IMG/VR virus record: IMGVR_UViG_3300048035_000179
Coordinates: 44 to 64,043 of that record
Direction: 5' to 3' (one strand)
Length of the DNA stretch: 64,000 bases
Origin: a virus
Taxonomy: Duplodnaviria; Caudoviricetes
Made by a program: the position numbers and the translations under genes. Of the stretch, positions 1 to 64,000 are shown piece after piece. The notes below the pieces were generated by a model. The model was not told the DNA's origin and searched no databases. It saw nothing but the letters and a program-made list of their open reading frames with translations. Every line of letters begins with the position of its first letter. The stretch's first letter is position 1.

Positions 1-168
1 TATACTGTTGTTGAATCAAGACTTCCCTTTTATAAAAATCAATTGACAAGTCAACAAATGACTGAATTAAAAAAGTTGATTAATATTGAAAAGGCAAAAA
101 AAGCAGTAGCAAAGGCTACTAAATAAAAACCATAGGGGAAGGATTTCATAACCAACAACAAGAATAAG
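1..168. repeat. Terminal direct repeat, left copy (matches 63833-64000)
   Basis: Bases 1-168 match 63833-64000 except A85 vs G63917. Contains the 3' end of the Rad52-like gene. Confidence 0.95.
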
Positions 169-205
169 TAACCCATAACAAGCGTTACTGCCTTCCCCTT
201 TTTTT
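134..205 (+). terminator. Terminator-like structure with a large internal loop
   Basis: AGGGGAAGG (134-142) pairs with CCTTCCCCT (191-199), followed by a T-run. An inner stem AGTAAC/GTTACT lies at 167-172/184-189. Confidence 0.55.
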
Positions 206-218
206 CAAAATTTTAAAG

Positions 219-374
219 ATGGCTAGAGGAGTACAGAAAGAAAAAAAATCCAATAGAATTACTTTTAGGATGACCCCAACTGAAATAGATAGGTTGAACA
301 AGGTCAGTAAATCATTAGAAATAAATGTTTCCCAAACAATAAGGAAAGCATTAAAAAACACATTCGAAATATGA
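219..374 (+). CDS. Ribbon-helix-helix (CopG/MobC-like) DNA-binding protein, 51 aa, not in the ORF track
   Basis: Hand translation MARGVQKEKKSNRITFRMTPTEIDRLNKVSKSLEINVSQTIRKALKNTFEI shows the RHH pattern: ITFR strand, helix, then N-V-S-Q-T-I-R helix. ATGA overlap with the next gene. Confidence 0.75.
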   Translation: MARGVQKEKKSNRITFRMTPTEIDRLNKVSKSLEINVSQTIRKALKNTFEI

Positions 375-1390
375 AAATGACAAGAATACCGACAGGTAAA
401 CTCACTTATGAGGAGTGGGTAGAATTAAGAAAGTCTTTAGTATACAAGGGTATGGTCGGAGGGTCTGATGCATCAACACTGCTAGGATTAAATCCATGGA
501 CTTCAAAAATTACAAGATGGAACCAATCTGTAGGGACTGCAAATATCAAGAATATTGATAACGAGGTTATGTTTCATGGTCGTCTATTAGAAGACTATGT
601 CGCTGATCTTTGGCAATATTGGACAGGAGACCCTATAGTAATGATAAATAATTATCAGTCTAAAAATAAACTTAGAAAATCTATAAGAAGAAACTCTATT
701 TTCATTAATGATGATTATCCATTTCTGTTTGCTAATATAGATAGACAAATTACTAAGCACGATGAAATTTCTGGTAAAGGAGTTTTAGAAATTAAAACTA
801 TTTCGGGATATAATGCTGATAAGTGGGATGGTGGAATTCCTCCTTATTACATCGCACAAATTCAATTATATATGTTGGTTTTAGGTTATGCCTATGGTCA
901 GTTTGCTTTTCTTAAAGACGGAAGACATATGGATGTATTTACTGTTGAGGCTAATAAAAACATCCAAGAAACAATTATAGAAGAGGCAAAGCAGTTTTAC
1001 CTAAGTGTGCAAATGGCTAGAGAAATTATAGAAAGTGGAAGACCACTTAATCAGAACGAAGCATACAAAATGGTATCTCACCTAGAACCAAGTGTAGAAG
1101 ACCAATACAAAGTCGATCTTGATCAATTTCTTTCAGAGAAGCATAAGGCAATGGTAAATAGAGTTAGGATAGATTCAGATGATGAGTTGTTAAAATTAAC
1201 AAGAGAATATATAGAGAGTAGAGATGAAGAGAAGGTTGCTAAAAACAACAAACAACTAGCAATGCAACAGATAAAACAAATCTTAATTCATCGAGGAGCA
1301 CAAGAGGTAGATTTTGGTGATAGTGGGAAGATTGTGTGGGGAAAGACATTTAATGTAAGGTTTAAAGAAAAAGAAGAAATTAATTTTTAA
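371..1390 (+). CDS. YqaJ-like viral recombinase / lambda-type exonuclease
   Basis: EEW..LR, GGSDAST.LGLNPW, GR.LE, FLFANIDR, LEIKT and YIAQIQLYM motifs. Confidence 0.92.
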   Translation: MKMTRIPTGKLTYEEWVELRKSLVYKGMVGGSDASTLLGLNPWTSKITRWNQSVGTANIKNIDNEVMFHGRLLEDYVADLWQYWTGDPIVMINNYQSKNKLRKSIRRNSIFINDDYPFLFANIDRQITKHDEISGKGVLEIKTISGYNADKWDGGIPPYYIAQIQLYMLVLGYAYGQFAFLKDGRHMDVFTVEANKNIQETIIEEAKQFYLSVQMAREIIESGRPLNQNEAYKMVSHLEPSVEDQYKVDLDQFLSEKHKAMVNRVRIDSDDELLKLTREYIESRDEEKVAKNNKQLAMQQIKQILIHRGAQEVDFGDSGKIVWGKTFNVRFKEKEEINF

Positions 1391-1391
1391 G

Positions 1392-1757
1392 ATGGATTTA
1401 AGTAAAATAAGAAAGGGTATATTAAAAAATTTAGCGGTAAAAAACCCTCATACGCTAGAGGTAAACTCAGTTATAGAAGGCAACTCGTACTTTGGGCTTT
1501 GTATATTTATAGGCTTAGGGCTTATGTTTGGTCACTCCCACAAAACTATAGCAGAATATTTATCAGAAGATGTTGATCATGTTAAGTTTTTAGAAGAAAA
1601 GTTTATCAGTATTTTAAGTGATTACTTTAACACAAAAAAACCAACAACTACTGCAAAAGGTTTTTACACAAAGACAAGTCTAGTCTTAAACTTTATAAAC
1701 AATAATTATGGTAAAAAGGTATCACTTGCTGAGGTGATTAAAGATAAAATAAAATAA
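1392..1757 (+). CDS. Hypothetical protein, possible degenerate HTH
   Basis: Tightly packed ORF. The segment GHSHKTIAEYL resembles an HTH. Confidence 0.55.
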   Translation: MDLSKIRKGILKNLAVKNPHTLEVNSVIEGNSYFGLCIFIGLGLMFGHSHKTIAEYLSEDVDHVKFLEEKFISILSDYFNTKKPTTTAKGFYTKTSLVLNFINNNYGKKVSLAEVIKDKIK

Positions 1758-1758
1758 T

Positions 1759-2028
1759 ATGAATATAAGTGTAAACGGACAAATAAGATTTATATCACAA
1801 GTAAATAAAGTTGAATCAAAAACTGACGATTTATCTCAACATATTTTTAAAATATTAGTTATCGAAACTTTAGACAACTCATACCTTGCAATTCATTGTT
1901 GGGATGGAGCAGTTGAAAAGATAAAAGATTATAAGGTAAAAGATCTTGTTGAGTTGGAATGCAGATTAGAGTCACATAGAAACAGGAAAAACAAAGATTT
2001 GTGGTATCATAAACTGTTATTAAGATGA
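1759..2028 (+). CDS. OB-fold ssDNA-binding protein, DUF3127-like paralog
   Basis: V.GQI..I N-terminus, KVKDLVELECRLESH and WYH mirror the DUF3127 layout. Confidence 0.55.
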   Translation: MNISVNGQIRFISQVNKVESKTDDLSQHIFKILVIETLDNSYLAIHCWDGAVEKIKDYKVKDLVELECRLESHRNRKNKDLWYHKLLLR

Positions 2029-2639
2029 TAAGAAGCACAACTGTAATTTATGAAGTCTTGAGAAGATATGATCTTTCTCCTATAGCCTATATGTTAAGCG
2101 ATTTAATTTATAAATACACATCTCATGATGGGTACTGTGATAAGAATTTAAAAGACTTGTCAGAGGAGTTAAATTGTTCACCTCGATCACTAACAAGATA
2201 TGTTTCAGATTTGGTAGAAAAAAAATTTATTGAAAACATTGGTACGAAATCTCATCCAAAGTACAGAACAACTCCACTTTGGTTTAGACTAGGAGTTTCA
2301 GATGGTATTGAGGTTATATCTTTAGAATATCAAAAAACATGTAAAGATGTTATTGATTATATAAATAATAAATACAACAAAAAATACAATCCAAGAACAT
2401 ACGAGAAAAGATTTAAAAGTATTCTCTCAAAAAAGTTTAATGGAGAACCTATAACAGGTAAAATTATGGTTAATGTATTTGATTGGTGTAAATCACAATG
2501 GAGTGAAAAGTATCAATCATCAGTAACCCCCGAAGTTATATTCGGAAACAAATTCACAGAGAAATATTTAATTCAATATACAGAGTGGGATTCAATTAAT
2601 AAGGTATCCCCCAACAGAAAAAGAGTAGCAATTATATGA
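2025..2639 (+). CDS. Phage replication initiator (N-terminal wHTH plus conserved phage C-terminal domain)
   Basis: HTH LKDLSEELNCSPRSLTRYVSDLVEKKFI. The C-terminal VTPEVIFGNKFTEKYL resembles Phg_2220_C. Lies directly upstream of the primase-helicase. Confidence 0.7.
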   Translation: MIRSTTVIYEVLRRYDLSPIAYMLSDLIYKYTSHDGYCDKNLKDLSEELNCSPRSLTRYVSDLVEKKFIENIGTKSHPKYRTTPLWFRLGVSDGIEVISLEYQKTCKDVIDYINNKYNKKYNPRTYEKRFKSILSKKFNGEPITGKIMVNVFDWCKSQWSEKYQSSVTPEVIFGNKFTEKYLIQYTEWDSINKVSPNRKRVAII

Positions 2640-4351
2640 CAAACTATTTATCAAAACTACAAGCACTTGGCATCGATGTCAAGAATGGCACAGGCACTGA
2701 ACCTCAAAAAACTAAGTGTCCAAAATGTTCTCACACTAGAAAAAAGAACAAAAACGAAAAATGTCTTAGGGTATGGGTAGAGACAGGAACTTATTACTGC
2801 CATCATTGTGGTGACAATGGTTCTGTTGCAGAGTATGAAACCGAATATGAATTACCAACTGTAAAAGCATCTCCTTTATCTCCTAAAATATTAAAATTTT
2901 TCAAGGATAGAGGTATAAATGAAAGCACAATAGAATACTTTGGTGTTACGGAGGGTGTAGAGTATATGCCACAAGTACAAAGTGAAAGACCTGTAATACA
3001 GTTTAATTACATTAGAAAGGGTAGGAGAATTAACATAAAATTTAGAGACTCTCAAAAGAATTTTAAACTAAACAAAGGTTCAGAAATGATCATGTATGGT
3101 TTAGATTTAATTAATCCTGCAACTTGGTGTATTATAACAGAAGGTGAGTTTGATGCAATGGCTTTTTACGAGGCAGGATTGCAAGAAAATAGACTTATGT
3201 TTGCTTGTTCTGTACCAAATGGCGCATCTACAGGAAATCAAAATCTCACATACTTAGATAATAGTATCGATGAGTTTGAAAATAAAGACAAAATATATTT
3301 AGCATTAGATAATGATGCACCAGGAATAAAACTAAGAGACGAGTTGTCAAGGCGACTAGGTAAGGATAGAGTTTGGTTAGTAAACTTTCCCGATGGATGT
3401 AAAGATGCCAATGATGTTTTACTCAAACATGGGTCGTTTGAATTAATTAAGTGTATAGACTCTGCAAAACCCTTTCCTTTGGAGGGGGTGAGTAAAGCAT
3501 CTGACTCTCGTAAAGAAATACATAATCTTTATAATCATGGAATGCCAAAGGGTGATGAGATTGGTTATAAAGAGTTTGACCAACTTATGTCATGGAGACC
3601 AAGTGAATTTACACTAGTTACAGGAGTTCCTGGTCATGGTAAGTCGTCTTTCGTTGATCAAGTTATAGTAGAGTTAGCGAGACAAGGATGGAAGTTTGGA
3701 ATATTTTCAGCAGAAAAACAACCAATAAAAGTACATGTTGCAGAATTGATAGAAAAATATACAGGTAAAAGATTTGGTAAAGGTTCAGTAGATAATTTGC
3801 AACCACACGAATTAGACCCTGCAATAGACTTTGTAAACAAACATTTCTTCTTCATAAATCTTAAGGATAATGATTTAACAGTAGAAGGTATATTGAATAA
3901 AGGAAAAGAGTTAGTTAAAAAAATGGGAATAAACTGCTTAATTATTGACAATTGGGCGTTTGTAGAGCATAAGATAGAGAGAGGAATGAATGAACATCAA
4001 TATACAGGACTTCAACTATCTAAAATAAAAATATTTAAAGAGGCTTATGACTGCGGTGTAATACTTGTTGCTCACCCTCAAAAATTAAAAAAAGAGAATG
4101 GGAAGGTAGAGGTCGCTTCAGGTTACAGCGTAAGTGGCTCTTCCCACTTCTTTAATAAAGTAGATAATGGAATTACTGTATACCGAGATTTTGAAAGAGA
4201 ACTTGTCGAGGTGCATGTTTGGAAGGTTCGATGGAGGTTCACAGGAAAAACAGGTATGCAGGAATTCAAATATAATTTAAATACTACTTGTTACACTGAA
4301 TATGAAGAAACAACACATAACGGTCAATATGCGAAATTCCAAGGACAATAA
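2636..4351 (+). CDS. T7 gp4/Twinkle-like primase-helicase
   Basis: Zn finger CPKC...CHHC, TOPRIM ITEGEFDA and DNDAPG, KDAND, Walker A GVPGHGKSS, Walker B LIIDN, and VAHP. Confidence 0.95.
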   Translation: MTNYLSKLQALGIDVKNGTGTEPQKTKCPKCSHTRKKNKNEKCLRVWVETGTYYCHHCGDNGSVAEYETEYELPTVKASPLSPKILKFFKDRGINESTIEYFGVTEGVEYMPQVQSERPVIQFNYIRKGRRINIKFRDSQKNFKLNKGSEMIMYGLDLINPATWCIITEGEFDAMAFYEAGLQENRLMFACSVPNGASTGNQNLTYLDNSIDEFENKDKIYLALDNDAPGIKLRDELSRRLGKDRVWLVNFPDGCKDANDVLLKHGSFELIKCIDSAKPFPLEGVSKASDSRKEIHNLYNHGMPKGDEIGYKEFDQLMSWRPSEFTLVTGVPGHGKSSFVDQVIVELARQGWKFGIFSAEKQPIKVHVAELIEKYTGKRFGKGSVDNLQPHELDPAIDFVNKHFFFINLKDNDLTVEGILNKGKELVKKMGINCLIIDNWAFVEHKIERGMNEHQYTGLQLSKIKIFKEAYDCGVILVAHPQKLKKENGKVEVASGYSVSGSSHFFNKVDNGITVYRDFERELVEVHVWKVRWRFTGKTGMQEFKYNLNTTCYTEYEETTHNGQYAKFQGQ

Positions 4352-4628
4352 ACAAAAACTATATAAGGTTGTGTGGGGTAGAAACAAATGGGGTACGTCT
4401 ATAGGAAAGCAGAAAGTATTTGAAAGTGGAGACTTTTTAAGACCTGCGATGCTTGATGAGGTTGTGCCTGATAAAGAAGAGTACTTTATAAGACCTAATG
4501 GAACAGGTGATTGTTATTATCTGCTTTATAAAGGTTTTGATAAGAGTGTTAAATATGATGATATAAAAACATTTGTAGAGCACAAAATGGTTTATGTCTA
4601 TAAAGATTTTAATGTATATGGGAAATAA
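4302..4628 (+). CDS. Hypothetical protein
   Basis: ORF within the operon. Start uncertain. Confidence 0.55.
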   Translation: MKKQHITVNMRNSKDNKQKLYKVVWGRNKWGTSIGKQKVFESGDFLRPAMLDEVVPDKEEYFIRPNGTGDCYYLLYKGFDKSVKYDDIKTFVEHKMVYVYKDFNVYGK

Positions 4629-4965
4629 AAACAGAAGAAAAGGTCACGATTATGAGCGTGAATTAGTTAAAGATTTTAAAAAATTAGGATTTACAAATTG
4701 TGTTACCTCTAGGTATGGCTCAAAAATGCTAGATGATCAAGGAATTGATCTTATGTATACAGGAGATTTTGCAGTACAAGCAAAATGTTACACAAGAAAT
4801 CCAAACTACAGAAAAGTATTAGAAGAGATGCAGATTAGACCTACAGATATTCCAATAGTGTTTCATAAAGTTCCAAGAGGAAGAGAGTACTGTGTTCTTT
4901 ATAAGGAAGATATGATAGAGTTAATAGAAATGTTAGTAACAAACAAAATAATAAATACACCATAA
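4594..4965 (+). CDS. Holliday junction resolvase-like PD-(D/E)XK nuclease (real start probably about 4618)
   Basis: RRKGHDYERELVKDF, GIDL and VQAK motifs of Hjc-like phage resolvases. Confidence 0.75.
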   Translation: MSIKILMYMGNKNRRKGHDYERELVKDFKKLGFTNCVTSRYGSKMLDDQGIDLMYTGDFAVQAKCYTRNPNYRKVLEEMQIRPTDIPIVFHKVPRGREYCVLYKEDMIELIEMLVTNKIINTP

Positions 4966-5202
4966 ATGAAAGAGATGCCTGTAAATTATAAAATTAGAAT
5001 ACCTACAATCGACAAGTTACTTACAGAACATAATGAGGCTCATGTAAACATTGTATCGGTAAACAACACAAAAGAAGAAATTAAAAAACTAAGAGAGTTA
5101 GATAACACTCTTGTAAAGCAAATAGATGATGTTAATAGCATTGTCTGTGAAGTCCTTGAATATTTTGAGGCGAGAGGCTTAAACACCTCTGAATATATAT
5201 AA
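4966..5202 (+). CDS. Hypothetical coiled-coil protein
   Basis: ORF within the operon. Confidence 0.55.
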   Translation: MKEMPVNYKIRIPTIDKLLTEHNEAHVNIVSVNNTKEEIKKLRELDNTLVKQIDDVNSIVCEVLEYFEARGLNTSEYI

Positions 5203-5220
5203 CACTTTAATATTTTAATT

Positions 5221-5583
5221 ATGTCAAATTCAGTAGAATTACAAGGTCGCATCAAAGAAATCTCAGATGCACAAACCATTCAAACTCAAAAAGGAGATCT
5301 TGAAAAAAGAGTACTTACAGTTGAATTAGGAGGAGACTCTCAGTATCCTGTTAATTATCCTGTAGAGGCTATTGGAGCCAAAGCAAATTTATTCAATGCT
5401 TACAATGTAGGTGATGAAGTAAAAGTTTCTGTTAACCTAAGAAGTTATACAGATCGTAATGGCGAACTAAGAACAGCAAACGCTAATGCATGGAAAATTA
5501 CTTATGCGGATGGTAATATCCCTAGTAACAACAATACCCACGCAAAGAATGTTGAAGATGCAGTAAATGATCTTGCATTTTAA
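5221..5583 (+). CDS. DUF3127 family ssDNA-binding protein (Bacteroidota phage SSB)
   Basis: ELQGRIKEI, SQYP, VGDEVKVSVNLR, AWKI and an acidic C-terminal tip NDLAF. Confidence 0.85.
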   Translation: MSNSVELQGRIKEISDAQTIQTQKGDLEKRVLTVELGGDSQYPVNYPVEAIGAKANLFNAYNVGDEVKVSVNLRSYTDRNGELRTANANAWKITYADGNIPSNNNTHAKNVEDAVNDLAF

Positions 5584-5906
5584 TGGATACTAGAGAGAAA
5601 ATTGAGAGGGTTGGTGCTGAAATCATCAGCCTTCTCATCTCTAAAAACGCTGATTATGGTGATAGTGCTACATCTCCAATAAGTGTTTTTGGTGACGGAG
5701 ATCCAATAAAATCTTTATGTGCCAGAATAGATGATAAAATATCTAGGATAAAACAAAAGGGTATTTATGACAAGACAGAAGATACTGTTAAAGATCTTAC
5801 AGGTTATTTAATTTTGTTACTTATAGCATTACGAGATCAAGAAGAAAATAAGGATGATGAAAAAACACCATCTAGGTATTTCACAAACAATAGTTGGGGG
5901 ATTTAG
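5583..5906 (+). CDS. DUF1599 / nucleotide-modification-associated domain 1 protein
   Basis: KNADYGDS, RIDDKISRI and EDTVKDLTGY motifs. Confidence 0.8.
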   Translation: MDTREKIERVGAEIISLLISKNADYGDSATSPISVFGDGDPIKSLCARIDDKISRIKQKGIYDKTEDTVKDLTGYLILLLIALRDQEENKDDEKTPSRYFTNNSWGI

Positions 5907-5915
5907 GTCTCCTAA

Positions 5916-6377
5916 CTATTTTTTTATTGTGTTATACTTTTCAAATCCTCTACTTCCAAAGTATGCTACATAAATAGTAACTAATAATGTTTTTAAAAGT
6001 TCTATCCAACTAGCATCAATTTCAAATGCAATATCTAAAGCGTCTAATAATATATACAAAGACGTTATAACTGTAAGATATATTAATGTTAGAGGTCTCG
6101 TATTTTTCGAAAGCCATGAGTCAGATTTCATATCAGACTCCCATCTTTTACTAACCTCTTGTAACTCGATCATATCAAGTTCTAATAACTTCATTGCTTT
6201 TTCTTTGTCCTCTGGAGGTAGTACAGCAGGATCTTCCTTATCAATTAAGTTTTTTACAATACCTAAAACACCAGAACTAGGTAACATATCACCTACAACA
6301 TCTGCTATTTTAGAACCACTCCCAAGCAAGAACTTTCCTACTTTAGTGTCTTTAAATTTTTTCTTTGGTTTACTCAT
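5916..6377 (-). CDS. Holin (3TM/GTA-holin-like)
   Basis: RWESDM.SDSWLSKNTRP, two hydrophobic helices and YFGSRG.EK. Adjacent to the amidase. Confidence 0.8.
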   Translation of the reverse strand: MSKPKKKFKDTKVGKFLLGSGSKIADVVGDMLPSSGVLGIVKNLIDKEDPAVLPPEDKEKAMKLLELDMIELQEVSKRWESDMKSDSWLSKNTRPLTLIYLTVITSLYILLDALDIAFEIDASWIELLKTLLVTIYVAYFGSRGFEKYNTIKK

Positions 6378-6537
6378 TTCCTTCCCACCATTTTATATGT
6401 AACATAAAAAATATGAAATATAAGTTTAATTCATACCAGTCTTCATCTCCTTCAGGAGTAAAGAACGCCCAACCTAACATCGGACCTATTCTGAATCTTT
6501 CTGAGATTACTACCTCATAACCTATATTATCGAACAT
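6370..6537 (-). CDS. Small hypothetical protein in the lysis cassette (55 aa, MFDNIGYEVV...)
   Basis: Using the internal ATG at 6537 avoids a long overlap with the amidase. Confidence 0.55.
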   Translation of the reverse strand: MFDNIGYEVVISERFRIGPMLGWAFFTPEGDEDWYELNLYFIFFMLHIKWWEGNE

Positions 6538-6952
6538 ATTTGTCTTGTATTGATTTGTATTCTTCTTTAGCGTCATAACTTGGACATGCCTTCGAGGAGA
6601 AGTCTCTATGACCATATACCTCAGCACCTGGATAACTAGCACAAAGATAACCAACTAAATACTCTAGGCTGTCAATTTGAGCATCCGTTCTGGTGTCTTT
6701 TGGATTCATATCCGCATCACATCCTCCGACATATGTAATACCTATACTGTATTTGTTATGTCCCTTTACGTGAGCACCTGATATATTTAGAGGTCGCCCC
6801 TGATTAATAGTTCCATCAAGTTGCACAACATAGTGATATCCTATCTGTGACCATCCTCTTTGTTTGTGCCATGAATCAATTTCCTCTACTGAAACTGGTC
6901 TACCTTCAGGAGTAGCAGTACAGTGTACTACAATCTTGTTTATTTTTCTCAT
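6527..6952 (-). CDS. Endolysin, N-acetylmuramoyl-L-alanine amidase (T7 lysozyme-like)
   Basis: IVVHCTAT, IGYHY, GAHVKGHN..SIGI and GHRDF..KACP zinc-amidase motifs. Confidence 0.95.
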   Translation of the reverse strand: MRKINKIVVHCTATPEGRPVSVEEIDSWHKQRGWSQIGYHYVVQLDGTINQGRPLNISGAHVKGHNKYSIGITYVGGCDADMNPKDTRTDAQIDSLEYLVGYLCASYPGAEVYGHRDFSSKACPSYDAKEEYKSIQDKYVR

Positions 6953-9900
6953 TCTTTTCTATATTTTTCGTATCCACCACTGTAAAAAACATCAATAAAT
7001 GCTGCATCCCTAGCCTCTTTTTTTAAGGTTGCTACAAAATCCTGCATTACTTCGGTTTGATTTGTTTTACTTAAATTTCTTAACGTTTCAAGATTTCGTC
7101 TTAAAGCCTTTCCTGTTTCTTTAGCAGCCCTAATTTTATAAACCATATACTCATCAGAGGTCATATCTCTATTTTCTCCTGTTTCAAAGTTTATAGTTTT
7201 TCTTTGGTTACTTGGAAACCCTATAAATATTCCGTTATTAGTTAAAAGTTTTGCAATCGGATCAGCGTCATCCCCTATAGCAAACTCGAATGGAATATAT
7301 TTTTCAGATTGGTTTGGTATAACTGGGTCACCCATTGAATCAACTAAATCATATAAACCGCTATTTGCCATTGGAATATCTCTGTAAAGTTGACTCATTG
7401 CAGAAGCAAAAGTTCCATTTGCTCTGGATTTTATTGGATCGTCTAAAATATCCATCATAAGTCTTATTTTTTGCTTGTGGAAATTAGGTATAACAATAGA
7501 AGAAATAGTTCCAAATAACTTATTTGCTACCTTTTTGTCCCAATCTTCTCTATTCATTAACCCACCTAAATCTTCAATACCTTGAAGCCAAGATTGTCCC
7601 GTCATACTCATTGCTGTTTGACCCACAACATATGCTGCAAGATCATCTTCTATTACGTTTCCATACTTATTAGATTCGTATAAAGTTCCTGCTGAAACAA
7701 AAATAAAAAACATAGGGTGATCTTTATATGAGAAACTAACATCGCCAAATGAGACTGTAAAAGGTTTCCAACCACCTTTTTGTAACTCATACCTCTTTTT
7801 ATAATCAGTAGGACCTGCGGCTGTTATTTTAAACCATTGATCTTCATCAGGCTCATCTAGTCCCTTCATTAAAGTAGCATATAATCCTAGCATAGTTGAT
7901 GTACCTATTGTGGCTTTTATCATAAGATCAGATTTCTCATCTGAAGTTAATGCTCTTACTTTTCCTCCTGTAACTCTGACACTTGCCTCATTTTTCAAGC
8001 GTTTTTTTCCATTACTATCTGTAGTAAATTTTAATCCAGAAAAGGGTATAAATTCTTTAATACCACTTTTTCCTGATTTAGTTGCGGTAATGAAACCTAC
8101 AGGTGTCCAATGTAAAAATCTATTGAACACGTTGGTTAACACCCTTGCAAAAGGAATAAATGTGGTTATTATTGGACCAATTTTTTCCCTGTTCCTTAAC
8201 ATAACAACACCATCGTATATGTAACTTAAACCACCTTCAGGATCATAGTTAAATGTAGTTTTAGATCCAAACGATTCTGCTGTACCTTGAATTGTTAAAT
8301 CTCTTTTAGCCTCAACTAATTCATGAACCCTAATTTTAAATTCAGTTGTTCCTTCTTCAAACCCTTCTGTTTTGGCTTCTTTGACTGCATCCTCTATGTA
8401 TTCTTTTGGAGGATTTAATATATCATTTGCTTTCTTTAAATCTTCTGGAGTTACATTTTTGCCTCTCTTTAATTTTGATGCAAGTGCAAATGCCTGCATA
8501 TCTTTAGCAGCATGATAAAACATTTGATCAAATGCAACCATACCTCTGTTAACATATTTCAATACATTTGGAGACCAAGGATTTAACGTGTACCATGGAG
8601 AGTTTAAGGCTTTATTTAATCCTTTACTGTTTGTGTTCCATCTCCACCACTCTAAAAGTTGTGGGTTATCCATTTTATCTGCTCTTGCTGATCTAACACC
8701 AGTCTTAAGAATGTTTTTAGCATTTAACCAACCTTTCGCAAAACCTTTAATCATACCTAGTGGTGCATAAAACATAGCCTGTGGATTACCTTTCATAGCC
8801 TCTCTTACAGATGTGACTAATAACTCACTAGTGATTGACATCCAGTTTGCTACAATGTTTCTTTCCTGAGTAGTAACCCCTGATAGTATTGCTCCATAAA
8901 AATATGCTTCAAACAAATCCTTACCACTTGCGCCTAGTATAGACATCTTATATTTATACAGTTCTGCTACTGCTTTAGATTTCGGTAATCCTTCTGCCGC
9001 AGCCTTTTCAGTTTTAATTAAATCCTTTAACTTATTTTTCTCCTCTTCAGTTAAGGGGTTTTTACCATTCTGTTCCAGTTGTTTTTCTATAAGTGCAATG
9101 GTTCTGTCTGCGGACAAAGCATTAAGCATTCTAAAGGCTTGTATAAATCTACCTGACCTTGTTCCTTCTTTAGACATCATCTCTACAATACCATTAATTC
9201 CTGCTGATATTGTTTCTGATTCAGCAAGTTTACCTTCATCTCTGAGTTTTTGAACTTCGGATTCCAACTCTACTATAACCTTATTAGTAAGTGCAATTCT
9301 AACCTCTGGTAGTAAATACTCAGGGTTTTGTTTTATAACTTTTACAGACTCATCAACCCCTAATTGATCAAACATAATTTGAGCCTCAGCATCTGTTATT
9401 TGATTAGATCTAGGAACATATTTTTTAGCGTCTTCTGACAATGCTTCAAATGTTTCTGAACTTAATACCTCAGCCAATCTACTAGTATATTTTCTATTAG
9501 CACTAGGCTTGTCGGATTCAGGAGTTATATTACCTTCATATAGTTCACTTAATCTTTCTGTAGTATAGTCAGGGAATCTTCTATTTAAGTAATCTATAAC
9601 TTTAGCCTTATCTAATCCATTATCTTTTGCTCTTTGTAATGCTTGATTTATTTGATCTTCAGTTACTGGGTTTTTTCCGTCTAATTGAAAGGATGGTGAA
9701 TATTCTTTAGGTTTATTTTCCTCTGTAAAATATTCTACATTCCCTCTTGCATAAACCTTAGTTCCTACAATAGTGACTTCGTCTGCTCTTTTTACTGGCT
9801 TACCATCAGAGTCAACAAACAGACTGTTTTTCATAGGATTAAAACCTATTTCAACTCCACTGTAATTTTGCTTATCTAACGGTACTTCTTGATATTTACC

Positions 9901-12900
9901 ATCTACTGAGGCAAGTGGAAATTTGTTTTTTATTTTATTCTTTACCTCATAAACAGATTTTTGATGCGTGTTAAAATGTGCATCTTTAATAGTTACAGCA
10001 GCCTTGTAAGTTAAAGCCTCACCTCTGAAGTTTCCTACTACACCGTTTACTTTTTTATAGTTATCTGTTTTAGACCCTTTGTGTATAGTTTGTACAGGGA
10101 CTTTAGTATTCTTAAATACATTTAAGTTTAATCTAACACCAACATTATCTCCTGTCTTTGGATTTATTCCTTTAGCAAGTATTCTTTGTGATGTCTTATC
10201 AGTACTTAATGCTTCATCAACTTGCTCTTGAGTTATTTTATTAGTAGTTGGTAATGAGAATAATGCAAGATCAGACTCATTTACTACGTCAGCCTCAGAT
10301 ACTATTTCGTCTGATTTTTGGTCACTCTTAACTTTTAAAGATGTTGTAGTTACACCGTAACTTGGATATATCTGTTTTAATGTTTTCTTAGAACCATCTT
10401 CATTTACTTGATCATCTATTTCAAAACTTTCAGACCATGTTTTTCTATCGGTTAATATATTTAATTTAACTTTTGAATCTTTATTTGCCATCTGTATGGC
10501 TTTAGGGTAAGATTCATGATCCTTTGAATCTACTGCCTTTACAGGACCTTCAGCCTCTAATACAGCATACACTTTACCAGATTCTGTTTCGTTTCTTAAA
10601 ATAGGTTCTCCAATAATATAACTAACAGCAGATCTAAGATTACTCATAGATACTTTACCTCCCGTTGAGGTCATTCCTGGGAACTGTCTCTTAAAAAAGT
10701 TGGCTAGTTTTTTTGATGCATTGACATTTTGTTTGTTGAGTTTATTTGCAATACTTCTAAAAACCTCATCTGAAAACAACTTTCTATCATTAAATGTTGA
10801 ATTATCAGCACCAAGTTTTTTTCTTATTTCAGATTTAATTTCTTCTAAAGACATTTTGTTAGATAGATTCATACCTAATCCAACATCCTTTAGTTTAAAT
10901 TCTTCTTTCCCTGTTTTAGGGTTTTCTACTTTAATTCTTATTTTTTTTGATGTATTTGCCGCTATAACTAAAGATCTTTTAGTTCTTTGTTCTGTTAAAC
11001 CTAAAGTTTTAACAAAAGAATCTGAAGTAAATAAATCGACTACACCATTTGCGGCAGTTGTAGACGACATAACTTTAGTTGGAGGTGCGGTAGTAAGTGC
11101 CATTCTTATTTTACCGTCTGGAGAACTTGCTAATGCTTCGTTTAAAAGTTTAACCATACTATTCGCAGCACCTGAAGTAGATGCCCAAAAGAAACCTTTA
11201 TCATGAAACTTAATAGGATAATACATACCACCTTTACCCTCTATAAGTACATTACCATCCTTAGATATCTGTCCAGAGAACGCAAAATCAGGAGAATGAA
11301 GAATCATGTTTGTTCCTGCAAAGTCAGAAAGTTTTTTAGATTTATCAATAAAACCATCTTCTACTAACTGAGCGAAAACTTCTCCATTCTTATCGTAGGT
11401 AAACTCTATTCCAGTTTCAGGATCAATGTAGTTTGCTTGGAATAATAATGTTTGTCCGTTTTCATCAACCTTAACTTCAGGTTCAGATTTTATTTCTGTA
11501 GGTGCTATTTGTTCACCTGTTATAATCTCTGTTGATGCGAGTTCGATAAACTCCCGTAAAGTTAAATCTTCTATCGCTTGCTTGGGATCAATACCAAATT
11601 GTTGTTTAATAAAATCAAAAACATCTTTTAAATACTGTTCCCATTTAGATTGCTGCGTAGAATCTTCATACAATTTAGCACCTCTTCTACCAATGGCAAT
11701 TGCCAAGGCTTCATCTAATATTTTCTCCTCTGTATATACCTTAGCCTGATCAGGGTCACTTGCTATTCTTTCCCTAAGTTCTTGTTCTATTTTACTACCT
11801 TTAATTAATTCTAAACCTTTCTTATGTAGTTCAGGTCTTTGTGTTTCAGCAACTTTACTCCACACATGTCCAAATTCATGGATTGGTGTGTCTTTGGTCG
11901 CAGTCTTAGGGTTGATAATAATAGTATTGTTAGCGGGATTGAATACACCTTTTGCACCTTTTGCTGATGCATCTGTTACCCCTGCTTTTTTAGCAAGATC
12001 AGTTATCGCTTTTTCATCTACAACAACCTCTACTCCTGGAAAGTTTTTCTTTAGTTTTTCAATTAAAGGAGTTAAGTAATCGTTGTTTGCTTTTGCTGTG
12101 TTAACCTCTTCTTTTGTAAATATTGGTTTTGGGTTTGTTTTAGTCTTAGTATTTGTAACTTCTACAGGGTCTGCGATGATAGTGTTATCTGTAGTAGATT
12201 CATTTGTTTTAGTTTGATCTGTTTGTTGGTCACCCTCAACTTCAGGTTTTGGTTCACTCTCAATATTTTCTTCAGTAGAAACCTCTGGTCTAGCACCAAA
12301 TATATCCTCAAATGTATTATCAAAACCCTTGTCCTCTGCAACCTGTTGTTCAGTTCTTACAGGAGGTGTTTCTGTTTTACTATCCGCTTCTTTTTTAGTT
12401 TTACTTTCTGCTACTATCTCCTCAATAGATTTTTTATTACCATCAAGTATGTTGTATATAGCATCTTGTATTTTAGCGTTTTCTTTGTCAAGTTTTTCTC
12501 TAACAGCAGGAATATAATTTATTCCTTTCATTGACTCCTGAATATTATTTGATCTTTGAATTAAACTTAGTAATTCTGTTTCAGTTTCTGGAGTTAAGTC
12601 TTTTGTTCCAACAGTTGCTTTTTCCATCTGATTAAACAGATCCTTAAACCTTGTTTTAGTTACATCAGCCTGTTCTTTTGTATAAAATAACATATCTCCA
12701 GACTCTGGGTCCATATATTGCTTCCCAACTAAATCATCTGTTCTTTTAAAAAACTTATCTTGCGCTTTGTATGCAGAATATGTAGCCATTTGTTGAAGTG
12801 CTGATTGACTAGTAATATTCATTGGACCTGTACCAGTACCTGCTGCTAAACCGTAAATTGCTGCATCAACAGCCTCACCTCTAGACCACTCTATTTCAAA

Positions 12901-14943
12901 CTTTTTTTCAGGAGTTAAAAACTGATTAAACCCATATCTTGTAGCATTTAGAAATGGAATTTCTGCCAACTCTTCTGCCATTTCTTTTCCACCTTGTTTA
13001 AAAACCTCTTGCATTGCAAACTTAAAAGACTGTTTTTTAGTCTCACCTTTAGCCAGAAAATCTATATATCTTTTTGTTAATTCTGATGCTGCCTTTTTTT
13101 CTCCTATTAAATAGAACTGTGGGTTAAATTGAGCAATTCCTGCAACGACTAAAGAACCTGATAATGCGAAAGCACTTGCTTCAGCAGGAGACATTCCATT
13201 TCTTATAGCCTCCTCATACAAACCATTATGCGTCTGTCCAGTTACTGCGGCTGTTAAACCAATTCTATTTGCTACAGATGATTTACTTAAAAAGTTACCA
13301 ACTTTAGTTCCTTTTGCAAGAGTACCTGTACCTTTTACACCTGCTCCAATACCTTTTGTACCAAACATAAGTATTCCAAGGTCTGCTACAACGCCAGTAA
13401 AAGTAGGCAAAGCACTCTCATAGTTCCACTGTCCCTCAGATTTATAATCTTCTGGGTTTGCTTCATATTTTTCTATTACACTCTTAACTATCTTTGGGTC
13501 TTTTACAATAAAACCATCAGCATCTCGTACAGATTTTGGGGTTTTAGTTTTATCTCCTAGATAATTATCCGTAAGTGTTAACTGGTAGTCGTCTACTCTT
13601 GCAACCTCTTCAAACAAACCTCTTTCTTTTCTTGATGAGATTCCAGTTGACATTAACGTGTTTTGACTGAACTCCTTACTTAACATTCTCTCCGCACCTT
13701 CGGCAAATGCATCTGTCCAACCATACTCGTTATTAAATGATAGAGTTCTTGGAAGGGCTGCCAATTCTCTAATACCTTTGGCTAACGCACCAAGTATTGG
13801 TTTTGATATTCCATCTACCAAGAAGTTTGGCATAGGACCTTGAGTTGTAAATACAGGTAGATCATACTTATCTTGCATGTCAATAAACTCCTGTGTTTTC
13901 TCTAGTTTCTTTTGATTTTCTACAAACTCTGGATTTCTATTTTTAAAATCCTCACTTACGTCTCTTAACTTGTGAAGAATATTTATGGCTCTTTGATAGT
14001 TTTTAAACTCAGGCAAACTATTTAGTTGCTGAAATCTATCTTGCATATCATTATAACTGCCATATATAAGTTGTTTTTTACCCGCAGCCTTTTTATCTAA
14101 ATTTATTTCAGCACCCTCATCTAGTAAATCATTTATTTGATCTTGTAAATCAGCAACCAACTCAGGGTCTTTAGCAACCTCGATCTTTTTTTGTAGATCT
14201 TTTATTTGTGTACTTGTAGAATTAAGTTGATTTATTAAAAAGCCATACTCATCTCCATAATCTTTCCATACTTGACTGTTTTCTGTGTTATCTACAACAG
14301 CAAACATATCTTTAGATATTTTGTTTATAGCCTTTTGCTCAAACTGACCTTTTTCTATGCCAGTTAATTTTCCTTCATTATAATTTAATTGTCCTGCTAA
14401 AAGATTTTCTTCAGAATTTATAGAATAATTTCTAACAACATCCTCAAAACTAGCACCTTTAGTCACTAAATCAGATGCTGACGCAGCACCTTTTTTTGCA
14501 CGTTCTAAGGCAACTTGTTGTTCTGCCTTTTTCTTTTTTTCTTTATTAGAATCTATTATTGCCTGAGTTCTAGGTGATATTCTTCTAGAATTTCCACCTG
14601 GACCACCACCCAATGTTTTAGGGTTAGTCATATTACTTCTAACAGCATCAGTTGATTGATCTACAAAAGTAGAAGAGGAAGCATTAAATCTAGGTAAGTT
14701 ATCCGCTGTAGTTGGTACATCATTTATTTTAAGTTCTGGTGCAGGAAGAAATTTATCTGCGTTGAACTGATTAAAATTGTCGTAACCAAAAATATCTTTC
14801 TGAGAGTCTCCTACTTTTTCAAATACTTTTTTTCTGTATTCTTCTGACTGCATTTGAAATTTAAACTCATCAAATGTCCTTTTCTGAGGACCATACAATC
14901 TTGTTATCTCGTCATATGCGGCAAGTAATTCTTTATCCTCCAT
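6949..14943 (-). CDS. Giant virion/ejection protein (polyvalent type) with a zincin HExxH motif
   Basis: 2664 aa at the end of the ejection-protein block. Contains KGVFNP..NTIIINP...DTPIHEFGH...DEALA and a hydrophobic Gly/Ala-rich segment. No DxDGD RNAP motif seen. Confidence 0.75.
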   Translation of the reverse strand: MEDKELLAAYDEITRLYGPQKRTFDEFKFQMQSEEYRKKVFEKVGDSQKDIFGYDNFNQFNADKFLPAPELKINDVPTTADNLPRFNASSSTFVDQSTDAVRSNMTNPKTLGGGPGGNSRRISPRTQAIIDSNKEKKKKAEQQVALERAKKGAASASDLVTKGASFEDVVRNYSINSEENLLAGQLNYNEGKLTGIEKGQFEQKAINKISKDMFAVVDNTENSQVWKDYGDEYGFLINQLNSTSTQIKDLQKKIEVAKDPELVADLQDQINDLLDEGAEINLDKKAAGKKQLIYGSYNDMQDRFQQLNSLPEFKNYQRAINILHKLRDVSEDFKNRNPEFVENQKKLEKTQEFIDMQDKYDLPVFTTQGPMPNFLVDGISKPILGALAKGIRELAALPRTLSFNNEYGWTDAFAEGAERMLSKEFSQNTLMSTGISSRKERGLFEEVARVDDYQLTLTDNYLGDKTKTPKSVRDADGFIVKDPKIVKSVIEKYEANPEDYKSEGQWNYESALPTFTGVVADLGILMFGTKGIGAGVKGTGTLAKGTKVGNFLSKSSVANRIGLTAAVTGQTHNGLYEEAIRNGMSPAEASAFALSGSLVVAGIAQFNPQFYLIGEKKAASELTKRYIDFLAKGETKKQSFKFAMQEVFKQGGKEMAEELAEIPFLNATRYGFNQFLTPEKKFEIEWSRGEAVDAAIYGLAAGTGTGPMNITSQSALQQMATYSAYKAQDKFFKRTDDLVGKQYMDPESGDMLFYTKEQADVTKTRFKDLFNQMEKATVGTKDLTPETETELLSLIQRSNNIQESMKGINYIPAVREKLDKENAKIQDAIYNILDGNKKSIEEIVAESKTKKEADSKTETPPVRTEQQVAEDKGFDNTFEDIFGARPEVSTEENIESEPKPEVEGDQQTDQTKTNESTTDNTIIADPVEVTNTKTKTNPKPIFTKEEVNTAKANNDYLTPLIEKLKKNFPGVEVVVDEKAITDLAKKAGVTDASAKGAKGVFNPANNTIIINPKTATKDTPIHEFGHVWSKVAETQRPELHKKGLELIKGSKIEQELRERIASDPDQAKVYTEEKILDEALAIAIGRRGAKLYEDSTQQSKWEQYLKDVFDFIKQQFGIDPKQAIEDLTLREFIELASTEIITGEQIAPTEIKSEPEVKVDENGQTLLFQANYIDPETGIEFTYDKNGEVFAQLVEDGFIDKSKKLSDFAGTNMILHSPDFAFSGQISKDGNVLIEGKGGMYYPIKFHDKGFFWASTSGAANSMVKLLNEALASSPDGKIRMALTTAPPTKVMSSTTAANGVVDLFTSDSFVKTLGLTEQRTKRSLVIAANTSKKIRIKVENPKTGKEEFKLKDVGLGMNLSNKMSLEEIKSEIRKKLGADNSTFNDRKLFSDEVFRSIANKLNKQNVNASKKLANFFKRQFPGMTSTGGKVSMSNLRSAVSYIIGEPILRNETESGKVYAVLEAEGPVKAVDSKDHESYPKAIQMANKDSKVKLNILTDRKTWSESFEIDDQVNEDGSKKTLKQIYPSYGVTTTSLKVKSDQKSDEIVSEADVVNESDLALFSLPTTNKITQEQVDEALSTDKTSQRILAKGINPKTGDNVGVRLNLNVFKNTKVPVQTIHKGSKTDNYKKVNGVVGNFRGEALTYKAAVTIKDAHFNTHQKSVYEVKNKIKNKFPLASVDGKYQEVPLDKQNYSGVEIGFNPMKNSLFVDSDGKPVKRADEVTIVGTKVYARGNVEYFTEENKPKEYSPSFQLDGKNPVTEDQINQALQRAKDNGLDKAKVIDYLNRRFPDYTTERLSELYEGNITPESDKPSANRKYTSRLAEVLSSETFEALSEDAKKYVPRSNQITDAEAQIMFDQLGVDESVKVIKQNPEYLLPEVRIALTNKVIVELESEVQKLRDEGKLAESETISAGINGIVEMMSKEGTRSGRFIQAFRMLNALSADRTIALIEKQLEQNGKNPLTEEEKNKLKDLIKTEKAAAEGLPKSKAVAELYKYKMSILGASGKDLFEAYFYGAILSGVTTQERNIVANWMSITSELLVTSVREAMKGNPQAMFYAPLGMIKGFAKGWLNAKNILKTGVRSARADKMDNPQLLEWWRWNTNSKGLNKALNSPWYTLNPWSPNVLKYVNRGMVAFDQMFYHAAKDMQAFALASKLKRGKNVTPEDLKKANDILNPPKEYIEDAVKEAKTEGFEEGTTEFKIRVHELVEAKRDLTIQGTAESFGSKTTFNYDPEGGLSYIYDGVVMLRNREKIGPIITTFIPFARVLTNVFNRFLHWTPVGFITATKSGKSGIKEFIPFSGLKFTTDSNGKKRLKNEASVRVTGGKVRALTSDEKSDLMIKATIGTSTMLGLYATLMKGLDEPDEDQWFKITAAGPTDYKKRYELQKGGWKPFTVSFGDVSFSYKDHPMFFIFVSAGTLYESNKYGNVIEDDLAAYVVGQTAMSMTGQSWLQGIEDLGGLMNREDWDKKVANKLFGTISSIVIPNFHKQKIRLMMDILDDPIKSRANGTFASAMSQLYRDIPMANSGLYDLVDSMGDPVIPNQSEKYIPFEFAIGDDADPIAKLLTNNGIFIGFPSNQRKTINFETGENRDMTSDEYMVYKIRAAKETGKALRRNLETLRNLSKTNQTEVMQDFVATLKKEARDAAFIDVFYSGGYEKYRKE

Positions 14944-14955
14944 AATAAAATTTAT

Positions 14956-16749
14956 TTATAAAACGTCACCATCTAAAATTAATGCCATATCCTCACCAGA
15001 TAGAACCTGTTTCTCTGTGTCATCATTAAAATATACAACGTAATTAAATTTACCAGAGCCCGCAATTCCAATATTAGGTGCACCCTTTTCTATACTTTTG
15101 ATAATAGCACCTCCACCTAGTTTCTCAACAGATTTACCAACCAATGCCGTGTTTAATGCTTTAGCATATTTTGTTATCTGATCGACATTTTTAGTTGTAG
15201 CCATATCTTTGAAAGAAAAACCATCAATTGTCTGAAGTGATGTTGCTGCTCTAAGTTGATTTGCTCTAGCCTCGTTAGTATTGTCTTCATTTAAAATTCT
15301 TCTCCTATAGTCAAACCCTTGTAATGATTTATTTGCAGGCTCCCAATTACCACTAGAGAAATCCTCTGGAGTCATTTGACTTGCGGGTTTTGTTTTTCCA
15401 GATTTGTCTTTATAGAACTGTTCAATCTCGAAAGCACCTCTTCCTTGGTTATAGTATTGTGAGGTATTAGCGTCTGTCATACTGAAACCATTATCTGCTT
15501 CAGCAGCCATAGTTACAAGCATGTTAAACTCACTCTTACCATATTTTTTTATTCCTTTACCATCCCCTAAATCAACATATAATGCATCCTCATTAGGTAC
15601 TGATAACACTGATGTTGGAGGTAAACTTCCTCCTTTTCCTGAAAGTTTTCTAAGGTTAATATTTTGGAACTGATCGGTTATATCAAAACCTTTCTTTACC
15701 TTATTTTCAAAATTAAATTGTTCTTGAGATCTATCTCCAATGATAGAGTCATCTCCAGTAATTGCTCTTGCTAAAGTTGTTAATGTAATATCTGCACTAT
15801 TAGCCTGATTTTTAGGAGCACTATTTTGTCCAGGTTGGAAGTTAGCGTTTTTCTGAGAAACAGACTTGTAATCTGGGATTACTTGTTTCATTTGTTCATT
15901 GATAAACTCTTTTCTTGTTGCTACTTCAAATGCCTTAAGTGCTTCTGGAGTGAAAGATTGACCCTTAAGTTTGTCACGAACATATGAATCCATCATAGCC
16001 ATGTTTGCCTTACCTGATGTGTACCATTTATCAACTAACTCTTGTGGAACATCAGATGCTTTTTCAAAAACTGGAACAGATTGACCACCTTTTAGTTTAT
16101 AAAACATGGTTTTTTCACTGTTATAAACACTTTGAGTCATAGTTTTAAAATCTCCAATATCTTCACCTTCTCCCACATTAGAACTACCGTATACTAATTT
16201 ACCAATCTTGTCTACAAAGTCCTCTCTAACTAAATCTTGATTTACGTTTTTTACGTTTCCTAAAAAGCCTTTATAACCATTAGCATACGCCTTATTAGTA
16301 AGTTCTATGTTTGTACTATCTTCCTGAAACTTAAAAAAGTTTTCTTCTTTATAGTACTTACTATCTTCGTCTGTATCATAATTATCTTTACCCCTAGCAA
16401 GTGTTGCTGTAACGTTTGCTTGCTTTTGAGTGGCAACTTTAAGTTTTGCGGTTGCTTTATTTAAGGCTGTAGCATACTCTTTAGAGTTTGAGTTATAACC
16501 TGTAAGGTTAGCAATATCATCCATTACGTCTTTAGTAATCTCTGTACTAAAGTGTCCAGAAATAACTCCATCCATTAACGCTTGCTCACGCTCATACTTC
16601 TGTTTTTTTTCATTAGTAATAGCCTGATTCAAGGACTCAGAAACTGCGTTTGTCGCTTGATTACCATCACTAATAAAACCTGGTATAAAATTAGGAGGAA
16701 GTTTTGTAGTTGTATCCTGTCCTAAAAGGGTTGCTGTGTATTTTGCCAT
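14956..16749 (-). CDS. Putative internal virion/ejection protein
   Basis: Located between the pilot-like protein and the giant protein. Helical composition. Confidence 0.6.
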   Translation of the reverse strand: MAKYTATLLGQDTTTKLPPNFIPGFISDGNQATNAVSESLNQAITNEKKQKYEREQALMDGVISGHFSTEITKDVMDDIANLTGYNSNSKEYATALNKATAKLKVATQKQANVTATLARGKDNYDTDEDSKYYKEENFFKFQEDSTNIELTNKAYANGYKGFLGNVKNVNQDLVREDFVDKIGKLVYGSSNVGEGEDIGDFKTMTQSVYNSEKTMFYKLKGGQSVPVFEKASDVPQELVDKWYTSGKANMAMMDSYVRDKLKGQSFTPEALKAFEVATRKEFINEQMKQVIPDYKSVSQKNANFQPGQNSAPKNQANSADITLTTLARAITGDDSIIGDRSQEQFNFENKVKKGFDITDQFQNINLRKLSGKGGSLPPTSVLSVPNEDALYVDLGDGKGIKKYGKSEFNMLVTMAAEADNGFSMTDANTSQYYNQGRGAFEIEQFYKDKSGKTKPASQMTPEDFSSGNWEPANKSLQGFDYRRRILNEDNTNEARANQLRAATSLQTIDGFSFKDMATTKNVDQITKYAKALNTALVGKSVEKLGGGAIIKSIEKGAPNIGIAGSGKFNYVVYFNDDTEKQVLSGEDMALILDGDVL

Positions 16750-16761
16750 AATTATTTTTTA

Positions 16762-17367
16762 TTATCCGTTTCCAAAGAAACCTGTGTTACCTGCTGCAAT
16801 ACCTGATTTTTGCATATTCATAAGACCTTGACCTGTTTGCTGTAACCCACCAAAAGTCATCTGTCTTGAGGCTGCATTATTAGCCATAGTCATCTGAACC
16901 TTTTGATTAAATGGATCTAACTCATTTAATTTAAAAGCCTGATCTTTTGCTTGTGCAAGATTTACTAATGATTGAGATAATTTTGCTTCTCTTTTATCAC
17001 GCTCTGCTGCGCCAGACATTCTATTCTTAATTAAGGCATCTTGCATTGATGCATCTGCTGAAACACCAACTGCTAACATATCTTCTAGAGAACCTGATCC
17101 CCTTGAAACATTAGCCAACTGATTTTGTTTATTAGTGAACAACGCATTTTTCATATCTTGCTGATCATCAAGCCTACCGTCAATCCTTGTTCTTGCACGC
17201 TCCATGTCTTGTGATATTTCTTTAGGAATTTGATACGTTGGTCTCTCTGCTAAAAGGCGTTCAATTTCTCTTTGACGCTTCTTTTTTCCAAAAATACCTG
17301 AAGCCATTTGTGCTAATCCACCTACCGCTTGCATTCCTGCTCCAACTAAACCTGCTGTTAATGCCAT
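16762..17367 (-). CDS. Putative pilot/ejection protein
   Basis: Gly/Ala-rich hydrophobic N-terminus followed by coiled coil, typical of podovirus ejection proteins. Confidence 0.65.
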   Translation of the reverse strand: MALTAGLVGAGMQAVGGLAQMASGIFGKKKRQREIERLLAERPTYQIPKEISQDMERARTRIDGRLDDQQDMKNALFTNKQNQLANVSRGSGSLEDMLAVGVSADASMQDALIKNRMSGAAERDKREAKLSQSLVNLAQAKDQAFKLNELDPFNQKVQMTMANNAASRQMTFGGLQQTGQGLMNMQKSGIAAGNTGFFGNG

Positions 17368-17377
17368 AATGTATATT

Positions 17378-18874
17378 TTATGTTGTGTGTCCTTTACTCG
17401 TTATATATCCGATATTAGAGTGTTTTACCTCTAAATCATTGTCTCTAAAAGTCATGAAAACTTTTAAATATTGTCCTCTTAGTTTTGTCCCCCTCATTAA
17501 TCTATCCCCATATGTGGCGTTATCACTAACGTTAGGATCATTAACATCCCCAAACATATCTGAGTAATAAGTACCTTCTCTTTTTATATAGTCATCTGAT
17601 AGAAGATCACTATTCATTACCCAGTTATCTACCGTTTCAAATTTAGTTATTCTAGGTTTTGCGTTACCCTCAACTGCATGAGTCATAAAAACCTTTGGTT
17701 GTGACGGAGCCACATTCTCAATGTAACTAACTTGAGTAGGATATTTACCGTTGTAAAAATAGTTTTTATTATTTACATCATCATGAATAAATAACTCTCC
17801 ATTTACAAATGAAGCAAATGTTGTTTTGAATGTAGAATAGTACTCTGGTGTAAAAGAATATCTTGTAACCCATCTACTTGCATCTTGACTCCAGGCTATC
17901 GTTTGCTTCGCACCTACCTGTATTTCCTGAGTGACTTCTTCAACTTTTTTGTAAATTTTTACATTAGTTTGCCAATCATAATTACCTGTATTACTATTAG
18001 TGAAATTAAAATCTATTTGTGGATTAGACCCATGAGTTTCAGATATAGTTACCTCAACACCAGAATTAGAATACCCACTTGCTAAATCATTAACAGAAAA
18101 AATATTTGTATCTGCATAACCCATTGTAATATCTAAATCAGTCTCAGCAGTTGTAGCAGTGTCAGAGTCAACTATTTTGTATATAATACCACCACCAAAT
18201 ATATCACCTACAGAAACATTATCTGTTGTTGTCTGACGTCTAACTGCTCTAACTCTAAAATTATGATGTTTTTCTCTACCAAACTGTGCCCCTCCCGCAG
18301 AATTAGGATTAAAAGACATACTAAAAACTGGCGTTCTTGTCTGTAAATAACTAGATTCAAATGAAGCCCAGTAATTTTTTACAATAGCCCATTCATGATT
18401 TTTTCTAAGTTTTGAACCTCCGTTATTTGTAATAATAGGATCTAATACAGACATTAAATTATACAAAACGCTTAACTCATATACCGTAGGTAGATACCAA
18501 TCATTATATGTTACTCCACCTACAGTTCTTGAAATATCTGATGCGATCTTAGCAGCAGACGATTCGTGTTTTTCTTGATTTATTATTTGAGTAGTATTGT
18601 ATGCCCCATCTGAACTTGAAGCACCTGCATAATAATTTTCATTAGTTTCTTGAACACTTCCACGAACATTACTCCAATGAATGTTTTCTGATTTAACTGT
18701 TTGATAATCACTTCTTGATAAATTTTCCTCTGCAATAGAATGAGGATTACCTTCCTGCAAATCAACAATGTAAACTGTTTTATCAGTGGTAGTAGGAATC
18801 TCATTACTAATATCAAAAACTATCTTGATTTCGTCTCCTGGGTTAAAGTCTGTATTTATAGTGAAATTACTCAT
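17378..18874 (-). CDS. Tail stabilization (muzzle) protein, C-terminal part, with a DUF1566/Lcl_C domain
   Basis: DWYLPT..EL, YW.S and FRVRAVRR indicate DUF1566. These are followed by TIAWS...RWVTRYSF.PE and KREG.YY...LRGQY, typical of crAss-like muzzle C-termini. Confidence 0.65.
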   Translation of the reverse strand: MSNFTINTDFNPGDEIKIVFDISNEIPTTTDKTVYIVDLQEGNPHSIAEENLSRSDYQTVKSENIHWSNVRGSVQETNENYYAGASSSDGAYNTTQIINQEKHESSAAKIASDISRTVGGVTYNDWYLPTVYELSVLYNLMSVLDPIITNNGGSKLRKNHEWAIVKNYWASFESSYLQTRTPVFSMSFNPNSAGGAQFGREKHHNFRVRAVRRQTTTDNVSVGDIFGGGIIYKIVDSDTATTAETDLDITMGYADTNIFSVNDLASGYSNSGVEVTISETHGSNPQIDFNFTNSNTGNYDWQTNVKIYKKVEEVTQEIQVGAKQTIAWSQDASRWVTRYSFTPEYYSTFKTTFASFVNGELFIHDDVNNKNYFYNGKYPTQVSYIENVAPSQPKVFMTHAVEGNAKPRITKFETVDNWVMNSDLLSDDYIKREGTYYSDMFGDVNDPNVSDNATYGDRLMRGTKLRGQYLKVFMTFRDNDLEVKHSNIGYITSKGHTT

Positions 18875-18879
18875 ATTCC

Positions 18880-21800
18880 TTATTGAAAATTATTTGATGA
18901 CTGTTGAGAAACTGTACCTGTTATACTTACAGGTGTTGATTGTCCTGTAACATTTGATATACCAGTAAATGAACTCACCTTGAAATTTAAATACCTTGTG
19001 CCTCCAACAAAATTACCAGGAACATAAACTTGAACTGAATCTATAGTTTGAGTATTTGTAAATGCAACGTCTACTGTTTCAGACTCTATAATAGAGTTGT
19101 TTGAGTCTATTACTACTGTTATAGATCCTGATGCCACTCCTGTAGGTTGGCTTTTACTAACATCTATCTGTACATAACCACCGTTAGAATTTACAGAGTT
19201 GCTTTGTAGTGAAAAACCACCTATTCCTAATGTTGAACTAGATGTTGTAAATGAAACAACACTTCCATAAGTAGTTCCAATATCATTTTTAGCATATGCT
19301 CTGAAATAATATGTAGCACCTTCAGCCAACAAATTAGTATTACTAGTAAATGTATAAGGGAAAGTTGAAATTGCAGACTGTGATGACTGAATTTTTGTTA
19401 CTCCACTTTCACCTATTGTTGGAGTTTGGTCTGTTATAGAGTGAACAAAACCTCTCTCAGTAATACCATTAGTTCCTGAAGTTGAACCTCCATTACTATC
19501 TATCCTACCTTTTAAAATGTTACCCGAAGAATTATAATCGAGTGTAGTTACTGTAGGTGCTGTATTGCTTGATGAACCTGTTGCCTGACTGTTTACTGAA
19601 CTATATCTTGTTCCAAAATTAGAGATTAAATACGCTTTAGCGTACACAGTTGTTTCTGCACTTAGGCTTGTGACACTATGAGACATATTTGTAATATCTC
19701 CTGATAAAACTTGTTTGGTCACCCCAGATGCCCCTATAACTGGGTTAGTATCTGTAGTAGAATAAACAAAACCAAATTCTGTTGCTGTCTCTTTGTTTAA
19801 TATTATAGAAGCATTTAAGTCTAATCCTGATGTTGTAATGTCATCAAAATTCACATTTGAAATACTTGCTCTTTTTAATGGTCTTGAATCTATAACTATA
19901 GAATCAATATCTTCTTCAATACCTGTGATAGTGATATTAAAACTGCCTGGTTGATATCCAATAGTTGATCCTGATACTGTTATCGCTGTAGCATTTGTGG
20001 TTACTCTATTTGATGCAATATCCGAGCAAACTCCTAATTCACATTCTGTAAAGTTAGTTGAGTTGTCATTTGATGCACCAAATTGCCATGGCACACTTGA
20101 TGTGCATGGTATCGTTAATGTTCCGTTAGAAGAATTTAAAGTTTTTTCTTCGAACATAGGAAATGTACCAGATGAAGCACCTGTAACTCTTATAGGCGTA
20201 TCACCACTATTCTGATAACCAAACTGATAAAGTTTATCATTTGCGTATTCTGTAAAGTTTGATACAACAATGCTATTAGAAGAAGGAAGAATATACCTTG
20301 TTAATTGCAATTCTATATTTTCAATATCTCCAAAAACCTTATCTATAGTTAGTGACTTAGTACCCATCTCATAAAAACCATCATTAGGGTTTAGAATAAA
20401 TCCACCACTTGTAGCGTTTGTTACTGTAATATCAGTTCCTGTAGGCTTTACAACAACGCCAGAAGGTATTGTAAAACCATATATTGATGTAAAAGTTAAA
20501 TCACCCTTACCATCAATTATAGTAACATCTTTTGTTATATTCCATGGTTCTTTTATAGTCACACTAACCAACCTTGTAGATGGAGCACTACCTTCGTTTA
20601 TAATTTCAATTACTGGTTCATCTGGATAATAAGGATCTTCCTGAAGAACTGTTACCACCTCTCCTGTTTGTGGTAGGGTTAGTATATATTCTGAATTATA
20701 ATCATCGTATGTTCCTGTTATAAAGTAAGGAGTGGTGTCACTAGAAATAATGCTAGACTTTTGTTTAAAGAAAGTTTTCATTTTAACATCCCCTATAGGA
20801 GTTAACCCATTATTATCATACCTTATAACTGTCTCGTTTTTTACATCAAACCAATACGCAGTTCCCTCATTTATTACTACTGATTCAGGATGTTCAGTAC
20901 CAAAAGAACCTTGTAAAGTATTCATAGTACCTATAACCCCTGAAGATACAGCCAAAAACTGACCACCACTAGATGTTTGTTGAAGTTGTTGTTCCCCTAA
21001 GTAAATACTCGTAGTTTCATTCTCAGAAATTGCCAACATAACAGTTCCTGTAGATTGTGTTTTACTCGTAATAACTAACGACCTTAATGGTCCTGTAACA
21101 TCATCTAGTCTCTTTTCATCTAAAGCACTAAATTTAGATAAACCATTGATTTTACTTCCTGGAATTTTAGTTTCACTAAAAACTATACCTGTTGTTTTTA
21201 TTTGACTACTTACTTCTTTTGGAACTAGGTTTGGTTTACCTGTTATCTGAATCCAGTTCAAAAAATAATCATTACTTGGATTCATTGATTCTGCTGCATA
21301 AGCAAATTCATCAGCCAAGTCAACTGTGATGTTATTAGTTGAGCGAACAGTTCTTCCCCAGTCTCCATTTTGAGAAAAAACACCCTCATAAATCATATGT
21401 ATTTGAGTTCCGTCACTGTTACTGACTGTAGTTCCTGCGCCTGTAGCACTATCTAAAATATTTAGACAAGCCATACCCCCATTAGAATTATCTATTGTTC
21501 CACGTCTAAAAGCGAAATTTGTAGCACCACCTTGGGCTTGGGCAATTGTATCTACTCCCAAATCAGTTTCCCAAAACAACTCTTCAATATTTGAATATGT
21601 TTGATCAACTTCATTAAAGTCTATTTCCCATCTTCTTTCTGTATAAGAATTAAAACCAGTTTTGTTTTTATATTCTTTAAAAAACAACCTAACTTCTGAA
21701 CCAACTAATATAGATCCGTTTGGAGGTGATGAGAATATACCATAAGCCCTTCGTGTTTCATTATCCATAGCAGAATTATCCGCTATTTTTGCATTAACAA

Positions 21801-24114
21801 CCCACCTGTCATTAACTGTATGACCAGTTGTAGAATCAAAAGTTATTTGAACCCCATTATCTAAGGTTTGTGCAGACCCTGTAATATTTACCTCGCTACT
21901 ATATGCGGTGTTTACTCCTATCTGACTTCTTGATCTTTTTCTCCAAACAAACTTATCAGGTGTGCCTGTAGAACTTATTTTTACATCATATCGATAGTCA
22001 TTAGTGTGAGTACCGTTATTTGAACCTGAATTACAAGTTAAATCATTATTACCATCTCCGTAAAAAACAGGAATGTCTATGTATTTTATTTCACCTTTTA
22101 TTTCGTTGTCCTGAGCATCTTTAGTACTTGAAGTTCCTTCAAAGAAAAAGTTTTCTATGCTACTTGTATCTGCCTCTAATGATCTTAAATAAACATCTCC
22201 GATTAAATTACCTGTCACATCTGAAAAAGACGCTGAGGAACCATCCCTTAATATTCTACCATTAAAGCATTCGTAGTAAAACTCATTTGGTTGTATTTTG
22301 TGTGGGCTATATATTTCATAAACAACAGAATAATCAACATTCGATAATGCGGTTGAATTAAAATAACTTGGATCATTAAGGTCATATAAGTTTGTTTTTA
22401 CATACTTACCTTCTTGTCCTATTATTGCTGCCTCTAATACATTGTCTTCTGTTATTAATTTTACTCGGTCACCCTCTTGATAAGTGTAACCCTGTTTGTA
22501 AGAAACAAGATCTCCTAAGCCTATTGCAACCCCTTCGTGATCTGTTGAAAATGTTACAAGTTCGGCATCAGAAAATGTTCCGTTAGGAGTCCCAGTAATT
22601 GCTTTATCATCATTATCATTACTTTGAGGATATAAGTTCTCTACGTTTACGGTAAAACCTCCTAATGAATCTGTTTTAAAATATCTTATTTTGTCAGAAA
22701 GATTAGAAATAGTAAAGTCTTTAGTTAAGTTTTTAGTTCTTACTACAGCATAATATTCTGCCCAATCTGGAATCTTGTTTTTTAAAGAGTCATTCAAGGT
22801 AAATTTTATCGAAGAATTATAATTGTTTAAAGAAACACCTCTTTCAGGTGTTATAACTTTTAAACTGTCATCTGTTAAAACTCCTCCAGTTCTACCTGCA
22901 AAATCATAGAAAGCAATACCTATTTGATAAGCAGATGAATGAGCAAAACCAACCTTACCACCTCTGTTTCTATCATATTGTGAAAAACTATCAGAAAAAG
23001 AAGTTGATATTAATTCTAAAGAAATATCTGAAGAATCTATCTGCCTTGGATTTATTCTACCTTCTTTAATATTTCCTAAAAACATTCTGTTTCTTGCAAT
23101 ACTTAATGCCTCTGCTTCATAAGGAACTGTGTCATAAAGTTTTATAGAATTTGTATCATCTACTGCAAAACCTAAAACATCATTGTAAAAGTCAGCGGTT
23201 ATAACCCCTAACTGACTGTTTGTTTGATTTCCAAACTCTGTTGAATGTGTTACATAGTCAAATTCTTTCCAGATAAAATAAGAGGTATCGCTATCAAATT
23301 TTACAGCATACTGTATTTTGTTAACATCCTGTGATACACCATAACTTTCCGCCTCATACATTGGAAAATCTACTTTTATCTTTTTAGATGTTTTATGATT
23401 ATCATCATCCATATCCTGATTTGGATAATGGTGTGAAGTAGGGGAGAATACACTTGTTTCTCCATCCTTATAAACATAACGATAAGCAAAAGTATGTGCT
23501 CGTGATTTTAAAAATGATGTATCTCTTTCATTATCTTCCTGAACTGTTATATTCAAGGGTAACATAGGAGGTTTTCTAATTAAAGTAATTATAGATTTTC
23601 CTATTGGTTGAACATAAGGTGATTCTGTAGTAACATAATCAACATTATTTGTTGCTATTCCTCTTTCTACATTTATTCTAAAAGGCTCTCTTCCGTCAAC
23701 ACCTGTCCAATATAATATATCATCAATATAACCTATTCCTGTTATTGGTTTTTCGACATTAAAATTTAACTTGTATGAAGAACTTAAATTACTGTCTGAC
23801 AGTACTTTATATATGTTTTCTTGTTTTGGTTTATAGCAAAAAATTGAAGACGAATTATCATCTGTATTAACTACAAAGTAGAAAACATTATTAGTGGTCG
23901 CATCCTCGTAAGAACCTATAACCTTTGTGTTTTTAGTAGATTGTGTTTGAGGTATTTTTCTTGTACCATTAACATTCGACATTGCACCTGATTTCCCTTC
24001 TGATGAAGATATTACTCTTGCGTTAAGAGCATCTAAATTATCTTGACCAGTTAAGGAAAAAAAAGAGTCATCGGTATTTAAACCCGCTATAAATGTTTTC
24101 TTTGAATTCTCCAT
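18880..24114 (-). CDS. Tail stabilization (muzzle, P22 gp10-like) protein, N-terminal part, with FN3-like C-terminal additions
   Basis: F..GLNTDD...DALN.R N-terminus, FAYRYVY.DGE.S.FSP, NRMFLGN and G...HPES. C-terminal FN3-like segments GFVYST and TYYFRAYAKN..GT.YG. Confidence 0.7.
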   Translation of the reverse strand: MENSKKTFIAGLNTDDSFFSLTGQDNLDALNARVISSSEGKSGAMSNVNGTRKIPQTQSTKNTKVIGSYEDATTNNVFYFVVNTDDNSSSIFCYKPKQENIYKVLSDSNLSSSYKLNFNVEKPITGIGYIDDILYWTGVDGREPFRINVERGIATNNVDYVTTESPYVQPIGKSIITLIRKPPMLPLNITVQEDNERDTSFLKSRAHTFAYRYVYKDGETSVFSPTSHHYPNQDMDDDNHKTSKKIKVDFPMYEAESYGVSQDVNKIQYAVKFDSDTSYFIWKEFDYVTHSTEFGNQTNSQLGVITADFYNDVLGFAVDDTNSIKLYDTVPYEAEALSIARNRMFLGNIKEGRINPRQIDSSDISLELISTSFSDSFSQYDRNRGGKVGFAHSSAYQIGIAFYDFAGRTGGVLTDDSLKVITPERGVSLNNYNSSIKFTLNDSLKNKIPDWAEYYAVVRTKNLTKDFTISNLSDKIRYFKTDSLGGFTVNVENLYPQSNDNDDKAITGTPNGTFSDAELVTFSTDHEGVAIGLGDLVSYKQGYTYQEGDRVKLITEDNVLEAAIIGQEGKYVKTNLYDLNDPSYFNSTALSNVDYSVVYEIYSPHKIQPNEFYYECFNGRILRDGSSASFSDVTGNLIGDVYLRSLEADTSSIENFFFEGTSSTKDAQDNEIKGEIKYIDIPVFYGDGNNDLTCNSGSNNGTHTNDYRYDVKISSTGTPDKFVWRKRSRSQIGVNTAYSSEVNITGSAQTLDNGVQITFDSTTGHTVNDRWVVNAKIADNSAMDNETRRAYGIFSSPPNGSILVGSEVRLFFKEYKNKTGFNSYTERRWEIDFNEVDQTYSNIEELFWETDLGVDTIAQAQGGATNFAFRRGTIDNSNGGMACLNILDSATGAGTTVSNSDGTQIHMIYEGVFSQNGDWGRTVRSTNNITVDLADEFAYAAESMNPSNDYFLNWIQITGKPNLVPKEVSSQIKTTGIVFSETKIPGSKINGLSKFSALDEKRLDDVTGPLRSLVITSKTQSTGTVMLAISENETTSIYLGEQQLQQTSSGGQFLAVSSGVIGTMNTLQGSFGTEHPESVVINEGTAYWFDVKNETVIRYDNNGLTPIGDVKMKTFFKQKSSIISSDTTPYFITGTYDDYNSEYILTLPQTGEVVTVLQEDPYYPDEPVIEIINEGSAPSTRLVSVTIKEPWNITKDVTIIDGKGDLTFTSIYGFTIPSGVVVKPTGTDITVTNATSGGFILNPNDGFYEMGTKSLTIDKVFGDIENIELQLTRYILPSSNSIVVSNFTEYANDKLYQFGYQNSGDTPIRVTGASSGTFPMFEEKTLNSSNGTLTIPCTSSVPWQFGASNDNSTNFTECELGVCSDIASNRVTTNATAITVSGSTIGYQPGSFNITITGIEEDIDSIVIDSRPLKRASISNVNFDDITTSGLDLNASIILNKETATEFGFVYSTTDTNPVIGASGVTKQVLSGDITNMSHSVTSLSAETTVYAKAYLISNFGTRYSSVNSQATGSSSNTAPTVTTLDYNSSGNILKGRIDSNGGSTSGTNGITERGFVHSITDQTPTIGESGVTKIQSSQSAISTFPYTFTSNTNLLAEGATYYFRAYAKNDIGTTYGSVVSFTTSSSTLGIGGFSLQSNSVNSNGGYVQIDVSKSQPTGVASGSITVVIDSNNSIIESETVDVAFTNTQTIDSVQVYVPGNFVGGTRYLNFKVSSFTGISNVTGQSTPVSITGTVSQQSSNNFQ

Positions 24115-24116
24115 TC

Positions 24117-24878
24117 TTAAGATTTAATAGCCGCATATGTATGTGATCTTAAAGACTTAAGAACATCATCTAACGACAACTGATAGTTTCTACTTCTATA
24201 TCTTTTATGTGCTTGTATCCACTCTTCTTTAGCCATCATTTTTTGATTCATAGGAACTGTTCTATCGTGTTCAGTGAACCTCCATAGAATATATCTTTCT
24301 ACCGCTTCTCCTGCATAAGCAGGTAGGGTAGTAGCATCAGTTCCACTATCTGAGAATCCAGTAGTTATATAATCAACAACTATTTCTGTTGCCTTATGTA
24401 AAGAAGGATCAAGCATAATTTTATTTCTTTCTGGAATCACCATGAAAGAGTTTTTGTATGTGGACTTATGTCCAAAATGTCTTCCTATATGTTCACTTTT
24501 ATCATTCCCATGAGATGAGTAATAATGAGAGTCAGAATAAATCAAGTCCTGATCAGATTCTACATCTGGATATGGTATTTGATTACCATCTGAATCTAAA
24601 TTCATTAACCTATTAAATGAATCTTTTTCTATTAATTTTTGAACATATTGACCTTGTTCCCATCCAACTCTTATATAATCAACAAAGTCGTCTGGTAGTG
24701 TTATTTCAAGGTTTGCATCAACAGTTAATTTTGTTGACTTAATTTTAAATGGCGAATCAAACCCAATTTCTTTAACAGCCTTAAGTGCATAATGTAAATA
24801 ATGCATATAATAATGTATTGGCTTACCTGTTGTAAGTAAGGCTGATCGCACTATTTCGTTTACTGTATATACTTTCAT
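24117..24878 (-). CDS. Tail ring/tubular protein (crAss-like, P22 gp4-like)
   Basis: LPDDFVDYIRV motif. Lies upstream of the muzzle gene. Confidence 0.65.
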   Translation of the reverse strand: MKVYTVNEIVRSALLTTGKPIHYYMHYLHYALKAVKEIGFDSPFKIKSTKLTVDANLEITLPDDFVDYIRVGWEQGQYVQKLIEKDSFNRLMNLDSDGNQIPYPDVESDQDLIYSDSHYYSSHGNDKSEHIGRHFGHKSTYKNSFMVIPERNKIMLDPSLHKATEIVVDYITTGFSDSGTDATTLPAYAGEAVERYILWRFTEHDRTVPMNQKMMAKEEWIQAHKRYRSRNYQLSLDDVLKSLRSHTYAAIKS

Positions 24879-25516
24879 ATCTGACTATTTGAATCTGAGA
24901 CCTTATCCACTACTTTAGGTAGCGCACCAATCAATGTTAAAACTTCTTTTACTACTGCCTCTTCCATCTCAATAGGTATCTGCAAATAATCATACTCACC
25001 TAAAATTGTAGGATCTACAACTAATAATTGTACTCTAACTTTAGTTACGTTAAAGGGACTTTCTGTGATATCAGTTAAAAAATTTATCACATTTCCTTCT
25101 ACCCAATATCCAACCTGTGTTTCTAAGAATTTTAATTGATCTTGAGATGACACTAAAGATTGTTGTCCTGTCTGAAGAGGTATGTACTCATCTCTTGTTC
25201 CCGCACTGTTACTTACTGACCAAACACCCATATTTCTAGGTAGAGATATAGGCATAACTGGTAAAAACGCATGCACATATTCATTTTGCTCTGTATTGCT
25301 TGTTAAATTAACATAATACGTTGTTATCAATGTATGTGGAGGAAACATTTCTCCTGCTTGCATATTAACAGCCAAATGCTCAGTTTTGAGCAATCTATTA
25401 ATTACTTGACCCACCAAAAGATTTATATCATCTCTTGACATTTCTTTATCATCAGAAGGATTTCCACCTGTGTACAGTCTTAATATCTGATCTGTTATTT
25501 TACCTTTTGTTATCAT
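24875..25516 (-). CDS. Tail ring/adaptor protein
   Basis: Synteny with crAss-like ring genes. Confidence 0.6.
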   Translation of the reverse strand: MITKGKITDQILRLYTGGNPSDDKEMSRDDINLLVGQVINRLLKTEHLAVNMQAGEMFPPHTLITTYYVNLTSNTEQNEYVHAFLPVMPISLPRNMGVWSVSNSAGTRDEYIPLQTGQQSLVSSQDQLKFLETQVGYWVEGNVINFLTDITESPFNVTKVRVQLLVVDPTILGEYDYLQIPIEMEEAVVKEVLTLIGALPKVVDKVSDSNSQI

Positions 25517-26388
25517 AATCCTTCTTTGTTTTTAGACTCAGTATAGTTATACACATTTACATCTTCTAAATGAACGCCAAGTGAGGTCAAAGCCCTATTA
25601 ATTATATCATTAATACAGTCCTCAGCCCAATCTAAATTTAAAGAGGGGACTAATGAATAAGATGTACCTGCTGAAACAGTAGTTCCATTTGGAAGTGTTA
25701 GAGCATTGTTTGCTGTAAATGTTGCCGCTGATGTTGTGGAAGGATTATGAACTATCTTTCTACCATCAACCACATGACTAAATCTAGGTTTTGTAGGTCT
25801 AGTTAAATACATTATATAACCTGAATGCTGTGTCTCTGGAAATATTTGTATTTTTTTACCGCTATCCCCTAATATACCTATAGGAGAGGTTGTACTAGGT
25901 GCTGCAACTTGAGATATTAGTCTATCTGCTAATTGATCTTCATTTACTATTTTAACAGCCTTACTAAATGTCTTATTTACAGTAGATTGACTAAAAGTAA
26001 TGGTTCCATCGGTTATTGTATATGTATTGCTTGGTGTGTTATTTAAAGTACCAACAACATATAGACCTAACAAATGAAGATATTCAGGATTATTACCTCC
26101 ACCACTGTTAGTAAAATTTTCTAAATCTAAAACACCACTACTATTAGTAGTGAATTGTCTTCGCATTTTAAAATGCCTAAGATCATCAGATATTTTTTGT
26201 GTCTGACCATATGCTATAGGAGGAATAGGTCTGCCTGGCTGATGTAACTTTGGGTTACTATACAGTTCAACAAACTTAGACATTTGACCCCTATCTATAG
26301 CAGCGTCAATATCAGTGTGAGAGACATACCCTGTAGTCTCTTTGTTAAGTATGAATACTATGTAATCATGAATCTCCTTTATTGTCAT
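25513..26388 (-). CDS. Tail ring/adaptor protein
   Basis: ILNKE..GY N-terminus and YLTRP.KP motif as seen in Bacteroidota podovirus ring proteins. Confidence 0.6.
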   Translation of the reverse strand: MTIKEIHDYIVFILNKETTGYVSHTDIDAAIDRGQMSKFVELYSNPKLHQPGRPIPPIAYGQTQKISDDLRHFKMRRQFTTNSSGVLDLENFTNSGGGNNPEYLHLLGLYVVGTLNNTPSNTYTITDGTITFSQSTVNKTFSKAVKIVNEDQLADRLISQVAAPSTTSPIGILGDSGKKIQIFPETQHSGYIMYLTRPTKPRFSHVVDGRKIVHNPSTTSAATFTANNALTLPNGTTVSAGTSYSLVPSLNLDWAEDCINDIINRALTSLGVHLEDVNVYNYTESKNKEGL

Positions 26389-26653
26389 CTTGCTCTACAT
26401 TTGCAGGAGCAGCATCTTCAATAATTTCACCTGTTTTGATATCAATTGTAACTTCACCGTAAGATTCTTTTAAACTATTTTGAATCTCTTGTTGTTCTGT
26501 AACCGATTCATTCCAAAGGTTTAGTAATTCTGCCTTCCTCTGATCATACGATTGCTTCGCTATTACCATATCACCCAGTTGAGTTTTGATTTCAAACTGC
26601 TTCTGATTATTTTTTTGAACTTTTTCTAGTTCGGCTTTTTTAATCTTTGCCAT
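26366..26653 (-). CDS. Small coiled-coil protein
   Basis: Coiled coil ending in YGEVTIDIKTGEI. Confidence 0.6.
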   Translation of the reverse strand: MAKIKKAELEKVQKNNQKQFEIKTQLGDMVIAKQSYDQRKAELLNLWNESVTEQQEIQNSLKESYGEVTIDIKTGEIIEDAAPANVEQDDNKGDS

Positions 26654-26733
26654 AATAAATGTTGTTTTAATTTTTGTTTATACAAATAAAGTGAAATAAT
26701 ATAAAGGACAGGTATTTTTTTACTGTTCAGTTT

Positions 26734-27399
26734 TTAAGTGAAAATAAATGTTTTTTCGTGACCTAGTTTTACAGACAAATCAAAGTTAATATCGTATCCT
26801 GCCGCCTTTATTTTTCTAAAGAAAACAACGTCTTCTCCGTAGTTTTTATCTGCTTGATCATCAAACCATAGTGGCGGAGTAAGTTTAGCAAAAACTTCTT
26901 TTTTTATTAGAGTCCAACCAAGACCTGCAAAGTCACCTTGTACCATCTGATCTTTGTGTTTTTCTACATACTCATCATTAATCCAGTCTCCTCCTTCTGA
27001 TTGGTCACCCCCAACCCATGCTGACCAAGCATTATCAGGTTTTATCCTATATATACCTGAAACAACAGGAACATCTCTTGATATTAAATTCTCTAAGTCT
27101 TTAGGGTGAAAGGTCATGTCAGAGTCGATAAGTAACATGTAATCAAAATCAAACTTACCATCAAAGGGTTGTGCTGAATTATGAGACGTACCCATAACCT
27201 TATCTCTTGAAGTTTGTATAAGTGAACTGTAATCAATATTAGATGTAAACACATAACCGTTGTTTACTATCCACATAATTAGGTTTGTCCAAGAATTTAA
27301 AAAATTGTTTGAAAATCTATTTCCTGGACATGCAATAAAAATTCTAGGTTTGTTTTGATCTCTGCAATCTACGCATGGTTCTTCTTTGTTTTCTATCAT
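26734..27399 (-). CDS. GT-A fold glycosyltransferase (GT2-like)
   Basis: YMLLIDSD (DxD), GLGWTLIKKEVF, GEDVVF and KLGHEK. Confidence 0.8.
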   Translation of the reverse strand: MIENKEEPCVDCRDQNKPRIFIACPGNRFSNNFLNSWTNLIMWIVNNGYVFTSNIDYSSLIQTSRDKVMGTSHNSAQPFDGKFDFDYMLLIDSDMTFHPKDLENLISRDVPVVSGIYRIKPDNAWSAWVGGDQSEGGDWINDEYVEKHKDQMVQGDFAGLGWTLIKKEVFAKLTPPLWFDDQADKNYGEDVVFFRKIKAAGYDINFDLSVKLGHEKTFIFT

Positions 27400-27420
27400 T
27401 GTTGTTTGTTTTAATTAAAA

Positions 27421-28479
27421 TTACTCTTCTGCGAAATAGAGATAAGTATCATCTATATTTCCGCCTCCATTTTGATTGTTTTTAAATGAAATAATATTAT
27501 ACTGATTACCACCTGGATATCCATTCAAAGTAAACGATGATGATGGGAAAGAACCAGTTCTCCAACCAGTCCCGTTAAAAGCAACTTCAGTTCCTGCACT
27601 ACTATTTGTTTGATATATTGTGTTTCCTATAGCCCAAGCACTTCCTGCACACTGATGAATGTAAGCAGTACTCCAAGAAGAACTATTATATCTTTGACTA
27701 TACCCATGATTCCAAGCACTTACAGCAGAAGCATATTGGTAGGCAGTTGAAGAGGCACTTCCTAATAACGGTACAGCATACATTGTTCCATTATAAGAAC
27801 AAGATCCATTAACATAGAACTGATCAAATGAAGCAGATCTTGAAGCGGATGAATTTGGGGTTGATCCAAAATATATTGTTAAATCTGACCCAGAATTAAG
27901 TGTTCCTGTAAATGTTTGGTATCCTGTTGAAGTGTGTGTATGGACTAATGTTTGATTTATTAAAGTGTAACCTGTTGTTGAGGTTTGAGTTCCTTTATAT
28001 ATTTTTAATTCACACTGATCGCTATACTGCCTATAAACTCTTATATTATAAGTTACTGAACTACTAGAATTGTTTCTATATCTACCAAACCTTGAAAGAT
28101 AACCAAACCCACTCCCTCCCCCTGGGTTTACTGCTCCTGTTGCACCTGCAATTGCGGTTGCACTACTACAGCCTGTTTGTGAACCTGGGGTCATAAAAGT
28201 ACTATCTATAATTAATAAACATTTACCTGTTGAACCTGAAGCATCGTGATCGTAACCATACCACTCACTCATAGCGTGAGGAGCCACTGTGTCTGGTTTA
28301 TTTGCAGAATTATTATTAGTAGGAGGGTATTCTTCACTATTACCATAAGCATCACCACTTAGAGCCATGTCGGTAAGACTGTAAGGTCCGCTACCATCAT
28401 CACCATCATTATAGTCGTTACTAAGTTTTTCATTACCTATAGAAAATAGGCTTAAAGTTCCACTACTAGGTACTGCCAT
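27421..28479 (-). CDS. Virion/tail-associated protein
   Basis: MAVPSSG.LSL...PHAMSEWYGYDH N-terminus and a Ser/Gly/Thr-rich beta-rich body. Confidence 0.6.
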   Translation of the reverse strand: MAVPSSGTLSLFSIGNEKLSNDYNDGDDGSGPYSLTDMALSGDAYGNSEEYPPTNNNSANKPDTVAPHAMSEWYGYDHDASGSTGKCLLIIDSTFMTPGSQTGCSSATAIAGATGAVNPGGGSGFGYLSRFGRYRNNSSSSVTYNIRVYRQYSDQCELKIYKGTQTSTTGYTLINQTLVHTHTSTGYQTFTGTLNSGSDLTIYFGSTPNSSASRSASFDQFYVNGSCSYNGTMYAVPLLGSASSTAYQYASAVSAWNHGYSQRYNSSSWSTAYIHQCAGSAWAIGNTIYQTNSSAGTEVAFNGTGWRTGSFPSSSFTLNGYPGGNQYNIISFKNNQNGGGNIDDTYLYFAEE

Positions 28480-28875
28480 TTATTCATCGTTTTGTGCGTT
28501 CTGAGCATCTATTTCCTCTTGACCTGGAGGTAATGCCTCCCAAGGCATTATATCAGGCTTTACGTATTTTTGCTGTTCAATTATATTTATTTGATTATCT
28601 AAAACCCTATAAACCCTTAACTCTTCTTCTTCAGGTAGCCTACACCAATCCTGAGCCATCTCATAAGTAACGTCACTGTAATCAATATAAGACTCTGTAC
28701 TTGGTGACCCCATCATTTTGACCCCTGTGAAATTTGTTACAGTTCCTGTTTCTGATGTAGCCTCATATCTCCAATCTACCTTTGTAATAACATTGATTAG
28801 TTCTGATTCTTCATCAATATTTTGTACAGGTTGCACATAAATTTGATCAATTAATAATAAGTAAGTATTCGCCAT
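28480..28875 (-). CDS. Tail-fibre-associated small protein
   Basis: Directly downstream of the fibre gene. NVITKVDWRY...YIDYSDVT...W motif. Confidence 0.55.
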   Translation of the reverse strand: MANTYLLLIDQIYVQPVQNIDEESELINVITKVDWRYEATSETGTVTNFTGVKMMGSPSTESYIDYSDVTYEMAQDWCRLPEEEELRVYRVLDNQINIIEQQKYVKPDIMPWEALPPGQEEIDAQNAQNDE

Positions 28876-28880
28876 AATTT

Positions 28881-31800
28881 CTATTTTTTACATTTACATG
28901 ACTTTGCATTATACATAGCCATTTGGGATTTTAATTCATCTATTTGTTTTTGCTGTTCTTTCATCGCACCAATTAATGTAGAAACTAAGTGTTCGTAATC
29001 AACTTGCTTATACTCTTCACCTTCTGTTTTTTCATCATGATGTCTAGACTGTAATCTAACTACTTCAGGCACAACTTCTTCAACCTCTTGAGCAATAAGA
29101 CCAATTTCTTTTACTCCCTCTCTAGGTCCTTCTTTCCATGTGTACTCTACAGGATTTAAAGATAATATCTTATCTAGGTTGTTCTCTGTTTTTTTAATAT
29201 TGGTTTTTAACCTTCTATCAGAAAAACTGTAGTATGCAACAACATCACCTGCCATTCTAAGAACCCCTGCGGAGGAAACAGTACCACAATAACCACTGTT
29301 ACCTGTACCAAAATATATGTTTGTTGATGCTCCGTAGTAATAATTTAAATAAAGAGCATTACCATCAGCCGAATCAATATGTAGATTACCATTTGTTGTT
29401 GCTAATCTAGATTTTTTGTTAGCAGTAGAACCATGTAAATATAAATATCTATTACCAGTATCCGCTGCGGTTCCTATATTTAAACTACCACATATAGTTG
29501 AGTCTGCTTTAGTACCGTAAGAAATATTCATTCCTCCATAAGTAGATAGACCTTTATCTGGTGTATCAGTTTGTCCTTGACCCCATCCGCTTGGGTGACC
29601 TATACCTACTTTGTTATATAAATGAATATATTCATTAGTATTAGCACCTCTTGCACCTTTTAAGCCTATAGACTCAGCGGCTGTAAATGATACTTTATGA
29701 GTTGCTGTGTCAGTAGCGTCACTTCTTATAAATGAAGCAGCATGCAATCCATCAACCTTATCTGCGTCAAGATTACCTCCACTACCTAAAGTAAAATTAT
29801 GTGAAGTCCATACATTTGTCCATGGATTCCAACCTTGACAACAATCTCTTAAAGATCTAATTTTTAATGGTGTAGTTGATGCACTAACCCAATCAATAGA
29901 AAGTTCGAAACCTTGACCAGTAGTTGACATAAACTGTGCTGTAGTGTCATATGTGTGAGGTCTGTTTGCTCCTGTACTATAACCTTCATAAATAGTAAGA
30001 CCCGCCCCATAGTTATCTCTATAGTCGCCACTTGTACCACCGCTTGCAATATAATCTTGATTATTTAAAACCCTTACGAGTTGAGAACCTGAAGGTATTG
30101 TAGGTTCACCTGTCAAGTTAGTGTAAGCCATAGTACCTAACTCAGTATAAGTAGGTTTATGACCTTCAGAATATAATGCATGACCATTATGCCTTAAATG
30201 ACTACTCGCATGAGTAGAAAAAGCAATACCATCATTAGCGTCATTCATTGAACTAATTAATAACACAGATCCTGAGTGTCCACCTTGATTAGTATCGTGT
30301 TTAATGAAGGCATTGTCACTATTGTCTCCAGTTCCTTCTTTATCCCAACCTGTCCAAAAAATACCAAAATCTTCACTACTAGTTTGTGATACATTATGTG
30401 TAAATTCTAGATTACCTTTAAGCATAGCACCATCTTCATTCATACTGAAGATTTTTTGATCCATTAAATAGAAAGCAATACCATTTACAGCATCTTGCCC
30501 ATCAATATCACCAATATCTATCTGACCTCCTGAACCCTCTATAAAAGCATTTTCATATAATTCTAAACGGTTTTCATCAAGGTCAATGTCACCATTCATA
30601 GTACCACCTACTAACTTTAAATAGGTAGTATCGTGATTATGAGTGCTCGGAGGAAACGTAGAAGGTTTGTTTAAAATAAATGCATCACTAGTAGTAGTGG
30701 TTTCATTCCAATCAGCCTGAACATTTACTTCAGCATTATCAGCAACTCCTGTAGCAGTTGAATACCCTGCGGCTGTATGCGTTCTATTAGTAAAAGCATT
30801 TAAGTTACTAGGTTCTGTCGACTGATCAGTTGTGGTATTTTCATCATACCAAGTAACTGTAGGGCTCGCTTCATTTGTACTATCCTTTCTTATGTAATCA
30901 AACTCTCTCCAAGCATTTGTTTTTACCCATATTTCTACAGTGTCACTAGATATAGTGTATTTTATCCAACCATTTGTATTTTCTAAAGTTTGAGTTGGAT
31001 TAAAATCCTCATACCATGCACCATAAACGACTGCTGTGGTGTTGTTACTGCTACTAACATGTATTCCTGCTGTACCAGAAGCGTATCTTCCTGTCCAATC
31101 AAAAGTAGCATTATAATCAACGAAACTTGATGGGACAACTATAGTCGCAAGTTTATGATACCTCACTGATCCACTATTTCCATATCCGACTCTAATCCAG
31201 TTTGCTCGATAGTTTGTTTTTAAATAAACTCCATCATGTGCTCCATAATTTGGAGGTATAGTAGGTTTATTTAAAATCTGTGAATCTCCACTGGTTGAAT
31301 TCCAGTCAGCGTTAACATTTGCTTCAGCATCTGTTGGAGCAAAAGTTGTAGGAAGAGCAGAGATATCTACTCCATCAACTGTTCCTGATACTGTTATATT
31401 TCCCGCAACATCTATATTATCTAAGAAATAAACATCTTTATCATGATTTATATACATAGCCGCCTTAGAACCTGTAGCATATGAATCAGTTGTAGAAAAA
31501 TACATCTTAGTACCATAACTACCATCTGATCTAATATATATACCTGCTTGTGCATTTGTACCATTAGAAGCATCAGAAGCACCAAATGTTATTGCCCCAC
31601 CTCCATGATCTGTACTTATTTCAGGGTCAATATGTAATGATCCAGTAGATTTACCCTGTGTTGTAGCACTCCAAACATTCCCATTTTTTATACCTATTTG
31701 ACCTGAAAAATCCCCACCGTTTGCAGCAGATACAAAGTCTGTTTGGTTTACTACTGTACTAGAAGCAGCATCAGTTATACCATACCCTGCTAAAGTTGTT

Positions 31801-33182
31801 GGTGTTGTTGCTATTTCAGCAAATGTAGGTTTATGACCTTCGTGATATACTTGTTTCCAAGAATTTTCAGTACCATTACTAATAGTTCTAACATACATGT
31901 TAGCACTAGTAGAATTTGAAATAACAATTTGACCACTATAATTATAACTAGAGGTATTAGATACATGAGGTAAAGTTAATCCCCAATACCAACCTGTTGA
32001 AGGAGTCCAATCTGCACCATTTGCATCCCAACCACTAAAACTATATTGAGAAAACTCAGTTGAATCCCAACTGTCCGCTGCTGTTGAAACATCTGACTTT
32101 GGATATCTACCATCGTGATTATGTGAACTAGGCGGGAACGTACTAGGTTTGTTTAAAATAAATGCATCACTAGTCGTGGTAGTCTCTGTCCAATCTGCTT
32201 GTACATTTGCTTCTGCATCTGTTGGAGCAAAAGATGTTGGTAATCCAGATATGTCTACTCCATCAACTGTGGCATTTGCTGCCATTACAATATTACCTGC
32301 AAAAGTTGCGCTTTGGTCTGGTTTTAAAGTTAGCGTTAAATCCTCGTCTGTTGTTCCGTCTGCGTTAGAAGTATAAAACCTCATTTCTTGGTTGTAACCA
32401 CCAGTATTAGCGGTTCTTATACTACCTAGTAAATCACTACCGTTAGATGTTATTCCTCTTAGCAACACCGACTCTTGGTTTGTAGAGTTTGTACCAACAA
32501 TATTTACTGTACCTGCAAAAGTTGCATTACCTGAATTATCAATATTAAAAGTTTCTGTTGTGCTTCCTGCACTATTATCATACCATTGAAATTGTAATTT
32601 ATTACCACCTGATCCTCTTACTATATAAATGTCATTAGCATCGGTAAATGAGTTTGTGTCTGTAAACCCTAGTGTTGGTCTTGATGAATTTATATATATA
32701 CTAGCATCTCCGCTGTTTGAGGTTGATGTAATGTTGCCCGCAGTTATACCACCTGTTGTTATAGTAAGATCTGCGTCTATGGTAACTGCACCATTAAAAT
32801 AACTTGTTCCATCATTGTAGAAATCATAACTAGCATGAACATCAGTTGACTTTACAGCAAACTTTCCTGAAGCATTACCAGAAGTCATTTTTGCATGGTC
32901 TGTAATTACCAAACTATCAGAAAAGGTCCATCTAGTGTTAGCCTCATCCCATATTAATGTTGCGTTAGATCCTGCAATAGTAATTCCTGCACCTTGACTA
33001 GATGCTTCATTGCCACCATAATTTAGTGTTATATTTTTATCCTCTACATCTAATGTAGCGGTGTTAATAGTAGTTTGGCTACCGTTGACAAATAAATCAC
33101 CGCCAACAGTAACGTCTCCGTTACTTGTATAAGTATCAGATGTAACTAATAAATGTCTTTTTGATGATGTAACTGTAGCCAT
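28881..33182 (-). CDS. Long tail fibre/spike with a C-terminal peptidase S74 intramolecular chaperone
   Basis: SDRRLKTNI...GLIAQEVEEVVPEVV...VDYEHL plus coiled coil. Internal VQADW..NKP repeats. Confidence 0.9.
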   Translation of the reverse strand: MATVTSSKRHLLVTSDTYTSNGDVTVGGDLFVNGSQTTINTATLDVEDKNITLNYGGNEASSQGAGITIAGSNATLIWDEANTRWTFSDSLVITDHAKMTSGNASGKFAVKSTDVHASYDFYNDGTSYFNGAVTIDADLTITTGGITAGNITSTSNSGDASIYINSSRPTLGFTDTNSFTDANDIYIVRGSGGNKLQFQWYDNSAGSTTETFNIDNSGNATFAGTVNIVGTNSTNQESVLLRGITSNGSDLLGSIRTANTGGYNQEMRFYTSNADGTTDEDLTLTLKPDQSATFAGNIVMAANATVDGVDISGLPTSFAPTDAEANVQADWTETTTTSDAFILNKPSTFPPSSHNHDGRYPKSDVSTAADSWDSTEFSQYSFSGWDANGADWTPSTGWYWGLTLPHVSNTSSYNYSGQIVISNSTSANMYVRTISNGTENSWKQVYHEGHKPTFAEIATTPTTLAGYGITDAASSTVVNQTDFVSAANGGDFSGQIGIKNGNVWSATTQGKSTGSLHIDPEISTDHGGGAITFGASDASNGTNAQAGIYIRSDGSYGTKMYFSTTDSYATGSKAAMYINHDKDVYFLDNIDVAGNITVSGTVDGVDISALPTTFAPTDAEANVNADWNSTSGDSQILNKPTIPPNYGAHDGVYLKTNYRANWIRVGYGNSGSVRYHKLATIVVPSSFVDYNATFDWTGRYASGTAGIHVSSSNNTTAVVYGAWYEDFNPTQTLENTNGWIKYTISSDTVEIWVKTNAWREFDYIRKDSTNEASPTVTWYDENTTTDQSTEPSNLNAFTNRTHTAAGYSTATGVADNAEVNVQADWNETTTTSDAFILNKPSTFPPSTHNHDTTYLKLVGGTMNGDIDLDENRLELYENAFIEGSGGQIDIGDIDGQDAVNGIAFYLMDQKIFSMNEDGAMLKGNLEFTHNVSQTSSEDFGIFWTGWDKEGTGDNSDNAFIKHDTNQGGHSGSVLLISSMNDANDGIAFSTHASSHLRHNGHALYSEGHKPTYTELGTMAYTNLTGEPTIPSGSQLVRVLNNQDYIASGGTSGDYRDNYGAGLTIYEGYSTGANRPHTYDTTAQFMSTTGQGFELSIDWVSASTTPLKIRSLRDCCQGWNPWTNVWTSHNFTLGSGGNLDADKVDGLHAASFIRSDATDTATHKVSFTAAESIGLKGARGANTNEYIHLYNKVGIGHPSGWGQGQTDTPDKGLSTYGGMNISYGTKADSTICGSLNIGTAADTGNRYLYLHGSTANKKSRLATTNGNLHIDSADGNALYLNYYYGASTNIYFGTGNSGYCGTVSSAGVLRMAGDVVAYYSFSDRRLKTNIKKTENNLDKILSLNPVEYTWKEGPREGVKEIGLIAQEVEEVVPEVVRLQSRHHDEKTEGEEYKQVDYEHLVSTLIGAMKEQQKQIDELKSQMAMYNAKSCKCKK

Positions 33183-33183
33183 A

Positions 33184-34980
33184 TTATCTTAATCTTTTAC
33201 GAGTTATTTTAAATTTAATGTTTGAGTTTTTAGCAGCGTCATGCATAGATCCGTAATCAACAGCAAGCCCTGATTTACTTTGTAAAAAAGGTGCTTTGTT
33301 TGGGTGACCTGATGCTGACACCTTAACCCTTAATTGTGTTCCTGTGGTAGAAAACACATGTGCTTCATTTGAGTCCTTATCATAAGTTTCCCAACTTGAG
33401 CCATTATTATTACTAACATAAACAGTCAACCCACAGTTAGAAGGTATAATAAAATCATCTATGCCTGCAACAAAAACCATGTCTACATTAGCACTATTAT
33501 CTAAAGTAAATGTACCAAAAACAACCTCCCAGTTTCCGCATAACTGTATTGGGTTTGTAGCCTCGGACCATATTCTAAAACTATGACCATCACCACCATA
33601 CCCCATACGAATCCAATACTTTGTACCGTTTGCAGAAGACATTAAAACAGGATTTATTCCATAATCCGATTGCCAACTTCTACCTCTTGCACTACCTCCG
33701 TATACACTTGATTGATCTTCTATGTAGTTACTTAATGTCCTTACATTATATATTTGAAATGTACTAAGGTCTAAAAATCCTCCATCCACTTTTCCATAAC
33801 CTCTATCACCTGACATAGGAATCCAATCTCCTGCGTACCCTGGCATTTTATCCATAGGTGTGCCAGATGTTTTTTGATACTTTGTTCCAAACCTAGCAAT
33901 ACTATTAAGATCAATACCGTTTGTATAATTTCTTATGTAAATTCTATCTTTAACATAAGGCGGATTGCCACTAAAACAATTAGTATAATCTACTTTTAAT
34001 ATGTAGTCATATCCTGGAATTATAACAACATTTGGTTCATTACTAGGGTCTGGCACAAATAAACCAGACTCTCTACAGTATCCATTTTGTGTATAATCAG
34101 AATTTGTCCCTGCTACTGTATCTTCAAGATCACACCATAATGTTTCTGGTGTACTTGTAGAAGCATCAAGTATTACAGTAAAAGCACCATTACCTTCATA
34201 GTCCCAATAATAAACTCTGTCATTTACTTCGTCATATGATAAAAAGGCTCTGTAACCATTTCTATCGTTAGCCGCAGATCCACTATATCTATCTGATCCT
34301 GCACCATCTAAAAATTCTTGATCACCTGTAGATAAATTTCTTCTAGGGAATTTTTTGTAATGTCTACTAGAATCATGCTCTGATGCATAAACCCAGTTTC
34401 CTGCTGCTACTAATCCTCCTGCATACCAATAACCAACTCTTCTTACATATCCATTTGACCTAGAATTAGTCCCTGAAGGATCTATAAAATCTGTAGGATT
34501 TGTATGTGAAGGTCTAGCCTCTCTAATTACATTACCACTATTAGTAGTACCATCTTTAGCACCTCTATAATCAAATATAGAATACCCATATACGTTGTAA
34601 CTCATCACTACCGCTTTACCTGCACTCTTTGCCATTGCTACAGATTGCATATGGTTATATGTACTTCCTGTATCTCTATATAAAGCATTGTTGTCGTGAT
34701 ATAGTTTTGTCATAGACCCATCATTATTAAGTCTTCTAAACGATACACCATCGCCCCAACCCGCTGTCATTAATATATCTCCATCTATATCATATCCATT
34801 ATGAAAACCAATAACCCTATCTCCTCCATCATACTCACCACTACCAGAAGACACAATAGTATTACCTGAACCTCCTCTTTGAACAGGTCCAATAGTTGTA
34901 TTATCAAACTCGTACATACCCGCACCAGTTATAGTAATAACATCACTTCTTGTAATTTTTGTATGTTTAAACTTGCCCAT
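33184..34980 (-). CDS. Tail-associated beta-rich protein (possible receptor-binding protein)
   Basis: 598 aa between fibre genes, rich in Gly/Asp/Tyr, with a YVSNNNGSSWE Asp-box-like segment. Confidence 0.55.
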   Translation of the reverse strand: MGKFKHTKITRSDVITITGAGMYEFDNTTIGPVQRGGSGNTIVSSGSGEYDGGDRVIGFHNGYDIDGDILMTAGWGDGVSFRRLNNDGSMTKLYHDNNALYRDTGSTYNHMQSVAMAKSAGKAVVMSYNVYGYSIFDYRGAKDGTTNSGNVIREARPSHTNPTDFIDPSGTNSRSNGYVRRVGYWYAGGLVAAGNWVYASEHDSSRHYKKFPRRNLSTGDQEFLDGAGSDRYSGSAANDRNGYRAFLSYDEVNDRVYYWDYEGNGAFTVILDASTSTPETLWCDLEDTVAGTNSDYTQNGYCRESGLFVPDPSNEPNVVIIPGYDYILKVDYTNCFSGNPPYVKDRIYIRNYTNGIDLNSIARFGTKYQKTSGTPMDKMPGYAGDWIPMSGDRGYGKVDGGFLDLSTFQIYNVRTLSNYIEDQSSVYGGSARGRSWQSDYGINPVLMSSANGTKYWIRMGYGGDGHSFRIWSEATNPIQLCGNWEVVFGTFTLDNSANVDMVFVAGIDDFIIPSNCGLTVYVSNNNGSSWETYDKDSNEAHVFSTTGTQLRVKVSASGHPNKAPFLQSKSGLAVDYGSMHDAAKNSNIKFKITRKRLR

Positions 34981-35134
34981 TTAATTCGTCTAGTTTTTTT
35001 TGTGCCTCTTCTTTACCATCTATTAATAATTTCATCAAATTTGCATCAGGGCTACCAATAGCCTCTTCTGCTTCAATGTCTTTTGTTCTTTGGTTTACAA
35101 CCCATTTCCAGTATGTCTTATTATCTCCCTTCAT
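34967..35134 (-). CDS. Small hypothetical protein (55 aa), not in the ORF track
   Basis: Hand translation MKGDNKTYWKWVVNQRTKDIEAEE...LNGQV. Fills the gap with a TAATG overlap. Confidence 0.65.
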   Translation of the reverse strand: MKGDNKTYWKWVVNQRTKDIEAEEAIGSPDANLMKLLIDGKEEAQKKLDELNGQV

Positions 35135-37704
35135 TATGCTATTGTTGTTTCTACCCAGAATTGATGAAAGTTACCGTTATTTGCTCCACTAATCTGATAC
35201 ATGTAACTGGTGTTTAAACCAGAATATATTAGAGTTGCAGAAGATCTCGATAAACTACTTTGAGTAGCGTGTTCATGTTTATATACACTGTATGCTGTAA
35301 CAAACCTTACGTTTGCACTAGGCGGATCCCACTGTACATAATAAGCCTTATTTAAATTAACTACGCTCATGTTAGTAGGTTCTAGTGGTGCTGTTACAGA
35401 GTAAGACTTACTACCTGTTAGAGGTGATGAGTATACTCCGTTTTTAACCGCATACACTCTATATGCTTGTGTTCCTGTTGCATCAAATGAATCGTCAATT
35501 ATTGACATGGTCGCCCCAAAATCAGCAGGAGGAATCACAGATATCAATCCATAATCCCCACCATCTACAGAACTAAATACTAAATAGTAATCTATATTAG
35601 TTGTTGTAGATGCTGTAAAGGTTACATTGATTGTACTGTTTACAATTGTTGTTGTAAGACCTGAAGGTGCATTAACTGTTAAAGTGTATTTTGCAGTACC
35701 TACACTTGCATCGCCTGGAAAAGTAGTTATTCCATTGTTTTGGAATCTCCACTCTTTTCTCGCTGACCATCCACCAGATAGGTTATCTGGAAATGCAAAT
35801 ACTTTTAGACCTCCTTCAGCACCAATGAAAACAGTTTCTTCTCCGTTATTGATGTTACTATTCATCGTGCCTGATGTATCACCACCTGCAAGAATTATAG
35901 AATCATCATGACCAATAGTAAGTCCTCCATTTGCAGTAGTTCTTTCTAATATAGTTTGGTTATCTACTTTAAGTATTGCACCAGTATCAGGAGTAAAATC
36001 TAATGCTCCTGAGAATTGACCTCCACCAACAGGAATATATAACCCATCATGGTCTCCATGATCAGTAGGTATTGTAGGCTTGTTCTGTATAAAAGCATCA
36101 CTTGTTGTAGTGGTTTCGTTCCAGTCCGCCTGCACATTCGCTTCAGCGTCTGTGGGTGCGTGAGCAGCCTGTGAATGCGTATACGCAGTATCGTAGTTAG
36201 TTTTATTAGTTGTTGTTAATTGATCTGTAGTCCATACCTGTGCCCAGTCTGTTTGCCAAGTTCCATTCTTCTTACTTTTTATATGTAGAGTTCTGTTATG
36301 GAAATCTTGAAAAGACGCTGTCGCCCAAAAAGATGAATCCCAGTATTTTATTGTAAGCAATCCATCTGCTGCCCCTGTAGGTTCATCGTCAGCCTCACTT
36401 ACATCCCAGATATAAACACCTGATGTAGTAATTGTATCAAGGTCGTCTGAGTACCTTGCGTGTGTTCTTAAGTATCTTCCATCGTGATTATGAGTACTCG
36501 GAGGAAACGTAGAAGGTTTATTTTTAATATAAGCATCATCTGTGTCAGTAGTCTCTGTCCAATCTGCTTGAACGTTTGCCTCGGCATCCGTAGGTGCATA
36601 AGAAGTAGGAATGTTATCTGCTGTTACATTTCCTGAAACAGTAAGATTTGCATTTCCATTACTAGCAGGTTTTAAAACCATTGCATCATAAAGAGTACTT
36701 CCTGAAGGTGTAAATCTCCATCTCCACCAATCATTATTATTGTCATCAGTTAAATTAAAATCAAAGTAAGTATGCGTACCATCTATAGTTGTTGTTATAG
36801 ATGCAGAATCTGATGATTGTGCAGCAAATGTCAAGTTTGTAACTCCTGTTAACGAAGTATGGTTGTGAGCACTTGGTGCAAACGTAGTAGGTTTATTTTT
36901 TATATAAGCATCATCAGTGACAGTAGTCTCTGTCCAATCTGCTTGTACATTTGCTTCTGCATCTGTAGGAGCGTGGGTTGCTTGACTATGATCGTATGCG
37001 GTTTTCCAATCAGTAGAGTCACCATCTGATCCTGTTGAAATTGTACCTACAGAATGTAAAGATGTGTCAGTACTTCTATTCCAATAACCTACTAATGTAG
37101 AAGTGCTTGAAATTAATCCCCAATACTCAAAACGATCACTCGCTCCATTGTATCTAACTTTAAAATTTTCATAACCATCTAATTCAGCAAAAACAATTTC
37201 TCCATTAGGAGTTCCGTTTGCTCCTGAGTTGTCATAAAATGTTAGTTTAGGGTCTGTTTTTTTTATCTCTATATCCCCTGTAACATCTCCTCCACCTATA
37301 GGTAAATATAACCCATCGTGATCGCCCCATCCATATGCTGTGTTCCAATTAGTAACATTAGTTGTACTAAAATGCGAATCATTCCATAATCTACTGTAAT
37401 CTCCAAAAGTTTCTGAAGCGTTAGCAGATCTAATAAATAAATCGTTTGTATTGGTAGATAACGCTAACTGAGTATAGTAATTACCTGTATGTGTTTGAAA
37501 AGAAAGTATACCTACTCCATTGTGAGATCCCGCAGGCTTAGTTCCTGCACCCCAACTACCATCTGTTGGAGAAAGTATATAAGAGCCTAAAGCATCATTA
37601 TCGAATCCTGTTGCTCCATTGCCTGATGCTCGTTCTATTGTAAGACCCTTTAGGTTTATTTCACCCGCAGGTATTTTAATTCCATTTAAGAATTCTAATG
37701 CCAT
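35134..37704 (-). CDS. Tail fibre protein with C-terminal FN3-like domains
   Basis: TAYGWGDH and PTDAEANVQADW repeats. C-terminal AP..L.T, YRVYAV and VQWDPP FN3 signatures. Confidence 0.8.
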   Translation of the reverse strand: MALEFLNGIKIPAGEINLKGLTIERASGNGATGFDNDALGSYILSPTDGSWGAGTKPAGSHNGVGILSFQTHTGNYYTQLALSTNTNDLFIRSANASETFGDYSRLWNDSHFSTTNVTNWNTAYGWGDHDGLYLPIGGGDVTGDIEIKKTDPKLTFYDNSGANGTPNGEIVFAELDGYENFKVRYNGASDRFEYWGLISSTSTLVGYWNRSTDTSLHSVGTISTGSDGDSTDWKTAYDHSQATHAPTDAEANVQADWTETTVTDDAYIKNKPTTFAPSAHNHTSLTGVTNLTFAAQSSDSASITTTIDGTHTYFDFNLTDDNNNDWWRWRFTPSGSTLYDAMVLKPASNGNANLTVSGNVTADNIPTSYAPTDAEANVQADWTETTDTDDAYIKNKPSTFPPSTHNHDGRYLRTHARYSDDLDTITTSGVYIWDVSEADDEPTGAADGLLTIKYWDSSFWATASFQDFHNRTLHIKSKKNGTWQTDWAQVWTTDQLTTTNKTNYDTAYTHSQAAHAPTDAEANVQADWNETTTTSDAFIQNKPTIPTDHGDHDGLYIPVGGGQFSGALDFTPDTGAILKVDNQTILERTTANGGLTIGHDDSIILAGGDTSGTMNSNINNGEETVFIGAEGGLKVFAFPDNLSGGWSARKEWRFQNNGITTFPGDASVGTAKYTLTVNAPSGLTTTIVNSTINVTFTASTTTNIDYYLVFSSVDGGDYGLISVIPPADFGATMSIIDDSFDATGTQAYRVYAVKNGVYSSPLTGSKSYSVTAPLEPTNMSVVNLNKAYYVQWDPPSANVRFVTAYSVYKHEHATQSSLSRSSATLIYSGLNTSYMYQISGANNGNFHQFWVETTIA

Positions 37705-37718
37705 GTTCTGCTATTTTT

Positions 37719-38960
37719 TTATGATGCAGCAGAAAGAACGTTTACTGTTATACTATCTGCTACTTGTCCTGATGCAAAAATTATCTTAACATTATTACTG
37801 TCTGTTAATTCTACTTCACAGTGAACTACTTTATTAGACTTATATGTTTGAACAATTACGTTTGATGTACCCAAACCATGGTTAAAAGTAAAATCAGTGT
37901 CATTGTCTGCCGCAGGTCCTGTCCCGTTTGCTGCCTTATTTTTTACGGTATCTAATGCAATAGATACATTCCCAAGATCTGTCATTGTTCCAGAACCAGT
38001 AACATCTCCTGTTAGGGTTATTGTTGGATCTTTAGTCAGAACAAAGTCTAGATTTTTATTTGTAGTATCATAAGTTACTGATAATCCAGTTTCCGTATTA
38101 TTAGAAACCATACCTCCAACAATATCCTTAACACCATCATCTGATCTTAATTGATTAGTTAAAGCAATAGTACCATTTGCATTAGGAAGGTTGATTGTTC
38201 TGTCCGCTGTTGGATCTACAATAGATAGTGTAGTTTCATGTGCGTCTTGTGATGCACCCTCAAACACAAAGGCGTTTTGAACATTAACCTGTGTTTGGTT
38301 AACCGTTACTGTTGATCCCTCTACATTAAGATTACCTTTAATTGTTACAGTATCAGTAGTAGCGTTACCTAAAGTTACGTTACCATCTACTGATAAGGCT
38401 CCTGCAACACTAACATCGTTACCAAAATCACCGTCTTGAGCAACAGTTAATGAGTCAGTAACATTAACATTTTGGAATTCTACATCATTTGATGTTCCTA
38501 CCGCCTGACCAATAGCAACCTCACCATCAGTTACTGTAACACCAGTACCACCTGTAATAGCAGCCTGAGCCAAAGCGTCAGTATATTGCGTGATAGTGGT
38601 AGCAATCTCACCATCAGTAATTGTAATACCTGTACCATTTGTAAAGTGTGCTCTTACTTCTGCTGCACTTGGACCTGTATATGTAAATACACCTGTAGAA
38701 CTGTCATAAGAAAAACTACCATCACCTCCTGCGTCAGATGCAGAAATCATTGCTCTTACCTCAGATTCATCTAGTTCATCTTGTAGGTTTAACCATGAAG
38801 ATCCATCGTAAAACTGAAACTTACTTAAGGTTGTGTTGAAGATAACATGACCTGCCGCAGCAGTCATTGCGTCTCTCTGTGTCGTAGTCTTATTGTCTAA
38901 TTTTACGTTTTGTATCTCATTGTCGCTGAGATTAATGTGATGTAAATATTCTATTGCCAT
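37719..38960 (-). CDS. Tail fibre/structural protein
   Basis: Thr/Gly/Asp-rich, with PTADRTINLPNANGT, TITLTGDVTGSGT and NHGLGT motifs. Confidence 0.7.
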   Translation of the reverse strand: MAIEYLHHINLSDNEIQNVKLDNKTTTQRDAMTAAAGHVIFNTTLSKFQFYDGSSWLNLQDELDESEVRAMISASDAGGDGSFSYDSSTGVFTYTGPSAAEVRAHFTNGTGITITDGEIATTITQYTDALAQAAITGGTGVTVTDGEVAIGQAVGTSNDVEFQNVNVTDSLTVAQDGDFGNDVSVAGALSVDGNVTLGNATTDTVTIKGNLNVEGSTVTVNQTQVNVQNAFVFEGASQDAHETTLSIVDPTADRTINLPNANGTIALTNQLRSDDGVKDIVGGMVSNNTETGLSVTYDTTNKNLDFVLTKDPTITLTGDVTGSGTMTDLGNVSIALDTVKNKAANGTGPAADNDTDFTFNHGLGTSNVIVQTYKSNKVVHCEVELTDSNNVKIIFASGQVADSITVNVLSAAS

Positions 38961-38966
38961 AATGCT

Positions 38967-40193
38967 TTAATTTAAATATACTTTACCTTTTGTGAGGGTT
39001 CTGAATGTGATTTTTATAACGTTCAAATTTACGTATTCTACAGCACCATACACAATATTATCGTATTCATCAACGAGTGTGACTGATGGCTTCTTGTTTA
39101 AACTATGTGTTACATCCCATTGAGTGGTCGCTGTAGCAAATGTTTTTTCATATGTAGCAAAAGGATTATAAGTTGGAACATTCTCGATAGATGTCCATGT
39201 AACACTAATTCCTGTTGAGTAAATTTGTAGAGAAACATTAGTTAACTCATCTCCTGTATGTTCTCTAGGAACATCATTTCTAAGGATGCCTAATATATCT
39301 CTTAAAATATCTGTATTGTCATCGTCTGATAAACCTGCATCAAGTCTTTTTACTAAAAGATCAAAACTAGTTATAACAAACTCATAATTTTTTGAGTACT
39401 TATCATATAAGGATTTATTATATCCGTCATATGTTTCTACTAAATTTCTTAAAGTATTAAAATAAGATATCATCTCTAACTTTGTAGGAACCTTATGAAC
39501 CTTTACAATATCTCTTCTTGAACTTTTTGATTTTACACTAAACCAACTAAATGAAGAATGCTGATGTGTTAGGGTCACCTCTAAATCAACAGTATACTTA
39601 CTGTCGTAAACCTTTGAAGATGTGTCTACTAAAGAAAACTCTCTAGCATCACTAGTGTTTTCTGTAGTGGTTTGATTATTTATTGCAGAACCACTTTTAT
39701 TGTTTTGACCAATAAAAAGTCTACTTATACTACTTAAATTATAATTAGTTACATCATAACTTGGAGTTGTATCTTTTACTTTAATAAGTGGAGTAAATTC
39801 ATTTATATCTTGAAATGTTGTTAGTTCTATTTTCTTAAAATCATATGATATTGTTTTAGTGACAGTTACAGGATCGTCAGATCCTACGGTAAAAGAATAT
39901 TCAACTCTATAAGAACCCTTGCTAACTCTTCCATCATTTGGAGATAAAGGCAAATTATAATCTTCAAAAATTGGTAAACTACCAGAATCCCCTGTAATAT
40001 CAGCAACACCTTCTGCTTGATGGTTTCTAACTATTCCATCTGGTCTAGTAATTTTTAAATATATTTTTATTCCTGATTGCGCTGAAGAATAAGTAGAGTT
40101 GTCTGTAACCTTCAACTTTGGAGTTGAGGTTAAATCAAATTGTATTGAAAAATCTACAGATACATTACCAGTATCATTAGTGAATGTGCTCAT
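38967..40193 (-). CDS. Structural protein
   Basis: C-terminal W.VTHSLNKKPSVT...G.VEY...GKVYLN motif seen in phage tail/collar proteins. Confidence 0.6.
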   Translation of the reverse strand: MSTFTNDTGNVSVDFSIQFDLTSTPKLKVTDNSTYSSAQSGIKIYLKITRPDGIVRNHQAEGVADITGDSGSLPIFEDYNLPLSPNDGRVSKGSYRVEYSFTVGSDDPVTVTKTISYDFKKIELTTFQDINEFTPLIKVKDTTPSYDVTNYNLSSISRLFIGQNNKSGSAINNQTTTENTSDAREFSLVDTSSKVYDSKYTVDLEVTLTHQHSSFSWFSVKSKSSRRDIVKVHKVPTKLEMISYFNTLRNLVETYDGYNKSLYDKYSKNYEFVITSFDLLVKRLDAGLSDDDNTDILRDILGILRNDVPREHTGDELTNVSLQIYSTGISVTWTSIENVPTYNPFATYEKTFATATTQWDVTHSLNKKPSVTLVDEYDNIVYGAVEYVNLNVIKITFRTLTKGKVYLN

Positions 40194-40202
40194 ATTTTAA
40201 GT

Positions 40203-40246
40203 AAAAAAAAAAGTCGACCTCAGTACTAATTTCCCTTGGTCGACTT
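40203..40246 (-). terminator. Intrinsic terminator
   Basis: AAGTCGACC/GGTCGACTT inverted repeat with a long loop, followed on the - strand by a T-run. Confidence 0.65.
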
Positions 40247-40266
40247 CAAAACAAACCAACAACAAA

Positions 40267-41088
40267 TTATTTAAGCAATTTTACGATTTCTTCGTAAACT
40301 AATTCCCCATTTTTGTTACTCAAAACAAAGTTGGTGAAGCCCTGTAAATAACTTGTTTTAGATGATCTTGGAACCTGCACTATTGTTTCTCCAGTTGAAA
40401 CCCAAAGGAACGTGCTTGATGCCTTATCAAACCTAATTACTTTTTTATCAATTGCTTTTTTGCAATTTGCTTGAATAGATTTATTCTTATCCTTACTTAA
40501 TGTGATAAATTGTTGAGGATCTTTTTCTGCCATGATCTCTAATTCATCTCTAAGAATAGAAATATCTCTTTTTTCGTCTTTATTTAAAGCAGCGATAAAC
40601 TCTCTTACTTCAGCAGCAGAAAGTTCAGCAGCAACATTCATTGCATCTCGCCTCATAGTTCTTTGTTTTCTAGAATCAGAAGCCTCTTTCTTAGGTTCTA
40701 CTAATTTAAACAAAGGAACAATACTTGAGTCTCTATCTGGATTTGAAGCATTATAGTTCGACAACATAAGATATTGATATATCTCTCTGTCACCTGTTTT
40801 TGAACCTCTTACCGCTAATAATCCTTTTTCTTTTTTTGTAAATTGAATAGTGTTAAATTGTGGTTTACCACCTACACCTAATGAAGCAATTGATGCTATA
40901 TCAATATAATCATCAGATTCTTTATCATAGACCCTATCAATTTGAGGAATCATATGAATCGAAGGCATAATTACTTTTCCTGGATTTTGAGGATCTTTTT
41001 TTACACCTAAATATTGAAAAACCTTTACCTCATTTCTTTTTAATTGAGGAGGGGTTTTAATGTTGTTGTATTCTTTAGTCTTTATCAT
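40267..41088 (-). CDS. Conserved protein downstream of the MCP (crAss-like synteny)
   Basis: Position, and 273-aa size with DPQQFI and AIDKKVI segments. Confidence 0.55.
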   Translation of the reverse strand: MIKTKEYNNIKTPPQLKRNEVKVFQYLGVKKDPQNPGKVIMPSIHMIPQIDRVYDKESDDYIDIASIASLGVGGKPQFNTIQFTKKEKGLLAVRGSKTGDREIYQYLMLSNYNASNPDRDSSIVPLFKLVEPKKEASDSRKQRTMRRDAMNVAAELSAAEVREFIAALNKDEKRDISILRDELEIMAEKDPQQFITLSKDKNKSIQANCKKAIDKKVIRFDKASSTFLWVSTGETIVQVPRSSKTSYLQGFTNFVLSNKNGELVYEEIVKLLK

Positions 41089-41102
41089 AATTGTTGGGTT
41101 TT

Positions 41103-41132
41103 AAAAAAAAGAGGGGAGGTTAGTCCCCTCTT
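41103..41132 (-). terminator. Intrinsic terminator after the major capsid gene
   Basis: The - strand reads AAGAGGGGA-CTAACC-TCCCCTC-TTTTTTTT. Confidence 0.85.
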
Positions 41133-41144
41133 AATTGATTAATA

Positions 41145-42458
41145 TTAGAATCCTGTTACAAGTGCACAGTGTTCTTTTCCTAAAACTTCAAGACCCATAA
41201 TAGCCTGGTAGTTTACGTCAAGAATTGCATCAGCACTTGTTGGAGTTGGAGCAAGTCCACCTGTCAAAGTTTCTCTGAAAGAGAAGTTGTTTCCATCTCC
41301 TTCTAAGTAACGTACTTGTAAGTAGTCTTGTGATCCACCGCCACCTGCTGTTTTAACTTGTCCAGTTGGTACAAGGTAAATCTCACCAGATCCAGTTACT
41401 GTAGAACCTAGTTCATTGTGATCTAAAATAGATAATTGCTTTTTGTTCCAAGTTCTTCCGTATAGGCTAAACTTGTCAATTCCTAAGTCAATCTCTCTTC
41501 CGTCAACTGAGAATCTAGCACCTGTTAAAACAGTTCCAGATAATCCGTTTAAAGCATTGTCAATAGCAATGTTAGCAGAAGTTCCTAACCACATCCAGTA
41601 GTCTTTTGGTGCTCTTGCTTTGTTTAAAGCAGCAGTCAAAGTAGACAATGTTGCAAGAACATCAGCACCATGATCATAAGGAGAACCAGAATTCAAGATA
41701 CCACCAGACTTAAGTTCTTGCTTAAGACCGTTAGTAGTTTGTACTGCGTTTCCTCCAATATTCATATCTCCAACAGTTGCACCTGCGTAGAAATCACCTG
41801 ATCCTTTACCAAACATTAAAGCGTTAGAGATATCTCCTCTAAATCTTTGTAATGCTTCGTAAGTACCTTTGTACATGAAGTAAGGCTTACCTTTGTACTC
41901 AACAGTAATCTTAGATGCTTTAGCAACATCAGAGATTCTGTATTTGTTTTTAAAGATCTGCACTCTGTTAGACTGCTTAGTAAGACCATACTTGATTGGG
42001 TCTGGAGATCCAGAACCTTCTCCTTGTGCATTAGAGAAAACAACAAACTTGTCTCCTGATGCATCGTAGTCAGTTGCAACACCTGCACCATCTACCGCTA
42101 CAAAATCAACTTCATTTGAAGCAGAGATTGCAGTAATTAAGTATACTTCACCAGAAGCACCCATCATTAAGTCACCTACACGAGCATTTCCAATTGCAGA
42201 AGTTGCAATACCTGCTTGTTTTCCTGTACCTGAACCTGCTTCAGAGATAGTGATTGCGTTGTCTTTATACAATGCCTCGTTTACGAATGCATGGTATACT
42301 GGTTGGCTAGTAGGCTTTAATTTACCTAATGCCTGCATAACGTCAAGGAATCCTTCCTCTTCGTTTTGTACGTCTAAGACGCTTGATAAGATCTCTCTTC
42401 CTTGCACGAATGAGTGCTGTAGGAATGATAAAGAACTTATATAACTAGAATTTTCCAT
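41145..42458 (-). CDS. Major capsid protein (HK97 fold)
   Basis: Follows portal and scaffold. N.VQIFKNKY.ISD, AL.FG and T.GL motifs, with a strong terminator downstream. Confidence 0.85.
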   Translation of the reverse strand: MENSSYISSLSFLQHSFVQGREILSSVLDVQNEEEGFLDVMQALGKLKPTSQPVYHAFVNEALYKDNAITISEAGSGTGKQAGIATSAIGNARVGDLMMGASGEVYLITAISASNEVDFVAVDGAGVATDYDASGDKFVVFSNAQGEGSGSPDPIKYGLTKQSNRVQIFKNKYRISDVAKASKITVEYKGKPYFMYKGTYEALQRFRGDISNALMFGKGSGDFYAGATVGDMNIGGNAVQTTNGLKQELKSGGILNSGSPYDHGADVLATLSTLTAALNKARAPKDYWMWLGTSANIAIDNALNGLSGTVLTGARFSVDGREIDLGIDKFSLYGRTWNKKQLSILDHNELGSTVTGSGEIYLVPTGQVKTAGGGGSQDYLQVRYLEGDGNNFSFRETLTGGLAPTPTSADAILDVNYQAIMGLEVLGKEHCALVTGF

Positions 42459-42480
42459 TTTTTTTAATTTTTAATTTTAT

Positions 42481-43653
42481 TTAACGAATGATTTTAACAT
42501 CTGAGTCCCCTCTACTCAGAGCACCAATTAATCCCTCTATAGGGTTAGAAGGTGTTTTATATTCCTTAGAACTTTTCATAGGCTTTTCAGTATTCTTCAT
42601 ATTAGATACGAGTTTTTCCTGACCCATTTCTTGTCCATGAGCAATAAGGGATGAATCGTAAACATCAGGGTTTGTTGCGTAAGCCAAAACTTTATACCAT
42701 TTTTCAAAATCGATATTCTCGTTTTCGTCTTTAAATAAAGAAAAGAACTTGTTATTATCTACAGTCATATCCTGTAAATCTTGTGGGTTCTCTACCTCAT
42801 AAGTAAACTTACTACCTCCATACTCAACTGAAATACTTTTGTTCTCCAACATATTTTTAGTTACAGCATGATTTGAGACAGTTTCTGTCCACTGTTCAAT
42901 GATTTTGTCTTGACTTTCAGTTTCTTGCCCTTCAGTTTTAGGAGGTTGTGTGAATTTATTTTGTTCGTCAACAAAATCTTTTCTTAGTTTTTGTGCTTCT
43001 GCTTTCAGAAGTTCCTTACCAAGTTCCACCTCATCCTCATCGAATTTATCCTCATCTAATGTATACTTGTCAATAACATCTCTTTGAAACAATCTTTCAA
43101 TGTTTCTTTCAGATAATGTAGGATTAGACTTAATTAAGTTACGTCTCATAACTTGTTCGTCTGACATTTCCTCATAATTGACAGATGTAGCCTCTAGATA
43201 AGGCGTTAAGTTTCCGTTTGCATGATAATATTCGACTGCATTTTTAATGAAGTCATCTTTAAATTGAGTTTCTGACGAATCTCTCATTCGCTTGTACTCT
43301 TCAAAAAATTCTTCTAATGTATTGGCTTTACCATCACTCAAGTCTTTAGAAATATTATCTAATTCTTGAAATAATTCTTCTGGCTTACCAATATTTTCAT
43401 CAGATTCAACTTGCTCTTCTTCTGAAACTTGTTCAGCAGGTTGATCTTCAGTTTCTTCAGAAACAGTTTCTTTTACCTCTGTTTCATCTTCGGAGGTATC
43501 TTCTACCCCTGTTTCTTTTGCTAAATCATCAGCAGCCTCTTTTAACGCTTCGTTTGGTTGTTCTTCTTCTTGTGGAGTTTCCACAGGTTGAGCCTCACCA
43601 TTTTCGTCAATGACTTTGACTTCTGATAGATCAAAATTTTCTTCTAATGCCAT
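42481..43653 (-). CDS. Capsid scaffolding protein
   Basis: Highly acidic coiled coil between portal and MCP. Confidence 0.75.
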   Translation of the reverse strand: MALEENFDLSEVKVIDENGEAQPVETPQEEEQPNEALKEAADDLAKETGVEDTSEDETEVKETVSEETEDQPAEQVSEEEQVESDENIGKPEELFQELDNISKDLSDGKANTLEEFFEEYKRMRDSSETQFKDDFIKNAVEYYHANGNLTPYLEATSVNYEEMSDEQVMRRNLIKSNPTLSERNIERLFQRDVIDKYTLDEDKFDEDEVELGKELLKAEAQKLRKDFVDEQNKFTQPPKTEGQETESQDKIIEQWTETVSNHAVTKNMLENKSISVEYGGSKFTYEVENPQDLQDMTVDNNKFFSLFKDENENIDFEKWYKVLAYATNPDVYDSSLIAHGQEMGQEKLVSNMKNTEKPMKSSKEYKTPSNPIEGLIGALSRGDSDVKIIR

Positions 43654-43684
43654 AATTTTATAATTTGTTGTTTATGTTTAATTA

Positions 43685-45961
43685 CTATGAGTTATCCTCT
43701 ATAACCTTCATACCTAACTCTTTAGTTGGCAAATTATCCATTGCATTTCTTTCTAAGTTAGATGCTTGTCTTATTTCTTCTATTTGTAACTCGTATTTAT
43801 ATTTTTCATCTTGCAGTTTTAAATCTAGTTCTAGTTTTAATTTTTCCATTTCCATTTTCATCTGCATTTCCATCTGCAAAGTTTGTTGCTTTGCTTGTTC
43901 TGCCGCTTGAGCAGATTGCATTTGAATTTCACCGTTCATTTGTTGCTGTCTAATAGCCTTGGCTTCCGCTTCTTCTCGCTTCTTTTTAATTCTATAAGCC
44001 AACACCTGCTGCGCTTGTTTTAAATTCTTTATTTGCTCTATAAATACAGCATCTTCAAAATCAACCTGACCCTGTGCTACAGAACCCTGTAATATTTGCA
44101 TTAATCTTTGTTTTTGCTCCTCTGTAGGTCTATCCTCAATTTTTACACCAAACTCATGCTTAGAAACAGTTGGAGACATTTCAAAAAACTTCATAGAGTT
44201 TTCTCCTAAAGATCTTACATAACCTTTAATTGGATTCCTTTTTATTGAGTCTTGTAATCTTACAACACAAGCACTTGCAAGTTTCTCTAACAAGTATCTT
44301 TCTCCTTGCTCTATATGCGCTAAAGCATTATTAGTTGCTTGGGCTGCTAATTTAGCAGTCGTTGTTAATGATCTGGCGTCTGGAGTTGAACCGTCTGTAA
44401 ATTCATTTAACCCTGTGATCTGACGAATCATCTCAATATTATTTTGAATAACCTGATAGTATGTCATTGCATCCCTACCTAAACCATTTTCCAATTCTTC
44501 AATAGGTCTATAGTTAGTTGGTTTACCTCCAATATCATTACGTCTATAAACTAATGTACCTGTCTTATTAAACAGATCAATTACATCCATAGGTTTCATT
44601 TGCTGACCACCTGAACCTAAAGGAATATCCTCTAAGGCTCCTAATTCTATCATAATACCTTTTGGTCTAGCCTGATTAATTGTATTTTGAAGTCTATACC
44701 ATGAAATTTGAATTTGATCAGCAATTGGAATTAATTGCTCCATAATACCTAAAGGTTTCATGTTGTGAAAATCTGGAGCGAACAAATGATAGGAAAGGTC
44801 TGTATCCATTAAGTTAGACTTAACCCTTTTCATATTAGTACATAAACCGTAATTAAAACAATAATCTGAGTCTACAATCCAAGAAATCTTATAAACGGTT
44901 TTATAGGCTGATCTAATAAATTTATTTTTACGCTTATTTACACTGTTATATCCTGCTCTTCCAAATCTTTTATTACCTCTTCGGTCAACTCTTGACTCAT
45001 AGACCATTTCGTCTACACTAAAGAACTCTAAATCTAAAACAAGTATTTTCCTATCGTCATAATGCTTATAGTATTTTTTATTTGATGGGAACATTTTAGT
45101 ATCTCCCTGTCTCCCTGAAAACCTTTCAGCAATATCTTGATATTCTTTTTCTGTAAACTGATTACCTGCTCTTTGTTTTAAATCTGATATTGACATTTCA
45201 GTAATCTCTCCAACATGAATTTTATCACTAAAATCTCTTTTATTACAATGAGATATCAAAAGTTTAGATGGATTTACAACTCTGGTTTTAACAGCACCAT
45301 TACTGTCGATATATTCTTTATATCCTGCAACACCAAAATCAAAAAGATATTCCATTATCTGCTTTCGCTTTTCATCCATGTCATTAGTATGAAAAACAAG
45401 TTCAATACCTTGTTCCATTTCTATTGCTGCATTGTGCTTAAAAGTATATGCCATATGCATATTTAACTCCTCATCATTTTCTGGTTCTCCAGGCTGTTTT
45501 TTTAGAGGGCTAAATTCTTCTATTCCAGGAATTTGTTTTGCAGCAGCATTTCTTAAGTCCATCTTCGCTTTAGTCTTCTTATAGTAATCTTCTATTTGAG
45601 ACTGTGCTAAACTATCTATCGGAGTTACAGTTATGTTATATTCTGTCTTGTTTAGTTTACCTAAAGCAATTCTTCTAAATTTTGGAACTATAGGTAGAAC
45701 TGACCAATCAATTGCAAACCAACTTTCATTGTCTGCATCGTCTACATTTAATAAACTTTTATATTTATTAATTGACTGATTACCTTGTGCATAATCTTTA
45801 ACTTTAGAATATGAACCCCTGTTGTTATGAAATGACTGTGTACTATGTGTAGTATAGTCAGACCATGCTGCTTTTGCGTAAGATAAACACCAGTCCTTAC
45901 CCTTTTCTCTTGGATCAATGGTATGGCTTGGGTAGTTTTCCTTGCTTTTATGTTTTATCAT
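43685..45961 (-). CDS. Portal protein (crAss-like/Bacteroidota podovirus type)
   Basis: IDWS.LPIVPKF, IR.ITGLNE..DGSTP...L..KLAA..TNNA and a Gln/Met-rich C-terminal barrel. Follows TerL. Confidence 0.9.
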   Translation of the reverse strand: MIKHKSKENYPSHTIDPREKGKDWCLSYAKAAWSDYTTHSTQSFHNNRGSYSKVKDYAQGNQSINKYKSLLNVDDADNESWFAIDWSVLPIVPKFRRIALGKLNKTEYNITVTPIDSLAQSQIEDYYKKTKAKMDLRNAAAKQIPGIEEFSPLKKQPGEPENDEELNMHMAYTFKHNAAIEMEQGIELVFHTNDMDEKRKQIMEYLFDFGVAGYKEYIDSNGAVKTRVVNPSKLLISHCNKRDFSDKIHVGEITEMSISDLKQRAGNQFTEKEYQDIAERFSGRQGDTKMFPSNKKYYKHYDDRKILVLDLEFFSVDEMVYESRVDRRGNKRFGRAGYNSVNKRKNKFIRSAYKTVYKISWIVDSDYCFNYGLCTNMKRVKSNLMDTDLSYHLFAPDFHNMKPLGIMEQLIPIADQIQISWYRLQNTINQARPKGIMIELGALEDIPLGSGGQQMKPMDVIDLFNKTGTLVYRRNDIGGKPTNYRPIEELENGLGRDAMTYYQVIQNNIEMIRQITGLNEFTDGSTPDARSLTTTAKLAAQATNNALAHIEQGERYLLEKLASACVVRLQDSIKRNPIKGYVRSLGENSMKFFEMSPTVSKHEFGVKIEDRPTEEQKQRLMQILQGSVAQGQVDFEDAVFIEQIKNLKQAQQVLAYRIKKKREEAEAKAIRQQQMNGEIQMQSAQAAEQAKQQTLQMEMQMKMEMEKLKLELDLKLQDEKYKYELQIEEIRQASNLERNAMDNLPTKELGMKVIEDNS

Positions 45962-47943
45962 CCTACCTTATGTCTTTTAAAAAATGTCTTTGCCTCGACA
46001 AAATTACCTTTTGCTATTTGATTCTTATATAAAATATACTTGTCTGCAATTAGTGTGTATCCTGCTGCCATAGCGGCATCAAACTTTGTTGTCTTACTTA
46101 TATCAAACTCTAACCAATCTTTTAGCAGTTTTACAAAACACACATTATTTATATAGTTTTCAATATACTCCTCGGTCACCTCCGCTATTTGCTGATGAGT
46201 TTTAACTGATCCACTTAACCCTGGCTTTGAACTGCCAGGTAAATACATAAGAAAAGCAGCGTAACCCCTATCTTCAAAATAATTTTTTATACCAATTTTA
46301 TTATCCTCAAACAAAAGTTCACATGAATAATAATGACAGCACTTCAAAACATCTTCATAAAATTGTCTTGCAGTACTTGGTCGGTAAATATATTCAACTA
46401 TAAATGAACTGTTATAAAAATTTGATACTGAGTTGTGTTTCTTGTAAACATAGAATGCACCATCAGACCTTCTGCCATCTACAGTAGAGTCATGATCGTA
46501 TGGGTCACATCCCATAACAAACTCTCCTTTTCTTGTTGGAAGATAATTTTGACCTCTTTTAATTACATTATTTGCATCTTTAAAATCCTCAAACAAGTAA
46601 GAAACTTTAAATCTACCGTTACTCATTGGTTTAAATTCAACATACCCAGTTTCTTTATCACCAACCCATTCAAAATTTCCTACTGTATAAAGATTTTCAC
46701 TCCAAGATATCTGATCTATTCTATCATTTAATTTCATTGCATTATAGAGAGATCTTTCACCATCTATACGAAAAGCCTCTTCAATAGTGAACGGATTCCT
46801 GCGTATAATGCTCGACAAAGCACGATCATCGTTAATAAGATTTGCACGTTCAGCCAAATAATATTCCTTAGCCCTAACTTCATCAGCATAACCATACTTG
46901 TCAAAGTAAAGGGTTTTATAAGAAGGTGTAAAAAATCGAAATAATCCACTGGCAGTCCTACCAGAACTATTTCTATCTTCCTGTGAACTATTGTCCCAAA
47001 GTCTTTTAAACGACTCACCACCTGATTCCATTTCCTCGACAGTGGTTGTATAAAGTAATTTTCCAATATATTCGCCATCCAGTTCCGAACAGAAACGAAC
47101 AACGTTGTGCCTTTCCCAGACATCCACTTCCATAGTTTTTCCAACCTCGTCACCAAGGTATCTGTGTAATTTTGTTCCATCATATGCATATTTATCTGAA
47201 CTCTTCCAGTCTATTTGTGATTCGAGTTCGGGTTTACCTAAATCTTCGAGCGACTTTCGCCCACGTTTAGTTGTTCTATAAAATCTTAATTCTGAGGTAG
47301 GGGTGACCCCTTTAGACTGATCGTATACAGGTCTAAAGAAATCTGGTAGTTTTTTAAAAGGTGCTATAATACTTTTTTGGAATACATTATTCTTTGCATC
47401 CATAGCGGTTTTAGATTGTATACCTCCGTTTTTATTTTTAGACCTAGATATTAAATCAAACATAAAAACACCTGCCCTAACAGTTTTACCCTGCCTACGT
47501 TTTGTTAACTCTATCATGCCTAGACAATTAGGGTTTTCTACACAGGCTTGTAAAAAATAAAAATATTCTTGGTCTACCTTTCTAAAACTTGGATAACCAA
47601 CATCTATCTTCCACCAGTTTAAGAACAAGTAATGCATTCCAGTTATGTATTCTGCTTTACCATTATTCATAAACCAGACACCATTTAGTCTTCTATCCCA
47701 TTCCTGAGACCTAAAGTTTTCTAACTCTACATCAAAATAATCTTTATCTTCTGCTTGTCTTGCTAACTCTTCTGTTCTCTTATAGTTATAACCTTCAGGG
47801 AGTGTAGTCCTAATCCAGACTTGATCTGCCTTTTTAGAAGAACTAGTAATCATGGGTCTTTTTTCTATTTCCTGAGAAATTACATTATAGACCTTTCCTT
47901 TAGGCGGAAGAGTAAATTCAACTCCTTGAATGTTTACTGTCAT
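45958..47943 (-). CDS. terL: Terminase large subunit
   Basis: YITG.HY, KRRQGKT Walker A, YDG.KL...DEVGK Walker B, and nuclease motifs GCDPYD and TKFDA. Confidence 0.95.
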   Translation of the reverse strand: MTVNIQGVEFTLPPKGKVYNVISQEIEKRPMITSSSKKADQVWIRTTLPEGYNYKRTEELARQAEDKDYFDVELENFRSQEWDRRLNGVWFMNNGKAEYITGMHYLFLNWWKIDVGYPSFRKVDQEYFYFLQACVENPNCLGMIELTKRRQGKTVRAGVFMFDLISRSKNKNGGIQSKTAMDAKNNVFQKSIIAPFKKLPDFFRPVYDQSKGVTPTSELRFYRTTKRGRKSLEDLGKPELESQIDWKSSDKYAYDGTKLHRYLGDEVGKTMEVDVWERHNVVRFCSELDGEYIGKLLYTTTVEEMESGGESFKRLWDNSSQEDRNSSGRTASGLFRFFTPSYKTLYFDKYGYADEVRAKEYYLAERANLINDDRALSSIIRRNPFTIEEAFRIDGERSLYNAMKLNDRIDQISWSENLYTVGNFEWVGDKETGYVEFKPMSNGRFKVSYLFEDFKDANNVIKRGQNYLPTRKGEFVMGCDPYDHDSTVDGRRSDGAFYVYKKHNSVSNFYNSSFIVEYIYRPSTARQFYEDVLKCCHYYSCELLFEDNKIGIKNYFEDRGYAAFLMYLPGSSKPGLSGSVKTHQQIAEVTEEYIENYINNVCFVKLLKDWLEFDISKTTKFDAAMAAGYTLIADKYILYKNQIAKGNFVEAKTFFKRHKVG

Positions 47944-48536
47944 AGATTCGCAATAAATTCTGGTGTAAGCCTCTTATCTGCTTTTATTGTTTTCAACAAC
48001 TCCTGATCTTCTCCATACAATTTCATATAGTATGAATCTAACCTGTCGTTTATAGTGTTCAAGTCATCCATTATCTTGGACTTAATCTGCAAGGCTTGTA
48101 GTATATCCTTGTCTCTATCTCCCTCAACTGGACTTAGTAATTTTGTCTGGTATTCAAAGAATGTTTGCTCATTAGAAACAATCATTGACCATATTCTGTT
48201 GTTTTGTTTTCTTAAAAACTCATCAACCATATCAACTAACTCACTAGACTGAAAGAAAAATATATTGTGTAAAACTTCATTATCTTTCACAAGATCATAT
48301 CCAGAAAGTAAAGCGGCTTGCTCTTTTCTTATTTTAAGATCTGGAAACTGTTCTTTCATTGGTGTGTTTTGATCATACATATAAAGAACATATGCAATCA
48401 TCTGATCATCAGCAGACTGGAAACTGCTAAACATTTTCATTTTTGGATACTTTTTCTTTAATGATCCTTTAACCTTAAATGGATTAAATATCATCTTCCT
48501 AAAGTCCTCTGTATTGAAGATTTCCGTTAAAGACAT
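47940..48536 (-). CDS. Conserved protein upstream of TerL (possible small terminase)
   Basis: First gene of the late operon, overlapping TerL, helical. Confidence 0.5.
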   Translation of the reverse strand: MSLTEIFNTEDFRKMIFNPFKVKGSLKKKYPKMKMFSSFQSADDQMIAYVLYMYDQNTPMKEQFPDLKIRKEQAALLSGYDLVKDNEVLHNIFFFQSSELVDMVDEFLRKQNNRIWSMIVSNEQTFFEYQTKLLSPVEGDRDKDILQALQIKSKIMDDLNTINDRLDSYYMKLYGEDQELLKTIKADKRLTPEFIANL

Positions 48537-48544
48537 TATGTTGG

Positions 48545-48667
48545 TTTTTGGTAAAAGTAAAATTTAATATTATGATAGATATAAAAATTTAAGTCTCGCT
48601 TTATACACTATTATGAATGGAAAATATTTGTAGTGCTACTACTGCCAAATATTATATTTACCAAAAA
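48545..48667. promoter_or_regulatory. Divergent promoter pair sharing TAnnTTTACCAAAAA
   Basis: TACTTTTACCAAAAA on the - strand (48545-48559) and TATATTTACCAAAAA on the + strand (48653-48667), each about 8-9 nt before an ATG. Resembles the Bacteroidota -7 box. Confidence 0.55.
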
Positions 48668-48676
48668 TTAGTTTCA

Positions 48677-48922
48677 ATGGCATTGCATCAAGGTAAGAGT
48701 GTTACACTCAATAAAATAATGAAGTCAGAACGAGCAGCAAAAAAAAGCAAGGTTTATGTAAAAAAACCTAATGGCAAAGTTACTGTTGTTCATTTCGGTG
48801 ATCCTAATATGAAAATCAAAAAAAATATACCTAGCAGAAGAAAATCTTTTAGGGCTAGACATAAATGTGATAATCCAGGTCCTCGTTGGAAAGCGAGATA
48901 TTGGGCTTGTAAAACGTGGTAA
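48677..48922 (+). CDS. Basic phage protein (DUF6321-like)
   Basis: KVYVKKPNGKV.VVHFGDPNMKIKK..P.RRKSFRARHKCD.PGPRWKARYWAC. Start moved to ATG 48677. Confidence 0.75.
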   Translation: MALHQGKSVTLNKIMKSERAAKKSKVYVKKPNGKVTVVHFGDPNMKIKKNIPSRRKSFRARHKCDNPGPRWKARYWACKTW

Positions 48923-48932
48923 AAAAAATAAT

Positions 48933-49220
48933 ATGACACAAAAAATCAGTGAATCAACAGAGGTAAAACTTGATTTAAAAACAATTGGAATTATAATTGG
49001 CTTTGTAATGAGTCTTGCAACTGTGTTTTTTACATTAAAAGCAGATATTGCATTGGCTAAAGAATTACCTAAACCTCCAGTATCTAGATCAGAATACGAC
49101 CTAAAAGATCAGTTAATAAGAGAACAAATAATGAATACGGGTGCTCAAGTACAAGAGAATGGCAAAAAGTTGGATATGATTGAAGAAAGATTGTACGAAC
49201 TAAGCATTAAAAAAAATTAA
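48933..49220 (+). CDS. Single-pass membrane protein with a coiled-coil tail
   Basis: MTQKISESTEVKLDLKT, then a hydrophobic helix and coiled coil. Confidence 0.7.
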   Translation: MTQKISESTEVKLDLKTIGIIIGFVMSLATVFFTLKADIALAKELPKPPVSRSEYDLKDQLIREQIMNTGAQVQENGKKLDMIEERLYELSIKKN

Positions 49221-49226
49221 TAAGCC

Positions 49227-49577
49227 ATGAAAAATATTTTTGTCTTCATCATTCTATTTTTTATACCATTAAATTCATCACCAACAAAAATTACACTTCC
49301 TTCAGACGATACATTGAGTAAAATTATCGTTTATCAAATAAATTCCGATTGGAATGAAAGCAATTCAATAAAGAATCTAGAAAAACTAAGAGGCTGTAGA
49401 TATGTTTACGGATATTTAGAAGATCAACCAAATGATTTAAAAGAAAAAATTAAATCTGTACCTGCTGTTTTTATTACAAAAGAAGGTAGGGTTATTTATA
49501 GATATCAAGCAGGTCTTTCATTAGTTCCAACGATTGGCTATAAAGAAATACAATCAGTTGTAAACAAACATAAATAA
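49227..49577 (+). CDS. Secreted thioredoxin-fold-like protein lacking CxxC
   Basis: Signal peptide. QINSDWN and IKSVPAVFI.KEG...RY match thioredoxin cis-Pro topology. Confidence 0.6.
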   Translation: MKNIFVFIILFFIPLNSSPTKITLPSDDTLSKIIVYQINSDWNESNSIKNLEKLRGCRYVYGYLEDQPNDLKEKIKSVPAVFITKEGRVIYRYQAGLSLVPTIGYKEIQSVVNKHK

Positions 49578-49795
49578 TGGGGAGAGACTATAAAGATGAA
49601 TATAAGAAGTTTCAATCTTCACCCGCAATGATTAGGTATCGTTCTTTGTTAAATAAGTATAACAGAAAAAAAGGTACTTATGGCAATGGAGACAATAAAG
49701 ATGCCTCTCATAAAGGAGATAAAATAGTTGGTTTTGAAGATCAGTCTAAAAACAGAGGTAGAAGAGAAAAAAGTAGAATTAAAAAAAAGAAATAA
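49577..49795 (+). CDS. Basic HNH-like small protein
   Basis: RDYKDEY...GD.KD.SH...SKNRG pattern of minimal phage HNH-like proteins. Confidence 0.6.
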   Translation: MGRDYKDEYKKFQSSPAMIRYRSLLNKYNRKKGTYGNGDNKDASHKGDKIVGFEDQSKNRGRREKSRIKKKK

Positions 49796-49798
49796 ATC

Positions 49799-50074
49799 AT
49801 GGATGAAGAAAAATTAAAAAAAATCAGGGCTAGAATTAAATATTTGCGAAAAATTGGTAAAAATCAAAAGGCTGATCAATTAGTAAATAAAATAACAAAG
49901 GTTAACGCTAAAAAAGAATATAAAAAAGAACGTGGTAAAACTGGAGTAGGAAGTTTTATTAAAAAAGTGGGTTCTGGAGTTAAAAATGCAGCAAAAACTG
50001 TAGTAAATGAGGTTAAAGAAACCGCTGATACAGTAAAGAAAGTAAAAGAAATAAAGAAATCTAAAAAAAATTAA
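49799..50074 (+). CDS. Lysine-rich hypothetical protein
   Basis: ORF in the cluster, very basic. Confidence 0.6.
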   Translation: MDEEKLKKIRARIKYLRKIGKNQKADQLVNKITKVNAKKEYKKERGKTGVGSFIKKVGSGVKNAAKTVVNEVKETADTVKKVKEIKKSKKN

Positions 50075-50076
50075 TC

Positions 50077-50151
50077 ATGGCATATCCTAAAATCAAAAAA
50101 AAGTGCAAGTGCGGTAAACCTTATAGTAAATGTAAAGGCTGTAAGAAGTAA
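50077..50151 (+). CDS. Cys-rich basic microprotein (24 aa, SEC-C-like)
   Basis: MAYPKIKKKCKCGKPYSKCKGCKK, with TAATG coupling to the next gene. Confidence 0.55.
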   Translation: MAYPKIKKKCKCGKPYSKCKGCKK

Positions 50152-50303
50152 TGGCAAAGATTAAAAAACCAAAACCAACCAAACCAGGTCTATGGAGTAG
50201 CGCAATTGCCGCTGCTAAAAAAAAGTTTAAGGTTTATCCTAGCGCATATGCAAATGCTTGGGCTAGTAAATGGTATAAGTCTAAAGGAGGATCATGGAAA
50301 TAA
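50151..50303 (+). CDS. Basic microprotein (50 aa), not in the ORF track
   Basis: MAKIKKPKPTKPGLWSSAIAAAKKKFKVYPSAYANAWASKWYKSKGGSWK. The KFKVYPSAYAN...YK..GG.W motif recurs in phages. Confidence 0.75.
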   Translation: MAKIKKPKPTKPGLWSSAIAAAKKKFKVYPSAYANAWASKWYKSKGGSWK

Positions 50304-50368
50304 CGAAAATAAAAAAATTCATTTTTGATTACTGGGTTAAACCCTGGGTTCAATTATAATTATTCACA

Positions 50369-50626
50369 ATGGCTTACCAAGGAGGTTTAAGAAAATGGTT
50401 TAAAGAAAACTGGATTAATACATCCACAGGTAAAGCATGCGGTGAAGGTGACTCTGTTCAAAGTACTGGTAAATATTGTAGACCTACAAATAGGGTAGAC
50501 TCATCAACTCCTAAAACAGTAGGGGAGATTAAAAAAAGTACTTTAGCAAGAAAAAAGGCTGAGAAAAAGAAAAAAAGTAATAGTGGACCAACACCCACTA
50601 AAGTTAAACCGTTAAAAAGAGTATAA
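50369..50626 (+). CDS. Basic phage protein (DUF5872-related)
   Basis: GLRKWFKE.W...G..CG...YCRP..RV.S.TPKT motif. Confidence 0.7.
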   Translation: MAYQGGLRKWFKENWINTSTGKACGEGDSVQSTGKYCRPTNRVDSSTPKTVGEIKKSTLARKKAEKKKKSNSGPTPTKVKPLKRV

Positions 50627-50627
50627 T

Positions 50628-50810
50628 ATGTCAGAAAACAATCAAGCGTATGTTATAAGTGATCAAAACACTGCGGATGTTTTGACTATTAGAAAAATTG
50701 AAATGTTACTTGATGTTTTAGCGGCATTAGAAACCTCTAACGCTCCAGAGATTTACGGTATTAAGATATCGGTTATTGATAAACTAGATAAGTTAATTAA
50801 CAATCTGTAA
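50628..50810 (+). CDS. Hypothetical protein
   Basis: Last ORF of the + strand cluster. Confidence 0.5.
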   Translation: MSENNQAYVISDQNTADVLTIRKIEMLLDVLAALETSNAPEIYGIKISVIDKLDKLINNL

Positions 50811-50911
50811 CCATATTATCCCAATGAACTTGAAGTATTTTTATAGAAGGGTGGTATGGACAATCTATCTTCATTTGTAAGATATATTCCCCTAATAATG
50901 TTTTTGGCAGT

Positions 50912-51247
50912 TCAATCGCTGCTAAGTGATTTGTAAATTTTTTTGACTCTTTCATGATGCATAACTCGAAGCATATTTTTAAATTTCTTTTTATCTCCAA
51001 AGTATGAATGACACTCTCTACATAATGCCATCAAGTTCTCAGGGCTATCTTTCTCTGTTGAACCTCCCATACCTCTGGGATCTATATGGTGTATATCGAC
51101 AGCGGTAGTATCACATACTTCACAACCTATCCAATCACCAGGATCGTACATAAATGCTTCATGGTATAATTTAACGTGTTTTTTCAAAACAGCAAGTAAA
51201 TTAAGTATCCGAAAGTAACGTTGAGGTTTACAGCCACAATATTCCAT
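50912..51247 (-). CDS. HNH endonuclease (real start probably downstream of the annotated one)
   Basis: CEVC...DIHHI..RGMGG...NLMALCRECH. Confidence 0.85.
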   Translation of the reverse strand: MEYCGCKPQRYFRILNLLAVLKKHVKLYHEAFMYDPGDWIGCEVCDTTAVDIHHIDPRGMGGSTEKDSPENLMALCRECHSYFGDKKKFKNMLRVMHHERVKKIYKSLSSD

Positions 51248-51513
51248 TGCTTTGCTACAAACACCTGTGGTATTGAAAGGATGCCTCCGATCACATATGT
51301 AACCGCACCTATGTTATCATATCTCAATAAATAGGGCGATATCATAATAAACGCTGTACCCATATATCCCAGTCGATTCGAAATTTTTTCGATGGGGGTT
51401 AGTTTACGTTGTTTTACTAGATACCTTAAGAACTTCATATACCATGGCATCTTATTAAAAGGTATCTTTAATCGGGGGTGTCCTGCGTGATGGTTTGGAT
51501 TTTTTCTACTCAT
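51184..51513 (-). CDS. Small membrane protein (about 3 TM)
   Basis: Three hydrophobic segments, with PQ and KQWN motifs. Confidence 0.6.
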   Translation of the reverse strand: MSRKNPNHHAGHPRLKIPFNKMPWYMKFLRYLVKQRKLTPIEKISNRLGYMGTAFIMISPYLLRYDNIGAVTYVIGGILSIPQVFVAKQWNIVAVNLNVTFGYLIYLLF

Positions 51514-51539
51514 TTTAAAAAATTTTTATTTGGGGGTAT

Positions 51540-51776
51540 TTATATATCCCAACACCATATAGGTGTGTTAATCCCAAGAACTGATCCACTCACATTATAA
51601 GTGAAGTATTCTAAAGCGTCTATTTCATCCATTTCTTCTTTAAGTATCTCAATACATAAGTGAACTGAATAAATCAAAACCATCTTGTTTAACTCTAAAC
51701 CTATGACAGCCTCATCAAACCCATCCGCAGTTAAAAAATTTTCATCTGGGTAATTATCTAAAATTCTTTCTAACAT
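51540..51776 (-). CDS. Conserved phage hypothetical protein
   Basis: ADGFDEAVIG...A.EYF.YNV.G...TPI motif. Confidence 0.7.
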   Translation of the reverse strand: MLERILDNYPDENFLTADGFDEAVIGLELNKMVLIYSVHLCIEILKEEMDEIDALEYFTYNVSGSVLGINTPIWCWDI

Positions 51777-51781
51777 AACTT

Positions 51782-51883
51782 CTATTCATCTTCCCAGTCT
51801 TCAGGAAATAATATTTTTGACAACTTCTTTGAAACTACGGACACTATTATAGCGACCATTATCCATCCTAACGCTTTTATCAT
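51782..51883 (-). CDS. Small membrane peptide (33 aa)
   Basis: MIKALGWIMVAIIVSVVSKKLSKILFPEDWEDE, with an ATGA overlap with the upstream gene. Confidence 0.55.
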   Translation of the reverse strand: MIKALGWIMVAIIVSVVSKKLSKILFPEDWEDE

Positions 51884-52428
51884 GATTTTACTTGTTTTGG
51901 GGTGTCATATCTATATCTACGTTTGTCTATCTTAAACTCGTAGTACTTATTTCTCTCGTTTATCGTTACTAGGTTCCACTCCTTTATATCTTCCTTCTTA
52001 AAGTTTAGTAAAACATACCTTTGTCCCGATAAGAATAATACAAACAATACATAGTCAACATCTAACTTATCAATAGTAAACATGTTTACTTTGAGTGATC
52101 TCTCACAACCCTTAACATCAATCTTTTTGTCGTTAACCACTAAGTCAGCATCACTAACACCTTTCTCCTTAACAAAGGCTGAAGTTGTATAGTTTGTCCC
52201 TTTTAAATCAAAGTTATGACGAACTAGTAACTCCGCTAGTATACCCTTAAAGTCTGTGTAAAATTCGTTGTCGACTGGGTGGTCAAACAATATTGGGTGT
52301 TTGTATTCATATTTTCTAGACTTCCAATAAAGTTTCTTGTAATGATCTCTATTAGCCATAACTCTAGTATCAACATAAAGTCTAGCGTGATCAAATATAC
52401 ATTTTGGTATTTCAAATGGTCCCTCCAA
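51880..52428 (-). CDS. PD-(D/E)XK-like nuclease
   Basis: G.LAE...D.DL......IDVKG...D.DY.LF pattern. Confidence 0.6.
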   Translation of the reverse strand: MEGPFEIPKCIFDHARLYVDTRVMANRDHYKKLYWKSRKYEYKHPILFDHPVDNEFYTDFKGILAELLVRHNFDLKGTNYTTSAFVKEKGVSDADLVVNDKKIDVKGCERSLKVNMFTIDKLDVDYVLFVLFLSGQRYVLLNFKKEDIKEWNLVTINERNKYYEFKIDKRRYRYDTPKQVKS

Positions 52429-53011
52429 TAATCTTTCCTAATAAATCATCCTGTCTCATCACGTAATAATCAACTCCCTCGATTTTGTTTAGAAAAGCAT
52501 TTCTTTCATGAAACCTTACCTTATCTCCACTAACCAAACCCAGTTCATCCTTGCCCTTTAGTGGTAGACTTATATGCCTTACATAACCCTCGGTCTCACT
52601 CTTCTTAGGTACGCCTACATATATAGACCCTATCTTCTCCTCAACCTCATCAGGTTCCACTAATACATGATTGGAAATAGCAGTAAGACTTCCGCTCCTC
52701 ACAAAACAAAAGCATTCTTCTAAATCGACAAGGTAGACGTCACTCTCTCCAGTTACAAGATTATCAGGCTGTACAGTCAGATAATTAAAATAGGCGAGAT
52801 CGCCATCTTGCAACTCCTGTTTGATCCAATCCCCTCTTGTGTTTTTACACCACTCTCCTCTAGGCAAAGCCACGACCACTCCACATATTGTAACGTGGTG
52901 TTCTGGATTCCATGTAACGTCTAAATATAGTTTTTCTCCAGACGAAAATTCAACCTCATCGTTGTATTTCTTCGAAATCTTAACCGCTATTTTTTGACCA
53001 ATCATATTCAT
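52412..53011 (-). CDS. Tandem GroES-like co-chaperonin
   Basis: Two GroES-like units: G.VVALP...GDL.YF and NHVLVEP...GSIYV...GDKVRF...IEGVDYYVMRQDDLLG. Confidence 0.8.
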   Translation of the reverse strand: MNMIGQKIAVKISKKYNDEVEFSSGEKLYLDVTWNPEHHVTICGVVVALPRGEWCKNTRGDWIKQELQDGDLAYFNYLTVQPDNLVTGESDVYLVDLEECFCFVRSGSLTAISNHVLVEPDEVEEKIGSIYVGVPKKSETEGYVRHISLPLKGKDELGLVSGDKVRFHERNAFLNKIEGVDYYVMRQDDLLGKIIGGTI

Positions 53012-53018
53012 ATGTCAT

Positions 53019-53047
53019 GCAATTTAAAAAAATGAACCATTGTTCAA
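53019..53047 (-). promoter_or_regulatory. Bacteroidota sigma-A-type promoter for the GroES unit
   Basis: The - strand has TTG...TAAATTGC, 7 nt before the ATG at 53011. Confidence 0.5.
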
Positions 53048-53087
53048 TGCCGATTGATTAAGTTTTTATTAACACGAAATTAACTGA

Positions 53088-53215
53088 TAGACATTATGTC
53101 TAGCACTGGTAGACAAATTGGCTACCCAAAAATAAATTTGGTAGTTAGATATATATTAGTATATTATATATATATTATATATTATACTAGTATTATAAAT
53201 TAAACTATTATAATA
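53088..53215. other. Putative replication origin (two palindromic iterons plus an AT-rich unwinding element)
   Basis: TAGACATTATGTCTA (53088-53102) and TAGACAAATTGGCTA (53110-53124) lie 22 bp apart, followed by about 65 bp of almost pure A/T. Intergenic between divergent units. Confidence 0.55.
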
Positions 53216-53643
53216 CATGATCACCCCGAATTGAATTTAAGAGGTTTTAAGAGACTCTAAAATAATCGGCTTTATAATACCATTATTATTTCGTGAAAGT
53301 TTCTTAAATTTGCTCAGAATGATTGTAGATGGCTTTTTGTGGTAATACATATATATACTACCCGTTGACGCAAAAAGGGAAGTGGATTTTGGCAAGTGGG
53401 TAGGTCGGCATTTAGGAGTTGTAAAACGAAATCGGATTCTCATTAGGAATCCACACAAACCACATAACCTATTGACATTCAGTCTTTTGCATAGTATCTC
53501 ACGTTGTTTTGTGTAGATTTTGCTACCAGGTAACACTAAAAAAGGGAAACGATGCAACAAACTAAACGAACAAAGAAAAATTTCCTCCTCTTTAAAGAGA
53601 TGGAGTTATACAATGAACGAAACCAACAACAAACAATTGACAC

Positions 53644-54030
53644 GTGAAAGTAGGACAAAAGTTAAGAGAATTATTTAGTCATCAGAAAGCAATACAAAAG
53701 TATCTTAAGAGTATTGACAATGACTTCACACCTAAAACAATTTACATCTTTTTAGGATGTAGTATAATAGAATCAGAATGTAAATCAGACTTCAGTTACT
53801 ACGAAATAAAATCAGTGTTAAGGTTACTAGATAAAATGGAACTTGTCAAGTCAACTAACCCTCATCAATTCTACAGAGAACACAAGAAACTTTTGAACGA
53901 AGGTTTTATAGAACGTCAAACAAAACGAGCCAAGTACACCAAACAACAATTCAACGTGACTATCTATGGTCGTATGCAGTTAAGACGTATCTATAACTAT
54001 CTTATACGTGAGTTGTATACTTCCCTATAG
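53644..54030 (+). CDS. Winged-HTH regulator (MarR/PadR-like)
   Basis: KKLLNEGFIER...FNVTIYGR wing motif. GTG start. Confidence 0.6.
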   Translation: MKVGQKLRELFSHQKAIQKYLKSIDNDFTPKTIYIFLGCSIIESECKSDFSYYEIKSVLRLLDKMELVKSTNPHQFYREHKKLLNEGFIERQTKRAKYTKQQFNVTIYGRMQLRRIYNYLIRELYTSL

Positions 54031-54222
54031 TAATTTAATAAGGTCACCCCAAAACCATATGTAAAGTAAACGCCAAAAACTATACACAATACAATTGTTA
54101 TGTAAAGATAATCAACGTTTTACATCAGATAAATTATGATCGATACAAGTCTATAAATTACCCCCCAAAAAAAATCTCGGTCGACCAAAAAATGTGTGCA
54201 GTAAATGTGCAACAATGCATTT

Positions 54223-54230
54223 TATGTTTG
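54223..54230 (+). promoter_or_regulatory. Bacteroidota -7 box (TAnnTTTG), near-leaderless
   Basis: TATGTTTG, 4 nt before ATG 54235. Confidence 0.6.
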
Positions 54231-54234
54231 CAGT

Positions 54235-54396
54235 ATGAAAAAATATAATTGGACAAACTTATCAGTACAACAGAAAATTAATGTAAAACAACATGCAATC
54301 AATTTGTATGGTAAAAGATGGCACACATCCAAACCAAACTTCTGTAGCAAATTAAACTATTTAGAAATCTATAGCATACTACATAGTTATACCTAA
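54235..54396 (+). CDS. Small early hypothetical protein
   Basis: MKKYNWTNLS..., directly after the -7 box. Confidence 0.5.
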   Translation: MKKYNWTNLSVQQKINVKQHAINLYGKRWHTSKPNFCSKLNYLEIYSILHSYT

Positions 54397-54527
54397 CGAA
54401 ACCAAAGTCGAACTTTTTTAAAACTATATAGTCTTATATAGAATGTTCTTCCCTCTATAGATATTTAACAATCGTTCAAGGTCACCCCAAACTAAAATCA
54501 TTCTGTATGACATTTTTATGCACATAT

Positions 54528-54558
54528 TTTGTGGATAACTAAATTTGTTGTATATTGC
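54528..54558 (+). promoter_or_regulatory. Early promoter (Bacteroidota sigma-A type)
   Basis: TTTG (54528) N19 TATATTGC (54551), plus a perfect TAAATTTG at 54540-54547. Confidence 0.6.
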
Positions 54559-54630
54559 CAACTGAACGAGCGTTCATAACGACATATCGAACGCTAACAA
54601 ACTGAAAATCAATTATTTAAACTAAAAATT

Positions 54631-54903
54631 ATGATGCTTAACAAAATTAACCTTTCCACAATTGATGACAATACGCTTGACCAAGCGATGAATATTTTTG
54701 ATTGTATTCCTTTTACTATTCTAGACCATTACTCAAAGAAATTTAATATAGGTACACTTGATTTATGTGTAGATGTTTTATTATCTAATAAAGAATGGCA
54801 TTTGAGACTTTCACACCCTATGACATATACAACTCTTGAAGATATAATTCACGACTTTATTGGTTTAGCAAATAGAGACGAACACTTTGTTCCTAGGATT
54901 TAA
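54631..54903 (+). CDS. Early hypothetical protein
   Basis: A-rich leader. C-terminal HDFIGL.N.D.HFVPR. Confidence 0.65.
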   Translation: MMLNKINLSTIDDNTLDQAMNIFDCIPFTILDHYSKKFNIGTLDLCVDVLLSNKEWHLRLSHPMTYTTLEDIIHDFIGLANRDEHFVPRI

Positions 54904-54953
54904 GGCTAACTGATGAGGATTTAATATCCGAAACGCTGTGAAGCGTCTTAGTC
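54904..54953 (+). ncRNA. Hammerhead ribozyme, type I
   Basis: Stem I GGCTAA/TTAGTC; core CTGATGA; stem II GGAT-TTAAT-ATCC; GAAA; stem III ACGCT-GTGA-AGCGT; GUC cleavage triplet (cut after C54947). Entirely intergenic. Confidence 0.92.
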
Positions 54954-54957
54954 AATA

Positions 54958-55926
54958 ATGACAAATAATTTAAACTATTACACTATGTATGTAAACTCAA
55001 ATGGTCAATTAACAGACATTCACGCTGACCACGTGAATCCAACTCAAGCACAACAACTACTTCACAAATTCAATTTAGATTGGGAGGTAAAAAAATTCCC
55101 TCTTCAGTTTGAGACTCCATCTTCATTTAGCGATGACTCTAGACTTAACCAAAAGCACGATAGTGGTTTTTATGGTGTTGTAAGAACAGACAACAACGAT
55201 TGCTTTGGAGCATTCACAGACCAATACGAAACTTTTCAGAACTCTGAACTTGCTGAACTTGTGTTAGAAATTGCTGATGCTATTGGTCAACCTATCTCAA
55301 ATGGTGCAGAATTCAAAGGTGGTAGAAAAGTGATGTTGCAAGTTGATTTGAATCCCGTTAAAATTGGTGACGATACAATCACTAGAAAAGCAACTGCTAT
55401 CAATTCTCACGATGGCTCTACTTCATTACGATGGGGAACAACGGGAACAACTATTTCTTGTGCAAATCAATTCAGTGCAATCAGCAAAGAATTAGAGAAC
55501 TCTGTACGTCACACACGTAATATGCGAGATGCTATCTCTAGGTCTCTACGTATTCTTGAGAATATGGAAAAAGCAGATAAGTCTTTATTTGAGATATTCT
55601 CTTCTATGACTGATTACAAGGTCACCCAAAAACAAGTGAACGAGACAATCAATTTAATTACTGGTGTTGATGTCAATATGGGTGAAACCAAAGCACGTGA
55701 GCAGTATTCTACTAGAAAGTTAAATCAGACTCAAGACTTGGTGCAATCTATCGTTAAAGAGATGTCTTACAAGGGCGATACACTATGGGGATTGTTTAGT
55801 GGTGTAACACACTACACAACTCACAAAGGTGGCTCAGATAGAACTAGAGAAGAATCCAAGTATGTTGGAGGTCTTCAGAGACTCGACCAAAAGGTCTTCA
55901 ACAAGTTTGCAACTTTAGTATCATAA
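54958..55926 (+). CDS. DUF932 family phage/plasmid protein (start may be ATG 54985)
   Basis: LDWEV.K.PL, VRTD, Y...QN.E, GGRKV, NSHDGS.S, CANQ and TLWGLF.GVT.YTTH motifs. Confidence 0.9.
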   Translation: MTNNLNYYTMYVNSNGQLTDIHADHVNPTQAQQLLHKFNLDWEVKKFPLQFETPSSFSDDSRLNQKHDSGFYGVVRTDNNDCFGAFTDQYETFQNSELAELVLEIADAIGQPISNGAEFKGGRKVMLQVDLNPVKIGDDTITRKATAINSHDGSTSLRWGTTGTTISCANQFSAISKELENSVRHTRNMRDAISRSLRILENMEKADKSLFEIFSSMTDYKVTQKQVNETINLITGVDVNMGETKAREQYSTRKLNQTQDLVQSIVKEMSYKGDTLWGLFSGVTHYTTHKGGSDRTREESKYVGGLQRLDQKVFNKFATLVS

Positions 55927-55938
55927 GCAAACTAACCA

Positions 55939-55996
55939 ATCGCTAATGCCTTGCACAGAAATGTGCGAGGTTTTGGTGGTAAAGGGCAATAATGCC
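55939..55996 (+). ncRNA. Structured intergenic RNA (long GNRA-capped hairpin plus a small hairpin)
   Basis: ATCGCTAA-T-GCCTTGCACA-GAAA-TGTGCGAGGT-T-TTGGTGGT forms 18 bp with 5 G-U pairs, followed by GGCA-ATAA-TGCC. Confidence 0.55.
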
Positions 55997-56017
55997 ATAT
56001 CATTTAAACTATATAAT

Positions 56018-56152
56018 ATGAATTTAAAATTAATGATTCAAAAATCAATTATCTACACATTGACTTCATTGGTCGCAATTACTTGGACAATGCTTGTCTT
56101 TCATTTACTAACCAAAGGCATTGATGCGAACGCATCATTTGGTCTTTATTAA
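56018..56152 (+). CDS. Small membrane protein
   Basis: Start reassigned to the junction-motif ATG. One hydrophobic helix. Confidence 0.6.
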   Translation: MNLKLMIQKSIIYTLTSLVAITWTMLVFHLLTKGIDANASFGLY

Positions 56153-56163
56153 AACTATATAAT

Positions 56164-56607
56164 ATGAAACAGAATAGTAAAGAAATTACACTTTGGGCGA
56201 GACGATGCTCAGTAACACTACAAGGAATGAATGCAGGTTATGTATGGGATGATGGATGTTATTATTGTGTTGATGATGATGAAATTGCTAATGCTGAATT
56301 TAGAAAAGACAGAGAGCATATCATTAGTTACATTCCAAAAAATTTATCTGATATTGATTTCTTCGATGATTATGATGAACACGATGAGGAAAACTATCTG
56401 TCAGCAATAGATAGAGTAAAACAAAACAAGGATACTGATGAAGACTTAAAAACTCTCTCTTATTTATTTGGCTTACACTACTACACAGAATGGATGGATG
56501 ATGATGATATTCAGTATGTCGAGATAGATGGTGTAATCTATAATGAAGAAGATAAACAATTTATTATGGCGATGGAATTGAATAAGGTCGCCCAAAATTT
56601 AGGATAG
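56164..56607 (+). CDS. Acidic early hypothetical protein
   Basis: ARRCSVT..GMN.GY...YYTEW motif. Junction-motif start. Confidence 0.75.
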   Translation: MKQNSKEITLWARRCSVTLQGMNAGYVWDDGCYYCVDDDEIANAEFRKDREHIISYIPKNLSDIDFFDDYDEHDEENYLSAIDRVKQNKDTDEDLKTLSYLFGLHYYTEWMDDDDIQYVEIDGVIYNEEDKQFIMAMELNKVAQNLG

Positions 56608-56645
56608 TATGGTACTTAGGGAGCGTTCGATTCCTCCCTATCCAC
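56602..56645 (+). ncRNA. tRNA-like minihelix (acceptor stem plus T-arm only)
   Basis: GGATAG/CTATCC stem enclosing GGAG-C-G-TTCGATT-C-CTCC with a canonical T-loop. No D or anticodon arm. Confidence 0.4.
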
Positions 56646-56679
56646 AATGCAATATTGCAGATTATTTAAACTAAACAAT

Positions 56680-57048
56680 ATGGGATACAACACAGATTTT
56701 AGAGGAACGTTAGAATTCAACAAGCCTCTTACAGAAGAAATGATCAAAACTTATGAATCATTTAAAGAGATGAGACACGAAGATGGCTATCAGCCAAATG
56801 GAAAGCCTTCAATATGGTTACAATGGGAAATCGTAGAAGATGATGGAAAGCATTATCTAGAATGGGATGGAGGAGAAAAGTTTTACAAGTATGTAGAATG
56901 GCTTGAGTACGTAATTAAGTACATCTTCAAAGGATGGGGATTATTACTGAATGGTCGAATAGAATGGAGAGGTGAAGAGTGGGATGATGTTGGCTATATC
57001 GAGGTCGAAAATAACAAAGTTAAAAGTGGAGATTTACAATTTCAATAA
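56680..57048 (+). CDS. Conserved phage early protein
   Basis: MGYNTDFRG...P..W.QW...WDGGEKFY.YVEWL...LNG.I.W.GEE..D.G. Start reassigned to 56680. Confidence 0.75.
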   Translation: MGYNTDFRGTLEFNKPLTEEMIKTYESFKEMRHEDGYQPNGKPSIWLQWEIVEDDGKHYLEWDGGEKFYKYVEWLEYVIKYIFKGWGLLLNGRIEWRGEEWDDVGYIEVENNKVKSGDLQFQ

Positions 57049-57059
57049 AACTATATAAG

Positions 57060-57635
57060 ATGGCAAATAACTGCAACAATTGGATAAGTTTTGTCGGTAG
57101 CAAAACTTCCCTTAAGAGACTAGAAAAGAAACTTAAAACTTATGACAAATCTAAATACTTTACAGAGTGGAGCGAGTATGTTATAGGAATAGGTGAACTT
57201 GATGGAGGAGAAGGTTTCAAATTGAAATATGGAACTGACCATAATGTATATTATATGTATGGAACTAGATGGTTTGATTTCTTCATTGAGGAAGAGGATA
57301 ACCTTTTAAGAGTATATGGGGATTCTGCTTGGTCGCCCCCAATCAAATTTGTAGAGGAGGTTTGTAAAAAATTTAAACTCAAGGCTGAAATGGATTACGA
57401 GGAGTGTGGATGTGACTTTGGAGGTCGAGCATTTTTTGATGAACAAGGAATTATCGAACGAAAAGATTATTCATATGATCATTGGAGATACATAGATAAT
57501 TATGAGGGATGGGAAGATGAATTATCTGATAGATTTGCTGACGAGGATTTGTCTTTGGAAGAGGCTTTGGAAGAACACCCTTATGCAAAAAAAGAAGAAA
57601 TAGAAAAAATATATAATAAATCAAAAACTATATAA
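57060..57635 (+). CDS. DUF1281/YubB ferredoxin-like domain protein
   Basis: MAN.C.N, GT.W, DSAWSPP and YEE.GCDF.G motifs. Confidence 0.75.
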   Translation: MANNCNNWISFVGSKTSLKRLEKKLKTYDKSKYFTEWSEYVIGIGELDGGEGFKLKYGTDHNVYYMYGTRWFDFFIEEEDNLLRVYGDSAWSPPIKFVEEVCKKFKLKAEMDYEECGCDFGGRAFFDEQGIIERKDYSYDHWRYIDNYEGWEDELSDRFADEDLSLEEALEEHPYAKKEEIEKIYNKSKTI

Positions 57636-57636
57636 T

Positions 57637-57921
57637 ATGAAAAACAATAAACTTATAGCAGAATTTATGGGGATGACTTATGGAGATTCTTGGTATCGCA
57701 AATCAATGAGATACAACGTTTCTTGGGATTGGCTGATGCCCGTAGTTGAAAAGATTGAAAGCCTTGGTTATGAATTTACAATAGTTGAGAATAGATGTAA
57801 AGTGAGCAACAATACTGACCATTCTGTAGAAGAGTTATTTCATATAGAAACAATAGGTAGTAAGTTTAAAACTACATACGATGCCGTAGTAGAATTTATT
57901 AAAAACTATAAAAACAAATAA
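57637..57921 (+). CDS. IAEFMG...SWDWLMPVVEKIE family protein, copy 1
   Basis: Conserved blocks shared with the next gene. Confidence 0.75.
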   Translation: MKNNKLIAEFMGMTYGDSWYRKSMRYNVSWDWLMPVVEKIESLGYEFTIVENRCKVSNNTDHSVEELFHIETIGSKFKTTYDAVVEFIKNYKNK

Positions 57922-57922
57922 G

Positions 57923-58432
57923 ATGAATAGCAATAACCTTATAGCAGAATTTATGGGAATAAATGTTGTCACTATTGATAATGTTAGAAAAAACAAGAAT
58001 CCCTATATCTCATCAGCAGATGGATACCTTGAAGACGATTTAAAATACCATTGCTCTTGGGATTGGCTGATGCCTGTAGTTGAGAAAATAGAAAGCGATG
58101 AAAGGTATGATGTTAATATACTACAACATGGCACTTGTATTTTCGATAATCAAAGAGAGATAGTTAACAATATTGCCAACATTTCATTTGATAAAAAAAT
58201 TGAGCATACATATGATGCAGTATTACATTTCATCAAAGATTATAATACAAAAAAGATAGACTATTTATATCTAGTCATTTCATCTATTATGACAAGATAT
58301 GGTAGTTTAAATAATCTCAAATGTCAACTAAGAGAGGATTCCGATGTCGCATATGTCAACATTGCTGATGATACAAATATGGTAGTAAATGAACACGAAG
58401 TAGAAGATATAATTAATCAATTAATAAGATAA
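57923..58432 (+). CDS. IAEFMG...SWDWLMPVVEKIE family protein, copy 2, with a C-terminal extension
   Basis: Paralog of 57637-57921. Confidence 0.75.
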   Translation: MNSNNLIAEFMGINVVTIDNVRKNKNPYISSADGYLEDDLKYHCSWDWLMPVVEKIESDERYDVNILQHGTCIFDNQREIVNNIANISFDKKIEHTYDAVLHFIKDYNTKKIDYLYLVISSIMTRYGSLNNLKCQLREDSDVAYVNIADDTNMVVNEHEVEDIINQLIR

Positions 58433-58443
58433 AACTATATAAG

Positions 58444-58665
58444 ATGGCAAGATTTATTTTAGATGTTATGACAGAAGACATAATAAAAGTATTGGATGTA
58501 ATTGAAAGAGATCATTTTCTTTCAGACAAGGTCACCTCAATAAGATGTATTGATGAGACAAATGATAATCAGTTTTATTCTTGGGATGAAGACACATCAC
58601 CAATGATGAATGTGCTGAGTAAAAAACAATTAAAAACCGACAGAGATATTCTGTCAAAATATTAA
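58444..58665 (+). CDS. Early hypothetical protein
   Basis: Bounded by junction motifs on both sides. Confidence 0.65.
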   Translation: MARFILDVMTEDIIKVLDVIERDHFLSDKVTSIRCIDETNDNQFYSWDEDTSPMMNVLSKKQLKTDRDILSKY

Positions 58666-58676
58666 AACTATATAAT

Positions 58677-59075
58677 ATGAAAGTAAATTTAGAAGGTAGA
58701 TATACATCTACATATGGTTTTGTTGGAAACAACGGATTGGAAAAACACGCTGAAATGACGTTCGGTAAAAATTGGGAAGCCGAAGATGACGTTGAACAAA
58801 TACAACAACTTTGTGACTATATTGAATATGAAAGATACCAAGTTGATTGTATTGAAACTAGAGATGAAGAAGATATAATAGTAAGGGAAGTAGATAATTG
58901 GAAAGAACTCAAAAAATCATTTTCTGATTTGCAAATTGCATTAGAAATAAACAAGAGCAACTTAATGCAACTTGATTGGTTTAATGATTTCGTTGACTTT
59001 GTTCAAGAATATGACGACAACATATATAATAAGGCTCGTGAGTGGGCAGATAATCAAGAAGCAAAAAAAGAATGA
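58677..59075 (+). CDS. Early hypothetical protein
   Basis: Junction-motif start. Confidence 0.65.
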   Translation: MKVNLEGRYTSTYGFVGNNGLEKHAEMTFGKNWEAEDDVEQIQQLCDYIEYERYQVDCIETRDEEDIIVREVDNWKELKKSFSDLQIALEINKSNLMQLDWFNDFVDFVQEYDDNIYNKAREWADNQEAKKE

Positions 59076-59218
59076 TTATTCTGGTGGTAAATAAAAATAG
59101 ATATCTCATCAATGATAAGTCAGTAGTCGCTGATGAGGTATGTTCAAAGATACTTAAACAATATCCTTCTGATGCTGAAGTATACTTTGACGAAGTAAAA
59201 CTTACTGACGTTATTTAA
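59072..59218 (+). CDS. Small hypothetical protein (48 aa), not in the ORF track
   Basis: MIILVVNKNRYLINDK...KLTDVI. ATGA overlap, and its stop is the TAA of the junction motif. Confidence 0.6.
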   Translation: MIILVVNKNRYLINDKSVVADEVCSKILKQYPSDAEVYFDEVKLTDVI

Positions 59219-59229
59219 AACTATATAAT

Positions 59230-59508
59230 ATGATTACAAATGAAATTTTTGAGTCTTACAGAGAAGACCAAGTTAAACAAAAAGAAGCAAAAGGATTTTT
59301 AGAAAGTCAAGGATACTTTGTAGGTAATTTATGGCACGTAGATGACGTGATGAATGATTACAAGTGCAGTAGTGAGGATGCACAAGACATACTTTATTCT
59401 GCCCTTACCAATAACGCTACAATGGAAAGGATATGGTTTGCAATTCAATATCACGCTGAGAATGAATATAATCTTAAAAGGAAAAGTGATGATAGTGAAA
59501 AAAATTAA
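59230..59508 (+). CDS. Early hypothetical protein
   Basis: Junction-motif start. LW.VDDV...A..IL motif. Confidence 0.7.
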   Translation: MITNEIFESYREDQVKQKEAKGFLESQGYFVGNLWHVDDVMNDYKCSSEDAQDILYSALTNNATMERIWFAIQYHAENEYNLKRKSDDSEKN

Positions 59509-59836
59509 AACATATAAGTATAAAGAACTAGATGATCTTGCAAAAGTTGATGTGAAGTTTTGGCTTGATCAAAACCCTATAGACTACGAGAGGGAGGATG
59601 GAACCATTGTAATTGAGTATTTCTCAGATATGGATGAGTGGAGCGTTAACGAACATTGCGAGTTGAACGATTATTTCTTCACTAAAAAAGGTCAGCCTAT
59701 ACATAACATAGTAGTGCAAAATAAATATGTCGGTCAAGGAAGAAGAGAACGTCAAGCAGTTAATAACAACAAAATTATGATTTTTTCTTTTATAGGATTT
59801 TTGGCTTGTGTGATTTATTTGATACTTACAAGATGA
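59489..59836 (+). CDS. Hypothetical protein with a C-terminal TM helix
   Basis: Start reassigned to ATG 59489. Y.Y.EL...AK and N.Y.F...G segments, hydrophobic C-terminus. Confidence 0.6.
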   Translation: MIVKKIKTYKYKELDDLAKVDVKFWLDQNPIDYEREDGTIVIEYFSDMDEWSVNEHCELNDYFFTKKGQPIHNIVVQNKYVGQGRRERQAVNNNKIMIFSFIGFLACVIYLILTR

Positions 59837-59885
59837 GAAGAAAAAATAGTTTAGGAGAAAACGCATTCACGTTCATGCTACTTTC

Positions 59886-60287
59886 TTGGATGTGTTTTAT
59901 AATAATCAAAGTGGTAATAAATATATTATAATGAAAGATAAAACTTATATTTCCGTTGTTAAGGCTAGTTTCTACGCACAACTCTTGTTAGAGGCTCTTG
60001 ACGATTTAGAACAAACTCCAATATTTAGACAATCTCTAAAGTTTAAAGTTAAACAAGCACAATTAGAGTTAGAAAAACAAAACTCAAGATTCATTGAGAC
60101 AATGTTTAAAAATGATGAAGAATTTTTATCAAATCTTCAGAAGCATACTGATGAGTTAATTGATAGATTATCAAAACTTGGGATAGATGAATTACCATTA
60201 GTAAATAAAATACTAGAAGAGTATGAAAAAGATTCAGATCATTGGAAAGAAAATTTAACAATTCAATTTACAAAACTAAATACATAG
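59886..60287 (+). CDS. Hypothetical helical protein (start probably ATG 59931)
   Basis: QLLLEALDDL...F.QSLK motif. Confidence 0.65.
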   Translation: MDVFYNNQSGNKYIIMKDKTYISVVKASFYAQLLLEALDDLEQTPIFRQSLKFKVKQAQLELEKQNSRFIETMFKNDEEFLSNLQKHTDELIDRLSKLGIDELPLVNKILEEYEKDSDHWKENLTIQFTKLNT

Positions 60288-60290
60288 AAT

Positions 60291-60656
60291 ATGTCAGAAA
60301 TAAAAATGGAAACCTTTTTAAAGGAAAACGTGATGGAGGTAGTATCAAAGAAATACAAGTATGCTCCAGAGTCTCTAAAATATTTAAGAGACATTAAAGA
60401 ACAGTTATTAAGTGTTATTTCTACAGTAGATGAAACTATAGAATATATGAATAAGATTCAAAAAGTTAAAGACCAAAACAATGGAGTAGTTTATCCTTTT
60501 GATGAGGGAGATGATTATTGGGTTATTGAAAATGGAAAGGCAGTCTGGTCGTGTTGGGATGATATAAGCGAAGAATACCACAGAGACAATCCTAACAGAG
60601 AATACTTTATGAGTGAAGAAAGTGCAAACCAACAACTTAAAAATTTTCAAAAATGA
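60291..60656 (+). CDS. Hypothetical protein
   Basis: YPFDEGDDYW.IE...WSCWD..SEE.H segment. Confidence 0.65.
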   Translation: MSEIKMETFLKENVMEVVSKKYKYAPESLKYLRDIKEQLLSVISTVDETIEYMNKIQKVKDQNNGVVYPFDEGDDYWVIENGKAVWSCWDDISEEYHRDNPNREYFMSEESANQQLKNFQK

Positions 60657-60811
60657 TCAGAGATAAAAAATTATTCTTTAAAATAAAAGAAATGTTTCCT
60701 GATGCTCCTGATGAGTTTATTAGAAATATGTATCACAACATAAATGGGAAAAAATTTTTATGGAAATTAACTGAAGGAATGAACGATGATTCAAACTCAG
60801 ATGTAAAATAA
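60653..60811 (+). CDS. Small hypothetical protein (52 aa), not in the ORF track
   Basis: MIRDKKLFFKIKEMFPDAPDEF..., with an ATGA overlap. Confidence 0.55.
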   Translation: MIRDKKLFFKIKEMFPDAPDEFIRNMYHNINGKKFLWKLTEGMNDDSNSDVK

Positions 60812-60884
60812 TTTGGTAAGACAATAATAAATGTTATTTTAGCAGTGTCAGACTTATTATCAAACTAAAAAAAAAACTGAAATA

Positions 60885-61196
60885 ATGAACGAAAGTAAAA
60901 TTAAATTACTGCAAGAGCAGTTCGGTTACAAACTTTACCAAGACTTAATTGACTCTGGTGAAGCATGGAAAATTGGTGGTGAGACTACTAAAAAATGTAA
61001 AGACTTACTAATTAAAGGAGTCTGTTTCCTTCCACACAAATCGGTTTATATAAATCTATTTGTATCAATTCCCTCAAGACATCAAGTAAAAAATACGGAT
61101 TTTGGCTCGTTATATCGCTCAAAAAAATATTGGGCAGATGAATGGAATATGTCTACGGAGATTGGTAAAAACATAATGAAAAGTGTAACAATTTAA
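60885..61196 (+). CDS. Hypothetical phage protein
   Basis: Q.LIDSG.AWK..G...G.C.LP...IPSR motif. Confidence 0.65.
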   Translation: MNESKIKLLQEQFGYKLYQDLIDSGEAWKIGGETTKKCKDLLIKGVCFLPHKSVYINLFVSIPSRHQVKNTDFGSLYRSKKYWADEWNMSTEIGKNIMKSVTI

Positions 61197-61209
61197 AAAA
61201 GACAAACCA

Positions 61210-61761
61210 ATGACAAATAATATGAAACTACAGTTAGACGCTGTGGTAAAGACAATTAATGCTGTAACAGGAGCAGATGTAACTGCTAAAGACAGACACA
61301 GAGATAATGTAGATGCTAGATTAATTTTCTACAAAGTAGCAAGAGATATATTTAATATTTCATATACTAAAATAGGCACATACTTAGGTAAGCATCACGC
61401 AACTGTTTTACATGGACTTAAACAGTTTGATAATATTTATGATCAAGATAAAGGATTACGAAATTGTTATGAAGCAGTTATTAATTTATTAGATCAAACC
61501 GATCTTGACGAATACATTGTAGAAAGCAAAGATTTAGTAGTTAAATATGTTCAAGAAAAAAATGCACACCTTTTGTTGAAGCAAAAACATAAAGTTTTTA
61601 ATGAAAAAATAGAGGATAAGGCTTATGAATATATAACAAATATGATTTCTGAATTTCGTTCCACAACACTTGAAAGAATTTTGCTTGACAGGAGTGTTCC
61701 ACATAAATTATCAAATATTCTTGTAGAAGCCTTGGAAAGCAGAGATAAAACAGTATATTGA
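61210..61761 (+). CDS. DnaA C-terminal (domain IV)-like HTH protein
   Basis: R.R..VDAR.IF.......SYTKIG.YLGKHHATVLHG. Confidence 0.8.
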   Translation: MTNNMKLQLDAVVKTINAVTGADVTAKDRHRDNVDARLIFYKVARDIFNISYTKIGTYLGKHHATVLHGLKQFDNIYDQDKGLRNCYEAVINLLDQTDLDEYIVESKDLVVKYVQEKNAHLLLKQKHKVFNEKIEDKAYEYITNMISEFRSTTLERILLDRSVPHKLSNILVEALESRDKTVY

Positions 61762-61784
61762 ATAACTAATTGAACCATTGACTT

Positions 61785-62009
61785 ATGAAGACTCATTCTA
61801 AATACAAAACTATAGCCTTAAATTTATTACAAATTAAGGAAATACCTACAACTGAAGTATGTGAACATATATACGGTTGTAAATCAAAAAAGAGTACTTT
61901 AAATCAAAAAAAGACTGGTCTTTCCCCTTTACAATTCAGTGAATCCACTAGGATTATTGAGTTCTACGGAAACCTAGCAGAAAAAATAAATAACATTTTA
62001 GATGAGTAG
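61785..62009 (+). CDS. Small HTH-like regulator
   Basis: TTEVCEHIYG...STLNQKKTG helix-turn-helix-like pattern. Confidence 0.5.
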   Translation: MKTHSKYKTIALNLLQIKEIPTTEVCEHIYGCKSKKSTLNQKKTGLSPLQFSESTRIIEFYGNLAEKINNILDE

Positions 62010-62053
62010 TGTATGAACACTTGTGCAGATTCCCCTAGGGACTGCACAAATCG

Positions 62054-62083
62054 CCCTTTCTGATCAATAGAGAGGGTTTTTTT
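62054..62083 (+). terminator. Intrinsic terminator ending the early operon
   Basis: CCCTTTCT-GATCAAT-AGAGAGGG-TTTTTTT, preceded by the hairpin TTGTGCAG...CTGCACAA (62021-62049). Confidence 0.75.
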
Positions 62084-62143
62084 ACCCTACATATCAAAAC
62101 TTATTTATTCAACTGATTTTTTTAACTTTTAAATCATTTAACG

Positions 62144-63103
62144 ATGAAGAAAAATTCTTTTTTGTATTTATTACAAGACATAACGCAACAACTAAAAGAT
62201 GGTGACATTCTTAATTATGGGAAGAGATTCTCAAAGAAAACTATAAACTCTTATGAGCAAGTTTACAACACCATGTCATCCTTCAAATATAATTTCAACT
62301 TAGACTCTGTTGACTTAAATAATGTGAGCAGTAGGAGAGAGAGACTTAAAGTTTCTAGACAGATGCAAAGATATGTTAACGACTATCTTAATATCCTGCA
62401 AGAAAAAAGGTATCATCCTAATACAAGGAAGTCTCATCTTAAAACTATAAGGACTACCTTAAAGAAAGGAGAGAAGTACTATGGCTATATGTTTCCTAAG
62501 ATAGAAAGTATGAGAGAGTTGAAGACGGAGGTGGTCACCCTCAATCCGTATCAAGTAAACCTAATTCACACTACACCTCCAAAGAAAAGCCTAAAAGATA
62601 TGTGGTACTATACCAGGATTGCTTTATACTCATGTATGAGAATAAGTGATCTTATAAATTTTGAATGTACAATGGATGGTAATGTTGTTACGATATTAAC
62701 TAAGAAAGGAATGGGAGCATTATCTACATTTTACTTACCCGATGATGTATGTGAATTTATAAAAGAAAAAGGCTCACCTAAATTTTCAAAAAATCATTTT
62801 AGAAGTTTACTAAAAGAACTCCTACAAGAGTACTCAGAGTTTTGGAAAAAGAAAACGGTATATAAATATGACCACGAAGGTAATCCTACACAGGAAACAA
62901 GTTATTTATGGGAGTTAATTACACCTCATAAACTAAGAAGTAGTGGAATTACTTTTCATCTTACAAATGGACTAACTGAGTTAGATGTTCGGAGAATTAG
63001 TGGACACGCCAACAATTCTTCTGCGTTTTACAGATACGTCAATGCAAGTGATACAAAATCTTTGAAACAACAAAAAGAAAATTCGGTTGTTAAAATTAGT
63101 TAA
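62144..63103 (+). CDS. Tyrosine recombinase/integrase
   Basis: Catalytic residues R (MRISDL), K (TKK), HxxR (HKLR), H (SGH) and Y (FYRY). Confidence 0.9.
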   Translation: MKKNSFLYLLQDITQQLKDGDILNYGKRFSKKTINSYEQVYNTMSSFKYNFNLDSVDLNNVSSRRERLKVSRQMQRYVNDYLNILQEKRYHPNTRKSHLKTIRTTLKKGEKYYGYMFPKIESMRELKTEVVTLNPYQVNLIHTTPPKKSLKDMWYYTRIALYSCMRISDLINFECTMDGNVVTILTKKGMGALSTFYLPDDVCEFIKEKGSPKFSKNHFRSLLKELLQEYSEFWKKKTVYKYDHEGNPTQETSYLWELITPHKLRSSGITFHLTNGLTELDVRRISGHANNSSAFYRYVNASDTKSLKQQKENSVVKIS

Positions 63104-63141
63104 CTGTTAATATATAGTTAATAAGTCTGACATGAACGCTT

Positions 63142-63456
63142 GTGCAGACTAATATTTTGTTTTACATTCGAGTAAATAAACCACGACATGATAAATACCA
63201 ATATGAAATGGTCAGATTTGACTACGAAAATAGCGAGATTATTCATGATCGTAAAAGGTTTTCACTGAGAGATTTTAAAATTTTTCTGTTAACACATTAC
63301 GAAGAAGTTTGTATGGAGCGCAGAATCACAGGATGGATTTTTGATTGGGAATCTATATTCTTTCACACACGAAAGTATTATATAGTAAATTTTTATTTAA
63401 ACAATTTAATAGATTATAACAATGGCAAAACTAAAAAGAAAACTAAAGACTACTAA
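63142..63456 (+). CDS. Hypothetical protein (start probably 63188 region or 63208)
   Basis: ORF between the integrase and the SSAP. The 5' part overlaps a probable promoter. Confidence 0.5.
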   Translation: MQTNILFYIRVNKPRHDKYQYEMVRFDYENSEIIHDRKRFSLRDFKIFLLTHYEEVCMERRITGWIFDWESIFFHTRKYYIVNFYLNNLIDYNNGKTKKKTKDY

Positions 63457-63958
63457 AATCTCTGGAGGAAAAGAAATTGTTCCTTGGGTGGAGAGATTAA
63501 ATTACTTCAATGATTACTTCAGACCTGAAGGATATGTTTTAAAAACAGACATTATAGAAATGAACGATAGTGTTATCGTTATGCAAGGTCAAGTGCTAAA
63601 CTCTGATGGAAGACTTGTTTCTGATGGTATAGCATTTAAAAAATCTAATGAACATTTTGCTTATCAAAAGTGTCAGTCTGGTGCATTAAACAGAGCCTTA
63701 TTTATTTTAGGTATTGTTAATAGTGGTGAAGATACTATAATGGATGAAGATGAGGCAAAAGAACTTACAAGAAATAAACTTCAAGATGCGTCAGAGGCTT
63801 ATGCTAATATGTTAGCACATATTCCTGTTGACTATACTGTTGTTGAATCAAGACTTCCCTTTTATAAAAATCAATTGACAAGTCAACAAATGACTGAATT
63901 AAAAAAGTTGATTAATGTTGAAAAGGCAAAAAAAGCAGTAGCAAAGGCTACTAAATAA
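63422..63958 (+). CDS. Rad52/Sak-like single-strand annealing protein
   Basis: V..VERL.YF...G.A...C.S.AL.RAL..LGI pattern. Lies two genes before the YqaJ exonuclease across the genome junction. Confidence 0.65.
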   Translation: MAKLKRKLKTTKISGGKEIVPWVERLNYFNDYFRPEGYVLKTDIIEMNDSVIVMQGQVLNSDGRLVSDGIAFKKSNEHFAYQKCQSGALNRALFILGIVNSGEDTIMDEDEAKELTRNKLQDASEAYANMLAHIPVDYTVVESRLPFYKNQLTSQQMTELKKLINVEKAKKAVAKATK

Positions 63959-64000
63959 AAACCATAGGGGAAGGATTTCATAACCAACAACAAGAATAAG
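63833..64000. repeat. Terminal direct repeat, right copy
   Basis: Matches 1-168 with a single A/G difference. Confidence 0.95.

What the first reader, a model, noticed from the sequence alone, without database searches (positions are those of the whole stretch)
54560..56682. Candidate RNA-processing system: different structured RNAs punctuate the first gaps of the early operon
Seen: after the promoter at about 54550, nearly every intergenic gap longer than 40 nt holds a different structure. These are a leader hairpin (54569-54595), the hammerhead (54904-54953), a GU-rich 18-bp GNRA hairpin (55939-55996) and a tRNA-like minihelix (56602-56645). Each is followed by a related TTAAACTA...ATG leader (near 54631, 54985, 56018 and 56680). 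Known: T7 cuts its early polycistron at RNase III hairpins, and tRNA-like elements recruit RNase P/Z. Inference: this phage may segment one early transcript using three chemistries (self-cleavage, dsRNA nuclease, tRNA-maturation nucleases). I do not know of this combination being described.
Basis: inference. Interest (0 to 1): 0.75.

Follow-up and report, generated by a model that had tools for sequence, protein, structure and literature searches.

The report
Interchangeable RNA punctuation in phage operon
The first gene junctions of this marine phage's early operon hold a hammerhead ribozyme, a tRNA-like mini-helix and a long hairpin, which replace one another at the same junctions in related phages, so they probably cut or end the early transcript between genes.

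Summary
All four structures are at the stated coordinates.

- **Hammerhead (54904-54953):** a complete type I hammerhead. Relatives show 11 of 15 pairs with compensatory changes.
- **tRNA-like element (56602-56644):** one of 15 acceptor/T-arm mini-helices found in the window and nine related phage contigs. All pair fully, and 8 of 11 pairs covary.
- **18-bp GNRA hairpin (55939-55980):** a conserved module made of a variable stem, a U-run and an invariant tail. It could be an RNase III site or a terminator; I could not decide.
- **Leader hairpin (54569-54595):** the weakest claim. Its left arm is a palindrome that recurs at other promoter regions and in either orientation in relatives, so it looks like a DNA operator.

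New here: at the two junctions flanking an orthologous DUF932 gene, relatives carry a type I hammerhead, a type III hammerhead, a tRNA-like element or the hairpin module. Real tRNA-Arg genes occupy similar gaps. Each module is followed by a small AU-loop hairpin 5-9 nt before the start motif. That TTTAAACTATATAAT-ATG motif precedes 10 early genes and is not specific to structured gaps.

Transcript segmentation is the best reading (about 0.55) but no RNA ends were seen. Hammerheads flanking prophage genes are already published; the mixed, swappable set appears new.

The parts
54528..54557 (+). Bacteroidetes-type promoter-like site: TTTG, 19 nt, TATATTG
   Evidence: Read. The second box is conserved upstream of the same operon in L001, L003, L004, L009, L010, L011 and L120. 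The consensus is recalled, not tested.
54563..54576 (.). Perfect palindrome TGAACG/CGTTCA, operator-like, at the expected transcript start
   Evidence: Exact match. One-mismatch copies lie at 53033, 54465, 60780 and 63133, all intergenic. In relatives the half-site occurs in either orientation.
54569..54595 (+).
   Evidence: MFE fold, z -2.49. Conserved only in the closest relatives L001 and L120.
54616..54630 (+). Start context TTTAAACTA... before ATG 54631
54631..54903 (+). First early gene, 90 aa, no Pfam family
54904..54953 (+). Type I hammerhead. Stem I 54904-09 with 54948-53; core 54910-16; stem II 54917-29; GAAA 54930-33; stem III 54933-46; predicted cut after C54947
   Evidence: Model R1 scores 76.3 bits (the window is a seed sequence of R1). 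Covariation.
54951..54962 (+). Small hairpin (4 bp, AUAA loop). Shares 54951-53 with hammerhead stem I, 7 nt before TTAAAC
54969..54984 (+). Start context before ATG 54985
54985..55926 (+). DUF932 gene, 313 aa. The ATG at 54958 listed by the ORF tool lies in the small hairpin and is probably not the start
   Evidence: Pfam PF06067, E 3.8e-20. Orthologues at 77-94% identity.
55939..55980 (+). Long hairpin: 10-bp upper stem with GAAA loop, 1x1 mismatch, 8-bp GU-rich lower stem. Its 3' strand holds the U-run and part of the invariant run TTTTGGTGGTAAAGG (55971-55985), which extends just past the stem into the next feature
55985..55996 (+). Small hairpin (4 bp, AUAA loop), 7 nt before TTAAAC
56003..56017 (+). 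Start context TTTAAACTATATAAT before ATG 56018 (44-aa gene, 56018-56152)
   Evidence: The ORF at 55946 is an artefact of an ATG inside the hairpin module.
56164..56607 (+). 147-aa gene whose stop codon TAG (56605-56607) lies inside the tRNA-like element
56602..56644 (+). tRNA-like mini-helix: acceptor-like stem 56602-06 with 56639-43; 12-nt linker containing UGG; T-arm with one bulged C; T-loop UUCGAUU at 56626-32; A56644 at the discriminator position; no CCA
   Evidence: ARAGORN finds no tRNA.
56648..56659 (+). Small hairpin (4 bp, AUAU loop), 6 nt before TTAAAC
56665..56679 (+). Start context before ATG 56680 (122-aa gene; the ATG at 56647 is probably not the start)

Best explanation
The window is a complete, uncultivated marine tailed phage. 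Its nearest cultured relatives infect Flavobacteriia. A host-type promoter near 54528-54557 drives a long early operon.

The first three junctions longer than 40 nt each hold a different conserved RNA module: a type I hammerhead, a long GNRA hairpin with a U-run and an invariant tail, and a tRNA-like acceptor/T-arm mini-helix. In related phages these modules, together with type III hammerheads and real tRNA-Arg genes, stand in for one another at the same junctions.

Each module is followed by a small AU-loop hairpin, usually 5-9 nt before the operon's start motif.

Most likely the modules create RNA ends between cistrons:
- The hammerhead cuts itself after C54947.
- Host tRNA 3'-end enzymes cut just after the mini-helix.
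- The long hairpin is either cut by a double-strand nuclease or stops part of the transcription.

The upstream mRNA then ends in a folded module, and the downstream mRNA begins with the small hairpin. Both ends would resist exonucleases and uncouple the neighbouring genes.

What is shown: the structures, their conservation and covariation, their interchange, and the fixed downstream hairpin. What is inferred: any cleavage, the enzymes involved, and the stabilising effect.
For: **Phage identity**
- The record is 64,043 nt and rated 100% complete.
- It encodes portal, terminase and tail fibres.
- The terminase's nearest isolates are Flavobacterium, Cellulophaga, Tenacibaculum and Maribacter phages at about 31% identity.

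**Hammerhead**
- The core and three helices can be read directly and are recovered as the MFE fold.
- Model R1 was built from 3 sequences. It finds non-seed copies at L003:4943 (39.5 bits), L131 (60.5) and L103:2535 (54.1). In about 1.25 Mb of loci it gives only 3 other hits, at E 0.4-0.5.
- On 6 distinct sequences, 98.9% of 90 cells pair and 11 of 15 pairs have compensatory changes. 0 of 500 shuffles reach this, and slid controls pair 27-39%.
- Type III hammerheads lie at L003:3911-3961 and L011:3925-3979. A further type I with a CUGACGA core lies near L003:5486-5541.

**tRNA-like element**
- All 15 instances form an 11-13 bp coaxial helix with a UUCGAnU loop and a 10-13 nt linker.
- On plain MAFFT alignments, 100% of 77 cells pair with 8 of 11 pairs compensatory, and 100% of 72 cells pair with 4 of 12 compensatory.
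- tRNA-Arg(UCU) genes sit in gaps of the same operon in L004, L009, L010, L011 and L013; a sixth, in L003, lies upstream of the early promoter region.

**Interchange at the DUF932 junctions**
- Downstream junction, 13 covered: hairpin module 7, tRNA-like element 5, type I hammerhead 1.
- Upstream junction, 13 covered: hairpin module 7, type I hammerhead 2, type III hammerhead 2, none 2.

**Small hairpin**
- It is present in 19 of 28 distinct module-following starts, against 10 of 76 starts without a module. Fisher p = 1.5e-7.

**Location**
- Whole-record searches of five relatives find the modules only in the early-operon region.
Against: - No RNA ends were observed.
- Rfam gives no hammerhead hit, or any other hit, at gathering score in the window. 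It gives none at E up to 10 in 54300-57000.
- The hammerhead has short stems, and I found no convincing stem I / loop II tertiary contact. It could be slow at cellular Mg2+.
- The mini-helix has 11 bp rather than the canonical 12, a bulge in its T-stem and no CCA. Its 5' strand contains the upstream gene's stop codon, so a 5' cut would give a non-stop mRNA.
- The upper stem plus U-run of the long hairpin fits an intrinsic terminator. A terminator needs no nuclease.
- Only three of the operon's junctions carry a module. The other nine junctions that I examined are 0-11 nt long and carry none, so segmentation is partial at best.
- Several loci (L004, L005, L006, L008, L013) are near-identical. 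The junction tallies therefore overcount independent lineages.
- Model R1's alignment is fitted to its own structure.
- Module borders coincide with mosaic gene-content breaks. This also fits a recombination role.
Confidence: 0.55

Rival explanations
1. The modules are mainly recombination linkers. Conserved non-coding blocks at gene borders (module, small hairpin, start motif) would let related phages exchange early-gene cassettes, as proposed for the promoter/stem-loop cassettes of T4-type phages. Any RNA activity would be secondary.
For: - Gene content between modules differs strongly among relatives, while the modules and the start motif are kept.
- One module type appears at different junctions. 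L004 has the hairpin module on both sides of DUF932, and L001 has two identical hammerheads 223 nt apart.
Against: - Recombination linkers need sequence identity, not base pairing. Here the stems change sequence while keeping their pairs.
- The hammerhead's catalytic core is intact in every copy.
- Tight junctions keep the start motif without any module, so the motif alone could serve as a linker.
Confidence: 0.2
2. The elements are unrelated devices that happen to sit in gaps. The long hairpin would be an intrinsic terminator or attenuator that sets early-gene polarity. The tRNA-like element would be a degenerate tRNA remnant, or a decoy or ligand for a tRNA-binding host factor. The leader palindrome would be an operator. 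Only the hammerhead would cut.
For: - The hairpin module always has a GC-rich stem followed by four or five U. In L103 the stem is wholly different while the U-run and tail are kept.
- Full tRNA-Arg genes occur in the same gaps.
- Operator-like palindromes lie in promoter-like and other intergenic regions.
Against: - Substitution of the three types at one syntenic junction, and the shared small hairpin at fixed distance behind all of them, are hard to explain without a common role.
- The lower stem of the long hairpin uses bases 3' of the U-run and is kept with different 5' partners in four variants. A plain terminator does not need this.
- A decaying tRNA remnant would not keep 100% pairing with compensatory changes.
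Confidence: 0.2
3. The structures are chance folds in AT-rich spacers.
For: - Fold z-scores for the hammerhead gap (-1.56) and the tRNA-like gap (-1.40) are unremarkable.
- Rfam finds nothing.
Against: - Covariation.
- Recurrence in relatives.
- Descriptor scan: 1 hit against 0.05 expected.
Confidence: 0.02

Closest known systems
Tandem hammerhead ribozymes flanking genes in prophages (Perreault et al. 2011, PMC3088659; passages read)
   Same: - Several hammerheads lie between genes of one phage transcription unit.
- The authors proposed that long phage transcripts are cut to operon- or gene-length mRNAs. About 2-kb constructs cleaved in vitro at every ribozyme.
   Different: - Here hammerheads are one of several module types that replace each other at a junction.
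- Each is followed by a dedicated small hairpin and a fixed start motif.
- The host group is marine Flavobacteriia.
- I could not see that paper's supplementary alignment, so these copies may already be listed there.
RNase III processing of the T7 early polycistron (recalled; no paper read)
   Same: An early phage operon from host promoters, with hairpins between cistrons. The processed mRNAs end in stable stems.
   Different: - T7 uses one chemistry at every junction.
- Here only one of three modules is a long hairpin. Its nuclease is untested, and it carries a terminator-like U-run.
tRNA punctuation of mitochondrial transcripts and plant mitochondrial t-elements (PMC1920247, seen only as title and start of abstract; the rest recalled)
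   Same: tRNAs or tRNA-like folds between coding regions serve as signals for tRNA-end nucleases, which define mRNA ends.
   Different: - Here the carrier is a bacterial virus.
- The element is a mini-helix with no D or anticodon arm.
- It is mixed with ribozymes and hairpins, and only some junctions have it.
HDV-like theta ribozymes next to phage tRNAs (PMC10879173; search listing only)
   Same: Small self-cleaving ribozymes and tRNA-type structures are used together in phage RNA maturation.
   Different: - Theta ribozymes accompany functional suppressor tRNAs.
- Here the ribozyme and the tRNA-like element are alternatives at mRNA junctions.
Synthetic ribozyme insulators (RiboJ) and tRNA-spaced guide arrays (recalled)
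   Same: A ribozyme or tRNA is followed by a short hairpin and then the translation start, which frees a cistron from its upstream context.
   Different: Those are engineered parts. This would be a natural counterpart, and its function is untested.
Promoter/stem-loop cassettes of T4-type phages (recalled)
   Same: Repeated short structured non-coding blocks at the borders of early genes in mosaic regions.
   Different: I found no promoter in the blocks here. The blocks are catalytic or tRNA-like RNAs with covarying stems.

Membership tests
Hammerhead ribozyme, type I | Conserved core: CUGANGA, GAAA, A15.1-U16.1 pair, and a cleavage-site nucleotide that is not G | tested here: met
   CUGAUGA at 54910-16, GAAA at 54930-33, A54933 paired with U54946, C54947. 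The core is kept in all R1 hits.
Hammerhead ribozyme, type I | Three helices around the core, with stem I open, supported by covariation | tested here: met
   MFE fold. 11 of 15 pairs compensatory, 98.9% of cells paired, 0 of 500 shuffles as high (the alignment was fitted to the model).
Hammerhead ribozyme, type I | Match to the curated Rfam hammerhead models | tested here: not met
   No hit at gathering score and none at E up to 10. The stems are short, so a low score is plausible.
Hammerhead ribozyme, type I | Tertiary contact between stem I and stem II that gives fast cleavage | tested here: inconclusive
   Reading by eye gives at most 3 possible pairs between loop II and the flanks of stem I. 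No covariation test was possible.
Hammerhead ribozyme, type I | Self-cleavage | not testable with these tools
   Needs in vitro transcription.
tRNA / tRNA-like processing signal (mini-helix, t-element) | Acceptor stem stacked on a T-stem, about 12 bp in all, closed by a 7-nt T-loop of the UUCRANY type | tested here: met
   11 bp in the window and 11-13 bp in all 15 instances, with a UUCGAnU loop. Covariation.
tRNA / tRNA-like processing signal (mini-helix, t-element) | Full cloverleaf with D and anticodon arms (that is, a real tRNA) | tested here: not met
   ARAGORN tRNAs in the window and calls none of the 15 elements. A 10-13 nt linker replaces both arms.
tRNA / tRNA-like processing signal (mini-helix, t-element) | 3' CCA or an RCCA tail | tested here: not met
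   The tails read ACAA, ACGA, UCAA, UCUA, AUCU or CAAA. By my reading, the phage tRNA-Arg genes of relatives also lack an encoded CCA.
tRNA / tRNA-like processing signal (mini-helix, t-element) | Cleavage by RNase P and/or RNase Z | not testable with these tools
   Needs enzyme assays or end-mapping.
RNase III processing hairpin (T7 type) | About two turns of mostly paired RNA, with an internal loop, between cistrons | tested here: inconclusive
   18 pairs with one mismatch in the window. Upper and lower stems are kept in four variants. Only 2 of 18 pairs are compensatory in the 9-sequence alignment, where L103 is misaligned.
Intrinsic terminator | GC-rich hairpin directly followed by a U-run | tested here: inconclusive
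   The 10-bp upper stem is followed by GUUUU or UUUUU in all variants. The consensus scan did not list it, probably because the helix runs on through the U-run.

The most novel reading that the evidence does not exclude
Flavobacteriia phages may carry a modular punctuation kit for early mRNAs. Self-cleaving hammerheads (types I and III), real tRNAs, a new class of armless tRNA-like mini-helix and a long hairpin would be functionally equivalent, swappable end-forming cassettes. Each would be coupled to a dedicated 5'-cap hairpin at fixed distance from a clade-specific translation start motif. That would be a viral counterpart of mitochondrial tRNA punctuation and a natural precedent for ribozyme and tRNA insulators. 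The mini-helix would stay on the upstream mRNA as a 3' cap instead of being released.
Probability: 0.35. Interest if true: 0.8.

Novelty: new variant of a known kind. Interest (0 to 1): 0.64.

Why it matters
If the modules do cut the transcript, this phage group shows that evolution treats a ribozyme, a tRNA, a tRNA mimic and a hairpin as interchangeable solutions to one problem: separating cistrons and protecting their ends.

It would offer:
- a compact new tRNA-like fold to test as an RNase P/Z substrate;
- natural ribozyme-plus-hairpin insulators that work in Bacteroidetes, where translation signals differ from the Shine-Dalgarno rule (recalled);
- a ready comparative set for asking why only the first junctions of an early operon are punctuated.

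If the modules do not cut, the covarying mini-helix family and the invariant tail of the hairpin module still need an explanation.

Tried and rejected
- **Rfam.** No match at gathering score in the window. Only chance-level snoRNA and miRNA hits at E up to 10 in 54300-57000.
- **blastn of 54300-57000 against cultured phages.** No match.
- **Scan of IMG/VR for TTTTGGTGGTAAAGG.** Only 17 of 136 matches in all held loci had the module context, and only L120 and L103 were new relatives. The rest served as an imperfect background, because some carry hammerheads of their own (L022, L131).
- **MAFFT alignments A1 and A2 of hammerheads.** They misplaced stem III, so I seeded the model with three equal-length copies.
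- **Model R2 alignment A7.** It had 83 columns with local hits and was not used for counting.
- **RNA runs.** Four metatranscriptome runs were laid on 54400-57100. All are kept as assembled contigs, which cannot show ends. Contig breaks fell at the repeated start motif and module sequences, as expected for repeats. I draw nothing from them about transcription or cleavage.
- **tRNA-like element as an attP copy of a host tRNA 3' end.** Rejected. It has its own covarying 5' strand, occurs up to three times per contig, and lies 5.5 kb from the integrase-like gene.
- **Small hairpin plus start motif as a promoter for a phage RNA polymerase.** No polymerase, sigma factor, RNase, RNA ligase or kinase family appeared in the 42 ORFs I scanned. 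The other ORFs were not scanned, and the 2663-aa protein has no informative hit, so this is not excluded.
- **Literature.** Searches found no description of tRNA-like mini-helices or mixed modules punctuating phage operons. Subscription journals and supplementary files were not searchable.
Full report
**What the window is.** The window is almost all of a 64,043-nt IMG/VR virus record rated 100% complete. It is 29-38% G+C in 2-kb windows. Late genes lie on the minus strand: portal, large terminase, head and tail-fibre proteins. A long plus-strand block starts near 54.5 kb and continues through 64000 and 371-5906. That block encodes a DUF932 protein, a YqaJ-type exonuclease, a primase-helicase and an integrase-like protein. 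The terminase's nearest cultured relatives are phages of Flavobacterium, Cellulophaga, Tenacibaculum and Maribacter, at about 31% identity. DNA runs holding the stretch are seawater or marine metagenomes.

Upstream of the block I read TTTG (54528-31), 19 nt, then TATATTG (54551-57). This fits the Bacteroidetes promoter consensus as I recall it. The second box is kept in relatives.

**The observation.** All four structures are at the stated places. The gene map needs three corrections. The real starts are ATG 54985, 56018 and 56680. The ORF tool's earlier ATGs at 54958, 55946 and 56647 lie inside hairpins.

The motif T(T/A)AAACTATATAA(T/G) directly precedes 10 gene starts between 54631 and 59230. 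Six of these are at 11-nt or overlapping junctions without any structure. It is therefore the early operon's start context, not a partner of the structures. The minus-strand late genes do not use it; one look-alike lies inside the terminase gene.

**Relatives.** The DUF932 protein recovered 13 IMG/VR loci at 77-94% identity. Pattern scans added L120 and the more distant L103. Some loci are near-identical to each other (L004, L005, L006, L008, L013).

**Hammerhead.**
- The gap 54904-54984 begins right after the upstream stop codon with a textbook type I hammerhead. The MFE fold of the gap returns exactly this junction.
- A descriptor scan of my own found 1 site in the window, against 0.05 expected. 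It found 9 sites in 159 kb of related loci, including two type III forms.
- Covariance model R1, seeded with three copies, found non-seed copies at L003:4943, L103:2535 and L131. It found almost nothing else in about 1.25 Mb.
- On six distinct sequences, 11 of 15 pairs show compensatory changes and 98.9% of cells pair. This alignment is fitted to the model.
- L003 carries four hammerheads in 3 kb.
- Against membership: Rfam's own models do not report the element, and I saw no clear tertiary contact.

**tRNA-like element.** Fifteen elements in the window and nine loci share one plan. It consists of a 3-7 bp acceptor-like stem and a 10-13 nt linker that always contains GG (UGG in 14 of 15). A T-stem, a UUCGAnU loop and no spacer between T-stem and acceptor 3' strand give 11-13 stacked pairs. 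The linker's GG recalls the D-loop residues that dock on the T-loop in tRNA; this is recalled and not tested.

Two MAFFT alignments not fitted to any structure give 100% pairing, with 8 of 11 and 4 of 12 compensatory pairs. ARAGORN calls none of them a tRNA. It does find tRNA-Arg(UCU) genes in gaps of the same operon in five loci, and a sixth, in L003, upstream of the early promoter region.

In the window the element's first stem contains the stop codon of gene 56164-56607. In L002 the stop lies just upstream. A 5' cut by RNase P would therefore leave a non-stop message in the window. I favour a cut after the discriminator position, which leaves the fold on the upstream mRNA.

**Long hairpin.** Every variant of this module has three parts: a GC-rich upper stem with a tetraloop-sized loop, four or five U, and the invariant run GGUGGUAAAGG leading into the small hairpin.
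- Close relatives differ by one or two compensatory pairs.
- L103 has an entirely different stem with the same tail.
- In four variants the invariant GGUGG pairs, through G-U wobbles, with different 5' sequences to form a lower stem. The z-scores range from -3.3 to -4.9.
- The upper stem plus U-run looks like a terminator. The conserved lower stem, which uses bases beyond the U-run, looks like a double-strand processing signal. I cannot decide between them.

**Leader.** The left arm of the leader hairpin is a perfect palindrome at 54563-54576. One-mismatch copies lie at four other intergenic sites. One of these, at 60780, precedes a second promoter-like site. In relatives the half-site occurs in either orientation just after the promoter box. 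Orientation independence points to a DNA operator rather than an RNA signal.

**Interchange and the small hairpin.**
- At the junction downstream of the DUF932 orthologue, 13 loci (counting the window) carry the hairpin module (7), the tRNA-like element (5) or a type I hammerhead (1).
- At the upstream junction, 13 carry the hairpin module (7), a type I hammerhead (2), a type III hammerhead (2) or none (2).
- Behind modules of every type lies a 12-nt hairpin with a conserved CA...UG closing pair, an AU-only loop and a variable outer stem. It usually sits 5-9 nt before TTAAAC. It occurs at 19 of 28 distinct module-following starts and at 10 of 76 starts without a module (p = 1.5e-7).
- In the window's hammerhead the hairpin shares three bases with stem I. 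After cleavage the 3' product could refold into a 5'-terminal hairpin.
- Predicted cuts after the mini-helix or after a tRNA would also leave the hairpin 0-3 nt from the new 5' end. This is my inference.

**Where the modules are.** Whole-record searches of five relatives, one of them complete, found modules only in the early-operon region. A gapped pattern scan found further tRNA-like elements in front of the same or a similar start motif in other IMG/VR contigs (L160, L148/L163, L171).

**Mechanism and its limits.** The shared position, the swapping and the common downstream hairpin fit end-forming punctuation best. Hammerheads flanking prophage genes, with this very proposal, are in print (PMC3088659, passages read). 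T7 RNase III processing and mitochondrial tRNA punctuation are recalled parallels.

No RNA ends were seen. No RNA-processing enzyme was recognised among the 42 phage ORFs scanned. Only three junctions of the operon are punctuated. Module borders coincide with mosaic breaks, which keeps a recombination-linker role alive.

I rate the structures as real at about 0.9 for the hammerhead and the mini-helix. I rate the segmentation model at about 0.55.

Noticed in passing
window, 16 sites, e.g. 54042, 54480, 55620, 56586, 57331, 62533: The 8-mer GGTCRCCC occurs 16 times against 0.6 expected. 13 copies are on the plus strand regardless of gene orientation, and the motif often runs on as ...CCCCAAA. 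It also sits upstream of the early promoters and next to some modules in relatives. Its function is unknown.
   Followed up: partly
window 53033-53046, 54465-54478, 54563-54576, 60780-60793, 63133-63146: Palindromes of the form TGAAC-N4-GTTCA (one exact, four with one mismatch) all lie in intergenic regions, one of them just upstream of a promoter-like site. They look like operators of one phage regulator.
   Followed up: partly
window about 60820-60850 and 62040-62075: A second Bacteroidetes-type promoter-like site lies before the gene at 60885. A classic terminator (GC stem plus seven U) lies after the gene ending at 62009. The plus-strand block is therefore more than one transcription unit.
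   Followed up: no
L003:3911-3961, 4943-4994, about 5486-5541, 6778-6852: One relative has four hammerheads in 3 kb: one type III and three type I. One has a CUGACGA core. Another has a large stem III loop that could pair with loop II.
   Followed up: partly
L002:8225-8330 and L012:3106-3211: A 106-nt type I hammerhead candidate with a 26-nt loop in stem II and a long stem III. It is directly preceded by the GGTCACCC motif.
   Followed up: no
L148 and L163 (about 1843 and 2178 on the minus strand), L160, L171: Other IMG/VR contigs carry tRNA-like elements in front of TTAAACTATA. In L148/L163 the linker is only 3 nt and a small AAUAAU-loop hairpin follows. The kit seems wider than the DUF932-bearing group.
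   Followed up: no
window 54616-59230, plus strand: The early-gene start motif T(T/A)AAACTATATAA(T/G)-ATG embeds the upstream TAA stop at tight junctions. It is absent from late genes. It may be a clade-specific translation or re-initiation signal in a host group that does not rely on Shine-Dalgarno pairing (recalled).
   Followed up: partly
window 54468-54984: In contigs of two metatranscriptome runs, a relative has this stretch replaced by 527 other letters. The stretch holds the promoter, the first gene and the hammerhead. The right border falls exactly at the DUF932 start codon, so this is a cassette swap bounded by the start motif.
   Followed up: no

Follow-up and report, generated by a model that had tools for sequence, protein, structure and literature searches.

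A type I hammerhead ribozyme with predicted self-cleavage between a small gene and the DUF932 gene of a phage genome from IMG/VR

Introduction

What is the role of a complete hammerhead ribozyme that stands between two co-directional genes of a phage? The question is raised by a stretch of 64,000 nucleotides (further referred to as the window) from the IMG/VR virus record IMGVR_UViG_3300048035_000179. A first-pass annotation, made from the letters of the window, placed a type I hammerhead between the stop codon of a small gene and a DUF932 gene, and proposed that the phage cuts its first early transcript there and releases a DUF932 mRNA with a 5'-OH end.

Clustered hammerheads of prophages cleave in vitro, according to the sections of Perreault et al. 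2011 (PLoS Comput Biol, PMC3088659) that deal with them, where it is also proposed that long phage transcripts are cut into mRNAs of single-gene or operon length. Type I hammerheads are described in the 5' UTRs of fungal and plant RNA viruses in parts of Lopez-Galiano et al. 2026 (NAR, PMC13725137). The roles of self-cleaving ribozymes in bacteria are called 'largely elusive' in a passage of a 2019 review (PMC6765202).

Materials and methods

Hammerheads were accepted on the presence of three helices and of standard core-adjacent pairs, as quoted from a passage of Perreault et al. 2011 (PMC3088659). Our own descriptor required CUGANGA, GAAA and UH with stems of at least 4, 3 and 3 pairs, and was applied to all three topologies and both strands. 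Among the Rfam models, the gathering score of Hammerhead_1 (RF00163), 34 bits, is a curated cut-off that corresponds to no biochemical feature. Because the Rfam hammerhead models gave no match in the window, we built a covariance model, R1, from 105 distinct IMG/VR sequences, with the window left out. Further members were searched for by an exact pattern based on the window sequence, CUAA + CUGAUGAG ... CGAAAC ... GUCUUAG. The surroundings of the ribozyme were surveyed at 125 family sites with distinct context among the matches listed.

Relatives of the locus were collected by a search with the DUF932 protein, which recovered 13 IMG/VR loci, 11 of them with upstream sequence; they are designated from L001 on. 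A search for RNA data gave 11 runs, 10 of them recorded as RNA, each with at most 0.10 of the sampled words; four of the 11 were compared with the window.

Results

The record contains 64,043 bases, is complete by the CheckV estimate and has about 33% G+C. Between about 6.9 and 48 kb, genes for structural proteins (portal, large terminase, tail fibre and very large proteins) occupy the minus strand. A plus-strand block extends from about 53.6 kb to the end and on into 1–4.3 kb, and encodes the DUF932 protein, an Api92-like domain protein, an integrase, a RecE-like exonuclease and a primase/helicase. Among cultured phages, Flavobacterium phages of the genus Elemovirus match the large terminase best (31.5% amino-acid identity), followed by Cellulophaga and crAss-like phages. 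These matches indicate a Bacteroidota host, in agreement with AU-rich leaders without Shine-Dalgarno motifs. The virus is a tailed phage of about 64 kb, with marine Bacteroidota as its probable hosts, and carries the ribozyme in its plus-strand early or replication block. A blastn search with 54400–56000 against cultured phages gave no match.

The hammerhead occupies 54904–54953 on the plus strand, which is the coding strand of both its neighbours: an upstream ORF of 90 aa without a Pfam family (54631–54903) and the DUF932 gene of 313 aa plus stop (54985–55926; Pfam PF06067, E 4.1e-20). It starts directly 3' of the TAA of the upstream ORF (54901–54903), and the codons following in the same frame are GGC UAA, the UAA being that of stem I. 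Stem I (54904–54909 with 54948–54953, GGCUAA/UUAGUC, 6 pairs) is open. Stem II (54917–54920 with 54926–54929, GGAU/AUCC, 4 pairs, loop UUAAU) and stem III (54933–54937 with 54942–54946, loop GUGA, 5 pairs comprising CGCU/AGCG and the closing pair A54933–U54946) are closed, as in the type I topology. With CUGAUGA at 54910–54916, GAAA at 54930–54933, and U54946 and C54947, all positions of the hammerhead core are present (C3–A9, G12–A14, A15.1–U16.1, C17), and the core-adjacent pairs G10.1–C11.1, A15.1–U16.1 and U1.1–A2.1 are all standard. The ribozyme has no ligand-binding extension.

According to the hammerhead consensus, self-cleavage is predicted between 54947 and 54948, after C17 (C54947) of the GUC triplet. 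Hammerhead cleavage leaves a 2',3'-cyclic phosphate, here on the side of C54947, and a 5'-OH, here on the side of U54948. The elements that the first-pass annotation had listed for this site are correct in every detail, and the cut that it placed after C54947 stands as a predicted position. Judged by its sequence, 54904–54953 is a genuine complete type I hammerhead, the cleavage itself being a prediction.

At its energy minimum the 50-mer folds exactly into the three-stem hammerhead (−11.5 kcal/mol), with an unremarkable energy (z −1.56; 18 of 200 shuffles are equally stable). Within a context of 111 nt, stem I is replaced by other pairings in the minimum-energy fold, and the centroid structure retains only stems II and III. 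Stem I is short, AU-rich and weak, and competes with other folds.

The predicted cut lies 10 nt before ATG 54958 and 37 nt before ATG 54985. Both distances had been given correctly by the first-pass annotation, which left two options for the start of DUF932. Only the second option is supported by relatives: ATG 54985 (MYVN...) is kept as the start in 10 of 10 aligned rows, and the ORF of L001, the closest relative, opens at the equivalent ATG. ATG 54958 lies inside a small hairpin and is not a conserved start among the relatives. On this conservation, the true start of DUF932 is ATG 54985, not 54958.

The resulting leader (54948–54984, plus strand) is 37 nt long, AU-rich and devoid of a Shine-Dalgarno motif. 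Its hairpin GUCA-AUAA-UGAC (54951–54962, plus strand) shares bases of its 5' arm with the 3' strand of stem I and, once cleavage had occurred, would sit 3 nt from the new 5' end. The hairpin is weak (−2.9 kcal/mol, not better than shuffles). A hairpin is found at this place in 8 of 10 aligned rows (none in L011 and L009), in several of them as GGCAAUAWUGCC. The leader motif AAUAAUUUAAACUAU at 54964–54978 has a second copy at 54611–54625, before ORF 54631. Throughout the window, the motif AATAATTTAAACTAT with up to 3 mismatches has 29 matches against 18.6 expected, a number reached in 3 of 100 shuffles, which is not significant. The leader was also considered as a sigma-70 promoter and rejected by eye, given that in relatives the −10-like hexamer directly adjoins the start codon.

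Two promoter-like regions were noted further upstream. A strong sigma-70-like match (ATGACA, 17 nt, TATAAT, 11 of 12 positions) occurs on the plus strand at 54820–54848, inside the upstream ORF and some 55 nt upstream of the ribozyme. It may be a chance match: the scanned region has 24 promoter-like sites where 16.6 would be expected. The other is a promoter-like AT-rich stretch followed by a small hairpin UGAAC...GUUCA, observed at 54540–54630 of the window (plus strand), at L001:440–525 and at about 2940–2975 of L009 and L010. In the window and in L001 it comes ahead of the first small ORF, and in L009 and L010 it stands directly before DUF932. This combination may mark a transcript start. 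With such a region, read by eye, and a 5' hairpin before ORF 54631, the ribozyme would separate the first and second genes of the transcript. The status of a 'first early transcript', which depends on this reading, is only plausible.

The Rfam hammerhead models, which the first-pass annotation had suggested as a check, do not report 54904–54953. At gathering scores, the window has no match to any Rfam family. At E ≤ 10, the region 54850–55010 yields no hammerhead, only five C/D-box snoRNA matches at noise level, and RF00163 has no match in the whole record. The window ribozyme has the same core and three-helix junction as RF00163 and Hammerhead_3 (RF00008). The descriptor finds a single site in the 64-kb window on both strands, namely 54904–54953, with a mean of 0.05 matches in 100 shuffled windows (five contained a match, never more than one). 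R1 matches 54902–54955 with 68.9 bits (E 9.6e-16), and the second best of the 19 matches listed for the window scores 13.4 bits (E 0.48). Hence the window holds exactly one hammerhead. The formation of circular RNA from paired hammerheads is inapplicable to a window with a single ribozyme.

The exact pattern occurs in at least 119 IMG/VR stretches; the matches listed comprise 146 sites with 96 distinct sequences. Among 185,579 prokaryotic species with one genome each, it was found in only four stretches, from two Daejeonella, one uncultured Bacteroidetes MAG and one Thermodesulfobacteriota MAG. The hammerhead sub-family with the stem I core CUAA/UUAG is thus almost confined to viral contigs.

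Covariation was estimated on 105 sequences without the window. Paired cells make up 97.9% of 1680, compared to 27.5–37.7% when the partners are slid, and all nine pairs left free by the search pattern change on both sides (403 cells). None of 500 shuffles reaches the observed covariation score. The 105 to 125 sequences of the family are mutually related, so these counts and those given below do not represent independent events. As read from this covariation, selection clearly acts on the RNA structure of the family. The most common loop II is UUAAU (22 of 105), which the window has along with the most common flanks. The class of loop II is associated with the distal part of stem I and the flank (AG.../C-A in 82 of 83 five-nucleotide loops; an outer A-U pair and a UA flank in seven of the eight GUAA loops). 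The association would suit a tertiary contact of loop II with distal stem I, a contact on which fast hammerhead cleavage at physiological Mg2+ depends, but shared ancestry could produce the pattern as well.

The gene arrangement around the 125 surveyed sites is regular. At 119 of them an ORF of at least 40 aa starts within 150 nt, with a median distance from cut to start of 29 nt (quartiles 26.5–36) and a Shine-Dalgarno-like motif in 96 of the 119 cases. At 117 sites a frame that is open for at least 40 codons lies upstream and ends between −60 and +15 of the ribozyme. At 91 of these sites its stop falls within the ribozyme or overlaps it: 27 stops are a UAG that shares its G with the first position of stem I, 47 are the stem I UAA, and 17 are formed by the first UGA of the core. 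At six of the 117 sites the stop ends on the base before the ribozyme, the arrangement of the window being alike. Upstream genes end in the two frames closed by the ribozyme itself at 110 of the 117 sites (hand count).

The general descriptor, applied to 119 loci (1.08 Mb) among the matches listed, found 261 hammerheads: 245 of type I, 10 of type III and six of type II. At least two hammerheads occur in 64 of the 119 loci, on the same strand and with a median spacing of 512 nt. R1 at E ≤ 0.001 gives 210 matches in 100 of these loci. The 111 complete downstream ORFs mostly belong to no Pfam family; DUF932 is the most common assignment (5), followed by Kyano_Gp96 (4) and DNA_pol_A (3), with single matches to ArdC-N, SprT-like and others. 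One of the DUF932 proteins encoded downstream of a family ribozyme is only 24% identical to that of the window.

A member of the family is present in a cultured phage, Flavobacterium phage vB_FspP_elemoC_14-1A (MT497067.1, Elemovirus). Its hammerhead, on the minus strand at 16950–17010 of MT497067.1, scores 52.9 bits with R1 (E 8.4e-12), is located between small co-directional genes and, like that of the window, is of type I with the loops UUAAU (II) and GUGA (III). It differs from the window in stem I (GGCAAA/UUUGUC) and in the downstream gene, which encodes an 84-aa hypothetical protein instead of DUF932. The only annotation covering this hammerhead (L151:2467–2574) is an opposite-strand CDS for a hypothetical protein of 35 aa, probably a spurious gene call. 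Partial matches, covering 46–52% of the query in the region of the core and stem II, were also seen in AP013542.1, MT375528.1, MT375530.1 and MW452941.1, i.e. an uncultured Mediterranean phage, two Pelagibacter phages and a Methylophilales phage. These four records may add further members of the family from cultured marine phages.

L001, whose DUF932 protein is 93% identical to that of the window, carries this type I ribozyme in the equivalent position. Its stem II is GACC/GGUC against GGAU/AUCC in the window and its stem III is CCUC/GAGG against CGCU/AGCG; as both stems differ and still pair, both are fully compensatory. The first-pass annotation had named covariation upstream of DUF932 homologs as a check, and loss of the core and stems in related phages as evidence against its reading. 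L001 keeps the ribozyme with compensatory stems, and a family of more than 100 viral sequences covaries at all free pairs. The alignable homology between L001 and the window begins at the first base of the hammerhead, and the upstream ORF of the window is unrelated to the ORF upstream of the L001 ribozyme. The L001 copies score 21.6 bits with RF00163, below its gathering score. With both the window hammerhead and these copies below the Rfam thresholds, standard annotation misses the family.

In the region L001:777–1048 we observed two identical hammerhead copies 223 nt apart, each with a near-identical leader and an ATG behind it. A 47-aa ORF that is absent from the window starts at the first ATG and stops at the UAA in stem I of the second ribozyme; DUF932 starts at the second ATG. 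The 47-aa ORF bracketed in this way looks like an insertion or duplication of a cassette at the ribozyme.

Other relatives have a different element at the same junction. In L003 and L011 it is a type III hammerhead, with 47.8 and 48.1 bits for RF00008 (E about 1e-11; gathering score 48.5), i.e. within 0.7 bits of the gathering score, in contrast to the window ribozyme, which no Rfam hammerhead model reports. In L002, L004 and L008 it is a long hairpin of very high stability (z −5.5 to −6.3) that is accompanied by a U-run; the sequence upstream in L005–L007 is the same as in L004. A scan of the L004-type hairpin for another ribozyme class in Rfam at E ≤ 10 gave only noise. The hairpin could be a terminator or an RNase III-type site. 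Its coordinates are L004:2948–2990, L002:2942–2978 and L008:22–63, and compensatory changes were noted between L004 and L008.

L003 contains four hammerheads within 3 kb (2917–2967, 3949–4000, 4488–4547 and 5784–5858), one of type III and three of type I. Its DUF932 gene is flanked by hammerheads on both sides, one of type I following directly after the DUF932 stop. One of the type I hammerheads has CUGACGA and a bulged stem II (R1 21.3 bits, E 0.0042).

The Rfam gathering scan of the loci of eight relatives returned no hammerhead, only five tRNAs. These are located near DUF932 at L003:1905–1978, L004:5013–5086, L009:4751–4824, L010:4735–4808 and L011:4795–4868, and share the anticodon loop CUUCUAA, in which the anticodon UCU (Arg) is read by eye. 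No tRNA is found in the window at the Rfam gathering score.

The four RNA runs compared with the window provide assembled contigs of relatives, mostly less than 95% alike, and the ends of such contigs cannot show RNA ends. One contig of 196 nt, from a relative, spans 54903–54948. Two contigs begin 17 or 26 nt before 54984, their ends being those of assemblies and thus uninformative on RNA ends. A contig of 3574 nt has 527 other letters in place of 54468–54984. Repeats of ribozyme and leader in relatives would break assemblies in any case.

Discussion

We consider it probable, with good though not full confidence, that the element at 54904–54953 is a catalytically competent type I hammerhead acting in intercistronic self-processing before DUF932; competence is predicted here from the intact core, stems and covariation. 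In the polycistronic RNA, the ribozyme would fold just past the stop of the 90-aa ORF and cut itself co-transcriptionally after C54947. The cut would leave the folded ribozyme as the last part of the upstream message, closed by a 2',3'-cyclic phosphate. The DUF932 message would start with a 5'-OH and UUA, followed by the small hairpin, the rest of the 37-nt AU-rich leader and AUG 54985. As the self-cut would give two separate messages, the element would serve as punctuation between cistrons that is independent of the host, and the neighbouring genes would be uncoupled in stability and translation. Release of a 5'-OH DUF932 mRNA, as suggested by the first-pass annotation, is what we infer from the position at gene boundaries throughout the family, and it matches the proposal outlined in parts of Perreault et al. 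2011.

The junctions of relatives bear on what exactly is selected. The other topology or the long hairpin at the same junction, together with the fixed short distance from cut to start, would indicate message separation as the selected function, and not one motif. A wider reading may tentatively be offered, to which we assign well under even chances: the junction before DUF932 would be a slot for interchangeable punctuation, in which the ribozyme supplies the upstream stop and couples termination with self-cleavage, and ribozyme plus leader moves as an expression cassette for small early genes. If true, such a slot would be natural evidence that the cut or the RNA end matters, not the motif.

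Alternatively, ribozyme and leader could primarily be a portable boundary of gene cassettes, at which small genes are exchanged or inserted by recombination, RNA cleavage being secondary. The homology of the window and L001, starting exactly at the first base of the hammerhead after unrelated upstream ORFs, is what such exchange would leave, as are the two identical copies of ribozyme plus leader that bracket an ORF missing from the window. So is the repeated occurrence of DUF932 as the most common recognisable downstream family (5 of 111), with one homologue only 24% identical to that of the window. We nevertheless regard cleavage as a secondary property as unlikely. The core stays intact and the stems change by compensatory pairs while the sequences diverge, which DNA homology alone would not demand, and the type III topology at the same junction in L003 and L011 argues for function over sequence identity. 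The two readings are compatible, and exchange of cassettes does not exclude self-processing.

A second alternative retains cleavage and makes it conditional: the core would stay covered by a ribosome standing at a stop within or next to stem I until that ribosome is released, or ion conditions would tune the reaction. The position of the stops in the family suggests it (in or overlapping the ribozyme at 91 of 117 sites, in the two ribozyme-closed frames at 110 of 117 by hand count), as do the TAA abutting stem I in the window and the weakness of stem I with its competing folds. Regulated cleavage of phage hammerheads is also raised in a passage of Perreault et al. 2011 (PMC3088659). Compact phage genomes, however, favour overlapping signals without any regulation, the ribozyme has no ligand-binding extension, and the frame bias may partly reflect the shared ancestry of the sequences; conditional cleavage therefore appears quite improbable.

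A chance match or a decayed relic without activity would suit the silence of the Rfam models, the unexceptional folding energy and the choice of the site by a scan over very many windows, and is strongly disfavoured, to the point of being scarcely credible, by the E value of 9.6e-16 from an independent model, the mean of 0.05 descriptor matches in shuffled windows, the intact core, the syntenic L001 copy with compensatory stems, and the loop II and flanks that are the most common ones in the family.

Intercistronic self-processing has parallels in known systems. In phage T7, sites for RNase III, a host enzyme, located between early genes cut the polycistronic RNA and leave a hairpin next to the cut. 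RiboJ is an engineered insulator that cuts off a variable 5' region to give a defined mRNA end with a hairpin beside the cut. The window ribozyme would likewise define an mRNA end, whereas T7 needs a host enzyme and RiboJ is synthetic. The comparison with T7 extends to L002, L004 and L008, which have a long hairpin where the window has the ribozyme.

As in the prophages treated in sections of Perreault et al. 2011 (PMC3088659), hammerheads with a consensus core are found here between co-directional phage genes. The differences concern number, neighbours and distribution. The prophage cases in those sections often have several hammerheads per operon flanking single genes; the window has one in 64 kb and its relatives several (two in L001, four in L003), so the gene-flanking arrangement of the relatives does not apply to the window. 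The anti-restriction gene ardA is directly downstream in some of the cases described there, and here an ArdC N-terminal domain is found in one of 111 downstream ORFs. The examples in those sections come mainly from bacterial genomes near integrases, whereas the CUAA/UUAG sub-family counts at least 119 IMG/VR stretches against four of 185,579 prokaryote genomes. DUF932 is not mentioned in the main text of that paper.

The RNA viruses described in parts of Lopez-Galiano et al. 2026 (PMC13725137) similarly have a type I hammerhead just 5' of a viral ORF, and self-cleavage affects translation downstream. They are eukaryotic viruses with cap-independent translation, in contrast to a DNA phage with bacterial translation. 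Our literature search found nothing that joins a hammerhead with DUF932, although the supplements of papers such as Perreault et al. 2011 may already list members of the family, and nothing on a hammerhead ribozyme in a Flavobacterium phage. The 12-nt string of stem I and core, in RNA or DNA letters, was found only in unrelated papers.

The window hammerhead adds no new kind of element, as phage hammerheads have been known since 2011. What is added is a picture at the level of the family and a cultured system for testing it. The sub-family is large, is almost confined to viral contigs and escapes the Rfam thresholds. Its regular architecture, in which the upstream stop falls inside or next to the ribozyme and about 29 nt separate the cut from the following start, leads to testable hypotheses on the separation of cistrons and its coupling to translation. 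A member of the family is available in culture, in the system of Flavobacterium sp. BAL314 with its Elemovirus phages.

Follow-up and report, generated by a model that had tools for sequence, protein, structure and literature searches.

A repeated stop-to-start linker between small early phage genes coincides with breakpoints of gene exchange and may double as a short-homology crossover point

Small early genes of a marine Flavobacteriia-type phage, in the 64,000-nt stretch of its DNA analyzed here (the window), are joined by a repeated 17-base stop-to-start junction, and we lean toward the view that this linker is a translation signal that doubles as a short-homology crossover point. In the scenario that we propose, it would act as a compact stop-plus-start unit inside one long early transcript, its RNA forming a Shine-Dalgarno (SD)-less initiation region of the Flavobacteriia type, that is, an unstructured AU-rich stretch with a run of A at positions -13 to -10 and an A at -3 (the A of the ATG is position 0). 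Because one TAA codon stands at -14 (in variant forms anywhere from -13 to -15) and another at -4, upstream genes could end inside the linker and ribosomes could restart at once. The same 16 to 25 nt, identical before many unrelated genes, would thus let phage DNAs share a tract of identity where a crossover does no harm. At such a tract the phage's YqaJ exonuclease and its Rad52-like annealing protein would probably mediate the crossovers that insert, delete, replace, and reorder single-gene cassettes, and the linker would be kept uniform because each incoming gene retains a working start signal.

The motif stands in a fixed register with the ATG and is confined to one variable block. Its five exact copies (TAAAACTATATAAKATG), all on the + strand, lie precisely where the original prediction had placed them (Table 1), and TAAAACTATATAAKATG found a match in 0 of 100 shuffles of the window. 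Both predicted one-mismatch copies, at 56004 (TTAAAC...) and 57623 (AAAAAC...), and both predicted degenerate copies, at 56666 and 57901, are likewise present. Allowing up to two mismatches to TAAAACTATATAAKATG yields 9 matches in the window against 0.20 expected; the two extra ones, 57867 (+) and 39842 (-), sit within coding sequence and neither is at a gene start. The exact and one-mismatch copies span 56004-59232, and each terminates in a start codon. As five further AACTATATA sites in the window (4358 and 54423 on the + strand; 10061, 46157, and 63118 on the - strand) all lack an ATG at the motif spacing, no full linker occurs outside this span, in agreement with the earlier statement that the full motif marks no gene start elsewhere.

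Table 1. Linker copies, neighboring elements, and recombination genes in the window
Feature	Position	Strand	ORF started or preceded	Remarks
YqaJ-type recombination exonuclease	371..1390	+		Pfam PF09588 1.8e-22; phrog_434 1.6e-55
ATG-less motif copy TAAAACTATATAG	54419..54441	+		inside inverted repeat CTATATA-GTCT-TATATAG
Candidate host-type -7 box TAAATTTG	54540..54547	+		fits TAHHTTTG; in spacer before first early gene
Candidate hammerhead-type self-cleaving ribozyme	54905..54952	+		directly upstream of DUF932 gene
DUF932 gene	54958..55926	+		left anchor of variable block; Pfam PF06067 4.1e-20
Two stem-loops	55939..55996	+		long 55939-55980, short 55985-55996; in spacer before linker copy 1
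Linker copy 1	56004..56020	+	44 aa, 56018-56152	one mismatch, TTTAAAC form; after non-coding spacer
Linker copy 2	56150..56166	+	147 aa, 56164-56607	exact; upstream stop at -14
Degenerate linker TTTAAACTAAACAATATG	56666..56682	+	122 aa, 56680-57048; phrog_38666	after 58-nt conserved spacer
Linker copy 3	57046..57062	+	191 aa, 57060-57635; carries DUF1281_C domain	exact; upstream stop at -14
Linker copy 4	57623..57639	+	94 aa, 57637-57921	one mismatch; upstream stop is second TAA (-4)
Degenerate linker	57901..57925	+	169 aa, 57923-58432 (preceded)	
Linker copy 5	58430..58446	+	73 aa, 58444-58665	exact; upstream stop at -14
Linker copy 6	58663..58679	+	132 aa, 58677-59075; followed via ATGA overlap by 48 aa, 59072-59218	exact; upstream stop at -14
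Linker copy 7	59216..59232	+	92 aa, 59230-59508	exact; upstream stop at -14
First conserved core gene	59931..60287	+		right anchor of variable block; family in 43 loci
Tyrosine-recombinase-like gene	62144..63103	+		Pfam Phage_integrase 25.7 bits, below 27.1 cut-off; phrog_1 6.9e-16
Candidate single-strand annealing protein	63422..63958	+		Rad52-like predicted fold; AlphaFold2 model, mean pLDDT 81.9

The original claim that the first TAA closes the upstream frame and the final ATG opens the next gene holds for all five exact copies. The one-mismatch copies depart from this pattern: the copy at 57623 stops the upstream gene at its second TAA, and at the copy at 56004, which comes after a non-coding spacer, the TAA does not serve as a stop. 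The claim that the genes so delimited are unrelated stands in general, with the exception of ORFs 57637-57921 and 57923-58432, which are paralogues. Across 53 distinct strict junctions from 18 related loci, for which an ATG at the fixed spacing was the inclusion criterion, the upstream frame ends within the motif in 35 (19 at the first TAA, 16 at the second); a further 14 are preceded by a non-coding spacer, so the box is retained even where its TAA is unused.

We infer that the linker is an SD-less translation initiation region of the Flavobacteriia type. The portions of Baez et al. 2019 (PMC6847099) drawn on here report for Flavobacterium johnsoniae that A is enriched from -14 to -11, that A-12 and A-13 are the most critical, that A-3 is positive, and that low RNA structure is favorable. 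The linker's A-run at -13 to -10 and its A-3 fall at these mapped positions, as the original prediction had noted in proposing a translational element, and the same bias pervades the phage's 50 other genes (A at 60 to 66% for -14 to -11, 72% at -3). Three 61-nt junction RNAs are predicted to be unstructured (-1.7 to -4.1 kcal/mol; z from -0.13 to +1.47). Position -6, however, is T where A is the favored base, which counts against a translational role. The CTATATAAT part of the motif is invariant in the strict-motif clade and free in distant relatives, which retain only TT(T/A)AAACT, about 7 nt, and the ATG; this invariance is left unexplained by the known initiation determinants.

The linker array probably lies within one polycistronic early RNA, because the + strand carries no TAHHTTTG from 54694 to 64000. 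This consensus, located 4 to 5 nt from the transcription start, is taken from the relevant sections of PMC6847099. The box at 54540, a putative early promoter, is next to last on that strand and the only intergenic one, the last (54693) being within coding sequence. All four natural-population runs consisted of contigs, which cannot show RNA ends, so both translation and polycistrony are deduced here from sequence features. About 110 nt upstream of the candidate promoter box lies the ATG-less copy, which includes the 54423 AACTATATA site and was correctly predicted to occupy hairpin-like sequence; its inverted repeat is conserved in relatives (L008 270, L011 2466, L012, L013, and L014), and as RNA it folds no better than shuffles (z -0.22). 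The hammerhead candidate before the DUF932 gene has the core CUGAUGAG...CGAAAC...GUC with predicted cleavage after C54947; an RNAalifold consensus of 13 copies has 15 pairs, with compensatory changes in 11, and Rfam returned only sub-threshold matches (13.3 bits). In line with a single early transcript, such candidates are found between early genes exclusively on the + strand (63, against 0 on the - strand). The RNA of 55927-56025, spanning the stem-loops before linker copy 1, reaches -30.6 kcal/mol (z -4.17), and 0 of 200 shuffles fold as well.

Comparison of relatives reveals extensive exchange around the linker. With the DUF932 gene as query, 13 related loci were found, and in related IMG/VR phages the linker occurs only within the hypervariable block between that gene and the conserved core. 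The original prediction had held that invariant gene order would speak against a crossover site; gene content and order in this block instead differ in every lineage. Homology between relatives often ends at the linker ATG, as in L011/L013 (99.6% identity across the 4.5 kb preceding the ATG), L009/L019, window/L008, and window/L011. L027 and L033, with a median background identity of 76.7%, share a 288-bp cassette at 97.2% identity; on the right it stops at a linker ATG, and on the left it begins within the first codons that follow another one. Linker copy 5 forms the left edge of a 1.4-kb block missing from L026 and from one X23 contig. Contigs from natural populations (three DNA runs from three marine studies and one RNA-library run) continue into unlike sequence at window junctions, diverging at 55996, 56150, 56167, 56663/56668, 57072, 57620-57627, 58681, 59218, and 59250, and in one X4 contig 57651 is connected to 57938 through 19 nt common to both sites.

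Homology breakpoints thus coincide with the linker, as the check suggested in the original prediction anticipated: 60 of 240 distinct block ends fall within -16 to +8 of 64 linker ATGs against 3.3% expected, a BLAST-based count of related loci with naive gene calls that is inflated because BLAST extends any block ending near a linker through the shared motif. The pattern proposed for a crossover site therefore stands; that recombination at the linker caused the breakpoints is our second inference, drawn from sequence comparison. Breakpoints at gene borders are also expected from selection alone, and the most serious alternative holds that the motif is a translation linker only, spread by duplication and kept by selection, with breakpoints there since recombinants that cut genes are lost and with no causal part in recombination. 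Such a linker would fit the initiation determinants equally well. The 109 other starts of the block are enriched too (33 of 240 ends against 5.6% expected); and some recent events fall away from the linker, with the 99.87% alike L061/L062 distinguished by a crossover within tandem paralogues, in their 3' coding end, and with coding sequence holding the right ends of two blocks, L011/L020 and L008/L011. Identity tracts are mostly under 20 nt: among 1,320 junction pairs with unrelated flanks, the shared exact tract has a median of 16 nt and reaches at least 23 nt in only 42 pairs. Linkers nevertheless carry about three times as many block ends per junction as other starts (60 per 64 against 33 per 109), though BLAST extension favors them. 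In addition, the 9 bases that are free in distant relatives are invariant across unrelated genes, so homogenization or some other constraint is needed, and intermediates are few, variable-block starts being bimodal: the 12-mer is matched with at most one mismatch at 34 of 103 variable-block starts and with at least five at 59 of 103, compared with at most one mismatch at 2 of 126 core starts. Changes in the order of gene families are also seen in the strict clade, where 6 of 87 family pairs are inverted; the distant clade has 2 of 354, a contrast that is small and not independent. We consider a purely translational linker unlikely.

The crossover reading is consistent with the enzymes that the phage encodes, and the Rad52/YqaJ pair of the original prediction is supported, YqaJ by a clear Pfam match and the Rad52-like assignment by a predicted fold with low TM-scores. 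In Foldseek searches of the annealing-protein model against the PDB, every listed match with E of 1e-3 or less is Rad52 or Mgm101 (E from 7e-5; TM 0.30 to 0.39), and the product matched no Pfam family. Joining the two ends of the phage record places the YqaJ gene after 63958, and the phage also encodes RusA-like and SSB-like genes. In its pertinent passages, De Paepe et al. 2014 (PMC3945230) describes mosaicism that Rad52-like recombinases drive through homology that is short and diverged, and the minimal efficient pairing segment quoted for Red-beta is 23 to 27 bp, longer than the median linker tract.

Conservation far beyond what initiation needs, a strict one-strand orientation, and the scarcity of intermediates would also suit a regulon site, at which a phage protein binds the motif and switches the early accessory genes together, either on RNA, like the translational repressor RegA covering the AUG, or on DNA, like the "stoperators" of mycobacteriophage L5. 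Stoperators are mentioned in the sections of PMC3203893 drawn on here. The ATG-less copy in its conserved inverted repeat near the candidate promoter fits this model, as does a weak "transcriptional regulator" match adjoining that copy (53644-54030; phrog_11046, 4.2e-4). The motif, however, is tied to a junction type rather than to a gene, the same families occurring with and without it, and a DNA operator needs no fixed ATG register. Pfam and phrog searches of the phage proteins yielded no RNA-binding candidate, and lysogeny left no trace in 185,579 species genomes, a scan of which returned one 2.5-kb contig. We regard a regulon site as decidedly doubtful.

It is very improbable that TAAACT is a -10-like promoter element from which each cassette is transcribed, starting near the A of its ATG, as leaderless or very short-leader mRNA. 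TAAACT and the ATG do stay about 7 nt apart even in copies with a different 7-mer, and TAnnnT fits the most conserved positions of the sigma-70 -10 hexamer. Nevertheless, TAHHTTTG is absent from the motif as well as from the + strand beyond 54693, a scan of roughly 48 ORFs revealed neither a sigma factor nor an RNA polymerase, and the 2,663-aa protein has neither a DFDxD-type motif nor a PDB relative. In relatives, linker boxes have hammerhead candidates upstream of them, so that the box falls within the RNA, and leaders exceed 10 nt in 87% of predicted F. johnsoniae transcripts in the relevant part of PMC6847099. The integron-like proposal, that the tyrosine recombinase 3 kb downstream site-specifically recombines motif copies to capture and excise cassettes, accounts for single ORFs bounded by a repeated site but is extremely improbable, given that the 17-mer lacks dyad symmetry and inverted-repeat arms (fold energies no better than shuffles), that the recombinase scores below the Pfam gathering cut-off, that its family occurs in 40 of 48 clustered loci, including those of a distant clade in which the strict motif is missing and gene order is preserved, and that breakpoints varying by several nt and a partial motif duplication at L008 4725 fit homology-driven exchange better than a fixed position.

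The translation linker with a crossover role resembles two known phage elements, the start-associated sequences (SAS) that Pope et al. 2011 (PMC3203893) describe in Cluster K mycobacteriophages and the promoter-early stem-loops (PeSLs) that Arbiol et al. 2010 (PMC2839356) describe in T4-type phages, as each is described in the portions of these papers used here. Like the linker, the SAS is a short asymmetric repeat with many copies per genome in one orientation, found only in the non-structural half, where it precedes by a few nt the ATG of genes belonging to different families; repeat and linker alike overlap the site of the host ribosome-binding signal, sometimes contain the upstream stop, and have some copies with extra upstream inverted repeats. 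The two share no sequence similarity, the SAS having the SD core AGGAG and the linker the SD-less A-run and A-3 of Bacteroidia, and the SAS lies 3 to 7 bp upstream of the ATG whereas the linker abuts it at a fixed distance. Gene-exchange breakpoints were measured at the linker, while those portions of PMC3203893 make no such claim for the SAS. PeSLs, too, are repeated regulatory sequences in hyperplastic regions before small ORFan genes; they bound insertions, deletions, and replacements between relatives, and they were proposed as recombination substrates that carry expression signals along with the gene (PMC2839356). At about 100 bp they combine a sigma-70-like promoter, a terminator stem-loop, and an SD, in contrast to the 17 to 25 nt of the linker, with no host-type promoter box, no structure, and a stop fused to a start in one transcript; PeSL mini-circles were shown by experiment, and the linker is known from its sequence. 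Initiation regions of F. johnsoniae (PMC6847099, same portions) likewise lack an SD, show little structure, have A at -3 and from -13 to -10, and, as in the linker motif, contain no second AUG, but they reflect a loose compositional bias, whereas the linker is an exact 12- to 17-mer reused verbatim with T at -6. Finally, the systems of relaxed Rad52-like recombination described in those passages of PMC3945230 match this phage in pairing an exonuclease with an annealing protein and in their high-identity mosaic blocks, set in a diverged background and flanked by short conserved patches, although the patches here are mostly 16 to 19 nt against the 23- to 27-bp pairing segment and the recombinase is identified by its predicted fold.

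The 17-nt linker TAAAACTATATAAKATG, which joins stop to start in the array of small early genes at 56004-59232 (+), is a real, well-delimited and testable element. A pattern count found five exact and two one-mismatch copies in the window, 7/7 on the plus strand, and no match in shuffled sequence; these are the copy positions and numbers of the original prediction, and the two degenerate copies and the ATG-less copy within an inverted repeat at 54419 that it listed are likewise present. As claimed, the first TAA is the upstream stop in all five exact copies, each of which terminates a long upstream frame. At 57623 the upstream gene stops at the second TAA, inside TATAAT at -4, and the copy at 56004 is preceded by a spacer with two stem-loops. 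The string AACTATATA occurs at five further window sites (4358 +; 54423 +, the ATG-less copy; and three on the minus strand), and 0/5 of these have an ATG at the motif spacing, which agrees with the claim that gene starts elsewhere lack the full motif.

Related loci were gathered from IMG/VR, 13 via the DUF932 protein and 42 via an alignment of the first core gene; 47 remained after redundancy removal and were clustered with the window, giving 48 in all. As a query for related loci, the single 183-aa DnaA-HTH protein found nothing. A closer clade carries the same linker, with the consensus ATT(T/A)AAACTATATAATATG, always on the coding strand, always abutting an ATG, and with hardly any copies outside the interval from the DUF932 gene to the core. 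Of 53 distinct strict junctions (18 loci, all on the plus strand), 19 have the stop of the upstream frame at the first TAA and 16 have it at the second; in 4 it lies 18-27 nt upstream, and the remaining 14 follow a spacer without an upstream frame. Because the census includes these 14 spacer-type junctions, the TAA-containing box is seen to be retained whether or not it is used as a stop; -14 and -4, where most of the TAA stops fall, are not in the same reading frame. The register of the linker relative to the ATG is fixed, strict junctions having been selected as carrying an ATG at fixed spacing. The sites lie directly upstream of the starts of diverse gene families (many clusters), in the non-structural part only, and few AACTATATA matches fall on the minus strand of the window and related loci. 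The strict motif is absent from distant relatives, which have a looser AATT(T/A)AAACT followed by ~7 nt of free sequence and an ATG. A scan of IMG/VR for the 16-mer AAAACTATATAATATG, which says nothing on distribution, gave among the matches listed mostly single chance copies in unrelated AT-rich contigs; one listed match, in an unrelated 66-kb viral contig (L115, 1345-1445, minus strand), consists of six head-to-tail 17-nt units containing the 16-mer. A partial tandem duplication of the linker in the related locus L008 (4725-4745; AAACTATAAAACTATATAATATG) resembles an imprecise-joining scar. A narrow literature search found no repeated start-linked motif for Flavobacterium or Cellulophaga phages, and for phi14:2 the early transcripts are reported to share no common upstream motif (10.1101/2020.03.07.982082).

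The window covers nearly all of an IMG/VR virus record of 64,043 bp, which is complete according to CheckV. Structural genes (portal, large terminase, tail fibres, SU10-type capsid protein) occupy the minus strand from ~6 to 48 kb, and early and replication genes (DUF932, DnaA-HTH, tyrosine-recombinase-like, YqaJ exonuclease, primase-helicase, RusA-like, SSB-like) run on the plus strand from ~54.2 kb, across the record's end, to ~5.9 kb. A comparison with 50,697 deposited phages found no close DNA relative. The isolates nearest in terminase protein are the Flavobacterium 'elemo' podophages (31.5% identity) and Cellulophaga podophages (~31%), and the DUF932 protein has matches to actinophage proteins only, at <30% identity. 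The DNA occurs in sequencing runs of seawater or marine metagenomes, in an assignment that leaves out the small-share runs X13-X24 apart from X23, an RNA library whose depth is not readable as expression. Given these nearest isolates and the marine runs, the host is likely a member of the Flavobacteriia. The structural genes also include, at 17378-18874 on the minus strand, one whose protein has a crAss 'muzzle' C-terminal domain (PF25729, 3.2e-7), near a 2663-aa ORF (6949-14943) that has no Pfam family and one unannotated PHROG. A 198-aa protein at 52412-53011, on the same strand, carries a Cpn10/GroES domain in the C-terminal half of its sequence (PF00166, 2.3e-8).

With the A of the ATG numbered 0, as in Baez et al. 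2019, F. johnsoniae genes are reported to have an excess of adenines from -14 to -11; in reporter tests A-12 and A-13 matter most, A-3 and A-6 are positive and low structure is favourable (PMC6847099). The motif has adenines at -13/-12 to -10 and at -3, as had been claimed from the sequence, and lacks GGAGG, as expected of Flavobacterium-type initiation without a Shine-Dalgarno (SD) sequence; at -6, all copies have T. Junction RNAs are predicted to have little structure: 61-nt folds reach -1.7 to -4.1 kcal/mol and do not surpass those of shuffles. Fifty other genes of the phage show the same adenine bias and no SD. These features point to the linker as a probable SD-less start signal fused to the preceding stop, within one early RNA. 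The invariant CTATATAAT half goes beyond what the known determinants of initiation explain, and there is room for a binding factor.

The distribution of -7 boxes, the one-strand hammerhead candidates and the predicted unstructured SD-less starts together point to an early region transcribed as one long RNA, in which each cistron would need its own SD-less start signal. The host -7 promoter consensus is reported as TAHHTTTG (PMC6847099). On the plus strand this occurs at 54540-54547 (TAAATTTG, in the spacer before the first early gene) and then at 54693, inside coding sequence; the remaining 9.3 kb (54694-64000, plus strand) has none, where simple arithmetic from the window-wide 68 per 128 kb of single strand would give ~5. 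A 693-nt contig of the RNA library spans junctions 56004 and 56150, which is no proof of a polycistronic RNA.

Hammerhead-type candidates (CUGAUGAG ... CGAAAC ... GUC) lie between early genes of the window and related loci, 63 on the plus strand and 0 on the minus strand. An alignment fold of 13 copies returned the three-stem hammerhead, with compensatory changes at 11/15 pairs; the minimum free energy fold of 54895-54965 did not return it. In the window, predicted cleavage after 54947 would leave the DUF932 mRNA a 10-nt leader. Scores lie below the Rfam gathering thresholds, for RAGATH-1-hammerhead (13.3 bits in the window and 25.0 bits in the distant relative L051, against 56.3) and for Hammerhead_3 (20.1 against 48.5). 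At gathering thresholds Rfam matched nothing in the whole window, ARAGORN found no tRNA there, and when 53500-60500 was searched against Rfam by E-value, the only matches were to snoRNA or plasmid families at chance level. Single genes flanked by hammerheads have already been described in phage and prophage operons (PMC3088659).

Hammerhead-type candidates and a second repeat of the early region (L numbers are related IMG/VR loci)
Feature	Location	Strand	Remark
Hammerhead-type ribozyme candidate	window 54905-54952	+	core CUGAUGA, GAAA, UH cleavage site
Other hammerhead-type candidates	L026 783, 1006; L010 8241; L034 5748, 6417		
Other hammerhead-type candidates	L043 393/1059/1444; L047 630/954/1335; others		
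Second repeat AAGGTCRCCYMAA, five exact copies	window 54040, 54478, 55618, 56584, 58528	+	includes GGTNACC

Several other elements share the early region. A very stable stem-loop with a small second one immediately follows the DUF932 gene, ahead of the first linker (55939-55996, plus strand; the fold of 55927-56025 has -30.6 kcal/mol, z -4.17); attenuation, RNA processing and RNA stabilisation are possible roles. The spacer at 56608-56665 (+) is 92-95% conserved in L008 and L018, is conserved also in L009, and contains the tRNA T-arm-like GGGAGCGTTCGATTCCTCCC and a perfect 12-bp palindrome, TGCAATATTGCA; L051 has a real tRNA before its early genes (4620-4693). The second repeat of the table gives 8 matches at up to one mismatch against 0.41 expected, two of its exact copies being intergenic and three in frame inside unrelated genes, and it is found in L062, L010 and L051 too.

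Genes of the variable block appear to have been exchanged at the linkers. Gene order among relatives, on whose variability the original prediction depended, is not invariant: each lineage has its own number, set and order of genes from DUF932 to the core, and families recur in different neighbourhoods. In three pairs (L009/L019, window/L008, window/L011) nucleotide similarity passes through a linker and ends at or just after the ATG, and L011 and L013 are 99.6% identical over 4.5 kb up to a linker ATG and unalignable beyond it. L027 and L033 share a 288-bp cassette at 97.2% identity, against a median of 76.7% over the rest of the pair; it begins in the first codons behind one linker and ends at the ATG of the following linker. 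For a second cassette the identity is 91-93% against a background of 71-74%. BLAST blocks in the variable regions of 18 loci have 240 distinct ends, of which 60 fall within -16 to +8 of 64 linker ATGs (3.3% expected) and 33 at 109 other gene starts (5.6% expected), counts taken from related loci with simple gene calls and raised by BLAST extending through the shared motif. The proposal that breakpoints lie at the motif stands as a pattern and fails for some events: L061 and L062 differ by a crossover within one paralogue family, away from the linker. The window members of that family are tandem paralogues (57637-57921 and 57923-58432), and the DNA encoding the family C-terminus (…AVVEFIKN…) is linker-like (TTATTAAAAACTAT).

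Contigs from three DNA runs of three studies and from the RNA-library run also diverge from the window at junctions (55996, 56150, 56167, 56663/56668, 57072, 57620-57627, 58681, 59218, 59250); uncovered stretches in runs X3, X4 or X23 are no evidence of absence. Compared with L026, the window carries 1.4 kb of inserted sequence, bounded on the left by the linker at 58430, and a contig of X23 has the same short form as L026. A contig of X4 joins 57651 to 57938 across 19 shared nt and so deletes the first tandem paralogue. Four other joints (55999>56678, 56021>56150, 56022>58661, 56169>58661) were rejected as deletions because their shorter side, at 20-30 nt, is about the length of the motif itself. 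Contigs of X23 hold one backward joint of 1127 (56029 to 54903; side 35), which could come from an excised mini-circle or, equally, from a tandem arrangement as in L026.

We give slightly better than even credence to a dual reading, in which the linker is an SD-less start signal that would also serve as a short-homology crossover point. The phage appears to have the tools for such exchange, a YqaJ exonuclease and a 178-aa protein of Rad52-like predicted fold, and phage Rad52-like recombinases are reported to build mosaics on short diverged homology (PMC3945230). The predicted model of the 178-aa protein matches Rad52, Mgm101 and Sak rings at TM-scores of 0.30-0.39 only, and an ESM Atlas search returned only unnamed viral clusters (PF27148 in part). 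Order inversions affect 6/87 family pairs in the strict clade versus 2/354 in the distant clade, a small and non-independent contrast. A recombination mechanism is what we infer from the exchange pattern; selection alone would also leave breakpoints at gene borders. Exact identity between unrelated junctions has a median of 16 nt and reaches at least 23 nt in 42/1320 pairs, so that most linker tracts are shorter than the 23-27 bp quoted for Red-beta (PMC3945230).

We consider it improbable that the linker is a dedicated cassette-capture system of SD-less phages, in which a phage factor would recognise the invariant CTATATAAT half. Such a factor would be the Rad52-like/YqaJ machinery or some other phage protein, and it would either direct exchange to the linker junctions or act as a common translational switch for all the accessory genes. 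Were this true, the array would be a programmable set of slots for ORFan genes at 17 nt, far below normal homology requirements. The integron-like site of the original prediction is not supported: the 17-mer has no dyad and folds no better than shuffles, and the tyrosine-recombinase-like protein, at 25.7 Pfam bits against a cut-off of 27.1, belongs to a family of 40 loci, some of them distant relatives that lack the strict motif. A virion RNA polymerase reading the motif was dropped, since the 2663-aa ORF has no DFDxD-type motif (sought by regular expression) and no PDB sequence relative.

By what routes phages acquire, shed and rearrange the many small genes without annotated function in their genomes is a long-standing question. 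To our knowledge, few cases tie such turnover to a defined sequence, examples being the promoter-early stem-loops (PeSLs) of T4 and the boundary sequences of lambdoid phages. The linker is a very compact case from an abundant marine phage group, in which one 17-nt sequence marks both a putative start signal and the points of exchange; assembled genomes and contigs from independent seawater samples both contribute to the evidence. It shows how translation of genes within long operons may start where the host ignores Shine-Dalgarno sequences, and it could be a portable inter-cistron linker for expression in Flavobacteriia. A linker this short and exact puts both ideas within reach of simple reporter and recombination assays.

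Among known elements, the start-associated sequences (SAS) of Cluster K mycobacteriophages are the closest in kind to the linker (PMC3203893). The two agree in position, in orientation, in their restriction to non-structural genes and in having stops inside the repeat; the linker differs in being built on the host SD-less signal, and the quoted Cluster K consensus GGGATAGGAGCCC has nothing in common with TAAAACTATATAAKATG (PMC3203893). Judged by these sequences, linker and SAS are best regarded as analogous, not homologous. The stoperators of mycobacteriophage L5, a temperate phage, are asymmetric repressor-binding sites of one kind that lie both at the early promoter and genome-wide. Here an ATG-less motif copy lies near a candidate promoter, the repressor candidate is one weak hit, and a scan of species genomes found no prophage copies of the phage. 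In evolutionary role, the linker is most comparable to the T4-type PeSLs as the available accounts describe them. It lacks both their host-type early promoter (no TAHHTTTG lies in the motif) and their terminator-like stem-loop, junction RNA being predicted as unstructured and upstream hairpins occurring only at the spacer-type junction 56004. What PeSL and linker have in common is that each bounds indels and replacements in a hyperplastic region.
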